Source of the DNA: Candidatus Dormiibacterota bacterium
GTDB lineage: Bacteria; Vulcanimicrobiota; Vulcanimicrobiia; Vulcanimicrobiales; Vulcanimicrobiaceae
Reading direction: 5' to 3'
Length of the DNA: 43,561 nucleotides
Assembly (NCBI GenBank): GCA_035532035.1
Contig: DATKRS010000026.1
Coordinates: 1-43,561, forward strand
In this document: in pieces, positions 1 to 43,561 of the stretch
Layout of the letters: each line of letters starts with the position of its first letter
Position numbering within the stretch: position 1 is the first letter of the stretch
The notes under the pieces: model-generated
What the model was told of the DNA's origin: nothing
The model's database searches: none
What the model saw: only the letters and a program-made list of their open reading frames with translations
Made by a program: the position numbers and the translations under genes

Positions 1-74
1 TATGACACCTTGTAGCCGCCATAAACAGTCTTCGGTGACCGCGCAACAACATTTGCCTTAAAGGGGCGCATGTC

Positions 75-1445
75 GTGCGTTCGAATGAGGCGCACATGGC
101 GCGGCGCGACCGGTACGGAGCCTGGAGCCCTCTGCTGCTCCTCGTCTGCACGAGCGCCGCGGTAACGACCGCACAGTGCGTGATTCCGAGCGACATGGAG
201 CGCTATTGGCTCGCCTATGCCGGCGATTGGAGCCTCGCGCACGGCCGCATCCTCGAGTCGCTCCAGGGTTCCTGGTTTCCGAATCGTCCATGGGTGAATC
301 AGGAGTGGCTCGTCGCGATCGCCACGGCGTGGACGCGCGCGCACGGCCTCTACGTGCTGCTGGAGCTGCTCTTCGCCGCCGCGCTCGTCTTCGGCGTGGC
401 CTTCGTGGCGCTGGAAACCGTGCGGACGCGAACGCACCCGCTGATCGCCTGCGCACAGGTAGCGGCCACGGCCATCGGCGCCTTCTTCTTCGCGCAGGAT
501 CGCGCGCAGACGCTCGTGTGGGTGCTGCTGCCCTCGCTGATTCTCGTCTGGCGTCGCGCGCCGTGGGCGGCCGTGCCCCTAACGGCACTCTGGGCCAACG
601 TGCACGGCTCGTTTCCGATTGCCGTGGTGTGGATGCTGCTCCACCTCGACCGGCGACGCATAGCGCCGTTCGTGGCCGCCACGGCGGCGACGCTTGCGAA
701 TCCGCTCGGGTGGCGCCTGTGGATATTCACGATCGAGCTCGCGCGCAACGCCCGGCTCGCCGGCTATGTGAAGGAGTGGTCGCCGGCGCTGCTCACCTCA
801 ACCGGCATCGTCGTTGCGCTGCTCGCGCTCGCGCCGCTGTGGATGCGCCTCGCCGCAGGCGCGCGACTGCGTCGGCCGATTCGCTACGGCGACCTGCTCT
901 TCATCGCGGCGAGCGCGATCGGAACGATCGTTGCGATCCGCTACGCGATGCTGCTCTTCTTGGCGAGCGCGACGACGCTCGGCGACGCGCTGCGAACGCG
1001 CGCCAAGCCGATGCCGTTCGCAACGCGCGCCGCAGCAGCGTTCTTCAGCATCGTCCTCGTCATTCTCGCGCTGAAGAACATGCTCGCCGCCCCGACGCTC
1101 GTCGATCCGTGGTTTGGCAACCTCGAGAGCGGCGTCGACTTTACGGCGTGCGCGCCGTTTGTCCGCGGTAAACGCGTCTTCACCGATGCGCTCCAGGTCG
1201 GGAGCCTCATCGAGCTCGCCGGCGGAAGCGCGAACGTGGACGGGCGCATCGACGCGTTCCCACAGCGGGCGATTCACGACGCGTCGCACGTGCTCGTTCA
1301 CCCGCGTGACGCCGCCGCTGCCGCCGTCGTGCGGCACAGCGGCGCGCAGATGCTCGCTATCGATGGGCGCTTCGCGCCCGCCATCCGATCGTGGCGACTA
1401 GCGCGAACGTGCGGCAAGATCCGGCTCTACGCGCGCTCAGAGTGA
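75..1445 (+). CDS. polytopic membrane protein of unknown function (possibly GT-C-like glycosyltransferase/ligase fold)
   Basis: ORF track 75..1445. The sequence is very hydrophobic with at least 10 predicted TM helices and aromatic-rich loops (WANVHGSFP). I recognise no family motif. It converges on hemQ with an 8-nt overlap. Confidence 0.5.
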   Translation: MRSNEAHMARRDRYGAWSPLLLLVCTSAAVTTAQCVIPSDMERYWLAYAGDWSLAHGRILESLQGSWFPNRPWVNQEWLVAIATAWTRAHGLYVLLELLFAAALVFGVAFVALETVRTRTHPLIACAQVAATAIGAFFFAQDRAQTLVWVLLPSLILVWRRAPWAAVPLTALWANVHGSFPIAVVWMLLHLDRRRIAPFVAATAATLANPLGWRLWIFTIELARNARLAGYVKEWSPALLTSTGIVVALLALAPLWMRLAAGARLRRPIRYGDLLFIAASAIGTIVAIRYAMLLFLASATTLGDALRTRAKPMPFATRAAAAFFSIVLVILALKNMLAAPTLVDPWFGNLESGVDFTACAPFVRGKRVFTDALQVGSLIELAGGSANVDGRIDAFPQRAIHDASHVLVHPRDAAAAAVVRHSGAQMLAIDGRFAPAIRSWRLARTCGKIRLYARSE

Positions 1446-2279
1446 GAGCTGCGGAACGCTCTCGCCGACGAGAAAGACCGCGAGCTGATCGCTCGAGAAC
1501 TGAATGCCGCTAAAGAAGTGGCCGAACTCGGCATAGCGCGCGCTCGCTTCATCGAAGCGCATCTCGTAGATGAGCTTCTTGAACACGAGCGGATCGTCTG
1601 CGTACAGATCGACGCCCCATTCGTAGTCATCGTACCCGGTCGAACCGGAAATTACTTGCGTCACGCGTCCGTGATAGGATCGGCCGACTTTGCCGTGCTC
1701 GCTCATGAGCCTCAGGCGCTCGGCGTACGGTAGCGCGTACCAGTTGTCACGCTCGCCGCGCCGTTTGCTCATCGGGTAGAAGCACATGTAGCGCCGTTCG
1801 GGAATGCGGGCCCAGAGGCGCGGCGCGACGTGCGGGCTCTCTTCCTGCGCGCGCATCTGTTCGTCGAAGAGCGCGATCCACTCCGGCGTGTTGCGCGCGA
1901 CGCCGCGCCGCTCCAAGTCCGCATGGATCTTGGCGGTCGCGTCGTACAGGCCCAACTCGAGCACGGAGGTGTACGAAGCGCGGGGCGCGAGCAGCGCGCG
2001 CAGCTCGAGCTTGTCGACGAGCGCCTGCGCATAGGCGAGCTCGTCGTACCGCTGCGCGTAATGCACGAGCATGAGATCGCCCGTATGGCCGACGAGATTG
2101 CACAGCGCGAGATCGCCGTCGTTGCGCCGCTTGAGATGATCGAACAGATCGGTCGCCTGCGCCGTCGCCTTGGCACGGCGCTTCGACGTCAGGTCGTCCC
2201 ATGCGTGGCGGTCGAACGCGAACATCCGGTGGAGAATCCACCAGCCTTCAAGCGACTCGGGAACGTTGGGATCGCGCAT
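1437..2279 (-). CDS. hemQ: coproheme decarboxylase HemQ/ChdC (chlorite-dismutase family)
   Basis: ORF track 1437..2375. The protein matches Gram-positive HemQ in blocks (CFYPMSKRRGERDNWY, GRSYHGRVTQVISGS, YEMRFDEASARYAEFGHFF). The N-terminus MRDPNVPESLEGWWILH resembles the HemQ N-terminus, so I trimmed the start to the in-frame ATG at 2279, 5 nt after the panE stop. Confidence 0.85.
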   Translation of the reverse strand: MRDPNVPESLEGWWILHRMFAFDRHAWDDLTSKRRAKATAQATDLFDHLKRRNDGDLALCNLVGHTGDLMLVHYAQRYDELAYAQALVDKLELRALLAPRASYTSVLELGLYDATAKIHADLERRGVARNTPEWIALFDEQMRAQEESPHVAPRLWARIPERRYMCFYPMSKRRGERDNWYALPYAERLRLMSEHGKVGRSYHGRVTQVISGSTGYDDYEWGVDLYADDPLVFKKLIYEMRFDEASARYAEFGHFFSGIQFSSDQLAVFLVGESVPQLSL

Positions 2280-2284
2280 GCCGT

Positions 2285-3262
2285 TCACGTTCCACGCGCG
2301 AGCGCGCGCGTCCGCCGCACTTCGGCTTCGACCTCGGCTTCGAGCGCCTCCGGGCGCTCGCGATATTTCGCCCACAACTGCGGCATGTGCGCGATCGCGT
2401 CGAGAACGCGCGCGTACACCGCGTTGACGGGCGTGGCAACGTGGTGCTCCAAGCCGGCGGCAGCGACGGCACCGTTGAGAACGTGCACCTCAGTCTCCGG
2501 GCGTCCGCTGCGCAAGTCGAGCAGCAGCGAGGGCGGTTTGCTTCCGCGAGCGCCGGCGATGCGCGCCGCCAGCATGCCGCGAGCGACGGGGCTCGGAAGC
2601 GTGGCGACGCCGAGCAGCGCGCGGACCGGGTAGCGGGGCAAGTCGATCGCGCTTATCCCGAGCGCGTGCATCACCGCGCGCACCTCGCGCAGCATGCGAA
2701 TCTCCAGCGTGAAGACGCGGTCGTAGTGCACGAGCCGATTGGGCAGCACGTTCAAAATGGCACAGCTTGCATTCGCGACCACGTTGAGCGCGAGCTTGCT
2801 CCATTTCAACGAGTGCCAGTCCTCGACGACCTTCACGTCGAGCCCGGTGCTCGCAAAGGTCGCGACGAGCCAGTTGAATGCCGTGGCTCCGGTCGGGGCA
2901 AAGGCGATGGCACCGTCTTTCGTGGCGTTGGCGTGGCCCTCGCGATCGCGCGCGACGGGCACGGTGAGCGACGCGGCAACGACGTTGTCTGCGCCGAACG
3001 CCGCGATGAGCAGCTCCTCGTTTCCGACGCCATTCTGCGGGCAAACGAAGACGCACTTCTCGGGATACGCAACCGCCGCACGCAGCGTGTCCACCGCGGC
3101 CGGCGTGTCGTAGGACTTGACGGCGACGATCGCTACGTCGGCGTCGCACGGCGTCACGTCCGCCCGCGCGCGCGGCGCGTACACGACCTCGGTGCCGATG
3201 GATTGCAGAAGCTCGCCGAGATAGGTTCCGACGGCGCCCTTTCCGACGATGTAGACTCTCAC
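2285..3262 (-). CDS. panE: 2-dehydropantoate 2-reductase (ketopantoate reductase, ApbA/PanE family)
   Basis: ORF track 2285..3262. It has an N-terminal Rossmann motif ([16 protein letters not shown]), and its length (325 aa) and overall pattern fit the ApbA/PanE family. Its start overlaps the dut stop. Confidence 0.7.
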
Positions 3263-3741
3263 GGCGTCGAGGAGGCTCCGACCGCACCGGTCGATCCGAA
3301 TCCGCCGGCGCCGCGGCTCGTCTCATCGAGACTCTCGACGAGTTCGAACGACGCGCGCGCGACGGGAGCGACGACGAGCTGCGCGATGCGGTCGCCGCGA
3401 CGAACCGTGGCCGGCTCGCTGCCGAGATTGACCAAGAGCACGTGGACCGGGCCGCGATAATCCGCGTCGATTGTTCCCGGTGCGTTCAAACACGTGACGC
3501 CGTTTCGCCAGGCGAGGCCGCTGCGCGGGCGCACCTGCGCTTCGAAACCCTCCGGCACCGCGATCGCAAATCCCGTCGGAACGAGCGCCCGCTCTCCGGG
3601 GGCGAGCACGAGCACGCTCTGCACCGCCGCGCAGAGGTCCGCTCCGGCGGCGAGCGCGCTCATGTACGCGGGCAACGGCAAGCCTTCACCCTCCGGAAGG
3701 CGCATGACCGCCACCCGCGCGCTAAGGTTCATCGGATTCAC
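3259..3741 (-). CDS. dut: dUTP diphosphatase
   Basis: ORF track 3259..3741. It carries the classic dUTPase motifs ([23 protein letters not shown] and RGDRIAQLV) and a Gly-rich C-terminal motif V (GGFGSTG). Confidence 0.9.
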
Positions 3742-4190
3742 TTTGAGAGCAGTGCGCTCAACTCTTCCCGGAAGCTTTCGATGTCGCGAAACGACCGGTA
3801 AACGCTTGCAAAGCGAATATACGCCACGGGATCGAGGGCTTTGAGCGCCTCCATCAGCTTCTCGCCGATCAGCGACGCCGGAACCTCACTCTCGCCGCGC
3901 GCGAAGAGCGCGCGCTCGAGATCCGCGGCAACCGCGTCCATGCGATTCTCCGAGATCGGCCGCTTCTCGCACGCTTTCCGCAGGCCGGCGAGCAGTTTAT
4001 CGCGATTGTACTGCTCCCGGCGACCGTCTTTCTTCACGACGAAGAGGCGCGGCGATTCTTGCCGTTCGTACGTGGTGAAGCGATGCTTGCAGCGCGGATC
4101 GAGACACTCGCGCCGCCGGCGAACGACGGACTCATCGTCGCGTGAATCGACGACGCGTGTCTCGCTCTTACGGCAGGTCGGACAGATCAG
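3738..4190 (-). CDS. nrdR: transcriptional repressor NrdR
   Basis: ORF track 3738..4238. The conserved NrdR core begins at [18 protein letters not shown] (CxxC zinc ribbon), followed by [11 protein letters not shown], a second CxxC motif, and an ATP-cone domain. In homologues the Met lies two residues before the first Cys, so the start is probably the CTG at 4190 (or the ATC at 4187), preceded by a GAGAGGAAC Shine-Dalgarno sequence. The track's ATG at 4238 would put the NrdR-box-like palindrome and the TATAAT inside the coding region. Confidence 0.8.
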
Positions 4191-4211
4191 GGCAGGCGTT
4201 CCTCTCGGTCC

Positions 4212-4243
4212 CCCACATATTGTGGGTGACCTGCCCATTATAC
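4212..4243 (-). promoter_or_regulatory. candidate nrdR promoter (-10 TATAAT at 4243..4238 on the minus strand) with an NrdR-box-like palindrome CCCACATATTGTGGG (4212..4226) just downstream
   Basis: Read directly from the sequence. The 15-nt near-perfect inverted repeat resembles the NrdR box consensus acaCwAtATaTwGtgt. A perfect TATAAT hexamer lies 11 nt upstream on the coding strand, and there is no convincing -35 element. Confidence 0.4.
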
Positions 4244-4249
4244 ACTACG

Positions 4250-4270
4250 CCTAACAGGCAGCCTGTTAGG
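4250..4270. repeat. perfect 9-bp inverted repeat CCTAACAGG-cag-CCTGTTAGG overlapping the stop codon of the small zinc-ribbon gene
   Basis: Read directly from the sequence. The stem would form on the minus-strand transcript immediately at the TAA stop (4268..4266). It is not followed by a U-tract, so it is either a Rho-independent-like structure without poly-U or a protein-binding site. Confidence 0.4.
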
Positions 4271-4415
4271 CTGCGGCTCCGATTTTGAACATCTTGGTGC
4301 CGCAGACCGGACATTTGCCTTCCGTCGCGGGACGGCCGTTTTTCATCGTGATCTGCACTGCATCTTTGATCTGACGCTTGGTCTTGCACTTGACGCAATA
4401 CGCTTCTGCTGCCAT
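4266..4415 (-). CDS. small zinc-ribbon protein (49 aa, CxxC...CxxC; DUF5679-like)
   Basis: Absent from the ORF track because it is shorter than 60 aa. The ATG at 4415 is preceded by AGGAG seven nt upstream, and the stop is TAA. The translation is MAAEAYCVKCKTKRQIKDAVQITMKNGRPATEGKCPVCGTKMFKIGAAA, with two CxxC pairs. It is divergent from dprA and upstream of nrdR. Confidence 0.5.
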   Translation of the reverse strand: MAAEAYCVKCKTKRQIKDAVQITMKNGRPATEGKCPVCGTKMFKIGAAA

Positions 4416-4467
4416 CTGAGACTCCTACGACTTCAGGTTCCCGGGGCTCAGGACGAGCCGGACCGGT

Positions 4468-5403
4468 ATGTTGCGCCGCCCATTCCTCGGCGGTGGCCCC
4501 TTTCCCCCTGGAAGCGCTCTCGGGAAGCGTGATGGGAGCCTCGTGCAGGAACCGCGCTACGTGTCGCACGCCAGCTTGCTCGCCCTTCGCGGCGCCCGCG
4601 GCCTCCGCGCGCACCTCGACGGCCTTTGGTGCGCAGGGACACCGGAGGCCTTGCGCCGCCCCTCTGTTGCGGTCGTGGGAACCCGCTCGGCCACGCCATA
4701 CGGCCGGCGCTTGGCAACGAGCTTTGCCCGCGAGCTTGCCAAGGCAGGCTGCTGCATCGTCTCCGGCTTGGCGCTCGGGATCGACGGCTGCGCGCACGAG
4801 GGCGCGCTCGAGGCCGGCGAACCCACGATTGGCGTCCTGGGCTCGGGGCACAGGCACTTCTTCCCCCCGCGCAACCTCCCGCTCGCGCGGCGAATGCTCG
4901 AAGGCGGAGGAGCCGTGCTCTCGCCCTTTCCGCCGGACCAAGCCGCAAAGCCGGGGCAGTTCCTCCAGCGCAACGGCGTCGTTGCCGCCCTCTGCGACGC
5001 GGTGCTCGTCGTCGAAGCCCCCGCGCGCAGCGGCGCTCTGAACACCGCCGGATGGGCCGCGGGACGCGTTCCCGTCCTGGCCGTACCGGGGGACGTGGAC
5101 CGGCGTCATAGCGCCGGCTGCCTCGCGCTGATCCGCGACGGTGCGACCCTCGCGCGAACGCCCGGCGACGTGCTCGAAGCGCTCGGCCTCGGCGCGTCCG
5201 CGCCGGCGCTCGCGCAGCCCGAACGCAACGCCACGCCGCTGGCGCGCCGGATTCTGGCGTTGCTCGACAGCGGCGAGTGCGCGCTCGACGACATCGTGGA
5301 AGGCTGCGACGCGCCGACGCCGGACGTGCTCGCGGCGTTGACGATGCTCGAGCTCGACGGCCGCATCGCGTGCCGAGGACCCGCGCGTTACGCGCGAAGA
5401 TGA
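4468..5403 (+). CDS. dprA: DNA-processing protein DprA (SMF family)
   Basis: ORF track 4468..5403. It carries DprA Rossmann-like motifs (VAVVGTRSATPYG, IVSGLALGIDGCAHEGAL, GQFLQRNGVVAAL) and a C-terminal winged-helix-like tail. The true start may lie slightly downstream of the track's ATG. Confidence 0.85.
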   Translation: MLRRPFLGGGPFPPGSALGKRDGSLVQEPRYVSHASLLALRGARGLRAHLDGLWCAGTPEALRRPSVAVVGTRSATPYGRRLATSFARELAKAGCCIVSGLALGIDGCAHEGALEAGEPTIGVLGSGHRHFFPPRNLPLARRMLEGGGAVLSPFPPDQAAKPGQFLQRNGVVAALCDAVLVVEAPARSGALNTAGWAAGRVPVLAVPGDVDRRHSAGCLALIRDGATLARTPGDVLEALGLGASAPALAQPERNATPLARRILALLDSGECALDDIVEGCDAPTPDVLAALTMLELDGRIACRGPARYARR

Positions 5404-5433
5404 CCGGCCGCGCACGGCGCGAACACCGCTACG

Positions 5434-7113
5434 ATGGAGCCGCTCGCCGCGGAACGCGGCATTCTGCCCGACGACGCGTTGCGCAGTTTTGCGCAGGCGC
5501 TGCGCGAATCGGCCGCAGCGCTCTACGGCGATGCGCGCATCGAGGTGGCCTTCGAGGCGCCGCGGCGGCCGGAGTTCGGCGAGTTCGCCACCAACGCGGC
5601 CTTCTCGCTCGTACGCACCGCTCACGCGTCCCCGCAGGACGTGGCGAAGCGGCTGACATCGGAGCTCGCCGAGCGAGCGCCGCGGGTTGCGGCGCTCTTT
5701 GCATCGATCGAACCGGTCGGCGGATTCATCAATCTGCGCCTCGCGCCGCAGATATGGCAAACGGCAGTCGCCGCCGTCCTGCGAGACGGCGAAAACTTCG
5801 GGCGCGCGTCGCACCGCGGAGAGCGCATCTCGCTCGAGTTCGGCAGCGCGAATCCGACGGGGCCGCTGCTCGTCGTGCAAGGGCGAGCGCTCTCGATCGG
5901 CGACACGCTCGCGCGAACGCTGCGGCTGCGCGGTTACGACGTTTTCGTGGAATGGATCATCAACGACGCAGGCGGCCAGCTCGAAACGCTGGGCCGTTCG
6001 CTCGACGCGCGCTACCGGCAACTGAAGGACCCAGCCTATCCGTTTCCCGAGGACGGCTATCCCGGCGAGTATCTCGTCGAGATCGCGCAACGCTTGCGCG
6101 ACGACGGCGCAGACGTCGAGAGCATGGCGCAGGAGCGGCGGCTCGAGTTCATGGCGCGCTTCGCGCGCGATGCGATCGTCGCCGAGCAGCGGCAAACGGC
6201 CGACCGTTTCGGCGTCGACTACGACCTGTGGCAGAGCGAACGGGAGCTGCACGAACGCGGCCGGATTCGGGCCGGGATCGAGCGCCTGACGGAGCTCGGG
6301 CTGACGTACGAGGCCGACGGCGCGATCTTCTTTCGCGCGACGCAGTTCGGCGACGACAAGGACCGCGTGCTCGTGCGCGCCGACGGGCGCCCGACGTACT
6401 TTTGCACTGACGTCGCGTACCACTACGAGAAGCTGCGTCGCGCGGACCGCGTCATCGACGTGCTCGGACCCGATCATCACGGCTACATCGGCAGGCTCGC
6501 CGGCCTCGCGACAGCGCTCGGTTATCCTGGCCGGCTCGAGGTCCTGATCGCGCAGCAAGTCACGCTCGTTCGCGGCGGCGAACACGTCGCGATGAGCAAG
6601 CGCGCCGGGCAGATCGTCACGCTCGACGAGGTTCTCGACGAGGTCGGGCTCGATGCGACGCGCTTCTTCTTCGCGATGCTCGCCACCGATTCGCCGCTGA
6701 CCTTCGACCTCAAGCTCGCCGTCGAGCAGAGCAACGACAACCCGGTCTTCTACGTACAATACGGGCACGCGCGCATCTGCTCGGTGCTGCGCAAGGCCGA
6801 CGCGGACGACGTCGAGGCGGCGCGGAACGCCGCGCTTCGATCGCTCGTTCTGCCGGCCGAACTTGCGCTCGCGCGGCGACTCTCGGAGCTGCCGCATCTC
6901 GCGCAGAGCGTCGTCGACCAGCTCGCGCCGCATCGTTTGGCGCGCTACGCGCGCGACGTCGCAACCGACTTCCATCAGTTCTACACGGAATGCCGCATCC
7001 TCGGCGAGGAACCCGAGCTGCGCCGGGCGCGGCTCGCACTCGCTCTCGCGGCACAACGCGTCCTCGCGATGGTCTTGGGCCTGCTCGGCGTAACGGCGCC
7101 AGAGTCGATGTGA
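5434..7113 (+). CDS. argS: arginine--tRNA ligase
   Basis: ORF track 5434..7113. It has the ArgS N-terminal add-1 domain, the [10 protein letters not shown] block, a KMSKS-like MSKRAG motif and a DALR anticodon-binding C-terminus. The position where HVGH is expected reads LVVQ instead (see findings). Confidence 0.9.
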   Translation: [559 protein letters not shown]

Positions 7114-8840
7114 GCGCGATTCTTGCGGCGATTCTCGCCGCGCTCTGGCTCGTCGGCTTGTGGCTCGCGGCGCCGATCTTGCGCGGAGGACCGCGCGTCG
7201 CCGATCGGCTGCGCGACGCGCTCGTCGTCGGAACCGCAATTCCCCTCGTGCTCGCGTTCGCGCACGCGCTCTACTGGCCCGCGTGTTGGATTGCGCTCTT
7301 GCTCTGCGTTGCGGGAGCCGTCGTCCGGCACCGGCACGAGCGCGGATTTCGCGAGCCCATTCCGTACCTGTTGATCGGCGCGCTCGCGTTTGCCGCGTGG
7401 CCGGCGCTCGTGCGCCCATTGCTCGACGGCGATACGCTTTCGTACCACTTGCCGAACGCCGCCGCGTGGGCGCACGCGCACAGCATCTGGACGACGCAGA
7501 CGCGATACTGGTGGTATCCGCCGGCGTCGGAGCTCTTCGCGAGCGCGCTTTACACGGTTTCGACGCCGTTTGCGCTAGGATGGAGCGGCTTCGGCGCACT
7601 CGCGCTGCTCGGATGGCGTCTCTTTGCGTGGGGCCGCGAGGGAGCGCTCTTGCCGGTCCGATTGGCAGACGCGCTCGCCGCCGCCGTCGTCGTCATTCTC
7701 CCGTTCTGCATCCAAGCCGGATCGCTGCAGAACGACGTGTGGCTCGCCGCGTTCTTCGTCGAAGTGCTCTGGAGCGCTCCGGTCGACGACGTCACGGTGC
7801 TGCGGGCGGCGGCGATGTGTGCGCTCATCAAGCCCGATGGATGGATCTACGCCGCGGTCGCGCTCGCCGCGTCCGTTGCAAAGCCGCGCGCGTGGCTCGC
7901 GGCAGCGGGTGCGGCGCTTCTTTGGATCGTTCACGACGCCGTTCTGTGGCACGGTGCGTTCGTGCCGCCGGCATCGACGGCATTCCCGCACCTTTGGAAC
8001 TCGACGATGCTCGCGCACCCGTTGGCGACGCTCGAGTACGGCGTCGCCGCGTCGGCAAAGTTCGCGCCCTTCGGCTTCCTCTTGATCTTGGCGGCCCTCG
8101 CATCGCCGCGGCTCGCGCGCGATGCGCCGCTCGCGCGCGCCGGTATCGCTGCAGCGCTCGTCGCGCTCGTGATGCCGTTTGGATACGCAAGCGCGAGCGC
8201 GCAGCTCGCAACCGGCGCATCGCTGCGCTACTTCGCTCCCGCGATGGCCGTGGGAGCGCTCGTCCTCGCGCCGCATCTGCTACGCTTGCCGAAGCTCGCG
8301 CTCCGGTTGCTCCTCGCCGCAATCGCCGGCGAAGCGCTTATGCTGCTCCTCATCTACGGGAACGACCGCGTTACGCTCTGGGCACCTGTCGCTGCGCTGC
8401 TCGTACCGTTCGCGGTCGCGTTCGCTCGCCGAGCGAACGCCCGCCTCGCGCTCGCCGCCGCGTTCGCATGCGCGATCGTCGTGACGACCTTCCTCGCGAC
8501 GCGCACGACGACGCACTTCTACGCCGACGCGCTCGCGGTGCGGGGAGTGCGCTCGGGCGTCTACGCCTGGATGGCGCGCGAGAAGCCGGCGCGCATCGCG
8601 GGGTGGGGACTGCGGATCGGGACGGCTGCCGTGCTCTCGCCCGCAACGACGGCCGTGGACGTGCCCGACGCCGACCCGTGCGGCCACGCCCGCCGCGCAA
8701 ACGCACTGCTCGTCGCCGTCGCGGAATCGAGCCACTCCGATCGGTTCAACCGGCTGCGCATCCACGACGCCGCGCTGTGCGGGAAGAGCGTCTATCGCGA
8801 CGCGATCGCCATCGTGGTCGATCCGCGCGCTGCCCCTTGA
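7110..8840 (+). CDS. polytopic membrane protein of unknown function (GT-C-like?)
   Basis: Track ORF 6990..8840. The hydrophobic region starts at VSAILAAILAALWLVGLW, and the GTG at 7110 overlaps the argS stop (ATGTGA). The protein has at least 12 TM helices and aromatic loop motifs (YHLPNAAAWAHAHSIW, TRYWWYPP). The 7160..8860 ORF in another frame is Arg-rich and I rejected it. Confidence 0.6.
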   Translation: MSAILAAILAALWLVGLWLAAPILRGGPRVADRLRDALVVGTAIPLVLAFAHALYWPACWIALLLCVAGAVVRHRHERGFREPIPYLLIGALAFAAWPALVRPLLDGDTLSYHLPNAAAWAHAHSIWTTQTRYWWYPPASELFASALYTVSTPFALGWSGFGALALLGWRLFAWGREGALLPVRLADALAAAVVVILPFCIQAGSLQNDVWLAAFFVEVLWSAPVDDVTVLRAAAMCALIKPDGWIYAAVALAASVAKPRAWLAAAGAALLWIVHDAVLWHGAFVPPASTAFPHLWNSTMLAHPLATLEYGVAASAKFAPFGFLLILAALASPRLARDAPLARAGIAAALVALVMPFGYASASAQLATGASLRYFAPAMAVGALVLAPHLLRLPKLALRLLLAAIAGEALMLLLIYGNDRVTLWAPVAALLVPFAVAFARRANARLALAAAFACAIVVTTFLATRTTTHFYADALAVRGVRSGVYAWMAREKPARIAGWGLRIGTAAVLSPATTAVDVPDADPCGHARRANALLVAVAESSHSDRFNRLRIHDAALCGKSVYRDAIAIVVDPRAAP

Positions 8841-8883
8841 CAGCCGCCGGCTTGTCTTAATATACTAGGACAATAAAGACAAT
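8837..8883 (+). promoter_or_regulatory. sigma70-type promoter (TTGACA 8837..8842, 18-nt spacer, TATACT 8861..8866) with GACAA repeat operators
   Basis: Read directly from the sequence. This is an AT-rich island in GC-rich DNA. An inverted repeat (TTGTC at 8852..8856 and GACAA at 8869..8873) flanks the -10 element, and GACAAT is directly repeated at 8869..8874 and 8878..8883, immediately before the gntR-like ATG at 8884. Confidence 0.5.
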
Positions 8884-9264
8884 ATGCAGGCAGCCGAGTT
8901 CAGACTGAGCGGCGGTGGCGTTCCGGTGTACGTGCAGATCCGCCAGCAGATTCTCGCGGCAATCACTCGGGGCGCGCTCGAGCCAGGCGAGCAGCTTCCT
9001 ACCGTGCGCGAGATCGCCGTGGCCTTGCGCGTGAACCCGAATACCGTCAATCGCTCCTTCATCGAGTTGGAGCGCGAGGGCATCTTGGAGACCTTCCGCG
9101 GTCGTGGGACGTTCGTGTCGGGTCGTCCGCGCAAGGCGCGCCCGCGGGCGCGGCACGTCTTGCGCGAGATCGCCAGCCGAGCGCTTCGCGAAGCCGCCGA
9201 AAGCGGCTTCGCGGGCCGCGCGCTGCTCGACCAAGTCGCAGCTCTTCTTCGCATACCGTCATAG
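8884..9264 (+). CDS. GntR-family transcriptional regulator (short YtrA-like type)
   Basis: ORF track 8884..9264. It has an N-terminal winged-helix GntR signature (PGEQLPTVREIAVALRVNPNTVNRSFIELEREGIL) and a short C-terminal dimerisation helix (126 aa). Confidence 0.8.
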   Translation: MQAAEFRLSGGGVPVYVQIRQQILAAITRGALEPGEQLPTVREIAVALRVNPNTVNRSFIELEREGILETFRGRGTFVSGRPRKARPRARHVLREIASRALREAAESGFAGRALLDQVAALLRIPS

Positions 9265-9272
9265 GAGTCAGC

Positions 9273-10199
9273 ATGAAATCCGCTCCACCTCTCGCCCAGG
9301 GCGTACGCTTCCCACACGGACGCGTGCGCGCAAATCCGATCGGAGCCGTGCTCGCGCTCATCGTCGGCGGCGCCGCCGCCGGCATCGGCGAGGCGCGCAA
9401 CGATACGGCGCTCGTCGTCGCGGGTGTGATTGCCTTCGTTCTCATCCTGCTCGCGGTGCAGATGGCCAATCCGTGGGAGAAGGCCGTCGTCTTGCGCGCC
9501 GGGCGCTTCCGACGCCTGGCCGGACCGGGACTCTTTCTCATGATTCCCGTCATCGACAGCGTCACCGTCTGGATCGATCAACGCGTGCAGACGTCGACCT
9601 TCAGCGCCGAAGAGACCCTGACGAAGGATACCGTCCCGATCGACGTCGATGCGGTGCTCTTTTGGACCGTCTGGGATCCCCAGAAAGCGGCGCTCGAGGT
9701 TGCGTCGTACTCGCAAGCGATCGCGTGGGCGGCGCAGACGGCGTTGCGCGACATCATCGGTACCTCGACGCTCGCGGACCTTCTTTCGAACCGCCAGTTC
9801 GTCGACGAGAGCCTGCAGAAGACGATCGACGCACGCACGACGCCGTGGGGCATTACCGTCAACTCGGTAGAGATTCGCGATATTCGCATTCCCGACTCGC
9901 TCCAAGACGCGATGTCGCGCCAGGCGCAGGCCGAGCGCGAGCGTCAGGCGCGCACGATCCTCGGCGAAGCCGAGCAACAGATCGCGGCCTCTTTCGTCGA
10001 AGCGGCGAAGGCTTACCAGAACAACCCCGTCGCGCTCCATCTCCGCGCGATGAACATGCTCTACGAGGGCCTCAAGGAACGCGGCGCCATGATCGTCGTG
10101 CCCAGTACGGCGGTCGAGACGATGGGTCTCGGCGCCATCTCCGGGCTCGCCTCGCTCGCCGCGCAGCAGCCGAGCATCGCACCCAAGACGCCAGAATGA
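9273..10199 (+). CDS. SPFH/band-7 (stomatin-like, slipin) family membrane protein
   Basis: ORF track 9273..10199. AGGAG lies 3 nt upstream of the start. It has an N-terminal TM segment, then an SPFH core (WEKAVVLRAGRF, ...VDAVLFWTVWDP, ALRDIIGT..L) and an Ala/Gln-rich coiled-coil tail. Confidence 0.85.
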   Translation: MKSAPPLAQGVRFPHGRVRANPIGAVLALIVGGAAAGIGEARNDTALVVAGVIAFVLILLAVQMANPWEKAVVLRAGRFRRLAGPGLFLMIPVIDSVTVWIDQRVQTSTFSAEETLTKDTVPIDVDAVLFWTVWDPQKAALEVASYSQAIAWAAQTALRDIIGTSTLADLLSNRQFVDESLQKTIDARTTPWGITVNSVEIRDIRIPDSLQDAMSRQAQAERERQARTILGEAEQQIAASFVEAAKAYQNNPVALHLRAMNMLYEGLKERGAMIVVPSTAVETMGLGAISGLASLAAQQPSIAPKTPE

Positions 10200-10212
10200 G
10201 GAGTTGAATCCA

Positions 10213-11757
10213 ATGACTCGTGCCATCGTCTCTCTCGCCTGCGCTGCGACGATGCTCGCGCTGTCGCTCTCGTCCGCCGCGGCTGCGCCTCAACAGCAGC
10301 TCGCCGGCAGCTGGTCGGGCATGCTGAACTTTCCCGGCGCGCCGTTGCTCTTCGTTCTCACGATCGAACAGAACGGCAACGGCCTCTCCGCAACCGCGCA
10401 GAGCCCGTATCAAGGAGGCGGCTCGCTTCCGATCGACACGATTCGATTTGCAAACGGCACGCTCCACTTCGCGTCGAACCGGTTTGGATACGCGTTCGAC
10501 GGTACCGTCGCGCCCGGCGCGATCTCCGGAACGTTCGTGCAGCACGGAAACCGGCTCCCGCTCATCCTGCTGCCGAGCGCTCTCGGCACGAGCGACCTGC
10601 AAGGAACATGGCTCGGCGCGTTGAGCGTCGGGGGCACGAATCTGCTCTTGGCACTGCACCTCGCTCGCGACGCAAACGGATCGCTCGCCGCCACGTTCGA
10701 CAGCCCGTATCAGCACGCGTTCGGATTACCCGTGGCAGCCGTCTCCGTCGCAAACGGCGTGTTGCGCTTCGCAATGCCGAACTTGGGCGCATCCTACCGC
10801 GGCACGCTCGGGACGGCGTCGATTACCGGCACCTTTACGCAGCACGGGATCGCCCTTCCGCTCACGCTCGCGCGTCCCGGCTCCGGCGCTGCGCTTCCGG
10901 CACCGGTTCCTGTGGCGACGCCGTACCCCACGCCGCAGCCGCATTTTTCGAGCCGCACCGTCAGCTTCGCATCGTCCGGAGGCGCCGTCCTTGCGGGAAC
11001 GCTGACGATTCCGCATGGCGCACGCGCGCGCATGCCCGCGTTCGTCTTCGTTCACGGCAGCGGTCCGGGAACGCGCGACGGCGGCGTTCCGCAAAACCCC
11101 ACCTTTCTCGATCTGAGCAACGCCCTCTCCAATGCCGGCATCGTCGTCTTACGCTACGACAAGCGCGGCATCGCGCAGAGCACCGGCACGCCGACCGAAG
11201 ACTGGCGCATCCTCGGCGACGACGTGCGCGCTGCGGTCGCGTTCTTGCGCGCGCAGCCCAGCGTAAACCCGAATCGAATCTATCTTCTCGGACACAGCGA
11301 AGGCGGGATCATCGTGCCGCTCGTAGCCCCGTCGATTCGCGGTCTCGCTGGAATCGTGCTCATGGCTCCACCGGCCGTTCCGATGGAGCGCATCATCCAG
11401 GAGCAGTCACCACGCATGACGCCGGAGTTGCATCAGGCGGTGACGCGCGCCTTGGCGTCGTATATCGGCATCGATCCCGCACACGTCATCCAGCACGTCG
11501 GCGTGCCGATTCTCGTGCTCCAGGGCACGCGCGACATTCAGGTCCTGCCGTCAGACCTGCCGCATCTCGTCGAAGCCGCGCGCAGCGCTCACCGGCGCAT
11601 TACCGTCGACATGCTCTCGGGCGACGATCATCTCTTCCTAACGGTTCCGGCTGCGATGCCGAGCGACGGTTCCGAGTATGAAACCGCGGCGCCGCTCGAT
11701 CCGCGCGTTGCGGCCGATATCCTGCGCTGGCTGCGCGGGCTCGGCGAGCTGGGCTAG
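10213..11757 (+). CDS. secreted alpha/beta-hydrolase with two tandem N-terminal repeat domains
   Basis: Track ORF 10204..11757 begins at a TTG. I used the ATG at 10213, with GAGGAG 9 nt upstream and the signal peptide MTRAIVSLACAATMLALSLSSAAAA. The catalytic half has a GHSEGG nucleophile elbow and an HGSGPGTRDG motif. Confidence 0.75.
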   Translation: MTRAIVSLACAATMLALSLSSAAAAPQQQLAGSWSGMLNFPGAPLLFVLTIEQNGNGLSATAQSPYQGGGSLPIDTIRFANGTLHFASNRFGYAFDGTVAPGAISGTFVQHGNRLPLILLPSALGTSDLQGTWLGALSVGGTNLLLALHLARDANGSLAATFDSPYQHAFGLPVAAVSVANGVLRFAMPNLGASYRGTLGTASITGTFTQHGIALPLTLARPGSGAALPAPVPVATPYPTPQPHFSSRTVSFASSGGAVLAGTLTIPHGARARMPAFVFVHGSGPGTRDGGVPQNPTFLDLSNALSNAGIVVLRYDKRGIAQSTGTPTEDWRILGDDVRAAVAFLRAQPSVNPNRIYLLGHSEGGIIVPLVAPSIRGLAGIVLMAPPAVPMERIIQEQSPRMTPELHQAVTRALASYIGIDPAHVIQHVGVPILVLQGTRDIQVLPSDLPHLVEAARSAHRRITVDMLSGDDHLFLTVPAAMPSDGSEYETAAPLDPRVAADILRWLRGLGELG

Positions 11758-12821
11758 GTGCGCTCCGATGCCGCATGCAGCCACGGCCCGAAATATCGCC
11801 AGAGAATCTTCACGAGTGCGGCCGCCGGAATTCCTAGGATGAGCCCCGGCATGCCGAAGAGCTCGCCGCCGGCGAAGACCGCGAACATGACCCCGATCGG
11901 CGAAACGCCGACCGTGCTGCCCATGATGCGCGGCACGAGCACCATGTCGCTGATGCGCGCCATGACGAACATCACCACCTGCAGCCACAGCATCATCCAA
12001 GCGCCTTGCGGCGCGCAGAGCACGAGCGCGATCACTTGCGCGATGACCATGCCGATGACCGGAACCGCGTAGGCAACGGCCGAGATCAACCCGATGATCA
12101 GCGGATATTTGAAACCGATCGCGGCGCTGACGACGGCAATGACGATTCCCGTAATCGCGCTGACGACGATTTGGCCGAAGATGTACTTCCCGAACACGTC
12201 CGTGACCTCGACGACCACCTTGCGAGCGGTCGCGCGCCGGCGCGGAGGAAAGAGCATCGCAAACCCTTCCGAAATCTGCTCGTCGTTGAGTAGGAAGTAG
12301 AACGACAGCACGATTGCCGCGAACGCGATGAAGAGCCACGTTGCGGTGTTGATGACGAGGGTTCCGATCGAAGAGAGCGTCTGGCTCGCGACGGCTCCCA
12401 GGCGATCCGCGCCGATCTGCGCGATGTCGATCGTGGGAATCTGCAAGGCGGGAAAGCGCACTTGGAGCGCATCGCGCAGATCGACGACCCAGCCGTGAAC
12501 CGCTTGCGCGTACGACGGCATGTTCGAGATCAAGAGCTGGCTCTGCAGCACGGCCATCGGAACCACGACGAGGAGCAGCAACACGACGACCATCACGAGC
12601 ACGACGAAGATCAGCGTGATCGCCAGCCACCTGGGGATGCGAGCGCGAACGAGCACCGCCACCATGGGCCGAACGCCGAACGCGATGAAGGCCGCGATCG
12701 TGAATATCGCGATCGTGTGTGGAATCAACCGCACGATCCACCACACCGCGACCAGGCCGACGAGCGTGACGACGCCCCAGAAGATGCGCCGCGAGGACGC
12801 CGAGCCTAGAGCCGCTTGCAC
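11754..12821 (-). CDS. AI-2E family transporter (PerM/UPF0118)
   Basis: ORF track 11754..12821. It has 8 TM helices and the family's typical C-terminal block (PVIGMVIAQVIALV, GGELFGMPGLILGIPAAA). Confidence 0.85.
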   Translation of the reverse strand: MQAALGSASSRRIFWGVVTLVGLVAVWWIVRLIPHTIAIFTIAAFIAFGVRPMVAVLVRARIPRWLAITLIFVVLVMVVVLLLLVVVPMAVLQSQLLISNMPSYAQAVHGWVVDLRDALQVRFPALQIPTIDIAQIGADRLGAVASQTLSSIGTLVINTATWLFIAFAAIVLSFYFLLNDEQISEGFAMLFPPRRRATARKVVVEVTDVFGKYIFGQIVVSAITGIVIAVVSAAIGFKYPLIIGLISAVAYAVPVIGMVIAQVIALVLCAPQGAWMMLWLQVVMFVMARISDMVLVPRIMGSTVGVSPIGVMFAVFAGGELFGMPGLILGIPAAALVKILWRYFGPWLHAASERT

Positions 12822-13255
12822 AACTGCCGCCGCTCGGTCAGATAGCCGGCGCGCTCGTAGAGACGCCGCGCCGGAGCATTGCTCTCGGTAACCATCAACG
12901 ACATATACGCTATCCCACGCCTCCGGGCCTCATCTTCGGCGGCAGAAAGGAGCGCCGTGCCGACGCCCCGGCGCGAGAAGGCCGGCTCCACGGCCATGTA
13001 GGCGACGAAGCCTTGCGGCTGGAGCCCGACTTCGTCCGGCAGCGCGTCGAGCAAGAAGAGAAAGCCGACGGGGAGATCGGCGGCCTGCGCGACGAGAAGC
13101 ACGTGCGACTGCGAGGCGACGGCGTCGAGAAGACGCTCGTACCCGGCGGCCAGCGCGGCATCCGTCGCGCCGCGGCTGCGGCTCGAGGCGATGGTCCGCA
13201 GGCCGAGGTCCCGGGCGAAGTCCCAATCCCGCGCGTCGCCGGCGCGCACGCTCAC
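12806..13255 (-). CDS. GNAT-family N-acetyltransferase
   Basis: Only the C-terminal 150 aa of track ORF 12806..13828 look protein-like, with acetyl-CoA-binding motif A (RRGVGTALLSAAEDEARRRG) and motif B (NAPARRLYERAGY). The GTG at 13255 overlaps the hisC TGA (GTGA). The upstream 190 aa of the track ORF are an Arg-rich artefact. Confidence 0.75.
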   Translation of the reverse strand: MSVRAGDARDWDFARDLGLRTIASSRSRGATDAALAAGYERLLDAVASQSHVLLVAQAADLPVGFLFLLDALPDEVGLQPQGFVAYMAVEPAFSRRGVGTALLSAAEDEARRRGIAYMSLMVTESNAPARRLYERAGYLTERRQLCKRL

Positions 13256-14319
13256 GCTTGCCAGGTGCCGACGAGCCTTTCGAGCGCGGAGAGCAACACA
13301 GCGTTCTCCTCTTTGGTTCCGATCGTGATGCGCAGTCGCCCCGGCATGCGCAGCGCGTCGCCGCAGCGCACGATGATGCCTTCGCGCAGCAAATCCTCGT
13401 ACGCGCGCGTTGCGCTCGCAGGGACGGCGAGTGCATAGAAGTTCGCCTGCGTGGGGTACGCGTCGAGCTCGAGCGCCGCGAGCGCGGGAAAGAGCTGTGC
13501 CTTCCCCGCTTCGTTGTTTTCGATGCTGCGTCGCACGAATTCGTCGTCGTCCAGTGCCGCAGCGGCGGCGGCAAGCGCCGGCGCCGAGACGTTGAAGGGC
13601 AAGCGCACGCGCTCCATCACGGCGATCGTCTCCGCGTCGGCGAAGCCGTATCCGAATCGCACCGCGGCGAGGCCGTAGATCTTCGACAGCGTCCGCAGCA
13701 CGAGCGTTCGCGGACGCGCCGTAACGTGCACGATCGCATCGACGGACGCCGCAGATGCGTACTCGCGATATGCCTGATCGACGACGAGTACGACGTGCGC
13801 GGGAAGAGCCTCGACGAACGCGCTCCACGCGAGTGGATCGACGACCGTGCCGGTTGGATTGTTGGGCTCGCAGACGAAGATCAGTTTCGTGCGCGGCGAG
13901 ATCGCTTCGCGCATCGCATCCAGGTCAGTCACGCCGTCGCGCAGCGGCACCTCGACGGCGCGCGCGTTGCGCACGGCAACGGCCAAGCGATAGAGCGCGA
14001 AGCTCGGCACGGCGATTACGGCCTCGTCGCCCGCCTGCAGAAACGTCTCCGCGACGAGCTTCACGATCTCGTTGCTCCCGTGCCCGAAAACGACGTTCTC
14101 CGCAGCGAGACCGCGCAGCGCCGCAAAGCGTTCCTTGAGCGCGAGGAACGCGTCGTCGCCGTAGAGGTGCAGGTTCTCCACGCCGCGCGCTGCCGCAAGC
14201 GCCTTCGGCGACGTTCCCAAAGGGTTCTCGTTCGAAGCGAGCTTGATTATGCGGCCGCTGCCGCCGTAGCGGAGCCGCACCTCCTCGACCGAAGCGGCGC
14301 GCTGATAGGCGTCAAGCAC
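13252..14319 (-). CDS. hisC: histidinol-phosphate aminotransferase
   Basis: Track ORF 13252..14508. It has class-II aminotransferase blocks (IKLASNENPLGTSP, FVCEPNNPTG, the PLP-lysine region RTLSKIYGLAAVRFGYG). I trimmed the start to the GTG at 14319, which overlaps the pyrE stop; the 63 aa upstream are a Cys/Arg-rich artefact. Confidence 0.85.
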   Translation of the reverse strand: MLDAYQRAASVEEVRLRYGGSGRIIKLASNENPLGTSPKALAAARGVENLHLYGDDAFLALKERFAALRGLAAENVVFGHGSNEIVKLVAETFLQAGDEAVIAVPSFALYRLAVAVRNARAVEVPLRDGVTDLDAMREAISPRTKLIFVCEPNNPTGTVVDPLAWSAFVEALPAHVVLVVDQAYREYASAASVDAIVHVTARPRTLVLRTLSKIYGLAAVRFGYGFADAETIAVMERVRLPFNVSAPALAAAAAALDDDEFVRRSIENNEAGKAQLFPALAALELDAYPTQANFYALAVPASATRAYEDLLREGIIVRCGDALRMPGRLRITIGTKEENAVLLSALERLVGTWQA

Positions 14320-14881
14320 GGCGCGATCCCGGATCCGCCAGCGGCTCCTTCGCAGCGCACAGCGGGCATTCGTCAGGATCGTACGAGCGCAACGGCAAGT
14401 CGAGCAACGCCAGCGTTCGCACGCCCAGCTGCACGTCGCCGCGACGGACGATCGCCGCGACGCCGAGAACCTCGCATCCACGACCGCGCACGACGTCGAG
14501 CACTTCACGCACCGAGCCGCCGGTAGTCATGACGTCTTCGACGATGAGCGCGCGGTCGTGAGGCTCGAGGCTGAAACCGCGACGCAGAACGGGAACGCCG
14601 CGTTCCTTCTCCACGAAAACGGCGCGCGCTCCGAGGGCGCGTGCAGTTTCGTATCCGAGCACGATGCCGCCGACGGCGGCACTCACGACGACCGTAGGTC
14701 GCTCGGCGACGAAGGCATCGGCGATCGAGCGCGCGATCGGCTCGACGAGAGACGGGTCCTCGAGAATGCGAAACTTCTGAATGAAACGATCGCTGTGCCG
14801 CCCCGAGCTGAGAAGGAAATGCCCTTCCAGTAGCGCGCCTTTTCGCTCGAGCGCCTCGGCGAGATCGAACGGGGCCGTCAT
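14312..14881 (-). CDS. pyrE: orotate phosphoribosyltransferase
   Basis: ORF track 14312..14881. It carries the PRPP-binding motif (ALIVEDVMTTGGS) and the short actinobacterial/Thermus-type PyrE layout (HFLLSSGRHSDRFIQ). Its start overlaps the pyrF stop. Confidence 0.85.
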   Translation of the reverse strand: MTAPFDLAEALERKGALLEGHFLLSSGRHSDRFIQKFRILEDPSLVEPIARSIADAFVAERPTVVVSAAVGGIVLGYETARALGARAVFVEKERGVPVLRRGFSLEPHDRALIVEDVMTTGGSVREVLDVVRGRGCEVLGVAAIVRRGDVQLGVRTLALLDLPLRSYDPDECPLCAAKEPLADPGSRRA

Positions 14882-15591
14882 CGGTCGTACGGCGCGATCT
14901 CGTCCAGGATCGCGGCAGCGGCGGCGCGCCTGTCGGGCGCTTCGAGAATCGGTCTTCCTACGACGATGTAATCCGCGCCCGCTGCCGCGGTCTCGCCCGG
15001 CGTACCGACGCGCTGCTGATCGCGCGACGCGCTTCCGGCGGGGCGCACGCCGGGAACGAGGGTCAAGAGATCGTCGCCGAAGACGGCCTTGACTTCGCGC
15101 ACTTCACGCGGGCTGCAGACCACGCCCGCGCATCCGGCGTCCCGCGCGAGCGACGCGAGGCGCATGACGTTCTCCGCGGGGCCTCCCGAGAGGCCGAGAT
15201 CGGCGATGCCGTCGTCGGCGATCGACGTGAGCAGCGTGACGGCGAAGACGCGCGGGGCCCGGATGCCGAGCGTTTGGGCCCTCTCGCGCACGCCGTCGAC
15301 CGCTGCGCGCATCATCTCCACCCCGCCGAGCGCGTGCACCGTCAGCATGCGCATTGCCGGGGCGACGAGCTGACGCGCTGCGGCGCCGACGGTCCGCGGA
15401 ATATCGTGCAGCTTCGCATCGACGCAGTATCGGACGTCACGTGCCTCACAGTACCCGAAGATGCGATCGGCATAGCCGAGCAGCGGCTCGAGCCCGATCT
15501 TGAAGATCACGTCGAAGTCGTAGAGCTCGTCGACGACGCGTTCTGCTTCCTCCGGTACGGGTGCGTCCAGCGCGACGACGAGACGGCTCAT
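14878..15591 (-). CDS. pyrF: orotidine 5'-phosphate decarboxylase
   Basis: ORF track 14878..15591. It has the conserved LVVALD, KIGLE and DAKLHDIP(RT) blocks and YIVVGRPI. Confidence 0.85.
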   Translation of the reverse strand: MSRLVVALDAPVPEEAERVVDELYDFDVIFKIGLEPLLGYADRIFGYCEARDVRYCVDAKLHDIPRTVGAAARQLVAPAMRMLTVHALGGVEMMRAAVDGVRERAQTLGIRAPRVFAVTLLTSIADDGIADLGLSGGPAENVMRLASLARDAGCAGVVCSPREVREVKAVFGDDLLTLVPGVRPAGSASRDQQRVGTPGETAAAGADYIVVGRPILEAPDRRAAAAAILDEIAPYDR

Positions 15592-16550
15592 CCCGCATCC
15601 CCTTCGAACTGCTCCGCACTCTCGAAGCCGCGATTTGCGCGCCCGACGATCTCGCCGAGACTGTGCAAGCCGTGCAGCGAGAGGTACTCGGCGAGTCCGT
15701 CGGCGATGCGCTCGGGAACGCGCGGATCGGTAAAGTTCGCCGTGCCGATGCCGACGGCGCCGGCGCCGGCGAGAATGAACTCGAGGGCGTCGGTCACGGA
15801 CTCGATCCCGCCTTGACCGACAATGGGAATCCGCACCGCTCGCGCGACCTCATATACCGCAAGGACCGCGATCGGGCGTATCGCCGCGCCCGAAAGCCCG
15901 CCCGCGACGTTCCCGAGACGCGGCCGCCAGGTATCGACGTCGATCGCCATCGCGCGCACGGTGTTGATGACCGCAAGCGCGTCGGCTCCAGCGGACTCGG
16001 CCCGGCGCGCGATCGCGGCGATATCGGTGACGTTCGGCGAGAGCTTCACGATGAGCGGCTTGCGCGTGACCGAGCGCGCCGCCCCGACCACGCTCGCCGT
16101 GAGATCGGGATCGCACGCGAAGGTCTCTCCCTCGCTCGCCACGTTTGGGCACGAGATGTTGAGCTCGATTGCGGCGATCTCCGGCCGCGCCGCGAGGCGC
16201 TCGCAGACCTCAGCGTACTCGTCGATCGAAAAGCCGGCAACGCTGCCGACGACCGGGCACGGGCGTCCTGCGAGCTTCGGTATCTCGCGTTCGAGATACC
16301 AGTCGATGCCGGGGTTCTGCAATCCGATGGCATTGAGCAGTCCCGCCGGCGTGTGGACGAGCCGCGGCATTGGATTGCCCAGGCGCGGCTTGCGCGTGAC
16401 GCTCTTGAGAACGATCGCACCGATGCGCGACAGATCGACGAGCGACGAAAACTCTTCTCCCGACCCGTAACAGCCGCTGCCCATCAGCGTCGGGTACTCC
16501 AAGCGAAGACCGCCGACGTCGACGCCGAGATCGACTCCGCGCGCTACCAT
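15588..16550 (-). CDS. pyrD: dihydroorotate dehydrogenase catalytic subunit (class 1B)
   Basis: ORF track 15588..16550. It has the TIM-barrel DHODH motifs (IELNISCPN, GGLSG, IVGQGGI). It overlaps pyrK by 7 nt. Confidence 0.9.
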   Translation of the reverse strand: MVARGVDLGVDVGGLRLEYPTLMGSGCYGSGEEFSSLVDLSRIGAIVLKSVTRKPRLGNPMPRLVHTPAGLLNAIGLQNPGIDWYLEREIPKLAGRPCPVVGSVAGFSIDEYAEVCERLAARPEIAAIELNISCPNVASEGETFACDPDLTASVVGAARSVTRKPLIVKLSPNVTDIAAIARRAESAGADALAVINTVRAMAIDVDTWRPRLGNVAGGLSGAAIRPIAVLAVYEVARAVRIPIVGQGGIESVTDALEFILAGAGAVGIGTANFTDPRVPERIADGLAEYLSLHGLHSLGEIVGRANRGFESAEQFEGDAG

Positions 16551-17326
16551 CGCAACTCCTCGGCGAGAAAGACCGGGCCTTCGCGGCAGACGCGCGCATA
16601 TGCGACCCCGTTCTCACTCGCGACAGGTACCACGCAGCCCCAGCACGCTCCCACGCCGCACCCGAACGTCTCCTCGAGCGAGAGCTGCGCCGGCACGCGC
16701 ATCGCGTGCGCGGCGTGCGCCGTCGCGTGAAGCATCGCCGTCGGACCGCAGGCGAGGATGAGGTCCGCGGGCGCGGCGCGCGCGAGCGCATCGGTAACGA
16801 ATCCTTCCGTGCCTTCGCTTCCGTCGTCCGTCGCGACGACGACCTCACAGCCCGCTGCGGCGAATCGCTCCCGGTCGACGAGTCTCGCGGCGGTTGCCGC
16901 GCCATAGAAGAGACGGACGCGCGATCCGCGTCGCAGCAACGCGCGCGCAGCGAGCAGTACCGACGCGATGCCCACGCCGCCGGCAACGATCGCGACGTCG
17001 TTCGCGCCGGCGCCGAGGTCGAAGCCGTTGCCGAGCGGTCCGAAGAGCGAGAGCATTTCCCCGGGATGAAGGGCTGCGAGCCGGCGCGTGCGATCGCCGA
17101 CCACGACGAAGAGCAGGCTCAGGCAATCCTCAGCGACGTCGTAGACGCCGAGTGCAACGGACGTGTCGCCGGCGCTCGGCGGCACCGCCATGACGAACTG
17201 ACCTGGCCCCGCCGCAGCCGCGATAGCGGGCGCTCGAACGTCGAGCACGACCACGCCGGCCGCCGGCTCCCTGCGAGCGACCACCCTCGCATCGACAACC
17301 CGAGCGAGCGATTGAGCCGTTTGCAC
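16544..17326 (-). CDS. pyrK: dihydroorotate dehydrogenase electron-transfer subunit (FAD / [2Fe-2S])
   Basis: Track ORF 16544..17455 starts at a TTG. The conserved PyrK region begins near VQTAQSLARVVDARVV (GPGQFVMAV, a C-terminal CGxGxCxGC cluster). I placed the start at the GTG at 17326, which gives the expected length of about 260 aa. The 40 aa upstream fall in a lower-GC leader. Confidence 0.75.
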   Translation of the reverse strand: MQTAQSLARVVDARVVARREPAAGVVVLDVRAPAIAAAAGPGQFVMAVPPSAGDTSVALGVYDVAEDCLSLLFVVVGDRTRRLAALHPGEMLSLFGPLGNGFDLGAGANDVAIVAGGVGIASVLLAARALLRRGSRVRLFYGAATAARLVDRERFAAAGCEVVVATDDGSEGTEGFVTDALARAAPADLILACGPTAMLHATAHAAHAMRVPAQLSLEETFGCGVGACWGCVVPVASENGVAYARVCREGPVFLAEELRW

Positions 17327-17432
17327 GCGCGCAAGCTTCGCCAAATTTTCACAAATATCCGTGAAGATGCCCTGAACTCTCTTGCGGAACGCGCCGTTAT
17401 ACGGTATAGGCAGTTGAAAGGAGGGACGGAAC

Positions 17433-17573
17433 GTGGCAGGCATCACCGTATTCAAATCACTCGCCGACGCGCTCCGCGCAGGCTACCAAGTGTACGATCG
17501 CACTTCGGATGGATATCTCGTGCGCACGCGTACCTCAGCAGGCTGGGCGATCGCCCTCGTTTCATACCGCTAA
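17433..17573 (+). CDS. small ORF (46 aa) with a perfect Shine-Dalgarno sequence, function unknown
   Basis: Absent from the ORF track. AAGGAGG (17418..17424) is followed by an 8-nt spacer and GTG, with TAA at 17571..17573. The translation is MAGITVFKSLADALRAGYQVYDRTSDGYLVRTRTSAGWAIALVSYR. It is divergent from pyrK. Confidence 0.4.
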   Translation: MAGITVFKSLADALRAGYQVYDRTSDGYLVRTRTSAGWAIALVSYR

Positions 17574-17622
17574 GTAGACTACGTCTTCATCCTCCTCGGC
17601 ATCGACCAAAAAGGCCGTCGGT

Positions 17623-18075
17623 TTATACCGGCGGCCTTTTCGGGCTTTCGCTTTCGTGGGGCTCGTATGGAGACGGATCGCGGCGCTCCATGCCATAAGG
17701 GCCAAAAGGCGTCCCCGAGCGGCCGCTCGCCGGACGCCCGCCCGCAACGAGGGAGCCCACGATCTGTGCGATCCCAACGAAGGTCGGGATGATTCCACCC
17801 AACAGCCAGGGTCCCAAAACGAAGCGACCGCCGAAGCCGTCGCCGTTATAGCCGATGAATGCGAGCCCGATCGTGAGAGCGATCCCGATGAAGGTGACGG
17901 AGATGCCGCGCCGGAGCTGGAGGTTGCCGTCGTACTGAACGGGCGGAACGTAGCCGTGGCGGATCATCTCCATCCGCTCGCGGTGCGAGAAGACCCGGAA
18001 CAGAATCACGGCGACGATCGGCAGGGCGATGACGCATACGACGGCGACGAGGGCGATGGTGGAGTCTGAATCCAT
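17623..18075 (-). CDS. small membrane protein (3 TM helices, Gly-rich; unknown function)
   Basis: ORF track 17623..18075. It has an N-terminal TM segment (IALVAVVCVIALPIVAVILF), two further Gly-rich TM segments and an acidic/Pro C-terminal tail. It is divergent from the ECF sigma gene. Confidence 0.55.
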   Translation of the reverse strand: MDSDSTIALVAVVCVIALPIVAVILFRVFSHRERMEMIRHGYVPPVQYDGNLQLRRGISVTFIGIALTIGLAFIGYNGDGFGGRFVLGPWLLGGIIPTFVGIAQIVGSLVAGGRPASGRSGTPFGPYGMERRDPSPYEPHESESPKRPPV

Positions 18076-18107
18076 AGCGTTCTAGCAGCGTGCCTCCGTT
18101 TGGAGTA

Positions 18108-18164
18108 CCTCTCTTCCCTCGGGATGTTTCGGCCCGCCCTCGAAACACCGGAGGGGAGGAGAGG
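18108..18164. repeat. long imperfect inverted repeat (about 24-nt arms, 9-nt loop) in the divergent region upstream of the ECF sigma gene
   Basis: Read directly from the sequence: CCTCTCTTCCCTCGGGATGTTTCG-gcccgccct-CGAAACACCGGAGGGGAGGAGAGG. The 3' arm contains the purine-rich SD-like tract immediately upstream of the GTG at 18176. Confidence 0.4.
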
Positions 18165-18175
18165 GTATTGAGGAC

Positions 18176-18748
18176 GTGGCGGCACTTGCGCAGCGCGCGG
18201 ATGCCGCGTTGAGCGCCGAGCTGGAGGACGGGGCTCTGGTCTCTGCGGTCTTACGTGGCGATTCCGAGGCCTTTGCGACGCTGGTCCGCCGATACGAGCG
18301 GCCGGTCTACCACCTCGCGTTCCGCACGCTGCGAGACGCTGAGGAAGCGCGCGATGTCGCACAGGAGGCATTCTTCAAGGCCTATCGCTCGCTGCGCACG
18401 TTTCGGATCGGAGCCAAGTTCTCTACGTGGATGTACTCGATCGCCTACCATGCCTGCTGCGATCGCCTGAGCCGGCGCAAGCGCTTCAGCGGCGAAGAGC
18501 TGCCTGAAAGCGCGGACCCGAGCCCCGGACCCGAGCCAACCGTCATCGCGCTCGACGAGGCGCAGCGGCTGCGCGACGCAATCGAGTTGCTGCCCGAGAA
18601 GTATCGCGTCGCGATCACGCTCTATCATCTGCAGGGGCGGCAATACGAAGAGATCGCTGCGGTGCTCGGGCTTCCGTTGGGTACGGTCAAGACGCATCTC
18701 TTTCGCGCAAAAGAACATCTTCGACGCCTGCTGGAAAGGTCTCCGTGA
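18176..18748 (+). CDS. ECF (group 4) RNA polymerase sigma-70 factor
   Basis: ORF track 18176..18748. Sigma region 2 (LVRRYERPVYHLAFRTLRDAEEARDVAQEAFFKAYRSL, FSTWMYSIAYHACCD) and region 4 (LLPEKYRVAITLYHLQGRQYEEIAAVLGLPLGTVKT) are both present. Confidence 0.9.
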   Translation: MAALAQRADAALSAELEDGALVSAVLRGDSEAFATLVRRYERPVYHLAFRTLRDAEEARDVAQEAFFKAYRSLRTFRIGAKFSTWMYSIAYHACCDRLSRRKRFSGEELPESADPSPGPEPTVIALDEAQRLRDAIELLPEKYRVAITLYHLQGRQYEEIAAVLGLPLGTVKTHLFRAKEHLRRLLERSP

Positions 18749-19096
18749 ATGAAGCTTGACGACGACGCGATCGATCGCGCGCTCGCGGCACTGCCGCTCG
18801 AGGAGGCGCCGCCTGGTCTGCATGCCGCGATTCTCGCCGGGACCGTGTATCGGCCGGCGCCGCTCTTCTCCCTCGCAGAGGTCGTCACCGCAGCGAGCGT
18901 CATCGCCGCGCTCGTGTGGGTCGCCGTCCTCATGGCTCCGCAGATCGCCGACACCGTAGCGGCTACGCTCTCGAATCTTAAGCTGCTCGCCTGGGCCGGC
19001 ACGGGCATCGCGATCGCCACATGGCTCGAGCTTTTCACGATATCCCAACCGGCGTACGCGGCCTCCCGGCGGGCAAAGGGGCACTTCGAGCCGTAA
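18749..19096 (+). CDS. putative membrane anti-sigma factor
   Basis: ORF track 18749..19096. Its ATG directly abuts the sigma-factor stop (TGAATG). It has a cytoplasmic N-terminal roughly 45 aa, then two TM helices. The call rests on context only; there is no zinc-finger motif. Confidence 0.55.
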   Translation: MKLDDDAIDRALAALPLEEAPPGLHAAILAGTVYRPAPLFSLAEVVTAASVIAALVWVAVLMAPQIADTVAATLSNLKLLAWAGTGIAIATWLELFTISQPAYAASRRAKGHFEP

Positions 19097-19104
19097 CAAA
19101 CGGC

Positions 19105-19782
19105 ATGGACAACGGACAGGCCCGGACGGTGCTGGTCGTCGAGGACGATCCGGCGATCGGTCGCGTGCTGCAGCTCGAGCTCGAGCACGAGGGGTATCGC
19201 GTCGAGATGGCCGCCGACGGGCTCAGCGGTCTGGAGAAGGCGCTCAAAGAGCCGGATCTCGTCATCCTCGATCTCATGCTTCCCCGTATGGACGGCTTCG
19301 AGCTGTGTAAGCGCTTGCGCGCGAAGAGCCGCGTTCCGATCATCATGCTCACCGCGCGCGACACCGTGCCGGATCGCGTCGCCGGCCTCGATCTCGGAGC
19401 GGATGACTATCTTACCAAGCCCTTTTCTACCGAAGAACTGCTCGCGCGCGTACGCGCCAGGCTGCGCGAGCGCGACCCGCAGTCAAACGTCATCGAGTAC
19501 CGCGACATGGTGATGGATCGCGATCGCCATGAGGTCTCACGCGCCGGCCGTCCGATCGCGCTGACCGCCAAAGAGTACGCGCTGCTCGAGTACCTGCTGC
19601 TGCACCGCAACAAAGTCCATACGCGAGACGAGTTGTTCAACGGCGTCTGGGGCAGCGACTTCCTCGGCGACTCGAATCTCATCGACGTCTACATTCGCTA
19701 TCTCCGCGGGAAGATCGACGACGACTACGACGACAAGCTCATCACGACCGTGCGCGGCGTCGGTTACACGATCAAAGATTAA
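19105..19782 (+). CDS. OmpR/PhoB-family response regulator
   Basis: Track ORF 19021..19782. The receiver domain starts at MDNGQARTVLVVEDD (ATG 19105, 9 nt after the anti-sigma stop). The phospho-acceptor D is in LVILDLMLP, and there is a C-terminal winged-helix (TAKEYALLEYLL, VRGVGYTIKD). Confidence 0.9.
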   Translation: MDNGQARTVLVVEDDPAIGRVLQLELEHEGYRVEMAADGLSGLEKALKEPDLVILDLMLPRMDGFELCKRLRAKSRVPIIMLTARDTVPDRVAGLDLGADDYLTKPFSTEELLARVRARLRERDPQSNVIEYRDMVMDRDRHEVSRAGRPIALTAKEYALLEYLLLHRNKVHTRDELFNGVWGSDFLGDSNLIDVYIRYLRGKIDDDYDDKLITTVRGVGYTIKD

Positions 19783-19788
19783 GGAACC

Positions 19789-22209
19789 TTGAACGTCCGT
19801 TCCGATAGCCTTCGCTGGAAGATCGCCGCGTGGTACGCGACGCTTCTCGTGGTCGTGCTCGCTACGACGAGCGGCGTTCTCGTCTGGCGCTTCGGCAGCA
19901 TCATCTACGCACAAGCGCGCGAGCGCGCGAATGCGACGATGGACGAGGTCTTGGCCGTCGCAAACCCGGTTGGCGCACCGCTCGGCCTGCAGGACGTCGC
20001 CTCCAACACGACGCCGCTGCAGGTGCTTCTCAACAGCGACAACCTCGTCTATTGGACCTCGCCCGAGTCGGCGATCGAGATCGACACCCCGGCCGGCTAC
20101 CCGATGGTGAAAACGCCGAATCTGGGTGCGGGGCGCATACCGCCCGCGCCTGTCGACGCCGCGCACCCGGTCGCCTTCCGCGATGCTCAGGTACGCGGTC
20201 AGCCCGCCATCGTCGCCGCGCACTTCGTGCGCGTCGGCGGCACGACCAACGTCGTGGTGCAAGTCGCGCAGTCGCTTGCGACGGTCTCGCACGCGATCGA
20301 CGAAGCGCGCCGAACGGTCGTGCTCGTTCTCGCCGCGGCGATCGCGGCGGTCGTCGCGCTCTCACTCGTTCTCGCATCGCAGGCGATCAACCCGATCAAC
20401 GAGCTCTCGCGCGCGATGCGCGAGATCGGCTTCGAGCGACTCGGACGCCGCCTCAACTGGCCTCGACGGGACGAAATCGGCGCGCTCGCGGAGTCGTTCG
20501 ACGATCTCCTCGCGCGCCTCGAAGCCTCCTTCTCACGCGAGCGGCAGTTCATCTCCGATGCATCGCACGAGCTCAAGACGCCGCTCACCTCGATCAACGC
20601 CAACGCGCAGATGCTGTTGCGCTGGGCGGAGCGCAACGAAGGCGTGCGCCGGGAGAGCCTGGAGACGATCGCGCACGAGAGCTCGTCTCTCGGCGAGATG
20701 GTCAACGGCATGCTCACGCTCGCGAAGGCGGATCGCGGCGACGATATTCCCAAAGAGCCGGTCTCGTTGATCGAAGAGGCGAGGGAGGTCGTGCGACACG
20801 CCGCGCCGCGCGCTCGCGAGAAGGGCCTGACGCTCACGTTCGTGCCGAAGAGCGACTCCGCCATCGTGTTCGCGGAGCCGCATTTGATTCGCCAGATGAT
20901 CGGGAACCTCGTCGACAACGCGATCAAGTTCACGGACGCGGGCGGCGTCGACGTTCTCGTCGGCGCCGAGGACGGCACGGGTTGGCTCGAGGTTCGCGAC
21001 ACCGGGCCGGGGATCGGCGAGCGCGATCTGCCACGCATATTCGAGCGTTTCTACCGGGCGGACCGCTCCCGTTCGCGTAGCGTCCCCGGCACCGGCTTGG
21101 GCCTCGCGATCGTACGTTCGATCGCGCGCGCCCACGACGGGAACGTCGACGCGCAGCGCAGCGCGAGCGGCGGCAGTCTCTTCCGCGTTACGATCCCACT
21201 CCTGGCGTTGCTTGCAGGCCTCTTCTGCTTCTCGCCGCCGGCAATTGCGCGCGCCGACGAGATTGCGGTGAGCGCGAGCCCCGTCGTCAACGTCATGCTT
21301 GCAAACGGCAACCTCACGATCACGACGTGGAACCGTTCCGAGATTCGCGTCGTCACGGACAAGCGCGTCGACTGGAAGCGCTTCGACACGCGCCAAACGG
21401 CACCGCGGATCCCCTCGGAGATCAACTCGTGGGCCGTCACGGTCTCCACGCCGCGCGGTCCCGCGTTTCTTCCGGCTGAAACGTTCATGCTGCCTGCATT
21501 TGCGCCAGGTCCGCACGATGCCGTCTCCATGCAAGGATTCGGAGATACGACGATCACCGTCCCGTCGCGGGCGGCGCTCGTCATCGCCCGCGTGATCGCC
21601 GGCACGATAACGGTGCGCGGGTATCACGGCGTTCTCGTCGCTCACGTTCGGCGAGGCGCGATGCGGTTCGTCGGTTTTCGCGGGACGGCGTACGCGCAAG
21701 TCGTCGCCGGCCGCATTATCGCCGTCGACTCTTCCTTCGACCGCCTGCGCGCGCGGACGGCGAACGGCAATCTCCTTTTCGAAGCGTGCCGTTCGCGGCA
21801 GATTGACGTAACCGCGATTCACGGCGCTATTCTGTACGACGACGGAGCGTTCGCGGAGGGACCGGCGTACTTCTCGACCGGCGAAGGCGCGGTGGCCATC
21901 GGCGTCGTCGGCAGCGGCCTCACGCTCAGCGGCCATAGTGCGAACGGCGACGTCATGCTTGGTTTCGGGCCTCAAGCAACGGTGCGCCGGCGCGGCGGAA
22001 GCGTCGTGGTCAACCTCGGTGGAGGGGGCGCGTTCGTCAGCGCTCAGGCACCGGGTCTCGTCGCTCTCTACCACGGTAGGCTTGCAGAGCACAGGCGGAT
22101 CCTCGCGCGCCTAGGCTTCGCACGCTTCGCGCCGATAGCTTCCTTTAGAGGGTCGCCGCCTCGGTCTCGACCTCGAGGTCGACGATCATCCCGTCGTCCG
22201 CCGCGATAG
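19789..22209 (+). CDS. sensor histidine kinase fused to a C-terminal transmembrane helix and a DUF4097-like beta-helical domain
   Basis: ORF track 19789..22209 (806 aa) is one uninterrupted frame. Residues 1-465 have TM1, a periplasmic loop, TM2, HAMP, HisKA (ISDASHELKTPLTS) and HATPase_c (GNLVDNAIKF, GTGLGLAIV) regions. Residues 471-486 are hydrophobic (LLALLAGLFCFSPPAIA). Residues 487-780 carry a repetitive G-x-I/V-x-V beta-strand pattern, and the tail is Arg-rich. Confidence 0.8.
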   Translation: MNVRSDSLRWKIAAWYATLLVVVLATTSGVLVWRFGSIIYAQARERANATMDEVLAVANPVGAPLGLQDVASNTTPLQVLLNSDNLVYWTSPESAIEIDTPAGYPMVKTPNLGAGRIPPAPVDAAHPVAFRDAQVRGQPAIVAAHFVRVGGTTNVVVQVAQSLATVSHAIDEARRTVVLVLAAAIAAVVALSLVLASQAINPINELSRAMREIGFERLGRRLNWPRRDEIGALAESFDDLLARLEASFSRERQFISDASHELKTPLTSINANAQMLLRWAERNEGVRRESLETIAHESSSLGEMVNGMLTLAKADRGDDIPKEPVSLIEEAREVVRHAAPRAREKGLTLTFVPKSDSAIVFAEPHLIRQMIGNLVDNAIKFTDAGGVDVLVGAEDGTGWLEVRDTGPGIGERDLPRIFERFYRADRSRSRSVPGTGLGLAIVRSIARAHDGNVDAQRSASGGSLFRVTIPLLALLAGLFCFSPPAIARADEIAVSASPVVNVMLANGNLTITTWNRSEIRVVTDKRVDWKRFDTRQTAPRIPSEINSWAVTVSTPRGPAFLPAETFMLPAFAPGPHDAVSMQGFGDTTITVPSRAALVIARVIAGTITVRGYHGVLVAHVRRGAMRFVGFRGTAYAQVVAGRIIAVDSSFDRLRARTANGNLLFEACRSRQIDVTAIHGAILYDDGAFAEGPAYFSTGEGAVAIGVVGSGLTLSGHSANGDVMLGFGPQATVRRRGGSVVVNLGGGGAFVSAQAPGLVALYHGRLAEHRRILARLGFARFAPIASFRGSPPRSRPRGRRSSRRPPR

Positions 22210-22939
22210 CGCGCAGCCCGAGGCGATCTTCCACCTCCTGCGCGAGCACCGCGGGATCGCGTTCGAGCATCTTCGTTCCAAAGTGCGCAAAGACCACGAC
22301 CTTGGGCTGTACGGTCTCGACGATGCGCTGCGCGTCGTCCCACGCCAGATGATCCACGTCCATGCCGTCTCGAAAGCGCAGGACGTTGATGACCAAGACG
22401 TCCGGACGGCGACGCGCGTAATCTTCGGCGAGTCCTTCGAAGAAACGTCCACACGGCAGATAGGCGACGCGCAATCCTTCGTACGCGAAGTGAAATCCGT
22501 ATGTCTGCGCGGCGTGCACGTGCGCGATCGACGTGAAGACCTCGACGGCGCCGACGCGATAGGGGCCCGCGTCTGCGTCCAGGGCCACGACGCGTTCGAC
22601 GAACTCCTGCGCGTACGGGAGAACGACCGGTTCGCCCTCGAGTGCGTCGCGCGGCGCGAGAACGGCCCCACGCTTGCGATGGCCGCCCGCGGTCATCGCC
22701 TCGATCATGACGTTCACGTCGCCCGAATGGTCAAGGTGCTTGTGCGAAAGGAGAATCCCGTCGAGTTCGCGCGGGTTGCACGGCGGCACGTGCGTCAGCG
22801 CACGCACGAGCGCACCCGGTCCGGGGTCGACGTGGAGCTGCGTCTGGCCGAAGCGCATCCACATGCCGCCCGACGCGCGCAGCTGCCGCGCGACGACGAA
22901 GCGGGCACCGCCGCTCCCCAGGAAGAGAATCGAGCTCAC
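22145..22939 (-). CDS. MBL-fold metallo-hydrolase
   Basis: Track ORF 22145..23158. It carries the HxHxDH motif (HKHLDHSGD) and a conserved N-terminus (ILFLGSGGA). I trimmed the start to the GTG at 22939, preceded by the DUF1501 stop at 22953. The upstream 73 aa are an artefact. Confidence 0.7.
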   Translation of the reverse strand: MSSILFLGSGGARFVVARQLRASGGMWMRFGQTQLHVDPGPGALVRALTHVPPCNPRELDGILLSHKHLDHSGDVNVMIEAMTAGGHRKRGAVLAPRDALEGEPVVLPYAQEFVERVVALDADAGPYRVGAVEVFTSIAHVHAAQTYGFHFAYEGLRVAYLPCGRFFEGLAEDYARRRPDVLVINVLRFRDGMDVDHLAWDDAQRIVETVQPKVVVFAHFGTKMLERDPAVLAQEVEDRLGLRAIAADDGMIVDLEVETEAATL

Positions 22940-22952
22940 GAGCGCCGCCCGC

Positions 22953-24170
22953 TCAAAGCAGGGCGAGCTGCTCGAACGTGCCGTTGAGCACGGGTGCCGA
23001 CGGACGACCGAGCCAGCGTTCGAGCACGGTCGCATACACGTTGCGGAAATCGGTCGTGAAGCGCACATTGCCCATGTTCGTCGCCGCGAGGCTCGGAGCA
23101 TCGCCGTAGATACCGCCCTTCGTGCCTCCCCCGACGAGGAAGAGGGGCGAGGCCTCACCGTGGTCGGTTCCGCGGCTTCCGTTCTCTTCGATGCGCCGAC
23201 CGAACTCGCTAAAGGTCATCGTCAGCACGCGCCGGTCGTTTCCGTGTGCAGCAAGATCGTCGTAGAATGCCTTGAGCGCATCCGAGAACTCGCCGAGGAG
23301 GCGATTCTGTACGGCGATTTGATTGACGTGCGTGTCGAACGAGCCGTGCTGCACGTAGATGACCTTCGTGCCGATGTTGCTTCCGACGATCTGCGCCGCA
23401 AGCGCCAGGCTTCGCCCGAGCGGCGTCGCCGGATACGCCGCGCTCGTCGTGTAGCCGGCGATCAAACGCGGCAGTTCTTCGGAACCGCGCTGCGAGCGAT
23501 CTTCGATCTCCATGACGTGAGCGAGATACGGTGAAGAGAACGGGAGGCGCTCGTCACGCACCAACGCCGTGAAGGCCCTGCGCTCCATCGGGTTCCGATC
23601 GACGCGTAAGCCGTATGCGGCTTCGCTCGCAATCGCCGGAACGTCGACCTTCGTTCCGACCATGACTTCCGGAAGAATCTGCGCGAGTGAGATGCCGTTG
23701 AAGAGATTGGCCTGCGGAAGGCCGGCTTCGTCGAGATAGCGCCCGAGCCAGCCCGTATGCTCGTACCGGTCGGGCGCTGCCGTCTGCCAGATCTCGGTGG
23801 AGCGGAAATGCGAATGATCGGGATTCGGATACCCGACGCCCTGCACGATCGCCACCATGCCCTTGTCGTACAGCGCCTTGAACGACGTCATCTTCGGGTT
23901 GAGTCCCAGCTGCGCATCGATTGCCAGAACGTCGCTTCGCGCAATCGCAAGCGAGGGCCGAACGCGGTAGTAATCCGCGTCGCCGTGGGGCACGACGCAG
24001 TTCAGGCCGTCGTTCCCGCCCTGCAAGTTGATGAGGACCAAGCAACGATTCTGCGCTCCCGGCAGGCCGGGGAGGGGCGCCGCCGCGAGCGCGCGCGCGA
24101 AGATGTGGTCCGCGTTGGCCACGACCGTGATGCCGGAGAGCGCGCCGGCGACGAATCGCCCTCTTTTCAT
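22953..24170 (-). CDS. DUF1501 family protein (sulfatase-like fold, secreted)
   Basis: Track ORF 22953..24794. The protein begins at MKRGRFVAGALSGITVVA (ATG 24170, overlapping the DUF1800 TGA as ATGA). It has the DUF1501 blocks (LINLQGGNDGLN, HGSFDTH, TDHG). Confidence 0.8.
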   Translation of the reverse strand: MKRGRFVAGALSGITVVANADHIFARALAAAPLPGLPGAQNRCLVLINLQGGNDGLNCVVPHGDADYYRVRPSLAIARSDVLAIDAQLGLNPKMTSFKALYDKGMVAIVQGVGYPNPDHSHFRSTEIWQTAAPDRYEHTGWLGRYLDEAGLPQANLFNGISLAQILPEVMVGTKVDVPAIASEAAYGLRVDRNPMERRAFTALVRDERLPFSSPYLAHVMEIEDRSQRGSEELPRLIAGYTTSAAYPATPLGRSLALAAQIVGSNIGTKVIYVQHGSFDTHVNQIAVQNRLLGEFSDALKAFYDDLAAHGNDRRVLTMTFSEFGRRIEENGSRGTDHGEASPLFLVGGGTKGGIYGDAPSLAATNMGNVRFTTDFRNVYATVLERWLGRPSAPVLNGTFEQLALL

Positions 24171-25660
24171 CGGAGCTGGAACGCGGGCATGGCCATCGTC
24201 AGGTATGCCGCTCCGTGAATGCGCTCTGGAAAGTTTTCGACACCCAGCATGGCGAGCGCAGAGGTTCCTTCGCCCATGAGATATCCTTTGAGCTGCGCGT
24301 AGGACGCGGGTGACGCGTCGTCTTGCAGCAGCGCGTCGACGAGCGCGTGCGTCGCGCGCGCCGGGTCCATCGGAATGCCGTTCAACCACGAGGATGCCCC
24401 CATGATTTGCGCGTTGACGAGTCCTGCGAGGAAGTTCTGCCGTGCGATCATCATCTGGCTCGTCAGCCAGTTCTCGCCTCCCGGCCAGCCGGCGACGTTC
24501 GGCGGATAGAAGAGTATCTGACCCATCGCGCGCATCGCCGGAAGCGCGCTGCGACCGATCGTCGGAACGCCCAGCGCCTTGTAGGTGCCGACGACGAACT
24601 CGGCCGGCCCTTTCACGAGCGCGCGGTACGCGCGCTGCGAGTAGAACACGTTGCTGCGCAGCAGCGCCGACACGACCGGCGCCAGCTCGTAGTCGTGGCG
24701 CTGCAGCGCTTCGGCGACGCCGTCGACGAGCTCCGGCTCGGGATTGTCGTAGACGAAAAGACCGAGTAGAGAGGCGGCAAAGAAGCGCGCGCATTGCGGC
24801 TTCGCAAAGATGACGTTCACGACGTCGTCGCCGTCGAAGTTTCCCCGCCGGCCGAGGAACGTCTTCGTGCCGTCATCGTGGAGCCGCGGCGCAAAGAACG
24901 ATTGGCCGGTGATCCGAATCACGCGCCATCCCGTCCACGCGCGCGCCGCCTCGCGCACGTCGTCCTCGGTGTAGTGGTCGACGCCGAGCGTGAAGAGCTC
25001 CATCAGCTCGCGCGCGTAGTTCTCGTTCGGATGCGACGCGACGTTCAACGCGTTGTCCAAGTAGAGGAGCATCGCCGGGTCTTTCGAGACCGCGCGCGTC
25101 AGCTCGCGGAGATTTCCCAGCGCATACCGCCGGAAGAGCTCGTTCTGGCCGTAGGCCATGGCCGGCGAGACGCCCTTTTGAATCGCCGCGGTCGTGAAAT
25201 GCCCGTGAAAGAAGAGCGCCATCTTCTCCTGCAGCGGCGCCGGCGTCGCGAGCATGCGGTTGAGCCACCACAGCTGCAACGAGAGGATCGATCGCACTTC
25301 CTGCCGCCGCACCTGCTTGAAGAGCTGTCGCCGCGCGTCGCGGGATAGATCGCGCAGCCCCCTTGGGCCGTACTGCGAGAGTAGCGTGGAGGGATCGTAG
25401 ACGTTCTCCGGCGCGGGCAAGGCGTTCGTCGAGGGAAAGCGGACGAGGCGCTCGACCGCGTCGCCGGCCGCCATGCCGGTAAAGCTGCGGAGCTCGTCGG
25501 GCGTTGCGCCGAAGCCGGCTCGCCGCAAAAGGTGCGCCGCGCGGCGCGCATCCAGGACGCCGTCGTACGGTCGTAACGCGCGGGCGACGTCGAGGGAGCC
25601 TGACGGACGCAGGACGCCGGCGACGTCGAGGTGCGAGGTTTGCGCCCTCGTTGCGATCAT
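24167..25660 (-). CDS. DUF1800 family protein
   Basis: ORF track 24167..25660. It has the conserved DUF1800 signature (HLLRRAGFGATPDE, HGHFTT, YLDN..N....NENYARELMELFTLG). It forms the canonical pair with the downstream DUF1501 gene. Confidence 0.8.
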   Translation of the reverse strand: MIATRAQTSHLDVAGVLRPSGSLDVARALRPYDGVLDARRAAHLLRRAGFGATPDELRSFTGMAAGDAVERLVRFPSTNALPAPENVYDPSTLLSQYGPRGLRDLSRDARRQLFKQVRRQEVRSILSLQLWWLNRMLATPAPLQEKMALFFHGHFTTAAIQKGVSPAMAYGQNELFRRYALGNLRELTRAVSKDPAMLLYLDNALNVASHPNENYARELMELFTLGVDHYTEDDVREAARAWTGWRVIRITGQSFFAPRLHDDGTKTFLGRRGNFDGDDVVNVIFAKPQCARFFAASLLGLFVYDNPEPELVDGVAEALQRHDYELAPVVSALLRSNVFYSQRAYRALVKGPAEFVVGTYKALGVPTIGRSALPAMRAMGQILFYPPNVAGWPGGENWLTSQMMIARQNFLAGLVNAQIMGASSWLNGIPMDPARATHALVDALLQDDASPASYAQLKGYLMGEGTSALAMLGVENFPERIHGAAYLTMAMPAFQLR

Positions 25661-25745
25661 AGGCGTAGTCTAGCGCGTGGACCGCCAAAGCGCGAGTATC
25701 TCGGTGGAAGGTCTAACGATTGCTTCATTGGAACGCGCTCGCTCG

Positions 25746-27293
25746 ATGGACCCAAAGCGCAACGCCGCTCGAATGGAAGCGCTGGTCGAGCAGCTGCGAG
25801 AGCATCTGCAGAAAGCGCGCGACGGCGGCGGACCCGACGCAACGCAACGGCACCGCTCGCGCGGCAAGCTCACCGCGCGAGAACGCGTCGACCGGCTCGT
25901 CGATCCGGGATCGGATTTTCTCGAAATCGGCGCGCTTGCGGCAGACGGCATGTACGACGGCGACTCGCCTGCGGCAGGGATGATCGCCGGCATCGGCGTG
26001 GTCGAATCGAAGCGCTGCGTCATCGTCGCCAACGATGCCACCGTCAAAGGCGGCACGTACTACCCGATGACGGTCAAGAAGCATCTGCGCGCGCAGGAGA
26101 TCGCGGAGCAGAACGCACTCCCGTGCATCTATCTCGTCGACTCCGGCGGCGCATTCTTGCCGCTTCAGGCCGAGGTTTTCCCCGATCGCGATCATTTCGG
26201 GCGCATCTTTTACAACCAGGCACAGATGTCGTCCAAGGGCATCGCGCAGATTTCAGCCGTCATGGGATCGTGCACGGCCGGCGGCGCCTACGTGCCGGCG
26301 ATGAGCGATGAGACGGTCATCGTGAAGGGCACGGGCACGATCTTTCTCGGCGGGCCGCCGCTCGTGAAGGCGGCGACCGGCGAAGAAGTGACTGCCGAAG
26401 AGCTCGGCGGCGGCGACGTGCACACGCGTCTGTCCGGCGTCGCCGATTATTTGGCCGACGACGACGCGCACGCCCTCGCGCTCGTGCGGGGCATCGTGCG
26501 CGATCTGCGTCCCGACCGTCCCGCGCCGTGGGAACGCGTCGCAGCGGAGCCGCCGAATGCCGATCCCCGCGACCTCTACGGCATCGTTCCGAGCGACCCC
26601 CGGCACGGCTACGACGTTCGCGAGGTCATCGCGCGCATCGTGGACGCATCGCGGTTCCACGAGTTCAAAGAACGCTACGGCGCGACGCTCGTCTGCGGAT
26701 TCGCGCGCATCGAGGGTCACCCGATCGGAATCCTCGCAAACAACGGAATCCTCTTCAGCGAGAGCGCTCTCAAAGGCGCGCACTTCATCGAGCTGTGCAC
26801 GCAGCGCGGAACGCCGCTGCTCTTCCTCCAAAACATCACGGGCTTCATGGTCGGCAAAGAGTACGAGAATCGCGGCATCGCCAAGGACGGCGCGAAACTC
26901 GTCACGGCCGTCGCGTGCGCCGGCGTGCCGAAGTTCACCGTGATCGTCGGCGGAAGCTTCGGTGCCGGAAACTACGGCATGTGCGGCCGCGCTTACTCGC
27001 CGCGTCAGCTCTGGATGTGGCCGAACGCGCGCATCAGCGTCATGGGCGGTCAACAAGCTGCAAGCGTGCTCTCGACCGTCAAAGGCGAGATGACGCCGGA
27101 GAAAAAAGCCGCGTTCGAAGCGCCGATTCTCGAAAAGTACGAGCGCGAAGGAAGCCCGTACTACTCGACCGCGCGCCTGTGGGACGACGGCATCATCGAC
27201 CCGCTCGACACGCGGCGCGTCATCGCGCTAGGCCTGGACGCGGCCAGTCAGGCGCCCGTGACGCCTACGAGATTCGGCGTTTTCAGGATGTAG
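25746..27293 (+). CDS. liuB: methylcrotonoyl-CoA carboxylase carboxyltransferase (beta) subunit
   Basis: Track ORF 25677..27293. It is collinear from end to end with Pseudomonas LiuB/MccB ([65 protein letters not shown]-terminal PTRFGVFRM). The start [14 protein letters not shown] at ATG 25746 matches the homologue's N-terminus. Confidence 0.9.
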
Positions 27294-27308
27294 GAGCTGT
27301 GCTATACT
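27280..27308 (+). promoter_or_regulatory. candidate promoter of the Fur-like gene: extended -10 TGcTATACT (27300..27308) with a weak -35 TTTTCA (27280..27285), giving a near-leaderless transcript
   Basis: Read directly from the sequence. The -10 element ends 10 nt before the ATG at 27319, and there is no Shine-Dalgarno sequence. Confidence 0.3.
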
Positions 27309-27318
27309 ACGCAGCGCG

Positions 27319-27723
27319 ATGACCACGTCCGGCGAGCCGGCTCGCCTTCCGAAGAACTACAGACTCGTCTACGACATCATCCGCGGCGCCGGCCAGGGCG
27401 TTCACTTCACGATGAACGACGTGTTTGCGCACGCGAAGCGTAGGCGCCCGAGAATAGGCTTCACCACGGTCTACCGCGGCATTCAGCGGTTGCGCGATCT
27501 CGGGTGCATCGACGAGATCGAGCTACCGGGAACGGACAGCGCCGTTTACGAGCTCAAGGGCGAGCCGCACGCACACTTTCGCTGCGAGCGATGCGGGAAG
27601 GTCGAGGACGTGCCGTTCGTGCTCCCGGCGAGAACGGTCGACGCGCTCGCCGCGCGAACGGGCGTGACAATCGACGCGGCGATCATCACGCTGAGCGGCT
27701 CGTGCCGCAACTGCCGCGTCTAG
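27319..27723 (+). CDS. Fur-family transcriptional regulator (PerR/Fur-like, with fewer His ligands than Zur)
   Basis: ORF track 27319..27723. It has an N-terminal winged helix (GFTTVYRGIQRLRDLGCI), then HAHFRCERCGKVEDV and a C-terminal CRNCRV, which together form a Cys4 structural zinc site. It lacks the HHHH cluster seen in the zur copy at 42363. Confidence 0.75.
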   Translation: MTTSGEPARLPKNYRLVYDIIRGAGQGVHFTMNDVFAHAKRRRPRIGFTTVYRGIQRLRDLGCIDEIELPGTDSAVYELKGEPHAHFRCERCGKVEDVPFVLPARTVDALAARTGVTIDAAIITLSGSCRNCRV

Positions 27724-27730
27724 AGGCTCG

Positions 27731-28417
27731 CTAGGGAACCTTCAGCGCAAAATACGACGGCGACTCGGTCCATTTGCCGTGCGCGTAGCGCAGATACGCG
27801 ACGGCCCGTTCTTTCGTCGGGCAGCACAGCGGCGCCGTGGCCGAGTAGTACGGGCCGATCAGCCGTATCGCGTCGCCCGTCGAGCCGTGCACGAGTGAAG
27901 CCGCGAGCGCGCAGCCGTTCGTCACGACCGCGACCGGGCGAAAATGCTGCGCCGTCCAATCGTACGTGAAGACCGCGACGCTCGCACCTCCGCAATCGGC
28001 AGAGGACTCGTGGCTCTGCACGACGAGATTCTGCACGCCGGCGCGCACGAGCTCGCCCGCTCCCACGATGTGCAGCGACTGCAGCGGAAGCCAAAGACCG
28101 CCTTGAGCGCGCGTGACGCGCGAGAGCAAAGGGCCGTTGCCCGGCGACCGATACTGCAGTTTGTAGGTAGCGGTATCGAAGTTGATCGCGTAGACCGAGA
28201 GATACCATTGATATGCCGAGCCGCCGAGATGGACGCGGCTCGCGACGGCGCGCCACTGGCTCTGCATCCCTTCGCCCGCGGGATAGAAGAGCGCCGACTG
28301 AACGATTTGGCCCGGCGGCCGCGGCGAGAACGTGTAGTGTGGCGGCTCCGCGGCCGCCGCGGGGAGCAGCAGCGCAACGGCGAGCGCGGCGGCGACGCTT
28401 AAATTCCTGCGTACCAT
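27731..28417 (-). CDS. secreted protein of unknown function (228 aa, 7 Cys)
   Basis: Track ORF 27731..28768. The start is at MVRRNLSVAAALAVALLLPAAAA (ATG about 28417, GGAGGA 12 nt upstream). The protein has no recognisable motif. It is the third gene of the cytochrome b / Moco operon. Confidence 0.55.
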   Translation of the reverse strand: MVRRNLSVAAALAVALLLPAAAAEPPHYTFSPRPPGQIVQSALFYPAGEGMQSQWRAVASRVHLGGSAYQWYLSVYAINFDTATYKLQYRSPGNGPLLSRVTRAQGGLWLPLQSLHIVGAGELVRAGVQNLVVQSHESSADCGGASVAVFTYDWTAQHFRPVAVVTNGCALAASLVHGSTGDAIRLIGPYYSATAPLCCPTKERAVAYLRYAHGKWTESPSYFALKVP

Positions 28418-29136
28418 TCGTATCCTTGATCCTCCCAATAGCCACCGTGACCGCCGGCGATTCGCGAGAATCCGCCGACGAGTGAGATTCGATTGACCCA
28501 TTTTGCGCTCTTGTAACCCAACTGCGTAGCAACGCGTAGCCGCACGGGCGCCCCGTGATCGGGATCGAGCGCCGCGTCGTCGAGCCGCAACGCGAGCAGC
28601 GTCTGCGGATGGTGTGCCTGCACGAGATCGAGGCTCTCGTAGTACGGGACCCCCGAATCGTCGCGGTCCATGCAGTGGAATACGGCGTAGCGCGCCGCGG
28701 GCGTCGGACGCGCCGCATCGATCACCGCGCCGAGCCGGACGCCGCTCCATTTTCCGATCACGCTCCACCCTTCGACGCAGTCATGCCGGGTGATCTGCGT
28801 CGTCTGCCGGTACCGCTCGAGATCGCCGAGCGAGAGCGAGAGCGGCCGTTCGACGGCGCCGTCGACGACGAGGCGATAGGTGCGAAAGTGCGACGCGAGC
28901 AGCGCTTCGTACCGGGCGTCGTTCGGCGTCGCAAAGCCATTGATGCGGAAGACCGGCGCGACGGCCGACTCTGGATACTCTCGCGCCATGCCGCCGCTGG
29001 CAAGCGCGTAATCGAGCCTTTCGGCAACGCTCAGCACGTTGCGAACGCCGTTCGAGTTATTGAGTGCCGTTCCTATCGGCGAACAGCCCGCGAGCGCCGC
29101 CGAAACCGACGTCGCAATGAAGATCTGACGTTTCAC
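28399..29136 (-). CDS. sulfite-oxidase-fold molybdopterin oxidoreductase (MsrP/YedY-like), probable lipoprotein
   Basis: Track ORF 28399..29871. The C-terminal 245 aa carry the Moco-domain signature HDCVEGWS plus GKWSGVRL and the APVRLRVATQLGYKSAKWV tail. The start is at VKRQIFIATSVSAALAGC (lipobox LAGC), where GGAGG lies 10 nt upstream and the GTG at 29136 overlaps the cytochrome b TGA. Confidence 0.75.
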   Translation of the reverse strand: MKRQIFIATSVSAALAGCSPIGTALNNSNGVRNVLSVAERLDYALASGGMAREYPESAVAPVFRINGFATPNDARYEALLASHFRTYRLVVDGAVERPLSLSLGDLERYRQTTQITRHDCVEGWSVIGKWSGVRLGAVIDAARPTPAARYAVFHCMDRDDSGVPYYESLDLVQAHHPQTLLALRLDDAALDPDHGAPVRLRVATQLGYKSAKWVNRISLVGGFSRIAGGHGGYWEDQGYEWYAGI

Positions 29137-29924
29137 GCTGACGGAGCCTCCTTTTCCACGAACCACCCGGTGATCATCGAACGCATCTGGTTGACCACGC
29201 CCTGCGTTGCCACTTGAAAGACGTGAATGCCGAAGAAGGCGATGAGGGCGAGCATGCCCGCGAAGTGCCAGAGACGAGCGAACTGCCGTCCGCCGAAGAC
29301 CACGGTCAGCGGCTGCGCAATCGCGTCGATTCCCGGTGAGAGCGCGAGACCGGTCAGCACGACGAGCGGCGCGATGACGAATGCGACGACCGTGTACGCG
29401 GCTTTCTGCAGCGGGTTGTACTCGTCGTACGGGGGCGGCGTCTTGCGCAAGCGCAAGTAGTACGCCTGCATCGGCCACAGCTTGCTCAGATCGCTGCGGG
29501 TGAGCAGCATCTTGCGCAAATTGCCTTTGACGGCGCTCGACGCGAGCCACGCGAGCCAGCACAGCACTGCAACCCACGCAAAGAAGAAATGCCAGCGCCG
29601 GCCGTCGGCGAGGTCTTGATAGGCCGGAATCGTGATCCAGCCGGGAAAGGCGCGCGGGCCTTTTCCTCCCATGCCGTCGTCGGTCCATCCGAGCCAGCCG
29701 GTCGTCGTGAACGCGTGCCCAAAAATCGTCGTCGTTCCGACGCCGTCGGCCGGCGAATCGATCGAGAGCACGCGATGGGCGGGGCTCGAGGCGTCCGACG
29801 CGTCCAGATAGGGCGCCGCATCGAAGATCTGCAAACCGCTCGAGACGAGCACCGCAAATGCCACGGCCCATATCCAGTGGCTCAAGCGCATCGTACGCGT
29901 GTACCGATAGCGCGGGCTGCTCAT
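29133..29924 (-). CDS. membrane b-type cytochrome (prokaryotic cytochrome b561 / Ni-hydrogenase b-cytochrome-like)
   Basis: Track ORF 29133..30068. The start is at MSSPRYRYTRTMRLSHWIWAVAFAVLVSSGLQIF (ATG 29924; alternative ATG at 29891). It has 4-5 TM helices with conserved His positions (SHW, HFFFAWVAV, HFAGM, GIHVFQ). Confidence 0.7.
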   Translation of the reverse strand: MSSPRYRYTRTMRLSHWIWAVAFAVLVSSGLQIFDAAPYLDASDASSPAHRVLSIDSPADGVGTTTIFGHAFTTTGWLGWTDDGMGGKGPRAFPGWITIPAYQDLADGRRWHFFFAWVAVLCWLAWLASSAVKGNLRKMLLTRSDLSKLWPMQAYYLRLRKTPPPYDEYNPLQKAAYTVVAFVIAPLVVLTGLALSPGIDAIAQPLTVVFGGRQFARLWHFAGMLALIAFFGIHVFQVATQGVVNQMRSMITGWFVEKEAPSA

Positions 29925-29985
29925 GGCCGCAAGTATACGCGATTCCAGGCGGAAACGGACAGGGGGCCGAAGCGAAAAACTCCTG

Positions 29986-30765
29986 ATGGCCGAGGTTCTT
30001 ACGTGTGCGGTGGAGCGCGGGATCGCGACGGTGGCGCTCGCGCGTCCTGCGGTGCGCAATGCATTCAACGCGGAGCTGATCGCCGCACTACGCGCTACCT
30101 TTGACGAGCTCTCCGAGCGGGCGGACGTGCGCGCCGTCGTGCTCGCGGGAGAGGGGCCCGTATTCTGCGGCGGCGCGGACGTAGGGTGGATGCGCGCCGC
30201 GCTCGACCTCTCCTACGACGAGAACGTCGCCGACGCAGAAGCGATGAGCGACATGTTTCGATCCATCGACCGCTGCGCGAGGCCGGTGGTCGCGCGCGTC
30301 CAAGGCGCCGCGCTCGGCGGCGGCGCGGGGCTCGTCGCCGTCTGCGACGTCGCGATCGCGAGCGCCGATGCAACGTTCGGCTTCACGGAGGTGAAGCTCG
30401 GCATCATCCCGGCCGTCATCTCTCCCTTCGTGCTCGCGAAGATCGGGGCGTCGCACGCGCGCGCGCTCTTCGTGACGGGCAGGCGCTTCGACGCCGCACA
30501 CGCGCGGGAGATCGGTCTCGTGCACGCGGTCGTTCCCGAGCCGTCGCTCGACGCCGCCGTCGACGGCGTGCTCGACGAGCTGCGTACCGCAGCTCCAACG
30601 GCCGTACGCGCGATCAAGGCGCTCGTCGCCGACGTTCTCGGCGCTTCGTATGATGCGTCGCGCGGCCTCACGTCGAGCGCGATCGCCAAGCAGCGCACGA
30701 GTGAGGAAGGTCAAGAGGGTTTGCGCGCGTTCCTCGAGCGGCGCCCCGCAGCGTTCGTCGAATGA
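29986..30765 (+). CDS. liuC: enoyl-CoA hydratase/isomerase family protein (likely methylglutaconyl-CoA hydratase)
   Basis: Track ORF 29923..30765. The crotonase fold begins at MAEVLTCAVERGIATVALARPAVRNAF (ATG 29986), followed by GEGPVFCGGADV and the oxyanion region. It overlaps the liuD start as ATGA. The specific function is inferred from its flanking liuB and liuD. Confidence 0.8.
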   Translation: MAEVLTCAVERGIATVALARPAVRNAFNAELIAALRATFDELSERADVRAVVLAGEGPVFCGGADVGWMRAALDLSYDENVADAEAMSDMFRSIDRCARPVVARVQGAALGGGAGLVAVCDVAIASADATFGFTEVKLGIIPAVISPFVLAKIGASHARALFVTGRRFDAAHAREIGLVHAVVPEPSLDAAVDGVLDELRTAAPTAVRAIKALVADVLGASYDASRGLTSSAIAKQRTSEEGQEGLRAFLERRPAAFVE

Positions 30766-32693
30766 TCTCGCGTCTGCTCATCGCGAACCGCGGCGAGATC
30801 GCCGTGCGGATCGCTCGCGCCGCGCGCGAGATGGGAATCGTCCCACTCGGCATCTACTCGCAAGCCGACGCGGACGCCTATTTCCTCGCGTACGTCCACG
30901 ACGCGCGCTGCATCGGCCCCGCGCCCGCCGCGCAATCGTATCTCGACATCGCGGCGATCCTCGAAGCAGCGCGGGCGATGAACGCCGACGCACTCCATCC
31001 CGGCTACGGCTTTCTCTCCGAGAACCCGTCCTTCGCCACGGCGGTGCACGATGCCGGAGCGATCTTCGTCGGGCCGCCCGCGGACGCCATGGCCGCGATG
31101 GGGAGCAAGATCGAAGCGAAGCGGCGCGCGCGAGAGGCCGGCGTTCCGACGCTTCCCGGCTACGACGGGAGCGATCAGTCGCCAGCGCGCCTTCGCGAGG
31201 AAGCGGCGCGGATGGGATTCCCCCTTTTGATCAAGGCGAGCGCCGGCGGCGGCGGTCGCGGCATGCGCGTCGTGACGTCGCCTCGAGAGCTGGACGACGC
31301 GCTTGCATCTGCCAGGCGCGAAGCGGCCGGCGCCTTCGGCGACGACACGCTCTTGCTCGAGCGCTACCTCGAGAACCCGCGGCATATCGAGTTCCAAATC
31401 CTCGCCGATGCATTCGGCACGACGTTGCATCTCGGCGAACGCGAATGCTCGATTCAGCGGCGCCATCAGAAGATCGTCGAGGAGGCGCCGTCGGTCGCGT
31501 TGTCGGCGCAACTGCGCGCCGAGATGGGTGCTGCAGCGGTGCGCATCGCGTCGAGCGTCGGATACGTCAACGCCGGCACCGCAGAGTTCATGCTCGACGC
31601 GAGCGGGTACTACTTCCTCGAGATGAACGCGCGCCTGCAGGTGGAGCATCCCGTTACCGAAGCCGTGCACGGCATCGACCTCGTGCAATGGCAGCTGCGC
31701 ATCGCATCGGGCGAGCGCCTGACGCTGCGCCAAGAGGACGTCGCGCCGCGCGGCTGGGCCGTCGAGATGCGGGTCACCGCCGAGGATCCGGCGCACGGGA
31801 TGCTGCCGTCGGCGGGCTGCATCTCCGCGTGGCAGCCGCCGGAAGGCCCCGGCGTGCGCGTCGACAGCGGCGTCGCGGCGGGCAGTACGGTCGGTCTCGA
31901 TTACGATTCGATGCTCGCAAAACTCATCGTGCATGCGAGCGATCGCGCCTCCGCCATCGCGAAGATGGAGGTCGCACTCGACGATTTCCGGATCGCCGGG
32001 ATCCGCTCGAATCTTCCGTTGCTCGCGTGGATCGTTCGCGACGAGGCCTTTCGCTCGGGGGAGATCGGAACCGCATTTCTCGCGCAACGCCTCGACGAGT
32101 CGCGCTTCGCTCACGCGCCGGTTTCGAAGGACGCGCTCGTGCTCGCCGTTGCAAAGCTGCTCGTCGAGGACGCGCTGCCGTGGCGCATCGGCGGCATCGG
32201 GTGCCCGATCGTTCTTGCCGCGCGCGACGAGCGCTTCTACGCGTCGGCGAGCCGCACCGCGCAGCGCGATGCCTGGCGCGTGAGCGGCGACGTCCAGGGG
32301 CTGCTGCAGGTGCGGCGGCACGACGGCGTGATCGCCGCAACGCTCGGTGACGCGAGCGTTACGGGGCACGCGGAGCTCGACGCGTGCGGCGTCCTCACAC
32401 GCGTCGACGGGCGAGAGTACGCATTCGCTTTCGCGCAGCCGCCCGATGCTAGCGTGCGCTCGAGCGGCGCTGCCGAAGCGAACGGCACGGTGACCGCGCC
32501 TATGCCCGGACGCGTCGTACGCGTTGCCGTCGCGCCCGGTGAGGACGTCGCGCCGCATCAGCTGCTGATCGTGCTCGAAGCGATGAAGATGGAGCACCGC
32601 ATCGAGGCCTCGCTCGCGGCGACGGTTCGTTCCGTTCTGGTCGGCGAAGGGCAGATCGTCGCAGGCGGCACGCCGCTCGTCGAGCTGGCCTAA
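30762..32693 (+). CDS. liuD: methylcrotonoyl-CoA carboxylase alpha subunit (biotin carboxylase plus BCCP domain)
   Basis: ORF track 30762..32693. It has a biotin carboxylase ATP-grasp domain (ISRLLIANRGEIAVRIARAARE, GYGFLSEN, GGGGRGMRVV) and a C-terminal biotinyl domain with EAMKME. Confidence 0.9.
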   Translation: MISRLLIANRGEIAVRIARAAREMGIVPLGIYSQADADAYFLAYVHDARCIGPAPAAQSYLDIAAILEAARAMNADALHPGYGFLSENPSFATAVHDAGAIFVGPPADAMAAMGSKIEAKRRAREAGVPTLPGYDGSDQSPARLREEAARMGFPLLIKASAGGGGRGMRVVTSPRELDDALASARREAAGAFGDDTLLLERYLENPRHIEFQILADAFGTTLHLGERECSIQRRHQKIVEEAPSVALSAQLRAEMGAAAVRIASSVGYVNAGTAEFMLDASGYYFLEMNARLQVEHPVTEAVHGIDLVQWQLRIASGERLTLRQEDVAPRGWAVEMRVTAEDPAHGMLPSAGCISAWQPPEGPGVRVDSGVAAGSTVGLDYDSMLAKLIVHASDRASAIAKMEVALDDFRIAGIRSNLPLLAWIVRDEAFRSGEIGTAFLAQRLDESRFAHAPVSKDALVLAVAKLLVEDALPWRIGGIGCPIVLAARDERFYASASRTAQRDAWRVSGDVQGLLQVRRHDGVIAATLGDASVTGHAELDACGVLTRVDGREYAFAFAQPPDASVRSSGAAEANGTVTAPMPGRVVRVAVAPGEDVAPHQLLIVLEAMKMEHRIEASLAATVRSVLVGEGQIVAGGTPLVELA

Positions 32694-32795
32694 GGAGCCT
32701 CTTCGTCAACGCTCTCGTCTGGCCGTACACGCTGCGAGCGATTCTGCGCTTCACCGGGGCAAAAGAGCTCCAGGCGGCGAACGCCTAAGACAACC

Positions 32796-33695
32796 GTGTT
32801 ACCGAAGAACGTCACCGTCGTCGAGGTCGGCGCGCGCGACGGATTGCAGAACGAGAAGAGCGTCGTCGCAGCGAGCGACAAGATCGCCTTCATCGACTTG
32901 CTCTCCGAGAGCGGCCTGCGCGTCATCGAAGCGACCTCGTTCGTCAGCCCGCGAGCGATTCCACAGCTTGCCGACGCGGAACGGGTCTTCACCCATATTC
33001 GCAAAGCTCCCGGCGTACGCTATCCGGTGCTCGTGCCGAACCTCAAAGGCTACGAACGGGCGAAAGCGTGCGGTGCCGATGCGATTGCCGTCTTCACCGC
33101 TGCATCGCAAGCCTTCACCAAGCGCAACATCAACATGACGGTCGAGGAGTCGATCGCGACCTTCGCCGACGTCGTCCGGCGGGCTAAAACAGACGGCGCG
33201 TGGGTGCGCGGTTACGTCTCGACCGCCTTCGGCTCGCCTTTCGGCGACGCCGTGACGCCGCGGATGGTACGCGACGTCTGCGTGAAGCTCGTGGAGCTCG
33301 GCTGCGACGAGATCTCGGTCGGCGATACGATCGGCGTCGGCGTACCGACGCAAGTCGACGAAATCGTGCCGCTGCTCGCCCGGGAGATTCCCCTCGAGCG
33401 CCTGGCCTTTCACTTCCACGACACGCGCGGAACCGCGCTTGCAAACGTGTACGCGGCGCTGCAGCACGGAATCACGATCTTCGACGCCTCTGCGGGCGGG
33501 CTCGGCGGTTGTCCGTACGCTCCCGGCGCAACGGGCAACGTCGGGACCGAGGACGTGCTCTACATGCTCGCCGGCATGGGCATCGAGACCGGCGTCGACC
33601 TCGCTCGCGTGCGCGCCGCCTCCCGCTTCGTTCGCGGCGTCATCGGTCACGAGCTTACGAGCAAAGCGTTCCAGGCGTTGGAGGCGAACGGGTAG
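32796..33695 (+). CDS. liuE: hydroxymethylglutaryl-CoA lyase
   Basis: ORF track 32796..33695. It carries the HMGL-like TIM-barrel motifs (VTVVEVGARDGLQNE, GCDEISVGDTIG, FHFHDTRGTALANVYAALQHGITIFDASAGGLGGCPYAPGATGN). Confidence 0.9.
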   Translation: MLPKNVTVVEVGARDGLQNEKSVVAASDKIAFIDLLSESGLRVIEATSFVSPRAIPQLADAERVFTHIRKAPGVRYPVLVPNLKGYERAKACGADAIAVFTAASQAFTKRNINMTVEESIATFADVVRRAKTDGAWVRGYVSTAFGSPFGDAVTPRMVRDVCVKLVELGCDEISVGDTIGVGVPTQVDEIVPLLAREIPLERLAFHFHDTRGTALANVYAALQHGITIFDASAGGLGGCPYAPGATGNVGTEDVLYMLAGMGIETGVDLARVRAASRFVRGVIGHELTSKAFQALEANG

Positions 33696-33699
33696 CGGC

Positions 33700-34860
33700 G
33701 TGGCGATCGTCATTCGCGCGGGCGTGCTCTACGACGGCACGCTCGACCCGCCCAAGCGCAACGTCGACGTCGTCATCGAAGGCACGACAATCGCCGAGAT
33801 TCGCGCCGCCGCGGAAGGCGGGTCGCCGGATTATGCTGCGGCCTGCGTGACGCCGGGCCTAGTGAACGCGCACGTGCATTTGGAGATGAACGGCGAGCCG
33901 GACATTACGGTCGCGCTCGCGACGACGACGCAGAACCAGCGCTTGCTGCGCGCCGTCGAGCTCGCGGCGAAGACGCTGCGCGCGGGCATCACGACGGTCC
34001 GCAGCGTCGGCGCGTCGCACGCGATCGACGCCGACGTACGCGATGCGATCGACGCGGGCCGCATTCCCGGTCCGCGCATGCGCGCCGCCGGTGCGGTGCT
34101 CTGCATGACCGGCGGTCACGGCTGGTTCATCGGCCGGGCGGTAGACTCGCCGTGGGATGCGCGCAAGGCGGTACGCGAGCAAATGAAGGCCGGCGCCGAC
34201 TGCATCAAGCTCATCGCGACCGGCGGCGTGCTGACGAAAGGCGCCGTTCCCGGCAACGCGCAGCTCACGCCGGACGAGCTCGAAGCGGCAATCGACGAAG
34301 CCCATCGCCACGGGTTGCGCGTGGCGGCTCACGCGATCGGTACGCAAGGCATCAAAAACGCGCTGCGCGCGGGCATCGACTCGATCGAGCACGGTCACAT
34401 GCTCGACGACGAAGCGATCTCGCTCTTCAAGCAGAAGCGTGCGTATCTCGTCCCGACGCTGACCGCGCCGACCTGCATTCTCGCGCATCTCGAGGACGGC
34501 GCGCAGCCACAGTACGTGATCGACAAAGCGAAGACCGTCAACGAAGCGATGCTGCGCAACATCAAGCGCGCCTACGATGCGGGCGTACGGATCGCCGGCG
34601 GCTCCGATGCCGGAACGCCCTACAACTATCACGACAACTACGCGTACGAGGTGGAGCTGATGCACGCGATGCTCGGCATGTCGGCGCAGGAGGCGTTGCA
34701 CGCGGCGACCGCCGTCGCGGCCGAGCTCGTCGGGTTGCAGCGCTCGGTGCTCGCGCCCGGGGAGGCCGCGGATCTTCTGCTGCTCGCGCGCGACGTGGGC
34801 GAAGACGTCCGCGCGTTACGCGAGGTCGAGCGCGTGTTCAAAGCGGGCGCGTGCGTCTAG
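33700..34860 (+). CDS. metal-dependent amidohydrolase family protein
   Basis: Track ORF 33439..34860. The real protein starts at VAIVIRAGVLYDG (GTG 33700, 5 nt after the liuE TAG). It has the PGLVNAHVHLEM metal-binding HxH motif, AHAIG, and a C-terminal GSDAGTP block. Confidence 0.75.
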   Translation: MAIVIRAGVLYDGTLDPPKRNVDVVIEGTTIAEIRAAAEGGSPDYAAACVTPGLVNAHVHLEMNGEPDITVALATTTQNQRLLRAVELAAKTLRAGITTVRSVGASHAIDADVRDAIDAGRIPGPRMRAAGAVLCMTGGHGWFIGRAVDSPWDARKAVREQMKAGADCIKLIATGGVLTKGAVPGNAQLTPDELEAAIDEAHRHGLRVAAHAIGTQGIKNALRAGIDSIEHGHMLDDEAISLFKQKRAYLVPTLTAPTCILAHLEDGAQPQYVIDKAKTVNEAMLRNIKRAYDAGVRIAGGSDAGTPYNYHDNYAYEVELMHAMLGMSAQEALHAATAVAAELVGLQRSVLAPGEAADLLLLARDVGEDVRALREVERVFKAGACV

Positions 34861-35978
34861 CCGTTCTCGCGGCAATTTCGTGGCCGGCGCCTCCGCCGGG
34901 GTACGGCCCTTGGGAGCAGATCGCGTACAACACGGCTGAAGGCATGCGCCGCCGCGGCCACGACGTCACCCTCTTCGCGACCGCGAACTCGCGCTTCTCC
35001 GGCAAGCTCGTCTCCGTCGCTCCCGTCGGCTTGAATCAAGACCCGGCGCTCGACGGCGGGGTCTTCACGGCGCTGCACGTCGCTGAGCTCTTCAAACGCG
35101 CCGGTGAGTTCGATCTCATCCACAATCATTTCGACTGGAAACCGATGACGTACGCGCTCGCGACGAAGACGCCTCCGCTCGTGACCACGATTCACGGCTT
35201 CTCGTCGCCGCAGATTCTCGCCGCGTACTACGCATGCGCGCACCGAAGCTTCTTCTGCTCGATCAGCGACGCCGATCGCGATCCCGGCCTCTCGTATCTC
35301 GCGACCACCTACAACGGGATCGACCCGGCGCAGTTCACCTTCAACGATCGGCCCGGCGAGTACCTCGTCTTCCTCGGGCGCTTTCACCCCGAAAAGGGCG
35401 CGCATCTCGCTATCGAGATCGCACGGCGCGCCGGCGTCCGCTTGAAGATCGCCGCCATCCAACAGGACGAGGCATATTTTCGCACCATGGTCGCACCGCA
35501 TATCGACGGCGACCGCGTGCAATTCCTCGGCGCAGTCGAGCGCGAGGCGCGCGACGAGCTCTTGCGCAACGCCCTAGCGCTCGTGCACATGACGACGCGG
35601 CCTGAACGCTTCGGGCTCACGCTGATCGAGGCGATGGCATGCGGAACTCCCGTGCTCGGCGCGCGCATGGGTTCGATCCCGGAGATCGTCGTCGACGGCG
35701 TAACCGGCTTTCTCTGTGACGACGTCTCGGACGCGGTGGCGCGCGCGCAGCAGCTCGCGTCGCTCGACCGGCGCGCGTGCCGCGCGCGCGTCGAGGCCGA
35801 GTTCACCATCGAGCGCATGGTCGATCGTTACTGCGCCGCCTACGAGCGCGCGCTCGGCTTAGCCCTTCCCCCCGCCCCCACGCCGCAAGAGCTGCGGTGG
35901 CGCGCGCACGACTGGTGGGACCGCCCCATGGCGTATACGGACATACCGCCAAAGCCGGCGAGTCTCACGTTTCGCTGA
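34851..35978 (+). CDS. glycosyltransferase family 4
   Basis: Track ORF 34152..35978. The GT4 fold begins at VRLAVLAAISWPAPPPGYGPWEQIAY (GTG 34851, overlapping the amidohydrolase stop). It has the EX7E-type C-terminal motif (FGLTLIEAMACGTPVLGARMGSIPEIVVDGVTGFL). Confidence 0.8.
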   Translation: MRLAVLAAISWPAPPPGYGPWEQIAYNTAEGMRRRGHDVTLFATANSRFSGKLVSVAPVGLNQDPALDGGVFTALHVAELFKRAGEFDLIHNHFDWKPMTYALATKTPPLVTTIHGFSSPQILAAYYACAHRSFFCSISDADRDPGLSYLATTYNGIDPAQFTFNDRPGEYLVFLGRFHPEKGAHLAIEIARRAGVRLKIAAIQQDEAYFRTMVAPHIDGDRVQFLGAVEREARDELLRNALALVHMTTRPERFGLTLIEAMACGTPVLGARMGSIPEIVVDGVTGFLCDDVSDAVARAQQLASLDRRACRARVEAEFTIERMVDRYCAAYERALGLALPPAPTPQELRWRAHDWWDRPMAYTDIPPKPASLTFR

Positions 35979-35990
35979 CGCAAACGCGCG

Positions 35991-37121
35991 CTACGACCAG
36001 AAGAGCTTTGCGCGCGCTGCCTGCGCCCGCAGCAGTGCCGCGTCGTCGATAGGGCCGTCGACGATCGTCGTAAAGTGCCCCATCTTTCGGCGCGCGACTG
36101 CGTGCCGCTTACCGTACACGTGCAGCACGATCGCGGGATCCGACAAGAGCTCGGCGACGCCGCCGAGCCGATCGCCGCGGCCGTCTCCGAGCACGTTGGT
36201 CATGATCGCGCGCGAGAACATCCGCGGAGGCGAGAGCGGAAGCCCGCAGATGGCGCGCACGTGCTGCTCGTACTGGGAGCAGGGCGTCACGTCGATCGTG
36301 AAGTGCCCGCTGTTGTGCGGACGCGGCGCGATCTCGTTGCCGAGCAGCTCGCCGGCGCGCGTCAAAAAGAACTCGACGCAGTACGTCCCAACGATTCCCA
36401 AGCGCTGCCCGACGTTCCGCGCCAGCTCCTGCGCCCGCAATGCTATTTCATCGTCGATGCGTGCCGGCGCGACCGTCGTCATGAGGATTCCGTCCTCGTG
36501 GACGTTCTCGGCGACGGGGAACGTGACGGCCTCGTCGTCGCTCGCGCGCGCCGCTACGACGCTCAGCTCGCACGCACAATCGACTGCGCGCTCCACGATC
36601 ACCGCCGCGCCGCCGGCGTCGCGCAGCACGTTCTCTGCCTCGGCGCGCGACGCCGCACGCCACTGCCCCTTTCCGTCGTAGCCGCCGCGCACCGTCTTGA
36701 TGACCACGGGCAAGCCCGCGATTGCGAGGGCGGCGTCGAGCTCCTCCGGGCGCTCGACGGTGGCGAACTCCGTCGTCGGCACACCGCAGGCGCGCAGAAA
36801 CGCTTTCTCCGCGGCGCGGTCTTGCGTCACGCGCAAGACGCTGCCGGCCGGCGTGACGCGATATCCGTGCTGCTCCAGGTGCCCGACCGAATCGATCGCA
36901 ATGTTTTCGAACTCGTACGTGACGATCTGCGTTCGGCGGCCAAGCTCTTCGATCGCCGCGAGATCGCCGTACGCCGCCACGATCTGCTCGTCCGCAACCT
37001 GGCCGCACGGCGAATGCGGCTGTGGATCGAGCACGACGACGCGGTACCCCATCCGCTTTGCGACGAGCGCGAGCATGCGGCCGAGCTGGCCGCCGCCGAT
37101 GACGCCGATCGCCTCGATCAC
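35991..37121 (-). CDS. purK: N5-carboxyaminoimidazole ribonucleotide synthase
   Basis: Track ORF 35991..38453. Only the C-terminal 376 aa are PurK ([19 protein letters not shown]-grasp, C-terminal HVYGK). The GTG at 37121 overlaps the purE TGA (GTGA). The upstream 440 aa of the track ORF are antisense read-through over the GH5 gene. Confidence 0.85.
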
Positions 37122-37603
37122 GGCGTGCTGTCGGCGGCGTCGTCCCGCATCTTGCGCACGTAGGCCAAGAGGCGGGCTCCGATGAGCTCGTCGTGCAGTG
37201 CGAGAATGCGCGCGGCCAGGAGCGCGGCGTTGACCGCGCCGCCGATCGCCATCGTCGCGACCGGCACGCCGGGCGGCATTTGCACGATGGAAAGAAATGC
37301 GTCGACGCCATTCAAAGCCTTCGATGCGATCGGCACGCCGATCACCGGGAGCAGGGTCTTCGACGCCGTCATGCCGGGAAGGTGCGCCGCACCACCCGCG
37401 GCTGCGATGATGACGCGTAGGCCGCGTTCCTGAGCGCTCGACGCGTACTCGAACATTTCGTCGGGCATGCGGTGCGCCGACACGACGCGCGCGTCGTAGG
37501 GGATGCCGAGCTCCGCGAGCGTGTCGCGCGCGGGCCCGAGCGCATCCCAATCGGAACGGCTCCCCATGATGATGCCGACCATCGCGCGCCCGGTTTGCGC
37601 CAT
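37118..37603 (-). CDS. purE: N5-CAIR mutase (PurE)
   Basis: Track ORF 37118..37666. It carries the PurE motifs ([23 protein letters not shown], a C-terminal helix). I chose the start at the ATG at 37603 ([11 protein letters not shown]); the ATG at 37582 is also possible. Confidence 0.8.
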
Positions 37604-37640
37604 CGCGGAGCGGTTCGCCCCGGCGTCGAAGGAACCTCGC

Positions 37641-38813
37641 ATGCCGCGCTTTCTCGTGGGCGTCAACTACTGGCCCCGCCGCACCGCCATGTACGCGTGG
37701 CAGCGCTTCGATCTTGGGGAGATGCGCGAGGATTTCACGCGCATGCGCGCGCTCGGTTTCGACGTCGTGCGCTTCTTTCTCACCTGGGAGGCATTCGCTC
37801 CGCATCGCGACGCGATCGACGGCGCCGCGTTGCGCCGGTTCGACGCCGCGATGCAGGCGCTCGCAGACGCGCGGCTGCTCGCGATACCGACGCTCTTCTG
37901 CGGGCACATGAGCGGCGTCAACTGGCTTCCCGCCTGGACGCTCGATCGCAACGCGCCGCACGGACGCTTTCGCACGATCGCCGGCGGCTCGAGCTCGCCG
38001 TACGGCATCGGCGACTTCTACGCCGACGAGGATCTCGTGGCGGCGCAGCTGCGCCTCGCGCGCGCCGTCGGCGAGCGCGCGAACGGGCACGCGGCACTGC
38101 TTGCGTGGGATCTCGGAAACGAGTTCTCCAACCTGCGCGCCCCGCGAACGCCGCTCGACGCCGCCGCGTGGAGCGCCGCGCTCTGCGAAACGCTGCTCGA
38201 GGCATCGGGTGCCGGCTGCACCGCGGGCACCCACGGCGAAGACGTGGAGAACGACCGCGCCATTCGGCCGTCGTCGCTCGCGGCACGATTTTCTTTTGCA
38301 AGCATGCACGGGTACCCCGTCTACGCAACGTTTTCGCGCGGTCGTACGGACGCAAACGTCGTGCCGTTCTACGACGCGCTGATGCGCGCGTTCAGCGCTA
38401 AGCGCGTGCTCTTCACGGAGTTCGGCAATCCGCAGTGCCCGCCGGGCGCCCACGACGTGGGCGGTATCGGATGCCTTACCGAAGACGAGATGGCGGCGTA
38501 CGCGCGCGCGGCGCTAGAGCGCCTCGTGCGGCGCGGCGCGATCGGCGCGCTCTGGTGGTGCTGGGCCGATTACGATCCGTCGCTCGCCGGCCTGCCCCCT
38601 TTCGACACCGCGCCGCACGAGCTGCGCTTCGGCATCGTCCGGTCCGACGGCAGCGAGAAGCCCGTCGCAAAAGCGCTCTCCGACTTCGCCCGGGAGGCGC
38701 GCACCGTAACCGACGCACCGCAGCTCCAGATCGCCCGCGAGCAAGAGTATTACGCCTCTCTGCCGCAAGCAATCTTCGATGCCTACGACGCGTACTGCCG
38801 CACCTATGCCTGA
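37641..38813 (+). CDS. glycoside hydrolase, clan GH-A TIM-barrel (GH5-like; mannanase/cellulase-type)
   Basis: Track ORF 37503..38813. The start is at [12 protein letters not shown] (ATG 37641, AAGGAA upstream). The acid/base Glu lies in WDLGNEFS and the nucleophile Glu in LFTEFG, and there is a Trp-rich C-terminus. Family assignment is by motif pattern only. Confidence 0.6.
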
Positions 38814-39900
38814 GGGCCGCGTCATGGTCGTCACGGGCGCCTCATCCGGCATCGGCCGGGCGCTCGCCATTGCCGCCGCGCACGCGGGGTGGCGTGTGCT
38901 GCTCGTCGCGCGCCGGCGCGAGCGCCTCACGGCGCTGCAGGAGGAGATCGCGGCAGCGGGCGGCAGCGCGGAAATGCTCGTCGCGGACGTCTGCGCGGCG
39001 GATACGCCGCACCGCATCGTCGAGAACGCGATGCGCTCGTTCGGCCGCGTCGACGTCGTCGTCAATAATGCCGGGAACGGCGCGAACGGAAGACTGCTCG
39101 ACCAGAGCGACGAAGCGCTCGAGGCGCAGTGGCAGACGCACGTCGCAGCGCCGTTGCGCATTTCGCGAGCGGCGCTGCCGGCACTGCGCGCGTCGCGCGG
39201 AGGGCTGGTCTTCGTCGGATCGGGCTTGGCACGCGTGCCCGCGCCGTACTACGGCGCGTACTGCACGGCGAAGACGGCGATTCGTGGCGCCGCGACGCAG
39301 CTACGCCGCGAGCTGCGGCCCGAAGGCATCGCCGTGACGTACGTCGATCCCGGTGCGGTCGACACCGAATTCTCGCAAAGCGCGGGCAAGCAGCGCGAAC
39401 GCGACGCGATCGCCGTGAAGCCGGAGCGCGTCGCGCGAGCGATGCTGCGCGGCATCGAGCAACGTGCGCGCGTCGTGAACGCGGTGCCGGCGCACGCCCT
39501 CGTAGCGATGCTCGGCGAGTTCTTCCCACGTATCGCGGATGCCGCGATCGTACGCTTCGTCAGCGTTCCCGCACCCGAGCCTCCGAAGCCGGCGTTTGCA
39601 CCCACGACGCCGCTCGTCGCTGCGCCGCAGCCGGTTCTCGGTTCGAGCAACGAGTTCGACGCCGCGCTCGCGCCGCTCGCGCGCCGCATGGAGCGCGTAA
39701 AGCTGACGCCCGCGTTCGTGCGCGGTTTGTTGAACGCAGGCACGAGTATCGATTTCGGCGACGCGGCGATGCGCTGGGCTGGGATGCCGAACAAGAACGA
39801 GCGCGCCGCGCTGCACGAGGTCTTCGAGGCGCTCGCCGCCGCAGGCTACTTGGAGAGCGCGGGCGACGAAACGTGGGTCGTGCGGCGCGCCGCCGACTGA
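38806..39900 (+). CDS. SDR-family oxidoreductase with a roughly 110-aa C-terminal extension
   Basis: Track ORF 38779..39900. The start is at [19 protein letters not shown] (ATG 38806, overlapping the GH5 stop). It has the catalytic YxxxK (YGAYCTAK) and NNAG motifs. After a Pro-rich linker (PAPEPPKPAFAPTTP) there is an extra domain, which converges on and overlaps znuB by 55 nt. Confidence 0.8.
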   Translation: MPEGRVMVVTGASSGIGRALAIAAAHAGWRVLLVARRRERLTALQEEIAAAGGSAEMLVADVCAADTPHRIVENAMRSFGRVDVVVNNAGNGANGRLLDQSDEALEAQWQTHVAAPLRISRAALPALRASRGGLVFVGSGLARVPAPYYGAYCTAKTAIRGAATQLRRELRPEGIAVTYVDPGAVDTEFSQSAGKQRERDAIAVKPERVARAMLRGIEQRARVVNAVPAHALVAMLGEFFPRIADAAIVRFVSVPAPEPPKPAFAPTTPLVAAPQPVLGSSNEFDAALAPLARRMERVKLTPAFVRGLLNAGTSIDFGDAAMRWAGMPNKNERAALHEVFEALAAAGYLESAGDETWVVRRAAD

Positions 39901-40706
39901 CGCACGCTGCGTATCGCAAGCGCGAGAAAGAAGAGCACGGTCGTGAAGAGTACGATCGTCGCGCCGCTGGATCCGCGCGCGTAGTATGAGAGATAGAGGC
40001 CGCCGAGAGAGCTCGCGGCGCCAAACGTCATGGAGAGGATGAACATCGGAGCGAAGCGCTTCGTGAGCTGATAGGCCGCGGCAGCAGGCGTGACGAGGAG
40101 CGCTGCGACGAGAACGATGCCGACCGATTGGATGCCGATGATGACGGTGAGGGCGACGAGCACGAGCAGCACGTACTCGTACGCGCCCGACCGGATTCCG
40201 CACGCCTGCGCGACGACGGGATCGAACGTCGTGCAGAGCAGCCCGCGATAGAGCACGAACAACGCGAGCGCGACGGCGAACGTGAGGCTGAGGATCATGA
40301 CGACGTCACTCGGCTGCACGGCGAGAATGTCCCCGAAGAGAAAGCTCTCGAGGTCGACGGCGTAGTTGCTCTGACGGCTCATGAGAAAGACGCCGAGTGC
40401 GAAAGCACCCGTGAAGAGCACGCCGATCGACGTGTCCATCGAGATGCGCCCGCGCCGGTGCACGAAGCCGATGCCAAGCGCCGTCAGCACCGCGACGACG
40501 GCCGCGCCGAGATAGTAGTTCGAGCCGCGCAGATAGGCGATGACGATCCCGGCAAACGACGCGTGCGCGATGCCGTCGCCGATGAACGCGAGCCGGCGCA
40601 GGATCACGAAGGTTCCCATGCCTGCGCAGAGGACGCCCACGGCGAGCGCCGCGATCGCGGCGCGCACCATGAACGGGTAGTGAAATGGCTGCGCGAGAAG
40701 CGTCAC
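39846..40706 (-). CDS. znuB: metal (zinc/manganese) ABC transporter permease
   Basis: Track ORF 39846..41210. The permease starts at VTLLAQPFHYPFMVRAAIAALAVG (GTG 40706, overlapping the znuC TGA). It has 8 TM helices, which is the ZnuB/TroCD pattern. Confidence 0.8.
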   Translation of the reverse strand: MTLLAQPFHYPFMVRAAIAALAVGVLCAGMGTFVILRRLAFIGDGIAHASFAGIVIAYLRGSNYYLGAAVVAVLTALGIGFVHRRGRISMDTSIGVLFTGAFALGVFLMSRQSNYAVDLESFLFGDILAVQPSDVVMILSLTFAVALALFVLYRGLLCTTFDPVVAQACGIRSGAYEYVLLVLVALTVIIGIQSVGIVLVAALLVTPAAAAYQLTKRFAPMFILSMTFGAASSLGGLYLSYYARGSSGATIVLFTTVLFFLALAIRSVRQSAARRTTHVSSPALSK

Positions 40707-41488
40707 GGACGAATCTCGGGATGGAACGCGTGCGTTTCGTGCACCTCGTGGTCCAGGCGGAGATGCCCGTGGGTGTGCACGTGCTCGCGAATCGACACGT
40801 AGGCGCCGCCTTCCACGACATCGTGCGGTTTCCCGAGCGCGAGCACGCGGCGATCGAGCACCATCAGGCGATCGAACCACCGTTCGACGCTCTCGAGATC
40901 GTGCGTCGACATCAGGACCGGCAGCCCGCCGCGCACGAGCGCGCGCACCACCTCCCGCAGGGTCTCTTCGGTAGCCGCGTCGACGCCCGTCGTCGGCTCG
41001 TCGAGCAGCAAGAGCCGCGGCTCCTGCGCGAGCGCGCGCGCGACGAAGACGCGCTGCTGCTGCCCCCCGGAAAGCTCGGCGATGTGCCGGTGCGCGAGTT
41101 CGCGCATACCGACGGCCTGGAGTGCTTGTTCGACCGCGGCACGGTCGTCGGCGCCGAACCGGTTCCAAAAGCGCAAGCGCGGAAAGCGCCCCATCGAGAC
41201 GACGTCCCACACGTTTGCGGGAAACGACCAGTCGACGGTCTCGACTTGCGGGACGTAGGCGATGCTCCCGACGCGCACGCGACGCGGGTCGCTGCCGAGC
41301 ACGCGCAGCGTGCCGCCGGCGACCGGGACGAGGCCGGCGATGCTCTTGAGCAGCGTGGATTTTCCGGACCCGTTTGGGCCGACGATGCCGAGCGCCTCTC
41401 CCGTCGACACGTCGAACGTGAGCCGGTCGAGTGCGACGAAGTCATCGTACCGCACGACGAGGTCGCGCGCTTCGACCACGGGCGTCAT
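40703..41488 (-). CDS. znuC: metal ABC transporter ATP-binding protein
   Basis: Track ORF 40703..41854. The ATPase starts at MTPVVEARDLVV (ATG 41488, overlapping the znuA TGA as ATGA). It has Walker A (GPNGSGKST), the signature motif (LSGGQQQRV) and Walker B (LLLLDEP), plus a His-rich C-terminus (HVHTHGHLRLDHEVHETHAFH). Confidence 0.85.
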   Translation of the reverse strand: MTPVVEARDLVVRYDDFVALDRLTFDVSTGEALGIVGPNGSGKSTLLKSIAGLVPVAGGTLRVLGSDPRRVRVGSIAYVPQVETVDWSFPANVWDVVSMGRFPRLRFWNRFGADDRAAVEQALQAVGMRELAHRHIAELSGGQQQRVFVARALAQEPRLLLLDEPTTGVDAATEETLREVVRALVRGGLPVLMSTHDLESVERWFDRLMVLDRRVLALGKPHDVVEGGAYVSIREHVHTHGHLRLDHEVHETHAFHPEIRP

Positions 41489-42372
41489 CGCATCGACTTC
41501 ACGATCTCTCGCGTATCGTAGCGCAGCATAGAGATGTAGTCGCCGACTTGCGGGTTCGTGCCGATGGAGTCGTCGTAGAGGTTTGCGACGACGGGGACTC
41601 CCGCGTCGCGCGCGAGCGTCATCGCGAGCTTCGGGCTGTACTCCGGCTCGCCAAAGATCGCGCCGACGTGATACCGCTTCGCGAGATCGACCGTGTGACC
41701 GAAGTCGCGCGGATTCGGCTCTTGCCCGGGCGCCTCTTCGATGATGCCGAGCGTCCTGATCCCGAAGCGATCGTCGTAATACTGCCACGCGTTGTGAAAG
41801 ACGACGAGCAGGCGCCGCGACGGAGGGACCGGCGCGATCTGCACCCGGATCCACGCGGCGAGCGCGTCGAGCCGCCGATCGTAGGCGGCGGCGTTGCGAT
41901 CGTACTCACCCCGACGGGACGGATCGAGTCTGACCAGAGCGGCGCGAATGCGTGCGACGTAATGCTTGGCATACACCGGATCCATCCAGAGATGCGGGTT
42001 GCTGCCTTTGACCGGGAGACCTTGCGAGCAATCAACGACGACGGCATCGGTGCGCGCGTTTTGCAGCAGGCCTTGCATCCACGTCTCGAGCCCGGCTCCG
42101 TTCTCCACCAGGAGCCGCGCGTTGGCGAGCATCTCGATGCTCTGCGGCGTGGGCTGATAGGTCTCGGGTGAGGACCCGACCGGCACGATGCTCTGTACGC
42201 TGACGCGCTTGCCTCCGACGCCTTGCACGAAGGAGTTGAGCGTCGAGATCGTCGTCACGACGGGAATTGGGCCTTGCAACGGCGCGCTGCTCCGCGATGC
42301 GGTGCCGCCGCCGCTCGCACACGCGACGAGCGCGAGGAGGATCGCCGCAAAGAGCGCGCGCGTCAGCGGCAT
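41485..42372 (-). CDS. znuA: metal ABC transporter substrate-binding lipoprotein (ZnuA/TroA family)
   Basis: Track ORF 41485..42492. The start is at MPLTRALFAAILLALVACASGG (lipobox LVAC), at ATG 42372, which lies 10 nt inside the zur 3' end. It has TroA-fold blocks (NPHLWMDP, FHNAWQYY, GEPEYSPK). Confidence 0.8.
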   Translation of the reverse strand: MPLTRALFAAILLALVACASGGGTASRSSAPLQGPIPVVTTISTLNSFVQGVGGKRVSVQSIVPVGSSPETYQPTPQSIEMLANARLLVENGAGLETWMQGLLQNARTDAVVVDCSQGLPVKGSNPHLWMDPVYAKHYVARIRAALVRLDPSRRGEYDRNAAAYDRRLDALAAWIRVQIAPVPPSRRLLVVFHNAWQYYDDRFGIRTLGIIEEAPGQEPNPRDFGHTVDLAKRYHVGAIFGEPEYSPKLAMTLARDAGVPVVANLYDDSIGTNPQVGDYISMLRYDTREIVKSMR

Positions 42373-42755
42373 GCCCGGCACCGGCCAAAGAACTCCATCG
42401 CGTGATCGTCGAGCCTGAAGCCGCGCGTCTTGCGCAGCGCCTGCGCGAAGCGATCGATAGCGGTGCAATCGACGTCCTCCACCTTGCCGCACGCGCGGCA
42501 GATCGCGTGATGGTGGTGGCGTTCGGGCTCGCAGTGCATGTAGCTCGCCTCGCCAGCGGCGTCGACGCGCTCGGTCACCTCGCCCCTCGAGCGCAGGCGC
42601 TCCAGCGTCCGATAGACGGTGGAGAGCGCGACGCGTGCGCGCGCCCGCTTCAGTTTCGCATGGATGTCGGCGGCCGTGAGGAATCGGCGCTCGTAGCGCA
42701 GGACGTTCGCGATCTCCTCACGCGGCCGCGTGACGTATTCGGCTCGCTCCGGCAT
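42363..42755 (-). CDS. zur: Fur-family zinc uptake regulator
   Basis: ORF track 42363..42755. It has a winged helix (ALSTVYRTLERL), HCEPERHHHHAICRACGKVEDVDC, and a C-terminal GRCRACR. It lies first in the znuACB operon. Confidence 0.8.
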   Translation of the reverse strand: MPERAEYVTRPREEIANVLRYERRFLTAADIHAKLKRARARVALSTVYRTLERLRSRGEVTERVDAAGEASYMHCEPERHHHHAICRACGKVEDVDCTAIDRFAQALRKTRGFRLDDHAMEFFGRCRACR

Positions 42756-42769
42756 CGTGCGCAGAGTTT

Positions 42770-42786
42770 TTGCGAATCGTTCGCAA
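42770..42786. promoter_or_regulatory. perfect 7-3-7 palindrome TTGCGAA-TCG-TTCGCAA 15-30 nt upstream of zur (candidate Zur/Fur-family operator)
   Basis: Read directly from the sequence. It sits in a 40-nt spacer between the upstream gene's stop and the zur start. It has Fur-box-like dyad symmetry, but its sequence differs from known Zur boxes. Confidence 0.4.
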
Positions 42787-42795
42787 GTCCTGCTT

Positions 42796-43437
42796 CTAGG
42801 GGGAAGGCGGCACGCACACGGCGACCTTCGCGGTCTCCATGTCGCGCCAGTACTGGGTGGAATCGGCGAGAGCTGGCAGCGTCAAGCCTGCCGCCGAAGC
42901 GCGCGCCTGCACCTTGGGCATGACCTCTTTGACGAGCGGCGCCGGCGTCGGGGTCGCCTCGCCGGGCAAGCGATCCGGACTGTTGAAGGTGGACGCGAGC
43001 GCGTACCACCCGAGCGCCAGCAACCCGGCGGGCGCCGTCGAGGCGGTCTGCGGGCAGTGCAGCAGCTCGTAGCGTTCGGGCGCGATGTCGGCCTCGAGCG
43101 CGTACGCCCACGCGATGACGCCGGCGAGCTGGTCCTGCACCGCCGGGCGCTCCGCAACCGTGCACATGTTGTGCAGGATGTCGTGCTCGAGTTGTGCTTC
43201 CTGGAGAATCGCATCGAGCTCTTGCTGGCGCTGGTTCAGATCGTTCAGGCTCGAACGCGGCGCGTGGCGGTCATCCGCCCGCACGTGATTTTCCAAGCGT
43301 TCCGCAACGTTGTGGTTGCAGCGTGGATTGATCGCCGCCACCCGCACCGGCGTCACGCTGCCCAGGCCCACCGCGCCGTCCGCGAGTATCGCAGCCGCCA
43401 ACACTGCAAGAATGCCTACCCGTCCTCCACGCTTCAT
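42796..43437 (-). CDS. secreted protein of unknown function
   Basis: ORF track 42796..43437. It has a signal peptide (MKRGGRVGILAVLAAAILADGAVG), a moderately His-rich N-terminal third and a Pro/Thr linker. I recognise no family motif. Confidence 0.5.
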   Translation of the reverse strand: MKRGGRVGILAVLAAAILADGAVGLGSVTPVRVAAINPRCNHNVAERLENHVRADDRHAPRSSLNDLNQRQQELDAILQEAQLEHDILHNMCTVAERPAVQDQLAGVIAWAYALEADIAPERYELLHCPQTASTAPAGLLALGWYALASTFNSPDRLPGEATPTPAPLVKEVMPKVQARASAAGLTLPALADSTQYWRDMETAKVAVCVPPSP

Positions 43438-43439
43438 TT

Positions 43440-43469
43440 TTGACAGGTGCTCACGAGCCAGCGTATAAT
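43440..43469 (+). promoter_or_regulatory. consensus sigma70 promoter (TTGACA, 18-nt spacer, TATAAT) for tRNA-Ala
   Basis: Read directly from the sequence. Both hexamers are perfect, and the -10 element ends 15 nt before the mature tRNA 5' end. Confidence 0.6.
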
Positions 43470-43484
43470 CCTTCGTCCGCCCGT

Positions 43485-43560
43485 GGGGATGTAGCTCAGC
43501 TGGTAGAGCACTTGCTTCGCATGTAAGGGGTCAGGGGTTCGAGTCCCCTCATCTCCACCA
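43485..43560 (+). tRNA. tRNA-Ala (anticodon CGC)
   Basis: The fold is a cloverleaf: acceptor stem GGGGATG/CATCTCC with the G3:U70 Ala identity pair; D-arm GCTC/GAGC; anticodon stem CTTGC/GTAAG with loop TTCGCAT (anticodon CGC); T-arm AGGGG-TTCGAGT-CCCCT; discriminator A; encoded CCA. Confidence 0.9.
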
Positions 43561-43561
43561 A

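Follow-up and report, generated by a model that had tools for sequence, protein, structure and literature searches.

Organization of the locus

The locus studied here raises a question: is an 806-aa reading frame that joins a histidine kinase to a Toastrack domain a genuine fusion, and what is the hydrophobic segment that connects its two halves? The window, that is, the whole 43,561-nucleotide stretch of DNA analysed, belongs to a genome of Vulcanimicrobiota, formerly Eremiobacterota/WPS-2, a group of uncultured soil bacteria. All five ORFs of the initial annotation were found, with unchanged coordinates, and are given below with a convergent neighbor.

17623..18075, minus strand: DUF6249 membrane protein, 150 aa, three hydrophobic segments (Pfam, hydropathy), divergent from the sigma operon
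18176..18748, plus strand: ECF sigma factor, 190 aa (Sigma70_r2, E 2.1e-18; Sigma70_r4_2, E 5.9e-19)
18749..19096, plus strand: anti-sigma-like membrane protein, 115 aa, beginning directly after the sigma stop
19105..19782, plus strand: OmpR-family response regulator, 225 aa (Response_reg, E 1.3e-31; Trans_reg_C, E 2.4e-26)
19789..22209, plus strand: histidine kinase-Toastrack fusion gene, 806 aa plus stop
22145..22939, minus strand: convergent MBL-fold gene, the 3' end of which overlaps the tail of the fusion by 65 nt

The small divergent protein, described earlier as having three TM helices, shows three hydrophobic segments in the hydropathy profile and could be assigned to DUF6249 (Pfam PF19762, E 2.2e-10, 40.9 bits against a cut-off of 33). 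Its gene occupies the same position in all orthologous loci covering that flank (L002-L005, L009 and L010). The sigma factor scores 111.5 bits with TIGR02937 (cut-off 42.9), and its top-scoring gene-named models, SigW and SigM, both remain under their cut-offs. The anti-sigma-like protein consists of an N-terminal cytoplasmic segment of ~36 aa followed by a membrane-embedded region; across five loci, the former is conserved and the latter variable. Hydropathy gives one 19-residue hydrophobic peak (aa 45-63), and a second TM segment may lie near aa 78-98, as read from the sequence. No Pfam or NCBIfam family was found for this protein, the top match being PRK13920 ("putative anti-sigmaE", E 0.13). 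The ORF of the response regulator spans 19021..19782, with 19105 as its likely start, the gene call in identical contigs.

The fusion gene, on the plus strand throughout, is composed of the following parts.

19828..20379, plus strand: TM1 (aa 14-35), extracytoplasmic sensor (aa 36-176, mixed alpha/beta) and TM2 (aa 177-197), by hydropathy
20371..21201, plus strand: cytoplasmic transmitter with HAMP (195-246), HisKA (251-317) and HATPase_c (365-471), by Pfam
21199..21255, plus strand: internal signal-peptide-like segment, aa 471-489, aligning with the signal peptide of stand-alone homologues
21256..22098, plus strand: Toastrack (DUF4097-related) single-stranded beta-helix domain, aa 490-770
22099..22206, plus strand: Arg/Pro-rich basic tail, aa 771-806, of low model confidence (pLDDT about 40-60)

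HAMP, HisKA and HATPase_c all pass their Pfam cut-offs (E 2.5e-8, 4.3e-17 and 3e-28, respectively), and the HisKA phospho-acceptor is His260 within SHELKTP. The sensor domain has a weak match to 2CSK_N, under the cut-off (E 1.8e-4), and the AF2 model of the fusion contains long helices at residues 8-58 and 164-198. The C-terminal tails are Arg-rich or otherwise basic in the inspected fused and stand-alone sequences.

Authenticity of the fusion

The source is a metagenome-assembled genome, and frameshifted junk calls for the locus occur in other assemblies (P0083, P0110, P0111, P0084 and P0090); both facts would favor a stop or frameshift missed through misassembly, or a recent, functionless, pseudogene-like accident. 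However, all 806 codons lie in a single frame with GC3 of 0.72-0.92, while the other two frames contain stops near the junction. Two independent assemblies from ENA, with 2-3 SNPs relative to the window over the rest of 10.4 kb, have exactly the same DNA across the junction, as does a relative with 84-88% identity; in a GTDB representative MAG, the kinase is likewise fused. Moreover, the fused architecture was found in 16 protein clusters (defined at 90% identity and drawn from NCBI, JGI, ENA and Logan), whose domains are intact on either side of the junction: 15 of them (775-836 aa) are among the best 120 kinase relatives, and P0099 is the other. The junction is kept at divergence down to 64%, and the fold of the C-terminal domain is confident. 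An artefact or accident is thus hardly credible and is already largely refuted. The kinase ORF does run uninterrupted past the HATPase domain, as the initial annotation had it, and the orthologous fusions for which it recommended a search exist.

Identity of the C-terminal domain

The initial annotation would have given up its DUF4097-like beta-helix call if no profile matched the domain, and a Pfam search with this domain yielded no direct match, even at E<=10, so that formally this ground for abandoning the call is present. Transitive homology and fold nevertheless establish that the domain is of the DUF4097/Toastrack kind. Its stand-alone relatives carry the NCBI name "DUF4097 family", and among the solved structures closest to the domain are a lipoprotein and putative adhesins (3jx8, 3ljy and 3pet), which we take to be exported, as well as a DUF2807 protein in the map of the Legionella Dot/Icm type IV secretion system (7muc). 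The family to which the window's domain belongs occurs mostly in MAGs labelled Vulcanimicrobiota and has conserved motifs, e.g., DSSFDRLRART.

Origin and recurrence of the fusion

In five unfused loci (L001, L002, L005, L009 and L010), a member of the same Toastrack family lies directly downstream of a kinase of 471-479 aa (partial in L001), and the four longer of these loci have the same neighbors, namely, sigma, anti-sigma-like and response regulator genes, with the DUF6249 gene and pyr genes upstream. Alignment of fused and unfused DNA revealed conserved flanks, ATCCCGCTGCTCGCG and GCGCGCGCCGACGA, between which ~100 nt are missing in the fused forms. The ancestral state was probably a gene situated right after the kinase gene, often with an ATGA overlap, that encoded an exported Toastrack protein with its own N-terminal signal sequence. 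A short deletion in the window's lineage would have taken out the final ~10 codons of the kinase together with its stop, the spacer between the genes and the signal peptide's n-region, and would thereby have welded the cytoplasmic C-terminus of the kinase (..FRVTIPLL) straight to the h-region. Because the signal sequence was already oriented N-in/C-out, such a fusion would be topologically neutral.

An NJ tree built from the kinase part groups 13 fused clusters in a single clade whose sisters are unfused kinases, one of which is labelled Ca. Tyrphobacter; the fused P0006, P0177 and P0099 fall on other branches and have different junction residues. By this tree, which was built without support values, the fusion may have arisen about four times.

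Nature of the junction segment

Another important question is whether the hydrophobic segment is a third TM helix, as initially annotated. Residues 471-481 (LLALLAGLFCF) form an 11-residue h-region that is followed by SPPAIARA|DE, where signal peptidase I is predicted to cut after A489 (or A487). The h-region varies among fused forms, and ARA is kept in 12 of the 13 main-clade clusters. In the AF2 model, the segment contains only a 9-residue helix, with pLDDT <50 over residues 477-486. An N-terminal hydrophobic segment is present in 57 of 61 stand-alone members, mostly with Lys/Arg before it and a small-residue c-region after it (in L002, MTSGRARALFFLACCFVALQANARA|QD); in many of these homologues, the n-region is ~20 aa long and has a conserved Y-x-R-x-V motif. 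Judged from sequence and model, the segment is best read as the remnant signal peptide of a once-separate gene: the short h-region, the prolines, the conserved A-x-A and the low pLDDT suggest that the fusion may be cleaved and leave a stable three-TM topology in doubt. As an export signal within the protein, the segment would carry the Toastrack domain to the side where the kinase's sensor domain also lies, so the domain should sit on the membrane's outer face. The earlier proposal of a C-terminal domain outside the cytoplasm is supported.

Given the signal sequence of the unfused orthologues and the A-R-A|D motif kept in fused forms, the domain is almost certainly exported and may be released by cleavage; the chances that signal peptidase I cuts the precursor there seem roughly balanced. 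If it does, two products would result in a 1:1 ratio: a kinase that retains a membrane stub at its C-terminus, and a free Toastrack protein. The alternative of an uncleaved third helix (TM-sensor-TM-kinase-TM-Toastrack), with a tethered domain that signals to or restrains the catalytic or sensor domain, is a serious one, though its probability falls somewhat short of one half. The fusion arose repeatedly and persists in 13 clusters with identities as low as ~64%, so covalent linkage or strict co-expression may be advantageous. The long, conserved n-regions of stand-alone homologues, typical of signal anchors, fit an uncleaved anchor better than a cleaved signal peptide, in which case ARA could be inherited rather than selected, and the stretch from L471 to A489, 17-19 residues, may be barely long enough to cross a bilayer. 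However, an h-region of only ~11 residues that runs into Ser-Pro-Pro and a canonical A-x-A, its drift while ARA is retained, and the short, poorly modelled helix speak against such an anchor.

Two other readings carry far less weight. Re-initiation at codon 474 would yield two proteins and make the fusion only formal; this codon reads TTG in the window, L003 and several relatives have ATG there, and 12 of the 13 main-clade clusters carry Met or Leu at the aligned position. We nevertheless consider re-initiation improbable: the 18 nt upstream hold no Shine-Dalgarno-like sequence, the product would start within the h-region and have no positively charged n-region, and read-through by ribosomes translating the kinase would be unhindered. 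A cytoplasmic Toastrack domain, attached through a membrane-associated linker and serving as a sub-membrane scaffold on the kinase, is more improbable still. It would agree with the general prediction that Toastrack domains are intracellular (Ravi et al. 2024, PMC11237479), but the signal-peptide-like beginnings of the stand-alone members, the expected export of the structural relatives 3jx8, 3ljy and 3pet together with the secretion-system protein 7muc, and the positively charged R457 and R466, N-terminal to the segment, all oppose it.

Promoters and transcription

The control region contains the following elements.

17606..17643, no strand: GC-rich hairpin, likely a terminator, at the 3' end of the DUF6249 gene
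18106..18130, minus strand: candidate ECF-type promoter, GAAAC-N16-GGTA, facing the DUF6249 gene
18108..18164, no strand: "long palindrome", comprising two -35 boxes (TGTTTC / GAAACA) and the partly symmetric spacers of a divergent promoter pair
18142..18167, plus strand: candidate ECF-type promoter, GAAAC-N17-GGTA, for the sigma operon

The long palindrome noticed earlier is a real inverted repeat (18108-18131 pairs with 18141-18164; 24-nt arms, 75% complementarity, 9-nt loop), but it represents two divergent candidate ECF promoters of the sigmaW type rather than a single element. A scan of the 43.5-kb window for GAAAC-N15-18-SGTA gave only two matches, back to back in the 100-nt intergenic region. 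This number alone is not significant (1.05 expected), and the case is made by position, orientation and conservation: the outward-facing pair upstream of the sigma gene is conserved in L002-L005, and between loci only the GAAAC and (C/G)GTA blocks, not the spacers, are conserved. In the region 17400-22400, we found neither a sigma-70-type promoter nor a terminator-like site within or between the plus-strand genes. The hairpin beyond the DUF6249 gene has 17-nt arms (88% complementary) and a 4-nt loop, with a terminator-like site at 17633-17646. The bidirectional pair probably drives both the DUF6249 gene and the genes for the sigmaW-like sigma factor, the anti-sigma-like protein, the response regulator and the kinase, the latter four apparently as one operon. 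As 8 nt separate the end of the -10 element from the GTG start, the sigma operon mRNA may be leaderless, and the ECF-type promoters of the sigma factor's own operon suggest autoregulation rather than CseB-driven expression.

Comparison with known systems

The parallel drawn initially with Streptomyces coelicolor sigE-cseA-cseB-cseC stands for gene order only (ECF sigma, small gene, OmpR-type response regulator, HisKA kinase). None of the equivalog models is passed: the response regulator scores 192 bits with the CseB model (cut-off 350) and the sigma factor 88.9 bits with SigE-fam_strep (cut-off 141.55). Gene 2 encodes a two-TM anti-sigma-like protein with neither signal peptide nor lipobox, hence not a CseA-type lipoprotein. 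Moreover, CseB drives sigE, which lacks an anti-sigma, whereas the promoters in the window look ECF-dependent. CseA, an extracytoplasmic accessory protein that modulates its kinase, may have a functional counterpart in the C-terminal domain here, although CseA is not a Toastrack protein.

The Bacillus subtilis sigmaW/RsiW operon resembles the locus in its promoter motif (TGAAAC-N16-CGTA, PMC5758882, against GAAAC-N16-17-(C/G)GTA here) and in the probable autoregulation of a sigma/anti-sigma operon. It differs in that a two-component system is embedded here, the sigma factor falls below both SigW equivalog models (138 against a cut-off of 209; 127 against 243), and the anti-sigma-like protein lacks a zinc-binding ASD and does not resemble RsiW.

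Among Toastrack systems, LiaF is known to restrain LiaS. LiaFSR and VraTSR, which respond to cell-envelope stress in Firmicutes, likewise pair a two-component kinase with operon-encoded Toastrack accessories (LiaF, DUF2154; LiaG, DUF4097; PMC11237479); the module is a separate protein in related systems, as initially noted. The locus itself is not of the LiaFSR type. LiaS is an intramembrane-sensing HisKA_3 kinase and LiaR a NarL-type regulator, in contrast to the HisKA kinase with a ~140-aa outer sensor domain and the OmpR-type regulator found here; LiaF has a 4-TM N-terminal domain, absent here, and a Toastrack domain predicted to be cytoplasmic, whereas here a signal peptide precedes the latter, which is joined to the kinase; and the locus has an ECF sigma but no LiaI or PspA genes. 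B. subtilis LiaG/YvlB and the Bacteroides "putative adhesins" (3pet, 3ljy, 3jx8 and 4qrk), membrane-anchored or lipoprotein Toastrack proteins, are only 8-16% identical to the window's domain, are ~100 residues smaller, belong to a distinct family and are not fused to kinases.

A cytoplasm-ending protein joined to an exported one through the latter's signal peptide is also seen in Bradyrhizobium FbcH, a cytochrome b-c1 precursor that is a polyprotein processed at an internal signal peptide. HCV core-E1 is such a polyprotein as well (PMC5402940). In both, signal peptidase has been demonstrated to separate the parts and the signal peptide stays on the upstream part as a C-terminal anchor, whereas the fusion described here may be processed in this way. 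The kinase-Toastrack architecture, called undescribed in the initial annotation, had indeed no description in the literature that could be searched, and we know of no internal-signal-peptide polyprotein involving a two-component sensor kinase.

Taken as a whole, our explanation, which we regard as probable, is that the window carries a conserved Vulcanimicrobiota envelope-signalling locus. With its kinase-Toastrack fusion, it varies a known type of envelope-stress signalling and does not amount to a new class of system. The Toastrack domain would most likely have an accessory role, sensing for the kinase or regulating it, possibly in contact with it, by a logic like that of LiaF/VraT, CseA or CpxP, and the fusion of the kinase with the neighboring Toastrack gene is genetic evidence of their joint function.

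A continuous kinase reading frame in a conserved locus

The five ORFs that the initial annotation had described in this part of the contig were all found, with the coordinates it gave. Together with two candidate promoters, they form the following locus:

17623..18075, minus strand: DUF6249 protein of 150 aa with three hydrophobic segments (Pfam DUF6249, E 2.2e-10, above cut-off)
18106-18130, minus strand: candidate ECF-type promoter (GAAAC/SGTA motif), facing the DUF6249 gene
18142-18167, plus strand: candidate ECF-type promoter (GAAAC/SGTA motif), facing the sigma gene
18176..18748, plus strand: ECF sigma factor (Sigma70_r2 and r4_2; TIGR02937, 111.5 bits against a cut-off of 42.9)
18749..19096, plus strand: membrane protein of 115 aa, no Pfam/NCBIfam family
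start most likely at 19105, plus strand: OmpR-type response regulator (receiver, E 1.3e-31; Trans_reg_C, E 2.4e-26)
19789..22209, plus strand: kinase ORF of 806 codons (HAMP, HisKA and HATPase_c, the last ending at residue 471)

All three kinase domains exceed the Pfam cut-offs. The phospho-acceptor motif SHELKTP lies at residues 259-265, and hydropathy places TM1 (14-35) and TM2 (177-197) on either side of an outer sensor domain, as in HisKA-type transmembrane sensor kinases. No NCBIfam equivalog reached its cut-off against the kinase, the top model being a heavy-metal sensor subfamily (226.7 against 292.55).

A frameshift or a missed stop codon at the junction with the C-terminal domain is excluded. 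GC3 remains at 0.72-0.92 over all 806 codons in a single frame and the other two frames have stops near the junction, which leaves no hidden frameshift within the window. A stop or frameshift was also sought in two independent ENA assemblies; none was found, and the junction was identical, with 2-3 SNPs relative to the window across 10.4 kb. Three contigs encode a protein with 100% identity to the 806-aa product. A search for orthologous fusions revealed 15 full-coverage fused clusters (90% identity level, 775-836 aa) among the 120 best full-length relatives, with identities from 88% to 41% and originating from NCBI, JGI, ENA and Logan assemblies; the exhaustive search added a sixteenth, P0099. 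Five long but plainly out-of-frame entries (P0083, P0110, P0111, P0084 and P0090) were left out. The fusion is also present in a GTDB representative MAG labelled Vulcanimicrobiota, the single locus matched in a genome-contig search with one protein as query. The fusion is thereby confirmed as real, conserved and recurrent.

As for the other genes, the sigma factor is, by its sequence, of the ECF type (group 4), since it has regions 2 and 4 only and passes TIGR02937; SigW/SigM-type models score highest, all below their equivalog cut-offs. The 115-aa protein has a hydrophilic conserved N-terminus of 36-44 aa ahead of its first TM segment, and its closest profile is PRK13920, a weak match (E 0.13). 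Its position, its topology and the conserved 36-aa N-terminus fit an anti-sigma-like protein, one that has no family match. The response regulator start at 19105 is the most likely one because the gene is called there in identical contigs. Between pyrK and the DUF6249 gene lies a 46-aa ORF (17433..17570, plus strand) that shares 89% identity with a 46-aa gene called in the unfused locus L002 (2659..2799) and thus far better conserved than the adjoining DUF6249 (52%); a 46-aa gene is also called in L005 at the same position. DUF6249 is reported to adjoin an RNA polymerase sigma factor gene in the Bacteroides fragilis clsB neighbourhood as well (bioRxiv 10.1101/2025.05.12.653583), which hints at a broader DUF6249-ECF sigma association. 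The only tRNA found, tRNA-Ala (CGC), occupies the end of the window (43485..43560, plus strand).

The C-terminal domain is a divergent Toastrack

The C-terminal domain had been called DUF4097-like, a proposal that direct profile searches did not support, which taken by itself is the outcome that the initial annotation had named as refuting it: no Pfam family matched aa 471-806 at E<=10, none matched the C-terminal domain in the whole protein at E<=1, an NCBIfam scan of the C-terminal 336 aa gave no match, and the window protein had no direct match at the PF13349 gathering score. A word-indexed homologue search retrieved just one, later 14 relatives, and an exhaustive HMM search was required. 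Profile A1, built from two sequences (the window domain and the sole word-index homologue), was run against 1.84 billion proteins and gave 227 clusters (50% identity level) at E<=1e-3, 100 of them at E<=1e-30. The homology appears through these intermediate sequences. PF13349 ("Toastrack DUF4097") matches 28 of 62 aligned family members (best E 2.6e-10); the weak tail of the A1 search (E 5e-9 to 4e-6) consists of canonical DUF4097 proteins, eight of the ten tested passing the PF13349 cut-off; and two stand-alone relatives carry the NCBI name "DUF4097 family beta strand repeat-containing protein". An AlphaFold2 model of the domain, obtained from the family alignment, is nearly all beta (pLDDT 92.5, pTM 0.87), and its top Foldseek match is 4qrk; 4QRK and 4OPW are the reference structures defining Toastrack (PMC11237479). 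Judged by this homology and the predicted fold, the C-terminal domain belongs to the Toastrack superfamily as a divergent member, larger by approximately 100 residues, and the proposed relationship therefore stands by this indirect route.

Origin of the fusion from adjacent genes

The locus has an orthologous layout across the phylum: pyrD/pyrK, DUF6249 (minus strand), then sigma, anti-sigma-like protein, response regulator and kinase (plus strand), and a convergent MBL-fold gene. In five orthologous loci (L001, L002, L005, L009 and L010) the kinase is unfused and 471-479 aa long (the L001 sequence covers only its C-terminal part), and in all five the next same-strand gene belongs to the Toastrack family, with E-values of 7e-92 to 8e-131 against the family HMM in L001, L002 and L005, the assignment in L009 and L010 being by position and alignment. 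The boundary between the two genes is either an ATGA overlap or a short gap (35 nt to the likely start in L002, ~55 nt to the called start in L010). A hydrophobic 12-mer lies within the first 70 residues of 57 of the 61 stand-alone Toastrack proteins, mostly with Lys/Arg before it and small residues after it; examples of such signal-like N-termini are MTSGRARALFFLACCFVALQANARA followed by QD in L002 and a segment ending in ALARGAAALLFAFAVAAASGQARA followed by DD in L009.

Alignment of fused and unfused DNA revealed two kept flanks, namely ATCCCGCTGCTCGCG (I-P-L-L-A), which is the kinase end, and GCGCGCGCCGACGA (A-R-A-D-D/E), which is the signal-peptide c-region. Approximately 100 nt between them, comprising the kinase tail, stop, spacer, start codon and n-region, are absent from the fused forms. 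What had been annotated as a third TM helix is therefore the h-region of the former signal peptide.

The window comes from a MAG of the phylum Vulcanimicrobiota (formerly Eremiobacterota/WPS-2), and its nearest relatives bear the labels Ca. Tyrphobacter, Baltobacteraceae and Tumulicola. The named close relatives are mostly Vulcanimicrobiota, as is the sole GTDB-representative match, while a few more distant ones have other MAG labels; an identical protein (P0152) carries the NCBI label "Candidatus Dormibacteraeota bacterium". The label under which the source MAG is filed seems to be incorrect or out of date.

Two further features vary among the loci. L002 (3428..4246, minus strand) and L005 (2107..2916, minus strand) have one more canonical DUF4097 gene, of 269-272 aa and with a TM anchor, between DUF6249 and sigma; tblastn found no copy of it in the 43.5-kb window. 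The idea that fusion goes with loss of this divergently encoded second gene fits the window and the fused loci L003 and L004 in comparison with L002 and L005, but was rejected, as the unfused L009 and L010 also lack the gene. For 65 nt (22145..22209), the kinase-Toastrack ORF shares sequence with the 3' end of the convergent gene for an MBL-fold protein (Lactamase_B_2; 22145..22939, minus strand); this stretch encodes the Arg/Pro-rich low-confidence tail of the fusion. Similar overlaps measure 14-122 nt in the fused L003, L004 and L008; the stand-alone Toastrack gene overlaps the MBL gene by 41-62 nt in the unfused L009 and L010, and there is no overlap in L002.

Recurrence of the fusion

In a neighbor-joining tree of the kinase part, 13 fused clusters form one clade, whose sister group consists of the unfused kinases P0164 (labelled Ca. 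Tyrphobacter), P0165 and P0167, which share 73-76% identity with the window kinase. The remaining three fused clusters (P0006, P0177 and P0099) have separate positions in the tree, within or outside the set of more than 100 unfused kinases. The residues at the junction also differ between the fusion lineages, a P being followed by LL, ALI, RLV or RAA. Both observations suggest about four independent fusions, a count that is provisional because the tree has no support values.

Predicted export and possible cleavage at the junction

The junction segment (aa 471-489, LLALLAGLFCF-SPP-AIARA followed by D) has the features of a Sec-type signal peptide with a signal peptidase I site, as defined by an h-region of 7-15 residues, a helix breaker, small residues at -3/-1 and homology to N-terminal signal peptides. 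The segment can be aligned with the signal sequences at the N-termini of the stand-alone homologues. Across the main clade the h-region changes freely in sequence, but 12 of the 13 clusters keep A-R-A. The full-length AF2 model gives long helices for TM1 and TM2 and, at the junction, one of only 9 residues (472-480), with pLDDT <50 across residues 477-486; the pTM of this model is just 0.54, and it carries no inter-domain information.

Since the unfused kinase ends in the cytoplasm and a signal sequence is oriented N-in/C-out, the fusion would be topologically neutral and export should persist. The Toastrack domain should thus be exported to the outer face of the membrane, where the junction segment would still place it beside the ~140-aa sensor domain of the kinase.

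Whether the precursor is then cut is a balanced question. The Pro-rich c-region and the retained A-x-A make cleavage by signal peptidase I plausible, at roughly even chances; it would leave the kinase with a membrane stub at its C-terminus and release the Toastrack protein in a 1:1 ratio, and a semi-tryptic Toastrack peptide beginning DEIAVSASPVVNVMLANGNLTITTWNR would be expected. On the other hand, a long n-region bearing a conserved Y-x-R-x-V motif occurs in many of the stand-alone homologues, which suggests a retained signal anchor and counts against cleavage. Re-initiation of Toastrack translation at an internal start within the junction is improbable: a TTG/ATG is present at codon 474, but no Shine-Dalgarno sequence accompanies it. 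Should cleavage occur, the unusual topology of the fusion may last only briefly. Bradyrhizobium FbcH is a cytochrome b/c1 precursor that is processed into two. The putative cleavage at the kinase-Toastrack junction would be analogous to FbcH and to viral core-E1 processing, which in HCV takes place at an internal signal peptide (PMC5402940).

The motif can be written more fully as Y-[NDHT]-[RE]-x-[VM]; it is conserved in approximately one third of the stand-alone homologues (e.g., P0001, P0002, P0014, P0027, P0049 and L009 5431-5500), ~10 residues ahead of the hydrophobic segment in an unusually long n-region (~20 aa), and is deleted in the fused forms. Its conservation suggests a functional cytoplasmic N-tail in the stand-alone proteins, perhaps one that contacts the kinase.

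A pair of candidate ECF promoters

The long palindrome noted upstream of the sigma gene exists as an inverted repeat (18108-18164), although as a single element it dissolves into two back-to-back candidate promoters. It holds the only two matches to GAAAC-N15-18-SGTA in the window, a motif that corresponds to the B. subtilis sigmaW-type ECF promoter consensus, TGAAAC/CGTA (PMC5758882). An outward-facing motif pair upstream of the sigma gene is also found in L002-L005, where conservation is confined to the GAAAC and (C/G)GTA blocks and the spacers vary. A scan of 17400-22400 returned neither a sigma-70-type promoter nor, inside the five plus-strand genes or in the gaps between them, a terminator-like site. 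An RNA hairpin hiding the sigma RBS would be consistent with the MFE of -42.3 kcal/mol, but with a z of just -2.1 and spacers that are unconserved between loci this explanation is weakly supported. We prefer the bidirectional ECF promoter, to which the two outward-facing matches and their kept blocks point. Such a promoter would make the operon (sigma, anti-sigma-like protein, response regulator and kinase-Toastrack) autoregulated and co-induce DUF6249. The putative -10 element (GGTA) ends 8 nt ahead of the conserved GTG sigma start (window 18164..18178), a distance at which the sigma mRNA may be leaderless or near-leaderless.

Relation to known systems

The parallel drawn in the initial annotation with sigE-cseABC of Streptomyces holds for gene order only. 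The response regulator scores 192.2 bits against the CseB equivalog NF041733 (cut-off 350), lower than against MtrA and heavy-metal response regulator models, and the sigma factor scores 88.9 bits against the SigE-family model TIGR02983 (cut-off 141.55). The second gene does not encode a CseA-type lipoprotein, as its product has neither an N-terminal signal peptide nor a lipobox Cys, and the promoter logic differs. Nor is the locus a member of the LiaFSR type; what it has in common with LiaFSR/VraTSR goes no further than the idea of joining a Toastrack accessory protein to a two-component system. Their kinases are HisKA_3 proteins of the intramembrane-sensing type, whereas the kinase studied here is HisKA (E 4.3e-17; HisKA_3, E 0.49) with an outer loop of ~140 aa; their regulators are NarL/LuxR-type, whereas this one carries Trans_reg_C and not GerE; and the LiaI-LiaF 4-TM domain is absent, the fused form and the stand-alone homologues having a single hydrophobic segment ahead of the Toastrack domain.

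Toastrack contexts were catalogued by Ravi et al. 2024, who predict the domain to be intracellular (PMC11237479). The accessible parts of their text and supplement list histidine-kinase fusions to PspC and contain no histidine-kinase-Toastrack fusion, and those of the supplement contain no histidine-kinase architecture with a further domain after the HISKIN domain. An incomplete literature search turned up no kinase described as carrying an exported domain behind HATPase_c, and nothing relevant on DUF4097 with a sensor kinase, on a C-terminal transmembrane helix in combination with HATPase or on Eremiobacterota two-component systems.

Discussion

Toastrack proteins (DUF4097/DUF2154/DUF2807) recur beside envelope-stress regulators as LiaF, LiaG, VraT and PspC partners. 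The fusion bears on their mode of action and on the membrane side on which they work. It is a previously undescribed form of two-component system with a Toastrack accessory, placed inside an ECF-controlled envelope locus, and is not categorically new. What it adds is a family of signal-peptide-bearing Toastrack proteins that is tightly linked, throughout a phylum, to a single orthologous kinase and has been fused with it more than once. Linkage in all five unfused loci and repeated fusion, in the Rosetta-stone sense, indicate that kinase and Toastrack act together, and these gene arrangements are strong genetic evidence for a direct, stoichiometric partnership, probably outside the cytoplasm. 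The Toastrack domain would most plausibly be an accessory sensor or inhibitor of the kinase, resembling LiaF/VraT, CseA or CpxP in logic.

The gene arrangement itself permits fusion: the upstream product ends in the cytoplasm and the downstream one starts with a signal peptide, so that one small deletion can yield a topologically viable multi-domain membrane protein. The locus also offers a compact testable model that combines sigma, anti-sigma, response regulator, kinase-Toastrack and a target gene with paired promoters, in a phylum that has few cultured members and whose fusion carriers are uncultured.

A bolder interpretation, to which we give somewhat less than even credence, is a new kinase design in which an accessory sensing module is covalently joined behind the catalytic domain and leads back across the membrane, either as an uncleaved 3-TM protein or as a polyprotein split by signal peptidase. 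In the uncleaved form, it is possible that the outer Toastrack contacts the sensor domain or pulls the CA domain via TM3; the split kinase/accessory "polyprotein" would be the first precursor of its kind among two-component systems. If this reading is true, the approximately four fusions would amount to Rosetta-stone proof that extracytoplasmic Toastrack proteins are direct histidine kinase partners, and would extend the current view of Toastrack as acting inside the cell, under the membrane.

Follow-up and report, generated by a model that had tools for sequence, protein, structure and literature searches.

In UPEC CFT073, the genes c3566 and c3567, together with the gene for the Met-rich peptide c3568, have been described in a published study as a 'putative Msr system' induced by H2O2, in which peroxide induction runs through OrhK/OrhR, deletion of c3566/c3567 reduces both peroxide resistance and survival in macrophages, and C3566 is treated as a homologue of MsrQ (PMC8550376). 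The c3566 gene is flagged as frameshifted in RefSeq, which is a caveat for the published genetics. Two further systems, YedY1Z1-MrpX of Azospira suillum (PMC4436054) and BcrXQP of Brucella (PMC8315932), have been described as YedYZ/MsrPQ systems. A haem-Moco protein of Streptomyces is dual-targeted by Sec and Tat and has five TMDs with four haem His, the last TMD being preceded by a Tat motif and followed by the Moco domain (PMC5449189). In the literature searched, no biochemical assay was found for any member of the cytochrome-b561-type family.

The window, the whole stretch of 43,561 nucleotides that was analysed (contig DATKRS010000026.1), contains by ORF reading three consecutive minus-strand genes, for a b-type cytochrome (cytb), a Moco subunit and a secreted protein, termed g3 (Table 1). 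We consider it reasonably probable that cytb and the Moco subunit form a two-component oxidoreductase of the periplasm, equivalent in task to MsrPQ but with another kind of membrane partner, for which g3 is not required.

Table 1. Coordinates of the locus features within the window.
Feature	Coordinates	Strand	Size	Domain match	Remarks
Fur/PerR-family regulator gene	27319..27723	+	134 aa	PF01475, E=1.7e-17	convergent with g3
g3	27731..28417	-	228 aa		Sec-secreted all-beta protein; Eremiobacterota-specific
Moco catalytic subunit gene	28399..29136	-	245 aa	PF00174, E=2.5e-33	MsrP/YedY-like
cytb	29133..29924	-	263 aa	PF01292, E=2.9e-24	FdnI/HyaC type
Divergent intergenic region	29925..29985	.	61 bp		between cytb and the enoyl-CoA hydratase gene

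The stop codon of cytb (TGA) and the start codon of the Moco gene (GTG) share the letters GTGA, an AGGAGG motif lies 10 nt 5' of this GTG, and the ATG of g3 falls 19 nt within the 3' end of the Moco gene; the tightly coupled three-gene operon with its shared GTGA was thus found as the preliminary description had drawn it. All three are regarded as real genes rather than chance ORFs, because more than 8000 homologues of the Moco protein and 114 of g3 were present in databases and g3 is under purifying selection. The divergent region upstream of cytb is the presumed operon promoter. It contains a TATACT hexamer ending 7 nt ahead of the cytb ATG, and it is kept in a deletion variant (L090), where it is joined to a remnant of the Moco gene upstream of g3. 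A consensus promoter scan gave no match on the operon strand of this region, and its role as a promoter is presumptive for that reason. On reading the 61 bp, no Shine-Dalgarno sequence was visible before the cytb ATG, so the cytb mRNA may be leaderless.

The Fur-like gene, said earlier to lie convergent to the operon, is indeed there; its product scored 64 bits on PF01475 (cut-off 23), with PerR as the best NCBIfam match at 52 bits (cut-off 200), and by these profile matches it belongs to the Fur family. It was found only in the lineage of the window (the window, L090-L092 and L098-L099), was absent from the other loci, at least 80 in number, and still adjoins g3 where the cytb-Moco pair has been deleted. 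The gene is treated here as a neighbour and is not counted as part of the system.

PF00174 was the sole Pfam domain found in the Moco protein, and the dimerisation domain gave no match. The Mo-ligand residue, Cys120, sits in RHDCVEGWS, is invariant in 29 homologues and, in an alignment with YedY (1xdq; E=4e-16), falls on YedY Cys102 (RMRCVEAWS); YedY was also the top Foldseek match of an AlphaFold2 model. MsrP was the best Moco family, even though the score of 91 bits did not reach the cut-off of 207 for the MsrP equivalog NF003767; the SorA model gave 48 bits (cut-off 600), SoxC 51 bits (cut-off 420) and SorT 16 bits (cut-off 570). Relatives of the Moco protein scored 68-106 bits on the MsrP model, which was always the best, with SorA and SoxC lower. 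Sulfite oxidases carry C-A-G-N-R-R, an anion-binding motif, at the active-site Cys, as opposed to the YedY-type C-V-E-G-W-S; the Moco protein has Ser, not Arg, five residues past the Mo-ligand Cys. The Moco protein further has a conserved GGYWEDQGYEWYAGI tail at the C-terminus.

The N-terminal signal of the window protein reads MKRQIFI...LAGC, and the family consensus, M-K-R-R-L-F...L-A-G-C, is of the twin-arginine lipoprotein type; of 94 homologues, 90 have a lipobox and at least 62 an RR motif, and TIGR01409 matched the Microvirga member. The preliminary description had seen an MsrP/YedY-like lipoprotein with HDCVEGWS and LAGC, which agrees with the best NCBIfam family, the best solved structure, the CVE(G/A)WS motif and the lipobox. 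It had also called the KRQIFI segment 'weakly Tat-like'; the segment is present, but is better read as a degenerate copy of a clear KRRLF Tat-lipoprotein consensus. Because the second Arg has been lost in the window copy (KRQ), its Tat export is predicted from the family. From its LAGC lipobox, the enzyme is predicted to be anchored by a lipid and not to be soluble in the periplasm.

The cytb product scored 86.3 bits on PF01292, for which the gathering threshold is 30.1, and its best NCBIfam matches were the b-type cytochromes of hydrogenases and formate dehydrogenases, both under cut-off. Neither MsrQ nor a ferric reductase was matched in Pfam or NCBIfam at E<=1, and both databases therefore uphold the earlier assignment of the membrane partner to the PF01292 cytochrome b561 type, not MsrQ/YedZ. 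Four histidines, H16, H112, H220 and H234, were conserved in at least 99% of 84 homologues, the last two being spaced 14 residues. Compared with the haem-ligand pattern of FdnI, these residues indicate a di-haem membrane protein, in which four transmembrane His would hold two b haems. A long conserved periplasmic loop is present between TM1 and TM2. We propose that cytb may serve as a quinol-linked electron conduit to the Moco subunit.

Genes for the Moco protein occur in at least 597 bacterial species, and a homologous cytb gene was directly upstream in 77 of the 80 loci examined. PGAP names the two products 'cytochrome b/b6 domain-containing protein' and 'molybdopterin-binding protein', and the PF01292/PF00174 assignments agreed in the E. 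coli, Microvirga and Rahnella pairs. The window pair is more closely related, with about 50% identity, to pairs named 'molybdopterin-binding protein' in Rhizobiaceae, Microvirga, Dyella and others than to that of UPEC. The window pair is an ordinary copy of a common two-gene module already represented in the literature; the idea that it is an 'undescribed variant' of MsrPQ had to be given up, since the pair is very common and its UPEC homologue c3566/c3567 was already published (PMC8550376). Actinobacteria carry a fused form, exemplified by a Rhodococcus plasmid homologue that is a single 540-aa PF01292+PF00174 protein; this matches the Streptomyces architecture (PMC5449189), so the Moco domain would be membrane-tethered in every form.

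The neighbours of the pair differ between lineages. In Microvirga, sigF-nrsF is divergent from a series of genes for an MXKDX Met-rich peptide, cytb, the Moco protein, MsrA and MsrB. Secreted Met-rich peptides also adjoin the pair in L039, L047, L051, L068, L073, L080, L086, L087, L089 and the Rahnella locus L095. Two loci, L056 and L069, have msrA/msrB near the pair, and six have sigF/nrsF; one or other of these associations was seen in several Proteobacteria (Alpha- and Gammaproteobacteria) and in one Nitrospirota genome. Because they occur in a minority of proteobacterial loci, the Met-rich peptide and the stress regulator are considered accessory rather than defining. TetR regulators, instead of stress sigma factors, adjoin many proteobacterial pair loci, and a 208-aa secreted protein is encoded beside the pair in Rhizobiaceae, Variovorax and Salinicola. 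Neither in the window nor in the other Eremiobacterota loci examined was a Met-rich ORF, msrA/B or sigF/nrsF found beside the pair; here the context is leucine catabolism, which is uninformative on function.

The g3 protein contains four Cys, not the seven ascribed to it earlier, and seven His. The four Cys are invariant across 43 aligned homologues, in the motifs ADCG, NxC and PLCCPTK (with a vicinal CC), and the protein is probably disulfide-bonded. Pfam and NCBIfam searches with it gave no match, in line with the earlier remark that it has no recognisable family; PF14041 (LppP/LprE) did not match the window g3, matched 8 of the 43 family members below threshold (best E=0.005) and matched one distant relative with E=6.6e-4. 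Homologues are confined to Eremiobacterota and are absent from all of the approximately 58 non-Eremiobacterota pair loci; the g3 family is small and conserved, and its secreted proteins are specific to that phylum.

Within the phylum, g3 and the pair were found to be separable. In L011 and L013 the pair is present but g3 is missing from its usual position, L008 retains only a g3 fragment, and in L090/L091 and L098 g3 is present but the pair is missing. L090, a close relative, has a clean deletion of about 1.4 kb that fuses the cytb promoter region to a frameshifted 3' remnant of the Moco gene, with g3 intact. The dN/dS of g3 was about 0.25 (0.27 against the pair-deleted L090 lineage and 0.25 against a pair-keeping lineage), indicating purifying selection. 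Full-length g3 was also present in unrelated neighbourhoods (L109 and L140), and in many genomes a gene for an alpha/beta hydrolase or a 207-aa protein sits between the Moco gene and g3. As to the linkage that the preliminary description expected among g3 homologues, it held in 30 of the 34 metagenome loci with enough upstream sequence, where a full Moco gene was upstream of g3, and failed in the unrelated neighbourhoods and pair-less loci. Since it is restricted to Eremiobacterota, survives deletion of the pair and occurs in unrelated contexts, g3 is, as judged from this comparison of genomes, a lineage-specific co-transcribed passenger, evolutionarily separable, and not a core or required subunit. 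The proposal of an accessory subunit or dedicated substrate was not supported, g3 being absent outside Eremiobacterota, lost from some pair loci and kept after pair deletion; the 30 of 34 linkage and the 19-nt overlap, which recurs in L092, leave room for a non-essential functional link.

In the mechanism that we favour, the Moco subunit would acquire its cofactor in the cytoplasm, be exported by Tat and be lipid-anchored at Cys18, remaining at the outer face of the membrane next to cytb. The cytochrome would draw electrons from the quinol pool and pass them through its two b haems, held by the four conserved His, to the Mo centre, whose most likely substrate would be methionine sulfoxide carried by proteins or peptides of the envelope, although it may be a related S- or N-oxide. 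Most likely, the pair acts as an MsrP-type periplasmic reductase that is tethered to the membrane and driven by quinol; this role is suggested because the best match is always MsrP, the active site is the YedY-type C-V-E-G-W-S, related loci contain Met-rich peptides, msrA/B or sigF, and the UPEC genetics point the same way. Given the domain identities, haem and Mo ligands, signal type, gene pairing and related-locus contexts established here, we infer the quinol donor, the reductase direction and the substrate, with locus context and homologue genetics (PMC8550376) supporting the methionine sulfoxide role.

Other readings were weighed against this one. It is unlikely, in our estimation, that the pair is a quinol-dependent periplasmic reductase acting in the cell not on protein methionine sulfoxide but on a small S-oxide, an N-oxide or another oxidant, serving detoxification or respiration. 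YedY weakly reduces DMSO and TMAO (PMC4228395), and the Moco family is far under the MsrP equivalog cut-off, so specificity may have diverged; the absence of Msr-related genes from the Eremiobacterota context, and TetR in place of stress sigma factors by many proteobacterial loci, would fit as well. The recurrent linkage to Met-rich peptides and msrA/B in Alpha- and Gammaproteobacteria and Nitrospirota, however, argues for methionine sulfoxide in at least part of the family. A periplasmic dehydrogenase, passing electrons from sulfite, another S-compound or an aldehyde through cytb to the quinone pool, appears quite unlikely. Electrons of HyaC and FdnI normally come from a periplasmic dehydrogenase and go to quinone, and PF01292 cytochromes of hydrogenases and formate dehydrogenases usually deliver in this direction; enzymes of the sulfite-oxidase fold often oxidise their substrates, and SorA, SoxC and SorT were secondary HMM and structural matches. 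Yet it is MsrP/YedY, a reductase, that is always the best match, and the Moco protein has the YedY-type motif in place of C-A-G-N-R-R, with neither a dimerisation domain nor a cytochrome c partner. In related loci, the pair is accompanied by Met-rich peptides, msrA/B and regulators of oxidative stress, not by genes of sulfur oxidation, and the UPEC phenotype is one of protection from oxidative stress (PMC8550376).

We are more doubtful still that the three genes make up one dedicated system, with g3 as an accessory subunit or as the substrate or redox sink of the Moco enzyme in the periplasm, where it would correspond, through its Cys, to the Met-rich peptides of other lineages. The 19-nt overlap with the Moco stop, in the window and in L092, the pair upstream of g3 in 30 of 34 loci, and the four invariant Cys with their vicinal CC speak for it, as does the occurrence of lineage-specific secreted proteins by the pair in other lineages (MXKDX peptides, and the 208-aa protein of Rhizobiaceae, Variovorax and Salinicola). 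However, g3 remains intact under purifying selection after loss of cytb and the Moco gene, the pair persists where g3 is missing from that slot, as it does in hundreds of species beyond the phylum, other genes intervene between the Moco gene and g3 in many genomes, and g3 is found in unrelated contexts. It has only one internal Met and is therefore not a Met sink. Moreover, synteny of the whole liu neighbourhood extends through the phylum, and the linkage of g3 to the pair may simply have been inherited with it.

By itself, the window locus adds little: it is a further example of a common module, here in the genome of an uncultured member of Eremiobacterota. The C3566/C3567 Msr system of UPEC, for its part, joins a very large cross-phylum family, with a partner of the FdnI/HyaC type, not MsrQ, a distinction that was not pointed out for C3566 in the literature searched. 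The recurrent association with Met-rich peptides, msrA/B and SigF/NrsF offers a testable function for thousands of 'molybdopterin-binding protein' genes. We would give little credence to the broader notion that the pair is a general service enzyme across phyla, repeatedly matched with a lineage-specific secreted client; the clients may be MXKDX peptides in many Proteobacteria and Nitrospirota, the 208-aa protein in Rhizobiaceae, Variovorax and Salinicola, and g3 in Eremiobacterota. If this were true, g3 would represent a new type of periplasmic client, sacrificial or redox-cycled, or else an assembly factor, and could also act alone.

Set beside the described systems, the pair that we read as an MsrP-type reductase resembles that of UPEC CFT073 in having a PF01292 cytochrome b gene followed directly by that for a PF00174 Moco lipoprotein. 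The UPEC Moco protein has about 247 aa, an LTGC lipobox and a C-terminal GGYWED motif, compared with 245 aa and LAGC in the window; the two are 32% identical (E=3e-35), and both are best matched by MsrP while falling under its cut-off. The window cytb was 23% identical (E=2e-7) to a plasmid-borne E. coli homologue (L087, not c3566), with the haem-His regions aligned; the E. coli cytochrome has 199 aa and is without the insertion of about 60 aa that the periplasmic loop of the window protein contains. The E. coli operon has an MXKDX Met-rich peptide and a divergent two-component regulator, whereas the window lacks both and has g3. At the level of sequence, the window pair qualifies as a C3566/C3567-type module.

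With E. coli MsrPQ, the window shares a periplasmic Moco enzyme of the sulfite-oxidase fold, with its Cys in CVE(A/G)WS and no dimerisation domain; the window family also shares a Tat signal and an adjacent gene for a membrane di-haem b protein (PMC12525009). The MsrPQ partner is the ferric-reductase-domain protein MsrQ, whereas that of the window is a PF01292 cytochrome of the FdnI/HyaC type; the catalytic subunit of the window is a lipoprotein and falls short of MsrP in length by about 50-80 aa, and the gene order differs, with cytb first. The Sco3746-type protein of Streptomyces coelicolor (PMC5449189), compared by description, has the same two modules in fused form; in the window these are separate genes, and a cleavable lipoprotein signal replaces the Tat-dependent last TMD. 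Finally, YedY1Z1-MrpX (PMC4436054) and BcrXQP (PMC8315932) occupy the same niche as the proteobacterial members of the window family, in which sigF-nrsF is divergent from genes for a Met-rich peptide and a reductase, sometimes with msrA/msrB; unlike these two systems, the window locus has neither sigF/nrsF nor a Met-rich peptide.

Tight coupling of the three genes, as claimed in the preliminary description, was borne out by their common strand and by direct reading of the sequence: the cytochrome b stop codon overlaps the Moco start in GTGA, an AGGAGG motif lies 10 nt 5' of the Moco GTG start, and the ATG of the third gene, g3, stands 19 nt before the Moco gene ends. The intergenic region between the divergent cytochrome b and enoyl-CoA hydratase (ECH) genes contains a TATACT hexamer, part of a GTATAC palindrome, which ends 7 nt 5' of the cytochrome b ATG, and this ATG has no Shine-Dalgarno sequence; together these features suggest that the operon mRNA may be leaderless. 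The region is kept even in a deletion variant of the L090 type, there as the presumed promoter of g3. Consensus scans of 27200..30200 found no minus-strand promoter, and terminators at chance level only.

Coordinates of features in the window and in fetched homologous loci (L numbers)
Locus	Feature	Coordinates	Strand	Basis or remark
Window	Cytochrome b, 263 aa	29133..29924	-	PF01292, E=2.9e-24
Window	Moco protein, 245 aa	28399..29136	-	PF00174, E=2.5e-33
Window	g3, 228 aa	27731..28417	-	Head to tail with the other two genes
Window	Fur-family gene, convergent to g3	27319..27723		PF01475
Window	Cytochrome b-ECH intergenic region, 61 bp	29925..29985		Counterpart L090 4806..4860
Window	Leucine cluster with variable slot	25677..33695		Also L001-L026, L090-L093
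Window	Putative DUF1800/DUF1501 pair	22953..25660	-	Synteny with L090, L001
Window	497-aa ORF of this putative pair	24167..25660	-	
L001	Secreted alpha/beta hydrolase by g3	5013..5999		
L003	Secreted alpha/beta hydrolase by g3	4914..5948		
L109	Secreted alpha/beta hydrolase by g3	4702..6216		
L109	Neighbours of g3			Phosphoesterase, TAP-like hydrolase
L140	Neighbours of g3			GGDEF protein, haem peroxidase, metallophosphoesterase
L140	Haem peroxidase	2..1357		PF03098, E=6e-104
L085	TetR-208-aa-cytochrome b-Moco-DUF308	2739..6760		
L096	Rhodococcus fusion protein, 540 aa	2610..4232		PF01292+PF00174
L089	c3566 of CFT073	3976..4574		NC_004431.1 3415551..3416149

The proposed MsrP/YedY-like character of the Moco subunit was supported; its top NCBIfam model was MsrP (91 bits against a cut-off of 207, with SoxC and SorA at about 50 bits each), the structures nearest to its AlphaFold2 core (pLDDT mostly 80-97) were those of YedY (1XDY/1XDQ), before SorA and sulfite oxidases, and its invariant Cys120, in RHDCVEGWS, aligned with Cys102, the Mo ligand in the RMRCVEAWS motif of E. 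coli YedY. Because MsrP is the best model but falls far under its cut-off, the protein represents a sister family of MsrP and not an MsrP equivalog. In the homologue alignment the N-terminus reads M-K-R-R-L-F-x-A-S...L-A-G-C, a predicted twin-arginine lipoprotein signal; 90 of 94 homologues have the lipobox cysteine, and the second arginine has been lost in the window protein and its nearest relatives (KRQ). The C-terminus, GGYWEDQGYEWYAGI, is almost invariant (alignment columns 229-249; window 28399..28450) and was left unplaced in the AlphaFold2 monomer (pLDDT <50). In canonical YedY the C-terminus is likewise conserved and hydrophobic, and it matters for activity (PMC4228395); in the present family the tail may dock onto cytochrome b.

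The partner is, as had been claimed, of the PF01292 type instead of MsrQ/YedZ. No MsrQ or ferric-reductase model of Pfam or NCBIfam matched it, and its nearest NCBIfam families are the b subunits of hydrogenase and formate dehydrogenase. Across 84 homologues H16, H112, H220 and H234 are at least 99% conserved, and helices 1 and 2 are joined by a conserved periplasmic loop of ~75 residues, at about residues 35-105. Sequence searches against solved structures yielded nothing significant for cytochrome b or for g3.

The cytochrome b and Moco genes (hereafter the pair) are not rare, nor are they the undescribed variant that they looked like in the preliminary description; the three-gene unit is a lineage-specific juxtaposition. 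The Moco motifs TRHDCVEG and QLGYKSAK matched at least 597 species among species-representative genomes, and a homologous pair from uropathogenic E. coli (UPEC) has been published, as part of c3566-c3568, under its authors' term putative Msr system (PMC8550376). Among the matches listed were Eremiobacterota (52-68% identity) and Alpha-, Beta-, Gamma- and Deltaproteobacteria, Nitrospirota, Methylomirabilia and others (about 47-59%), with Rhizobium, Phyllobacterium, Dyella, Salinicola and Pollutimonas as cultured carriers. Of 80 fetched loci, 77 carried a cytochrome b gene homologous to the window's directly 5' of the Moco gene; the remaining three were truncated contigs. PGAP names the products on annotated plasmids 'cytochrome b/b6 domain-containing protein' and 'molybdopterin-binding protein' or 'molybdopterin-dependent oxidoreductase'. 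A single protein combines both modules in Actinobacteria; the example, encoded on Rhodococcus qingshengii plasmid pdjl-6-4, has the same architecture as Sco3746, a Sec/Tat dual-targeted haem-Moco protein (PMC5449189). The Rhodococcus gene is neighboured by ctaD, an Rrf2 regulator and a globin-domain protein.

g3 had no match in Pfam or NCBIfam domain searches, and encodes four cysteines and seven histidines, not the seven cysteines first reported. Its family is tiny: 114 matches were obtained from a collection of 5.8 billion sequences, all named at source as Eremiobacterota or likely a mislabelled MAG, and a profile search gave 87 representatives among 1.84 billion proteins. The window protein is 99% identical to one named Candidatus Tyrphobacter, which marks the source organism as a Tyrphobacter-like member of the Eremiobacterota. 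In 8 of 43 members a resemblance to the LppP/LprE lipoprotein family PF14041 was seen, with scores below threshold.

g3 is often, though not obligatorily, linked to the pair. Counted from the pair, about 16 of 26 Eremiobacterota loci, and 0 of ~58 loci of other phyla, had g3 downstream; counted from g3, a full Moco gene lay upstream in 30 of 34 metagenome loci, each with 2.5 kb or more of sequence on that side. The synteny on which the proposed linkage hung was found in those 30 loci and was missing from L090/L091 and L098, which carry g3 without the pair, and from L109 and L140, where g3 lies among unrelated genes. The space between Moco and g3 is empty in the window and in L092, a relative keeping the pair; it is occupied by an alpha/beta hydrolase in 10 or more loci and, in L093, by an unrelated protein of 207 aa. 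In L011 and L013 the gene for the beta subunit of methylcrotonyl-CoA carboxylase (MCC) directly follows the pair and g3 is missing; in L008 g3 is reduced to a 40-aa fragment.

The most telling case is that of L090/L091, close relatives of the window whose g3 is 82% identical; here the conserved cytochrome b promoter region runs directly into Moco codon ~194, followed by a frameshifted remnant and then by intact g3, the outcome of a clean ~1.4 kb deletion, which took out the redox pair and placed g3 behind the presumed operon promoter. The dN/dS of g3 was 0.27 between the window and L090, and 0.25 between the window and the pair-keeping L092. In a second variant, L098, ECH lies just 160 bp from g3; the L090/L098 deletion is carried by MAGs GCA_009712145.1 and GCA_027364935.1. 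Full-length g3 with all motifs occurs in unrelated contexts in L109 and L140. Since the pair exists without g3, and g3 persists both after deletion of the pair and in unrelated contexts, g3, though co-transcribed with the pair here, is not a core component; its suggested role as an accessory subunit or dedicated substrate was not upheld. The linkage may be inherited rather than functional, because synteny extends over the whole neighbourhood throughout the phylum.

This neighbourhood is one of leucine catabolism (MCC beta and alpha, ECH and HMG-CoA lyase), with a phylum-wide order in which HMG-CoA lyase, MCC-alpha and ECH are divergent from cytochrome b-Moco-(variable)-g3, the latter being convergent with MCC-beta. 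Across Eremiobacterota a variable slot interrupts the leucine cluster; it is bordered by HMG-CoA lyase, MCC-alpha and ECH on one side and MCC-beta on the other, and is filled by cytochrome b-Moco with or without the alpha/beta hydrolase, the 207-aa protein, g3 and Fur. A DUF1800/DUF1501 gene pair is conserved beside MCC-beta in L090 and L001, and by synteny the window has a putative counterpart, made up of a 497-aa ORF and the ORF upstream of it.

Only within the window's lineage (window, L090-L092, L098, L099) does the Fur-family gene adjoin g3; all other loci fetched lack it. The convergent orientation and Fur-family membership first claimed for it stood; the PerR model scored a weak 52 bits (cut-off 200), and a role as dedicated operon regulator is not supported, the gene being lineage-restricted and persisting after deletion of the pair.

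The sole hint to what g3 may do is its repeated adjacency to secreted alpha/beta hydrolases, seen in L001, L003, L109 and ~20 further loci; an esterase-like gene lies directly 5' of g3 in many Eremiobacterota, and a TAP-like hydrolase gene directly 3' in the unrelated L109. In L140 a bacterial homologue of animal haem peroxidases lies ~1.4 kb upstream of the stand-alone g3, with the GGDEF protein between them. Several candidates were discarded: P0307, an apparent 589-aa Moco-g3 fusion, was translated from a poor assembly and is full of frameshifts; the 207-aa (L093), two 214-aa (L109) and 208-aa (L085) proteins did not match the g3 profile as paralogues would; and g3 is not a Met-rich sink, because it has one internal Met only.

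The observed ligands, fold, signal type, pairing and contexts of the pair are probably best explained by a quinol-fed, membrane-tethered, periplasmic MsrP-type reductase, for which we infer the electron donor, the substrate and the direction in which electrons flow. The literature searched yielded no biochemical assay of the family; a 2026 sulfoxide-reductase review mentions MsrPQ as the sole system, and a paper on the B. japonicum EcfF regulon makes no mention of the pair. The best functional evidence is its relatives. On a Microvirga ossetica plasmid, sigF-nrsF(DUF1109) is divergent from an MXKDX Met-rich peptide gene (confirmed by TIGR02953), cytochrome b, Moco, msrA and msrB. The pair is also bordered by secreted peptides of 16-26% Met in Rhizobium tubonense, two Phyllobacterium genomes, Rahnella, E. 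coli, and one MAG each of Xanthobacteraceae, Steroidobacterales and Nitrospirota; sigF/nrsF lie near it in six loci and msrA/msrB in three. This genomic niche is the same as that of Azospira YedYZ-MrpX (PMC4436054) and Brucella BcrXQP (PMC8315932).

A second recurrent proteobacterial order, found in Agrobacterium, Rhizobium and Variovorax (L085, L094, L097), comprises a TetR regulator, a 208-aa secreted protein without family and unrelated to g3, cytochrome b, Moco and a DUF308 membrane protein; the 208-aa protein alone adjoins the pair in Salinicola, Pollutimonas, Dyella and an Enterobacterales MAG (L041, L048, L070, L083).

The UPEC locus provides a direct genetic precedent. A homologous pair lies beside a two-component system on E. 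coli and Klebsiella IncF plasmids and on the UPEC chromosome, where in CFT073 orhK-orhR is divergent from c3566-c3567-c3568-hlyCABD. Peroxide induces c3566-c3568 via OrhKR, and c3566 and c3567 mutants show greater tert-butyl hydroperoxide sensitivity and lower macrophage survival (PMC8550376). RefSeq calls c3566 a frameshifted pseudogene, despite which deletion and complementation phenotypes are published for it (PMC8550376). The main value of the locus studied here lies in a functional assignment at family level and in clarifying the UPEC C3566/C3567 system, whose partner is of the cytochrome b561 type. The c3567 product is 32% identical to the window Moco protein (E=3e-35), with an LTGC lipobox and a C-terminal GGYWED, and the plasmid-borne E. 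coli cytochrome b (L087, 199 aa) is, like the window's, a PF01292 protein, which aligned with it (E=2e-7) and is missing the long loop.
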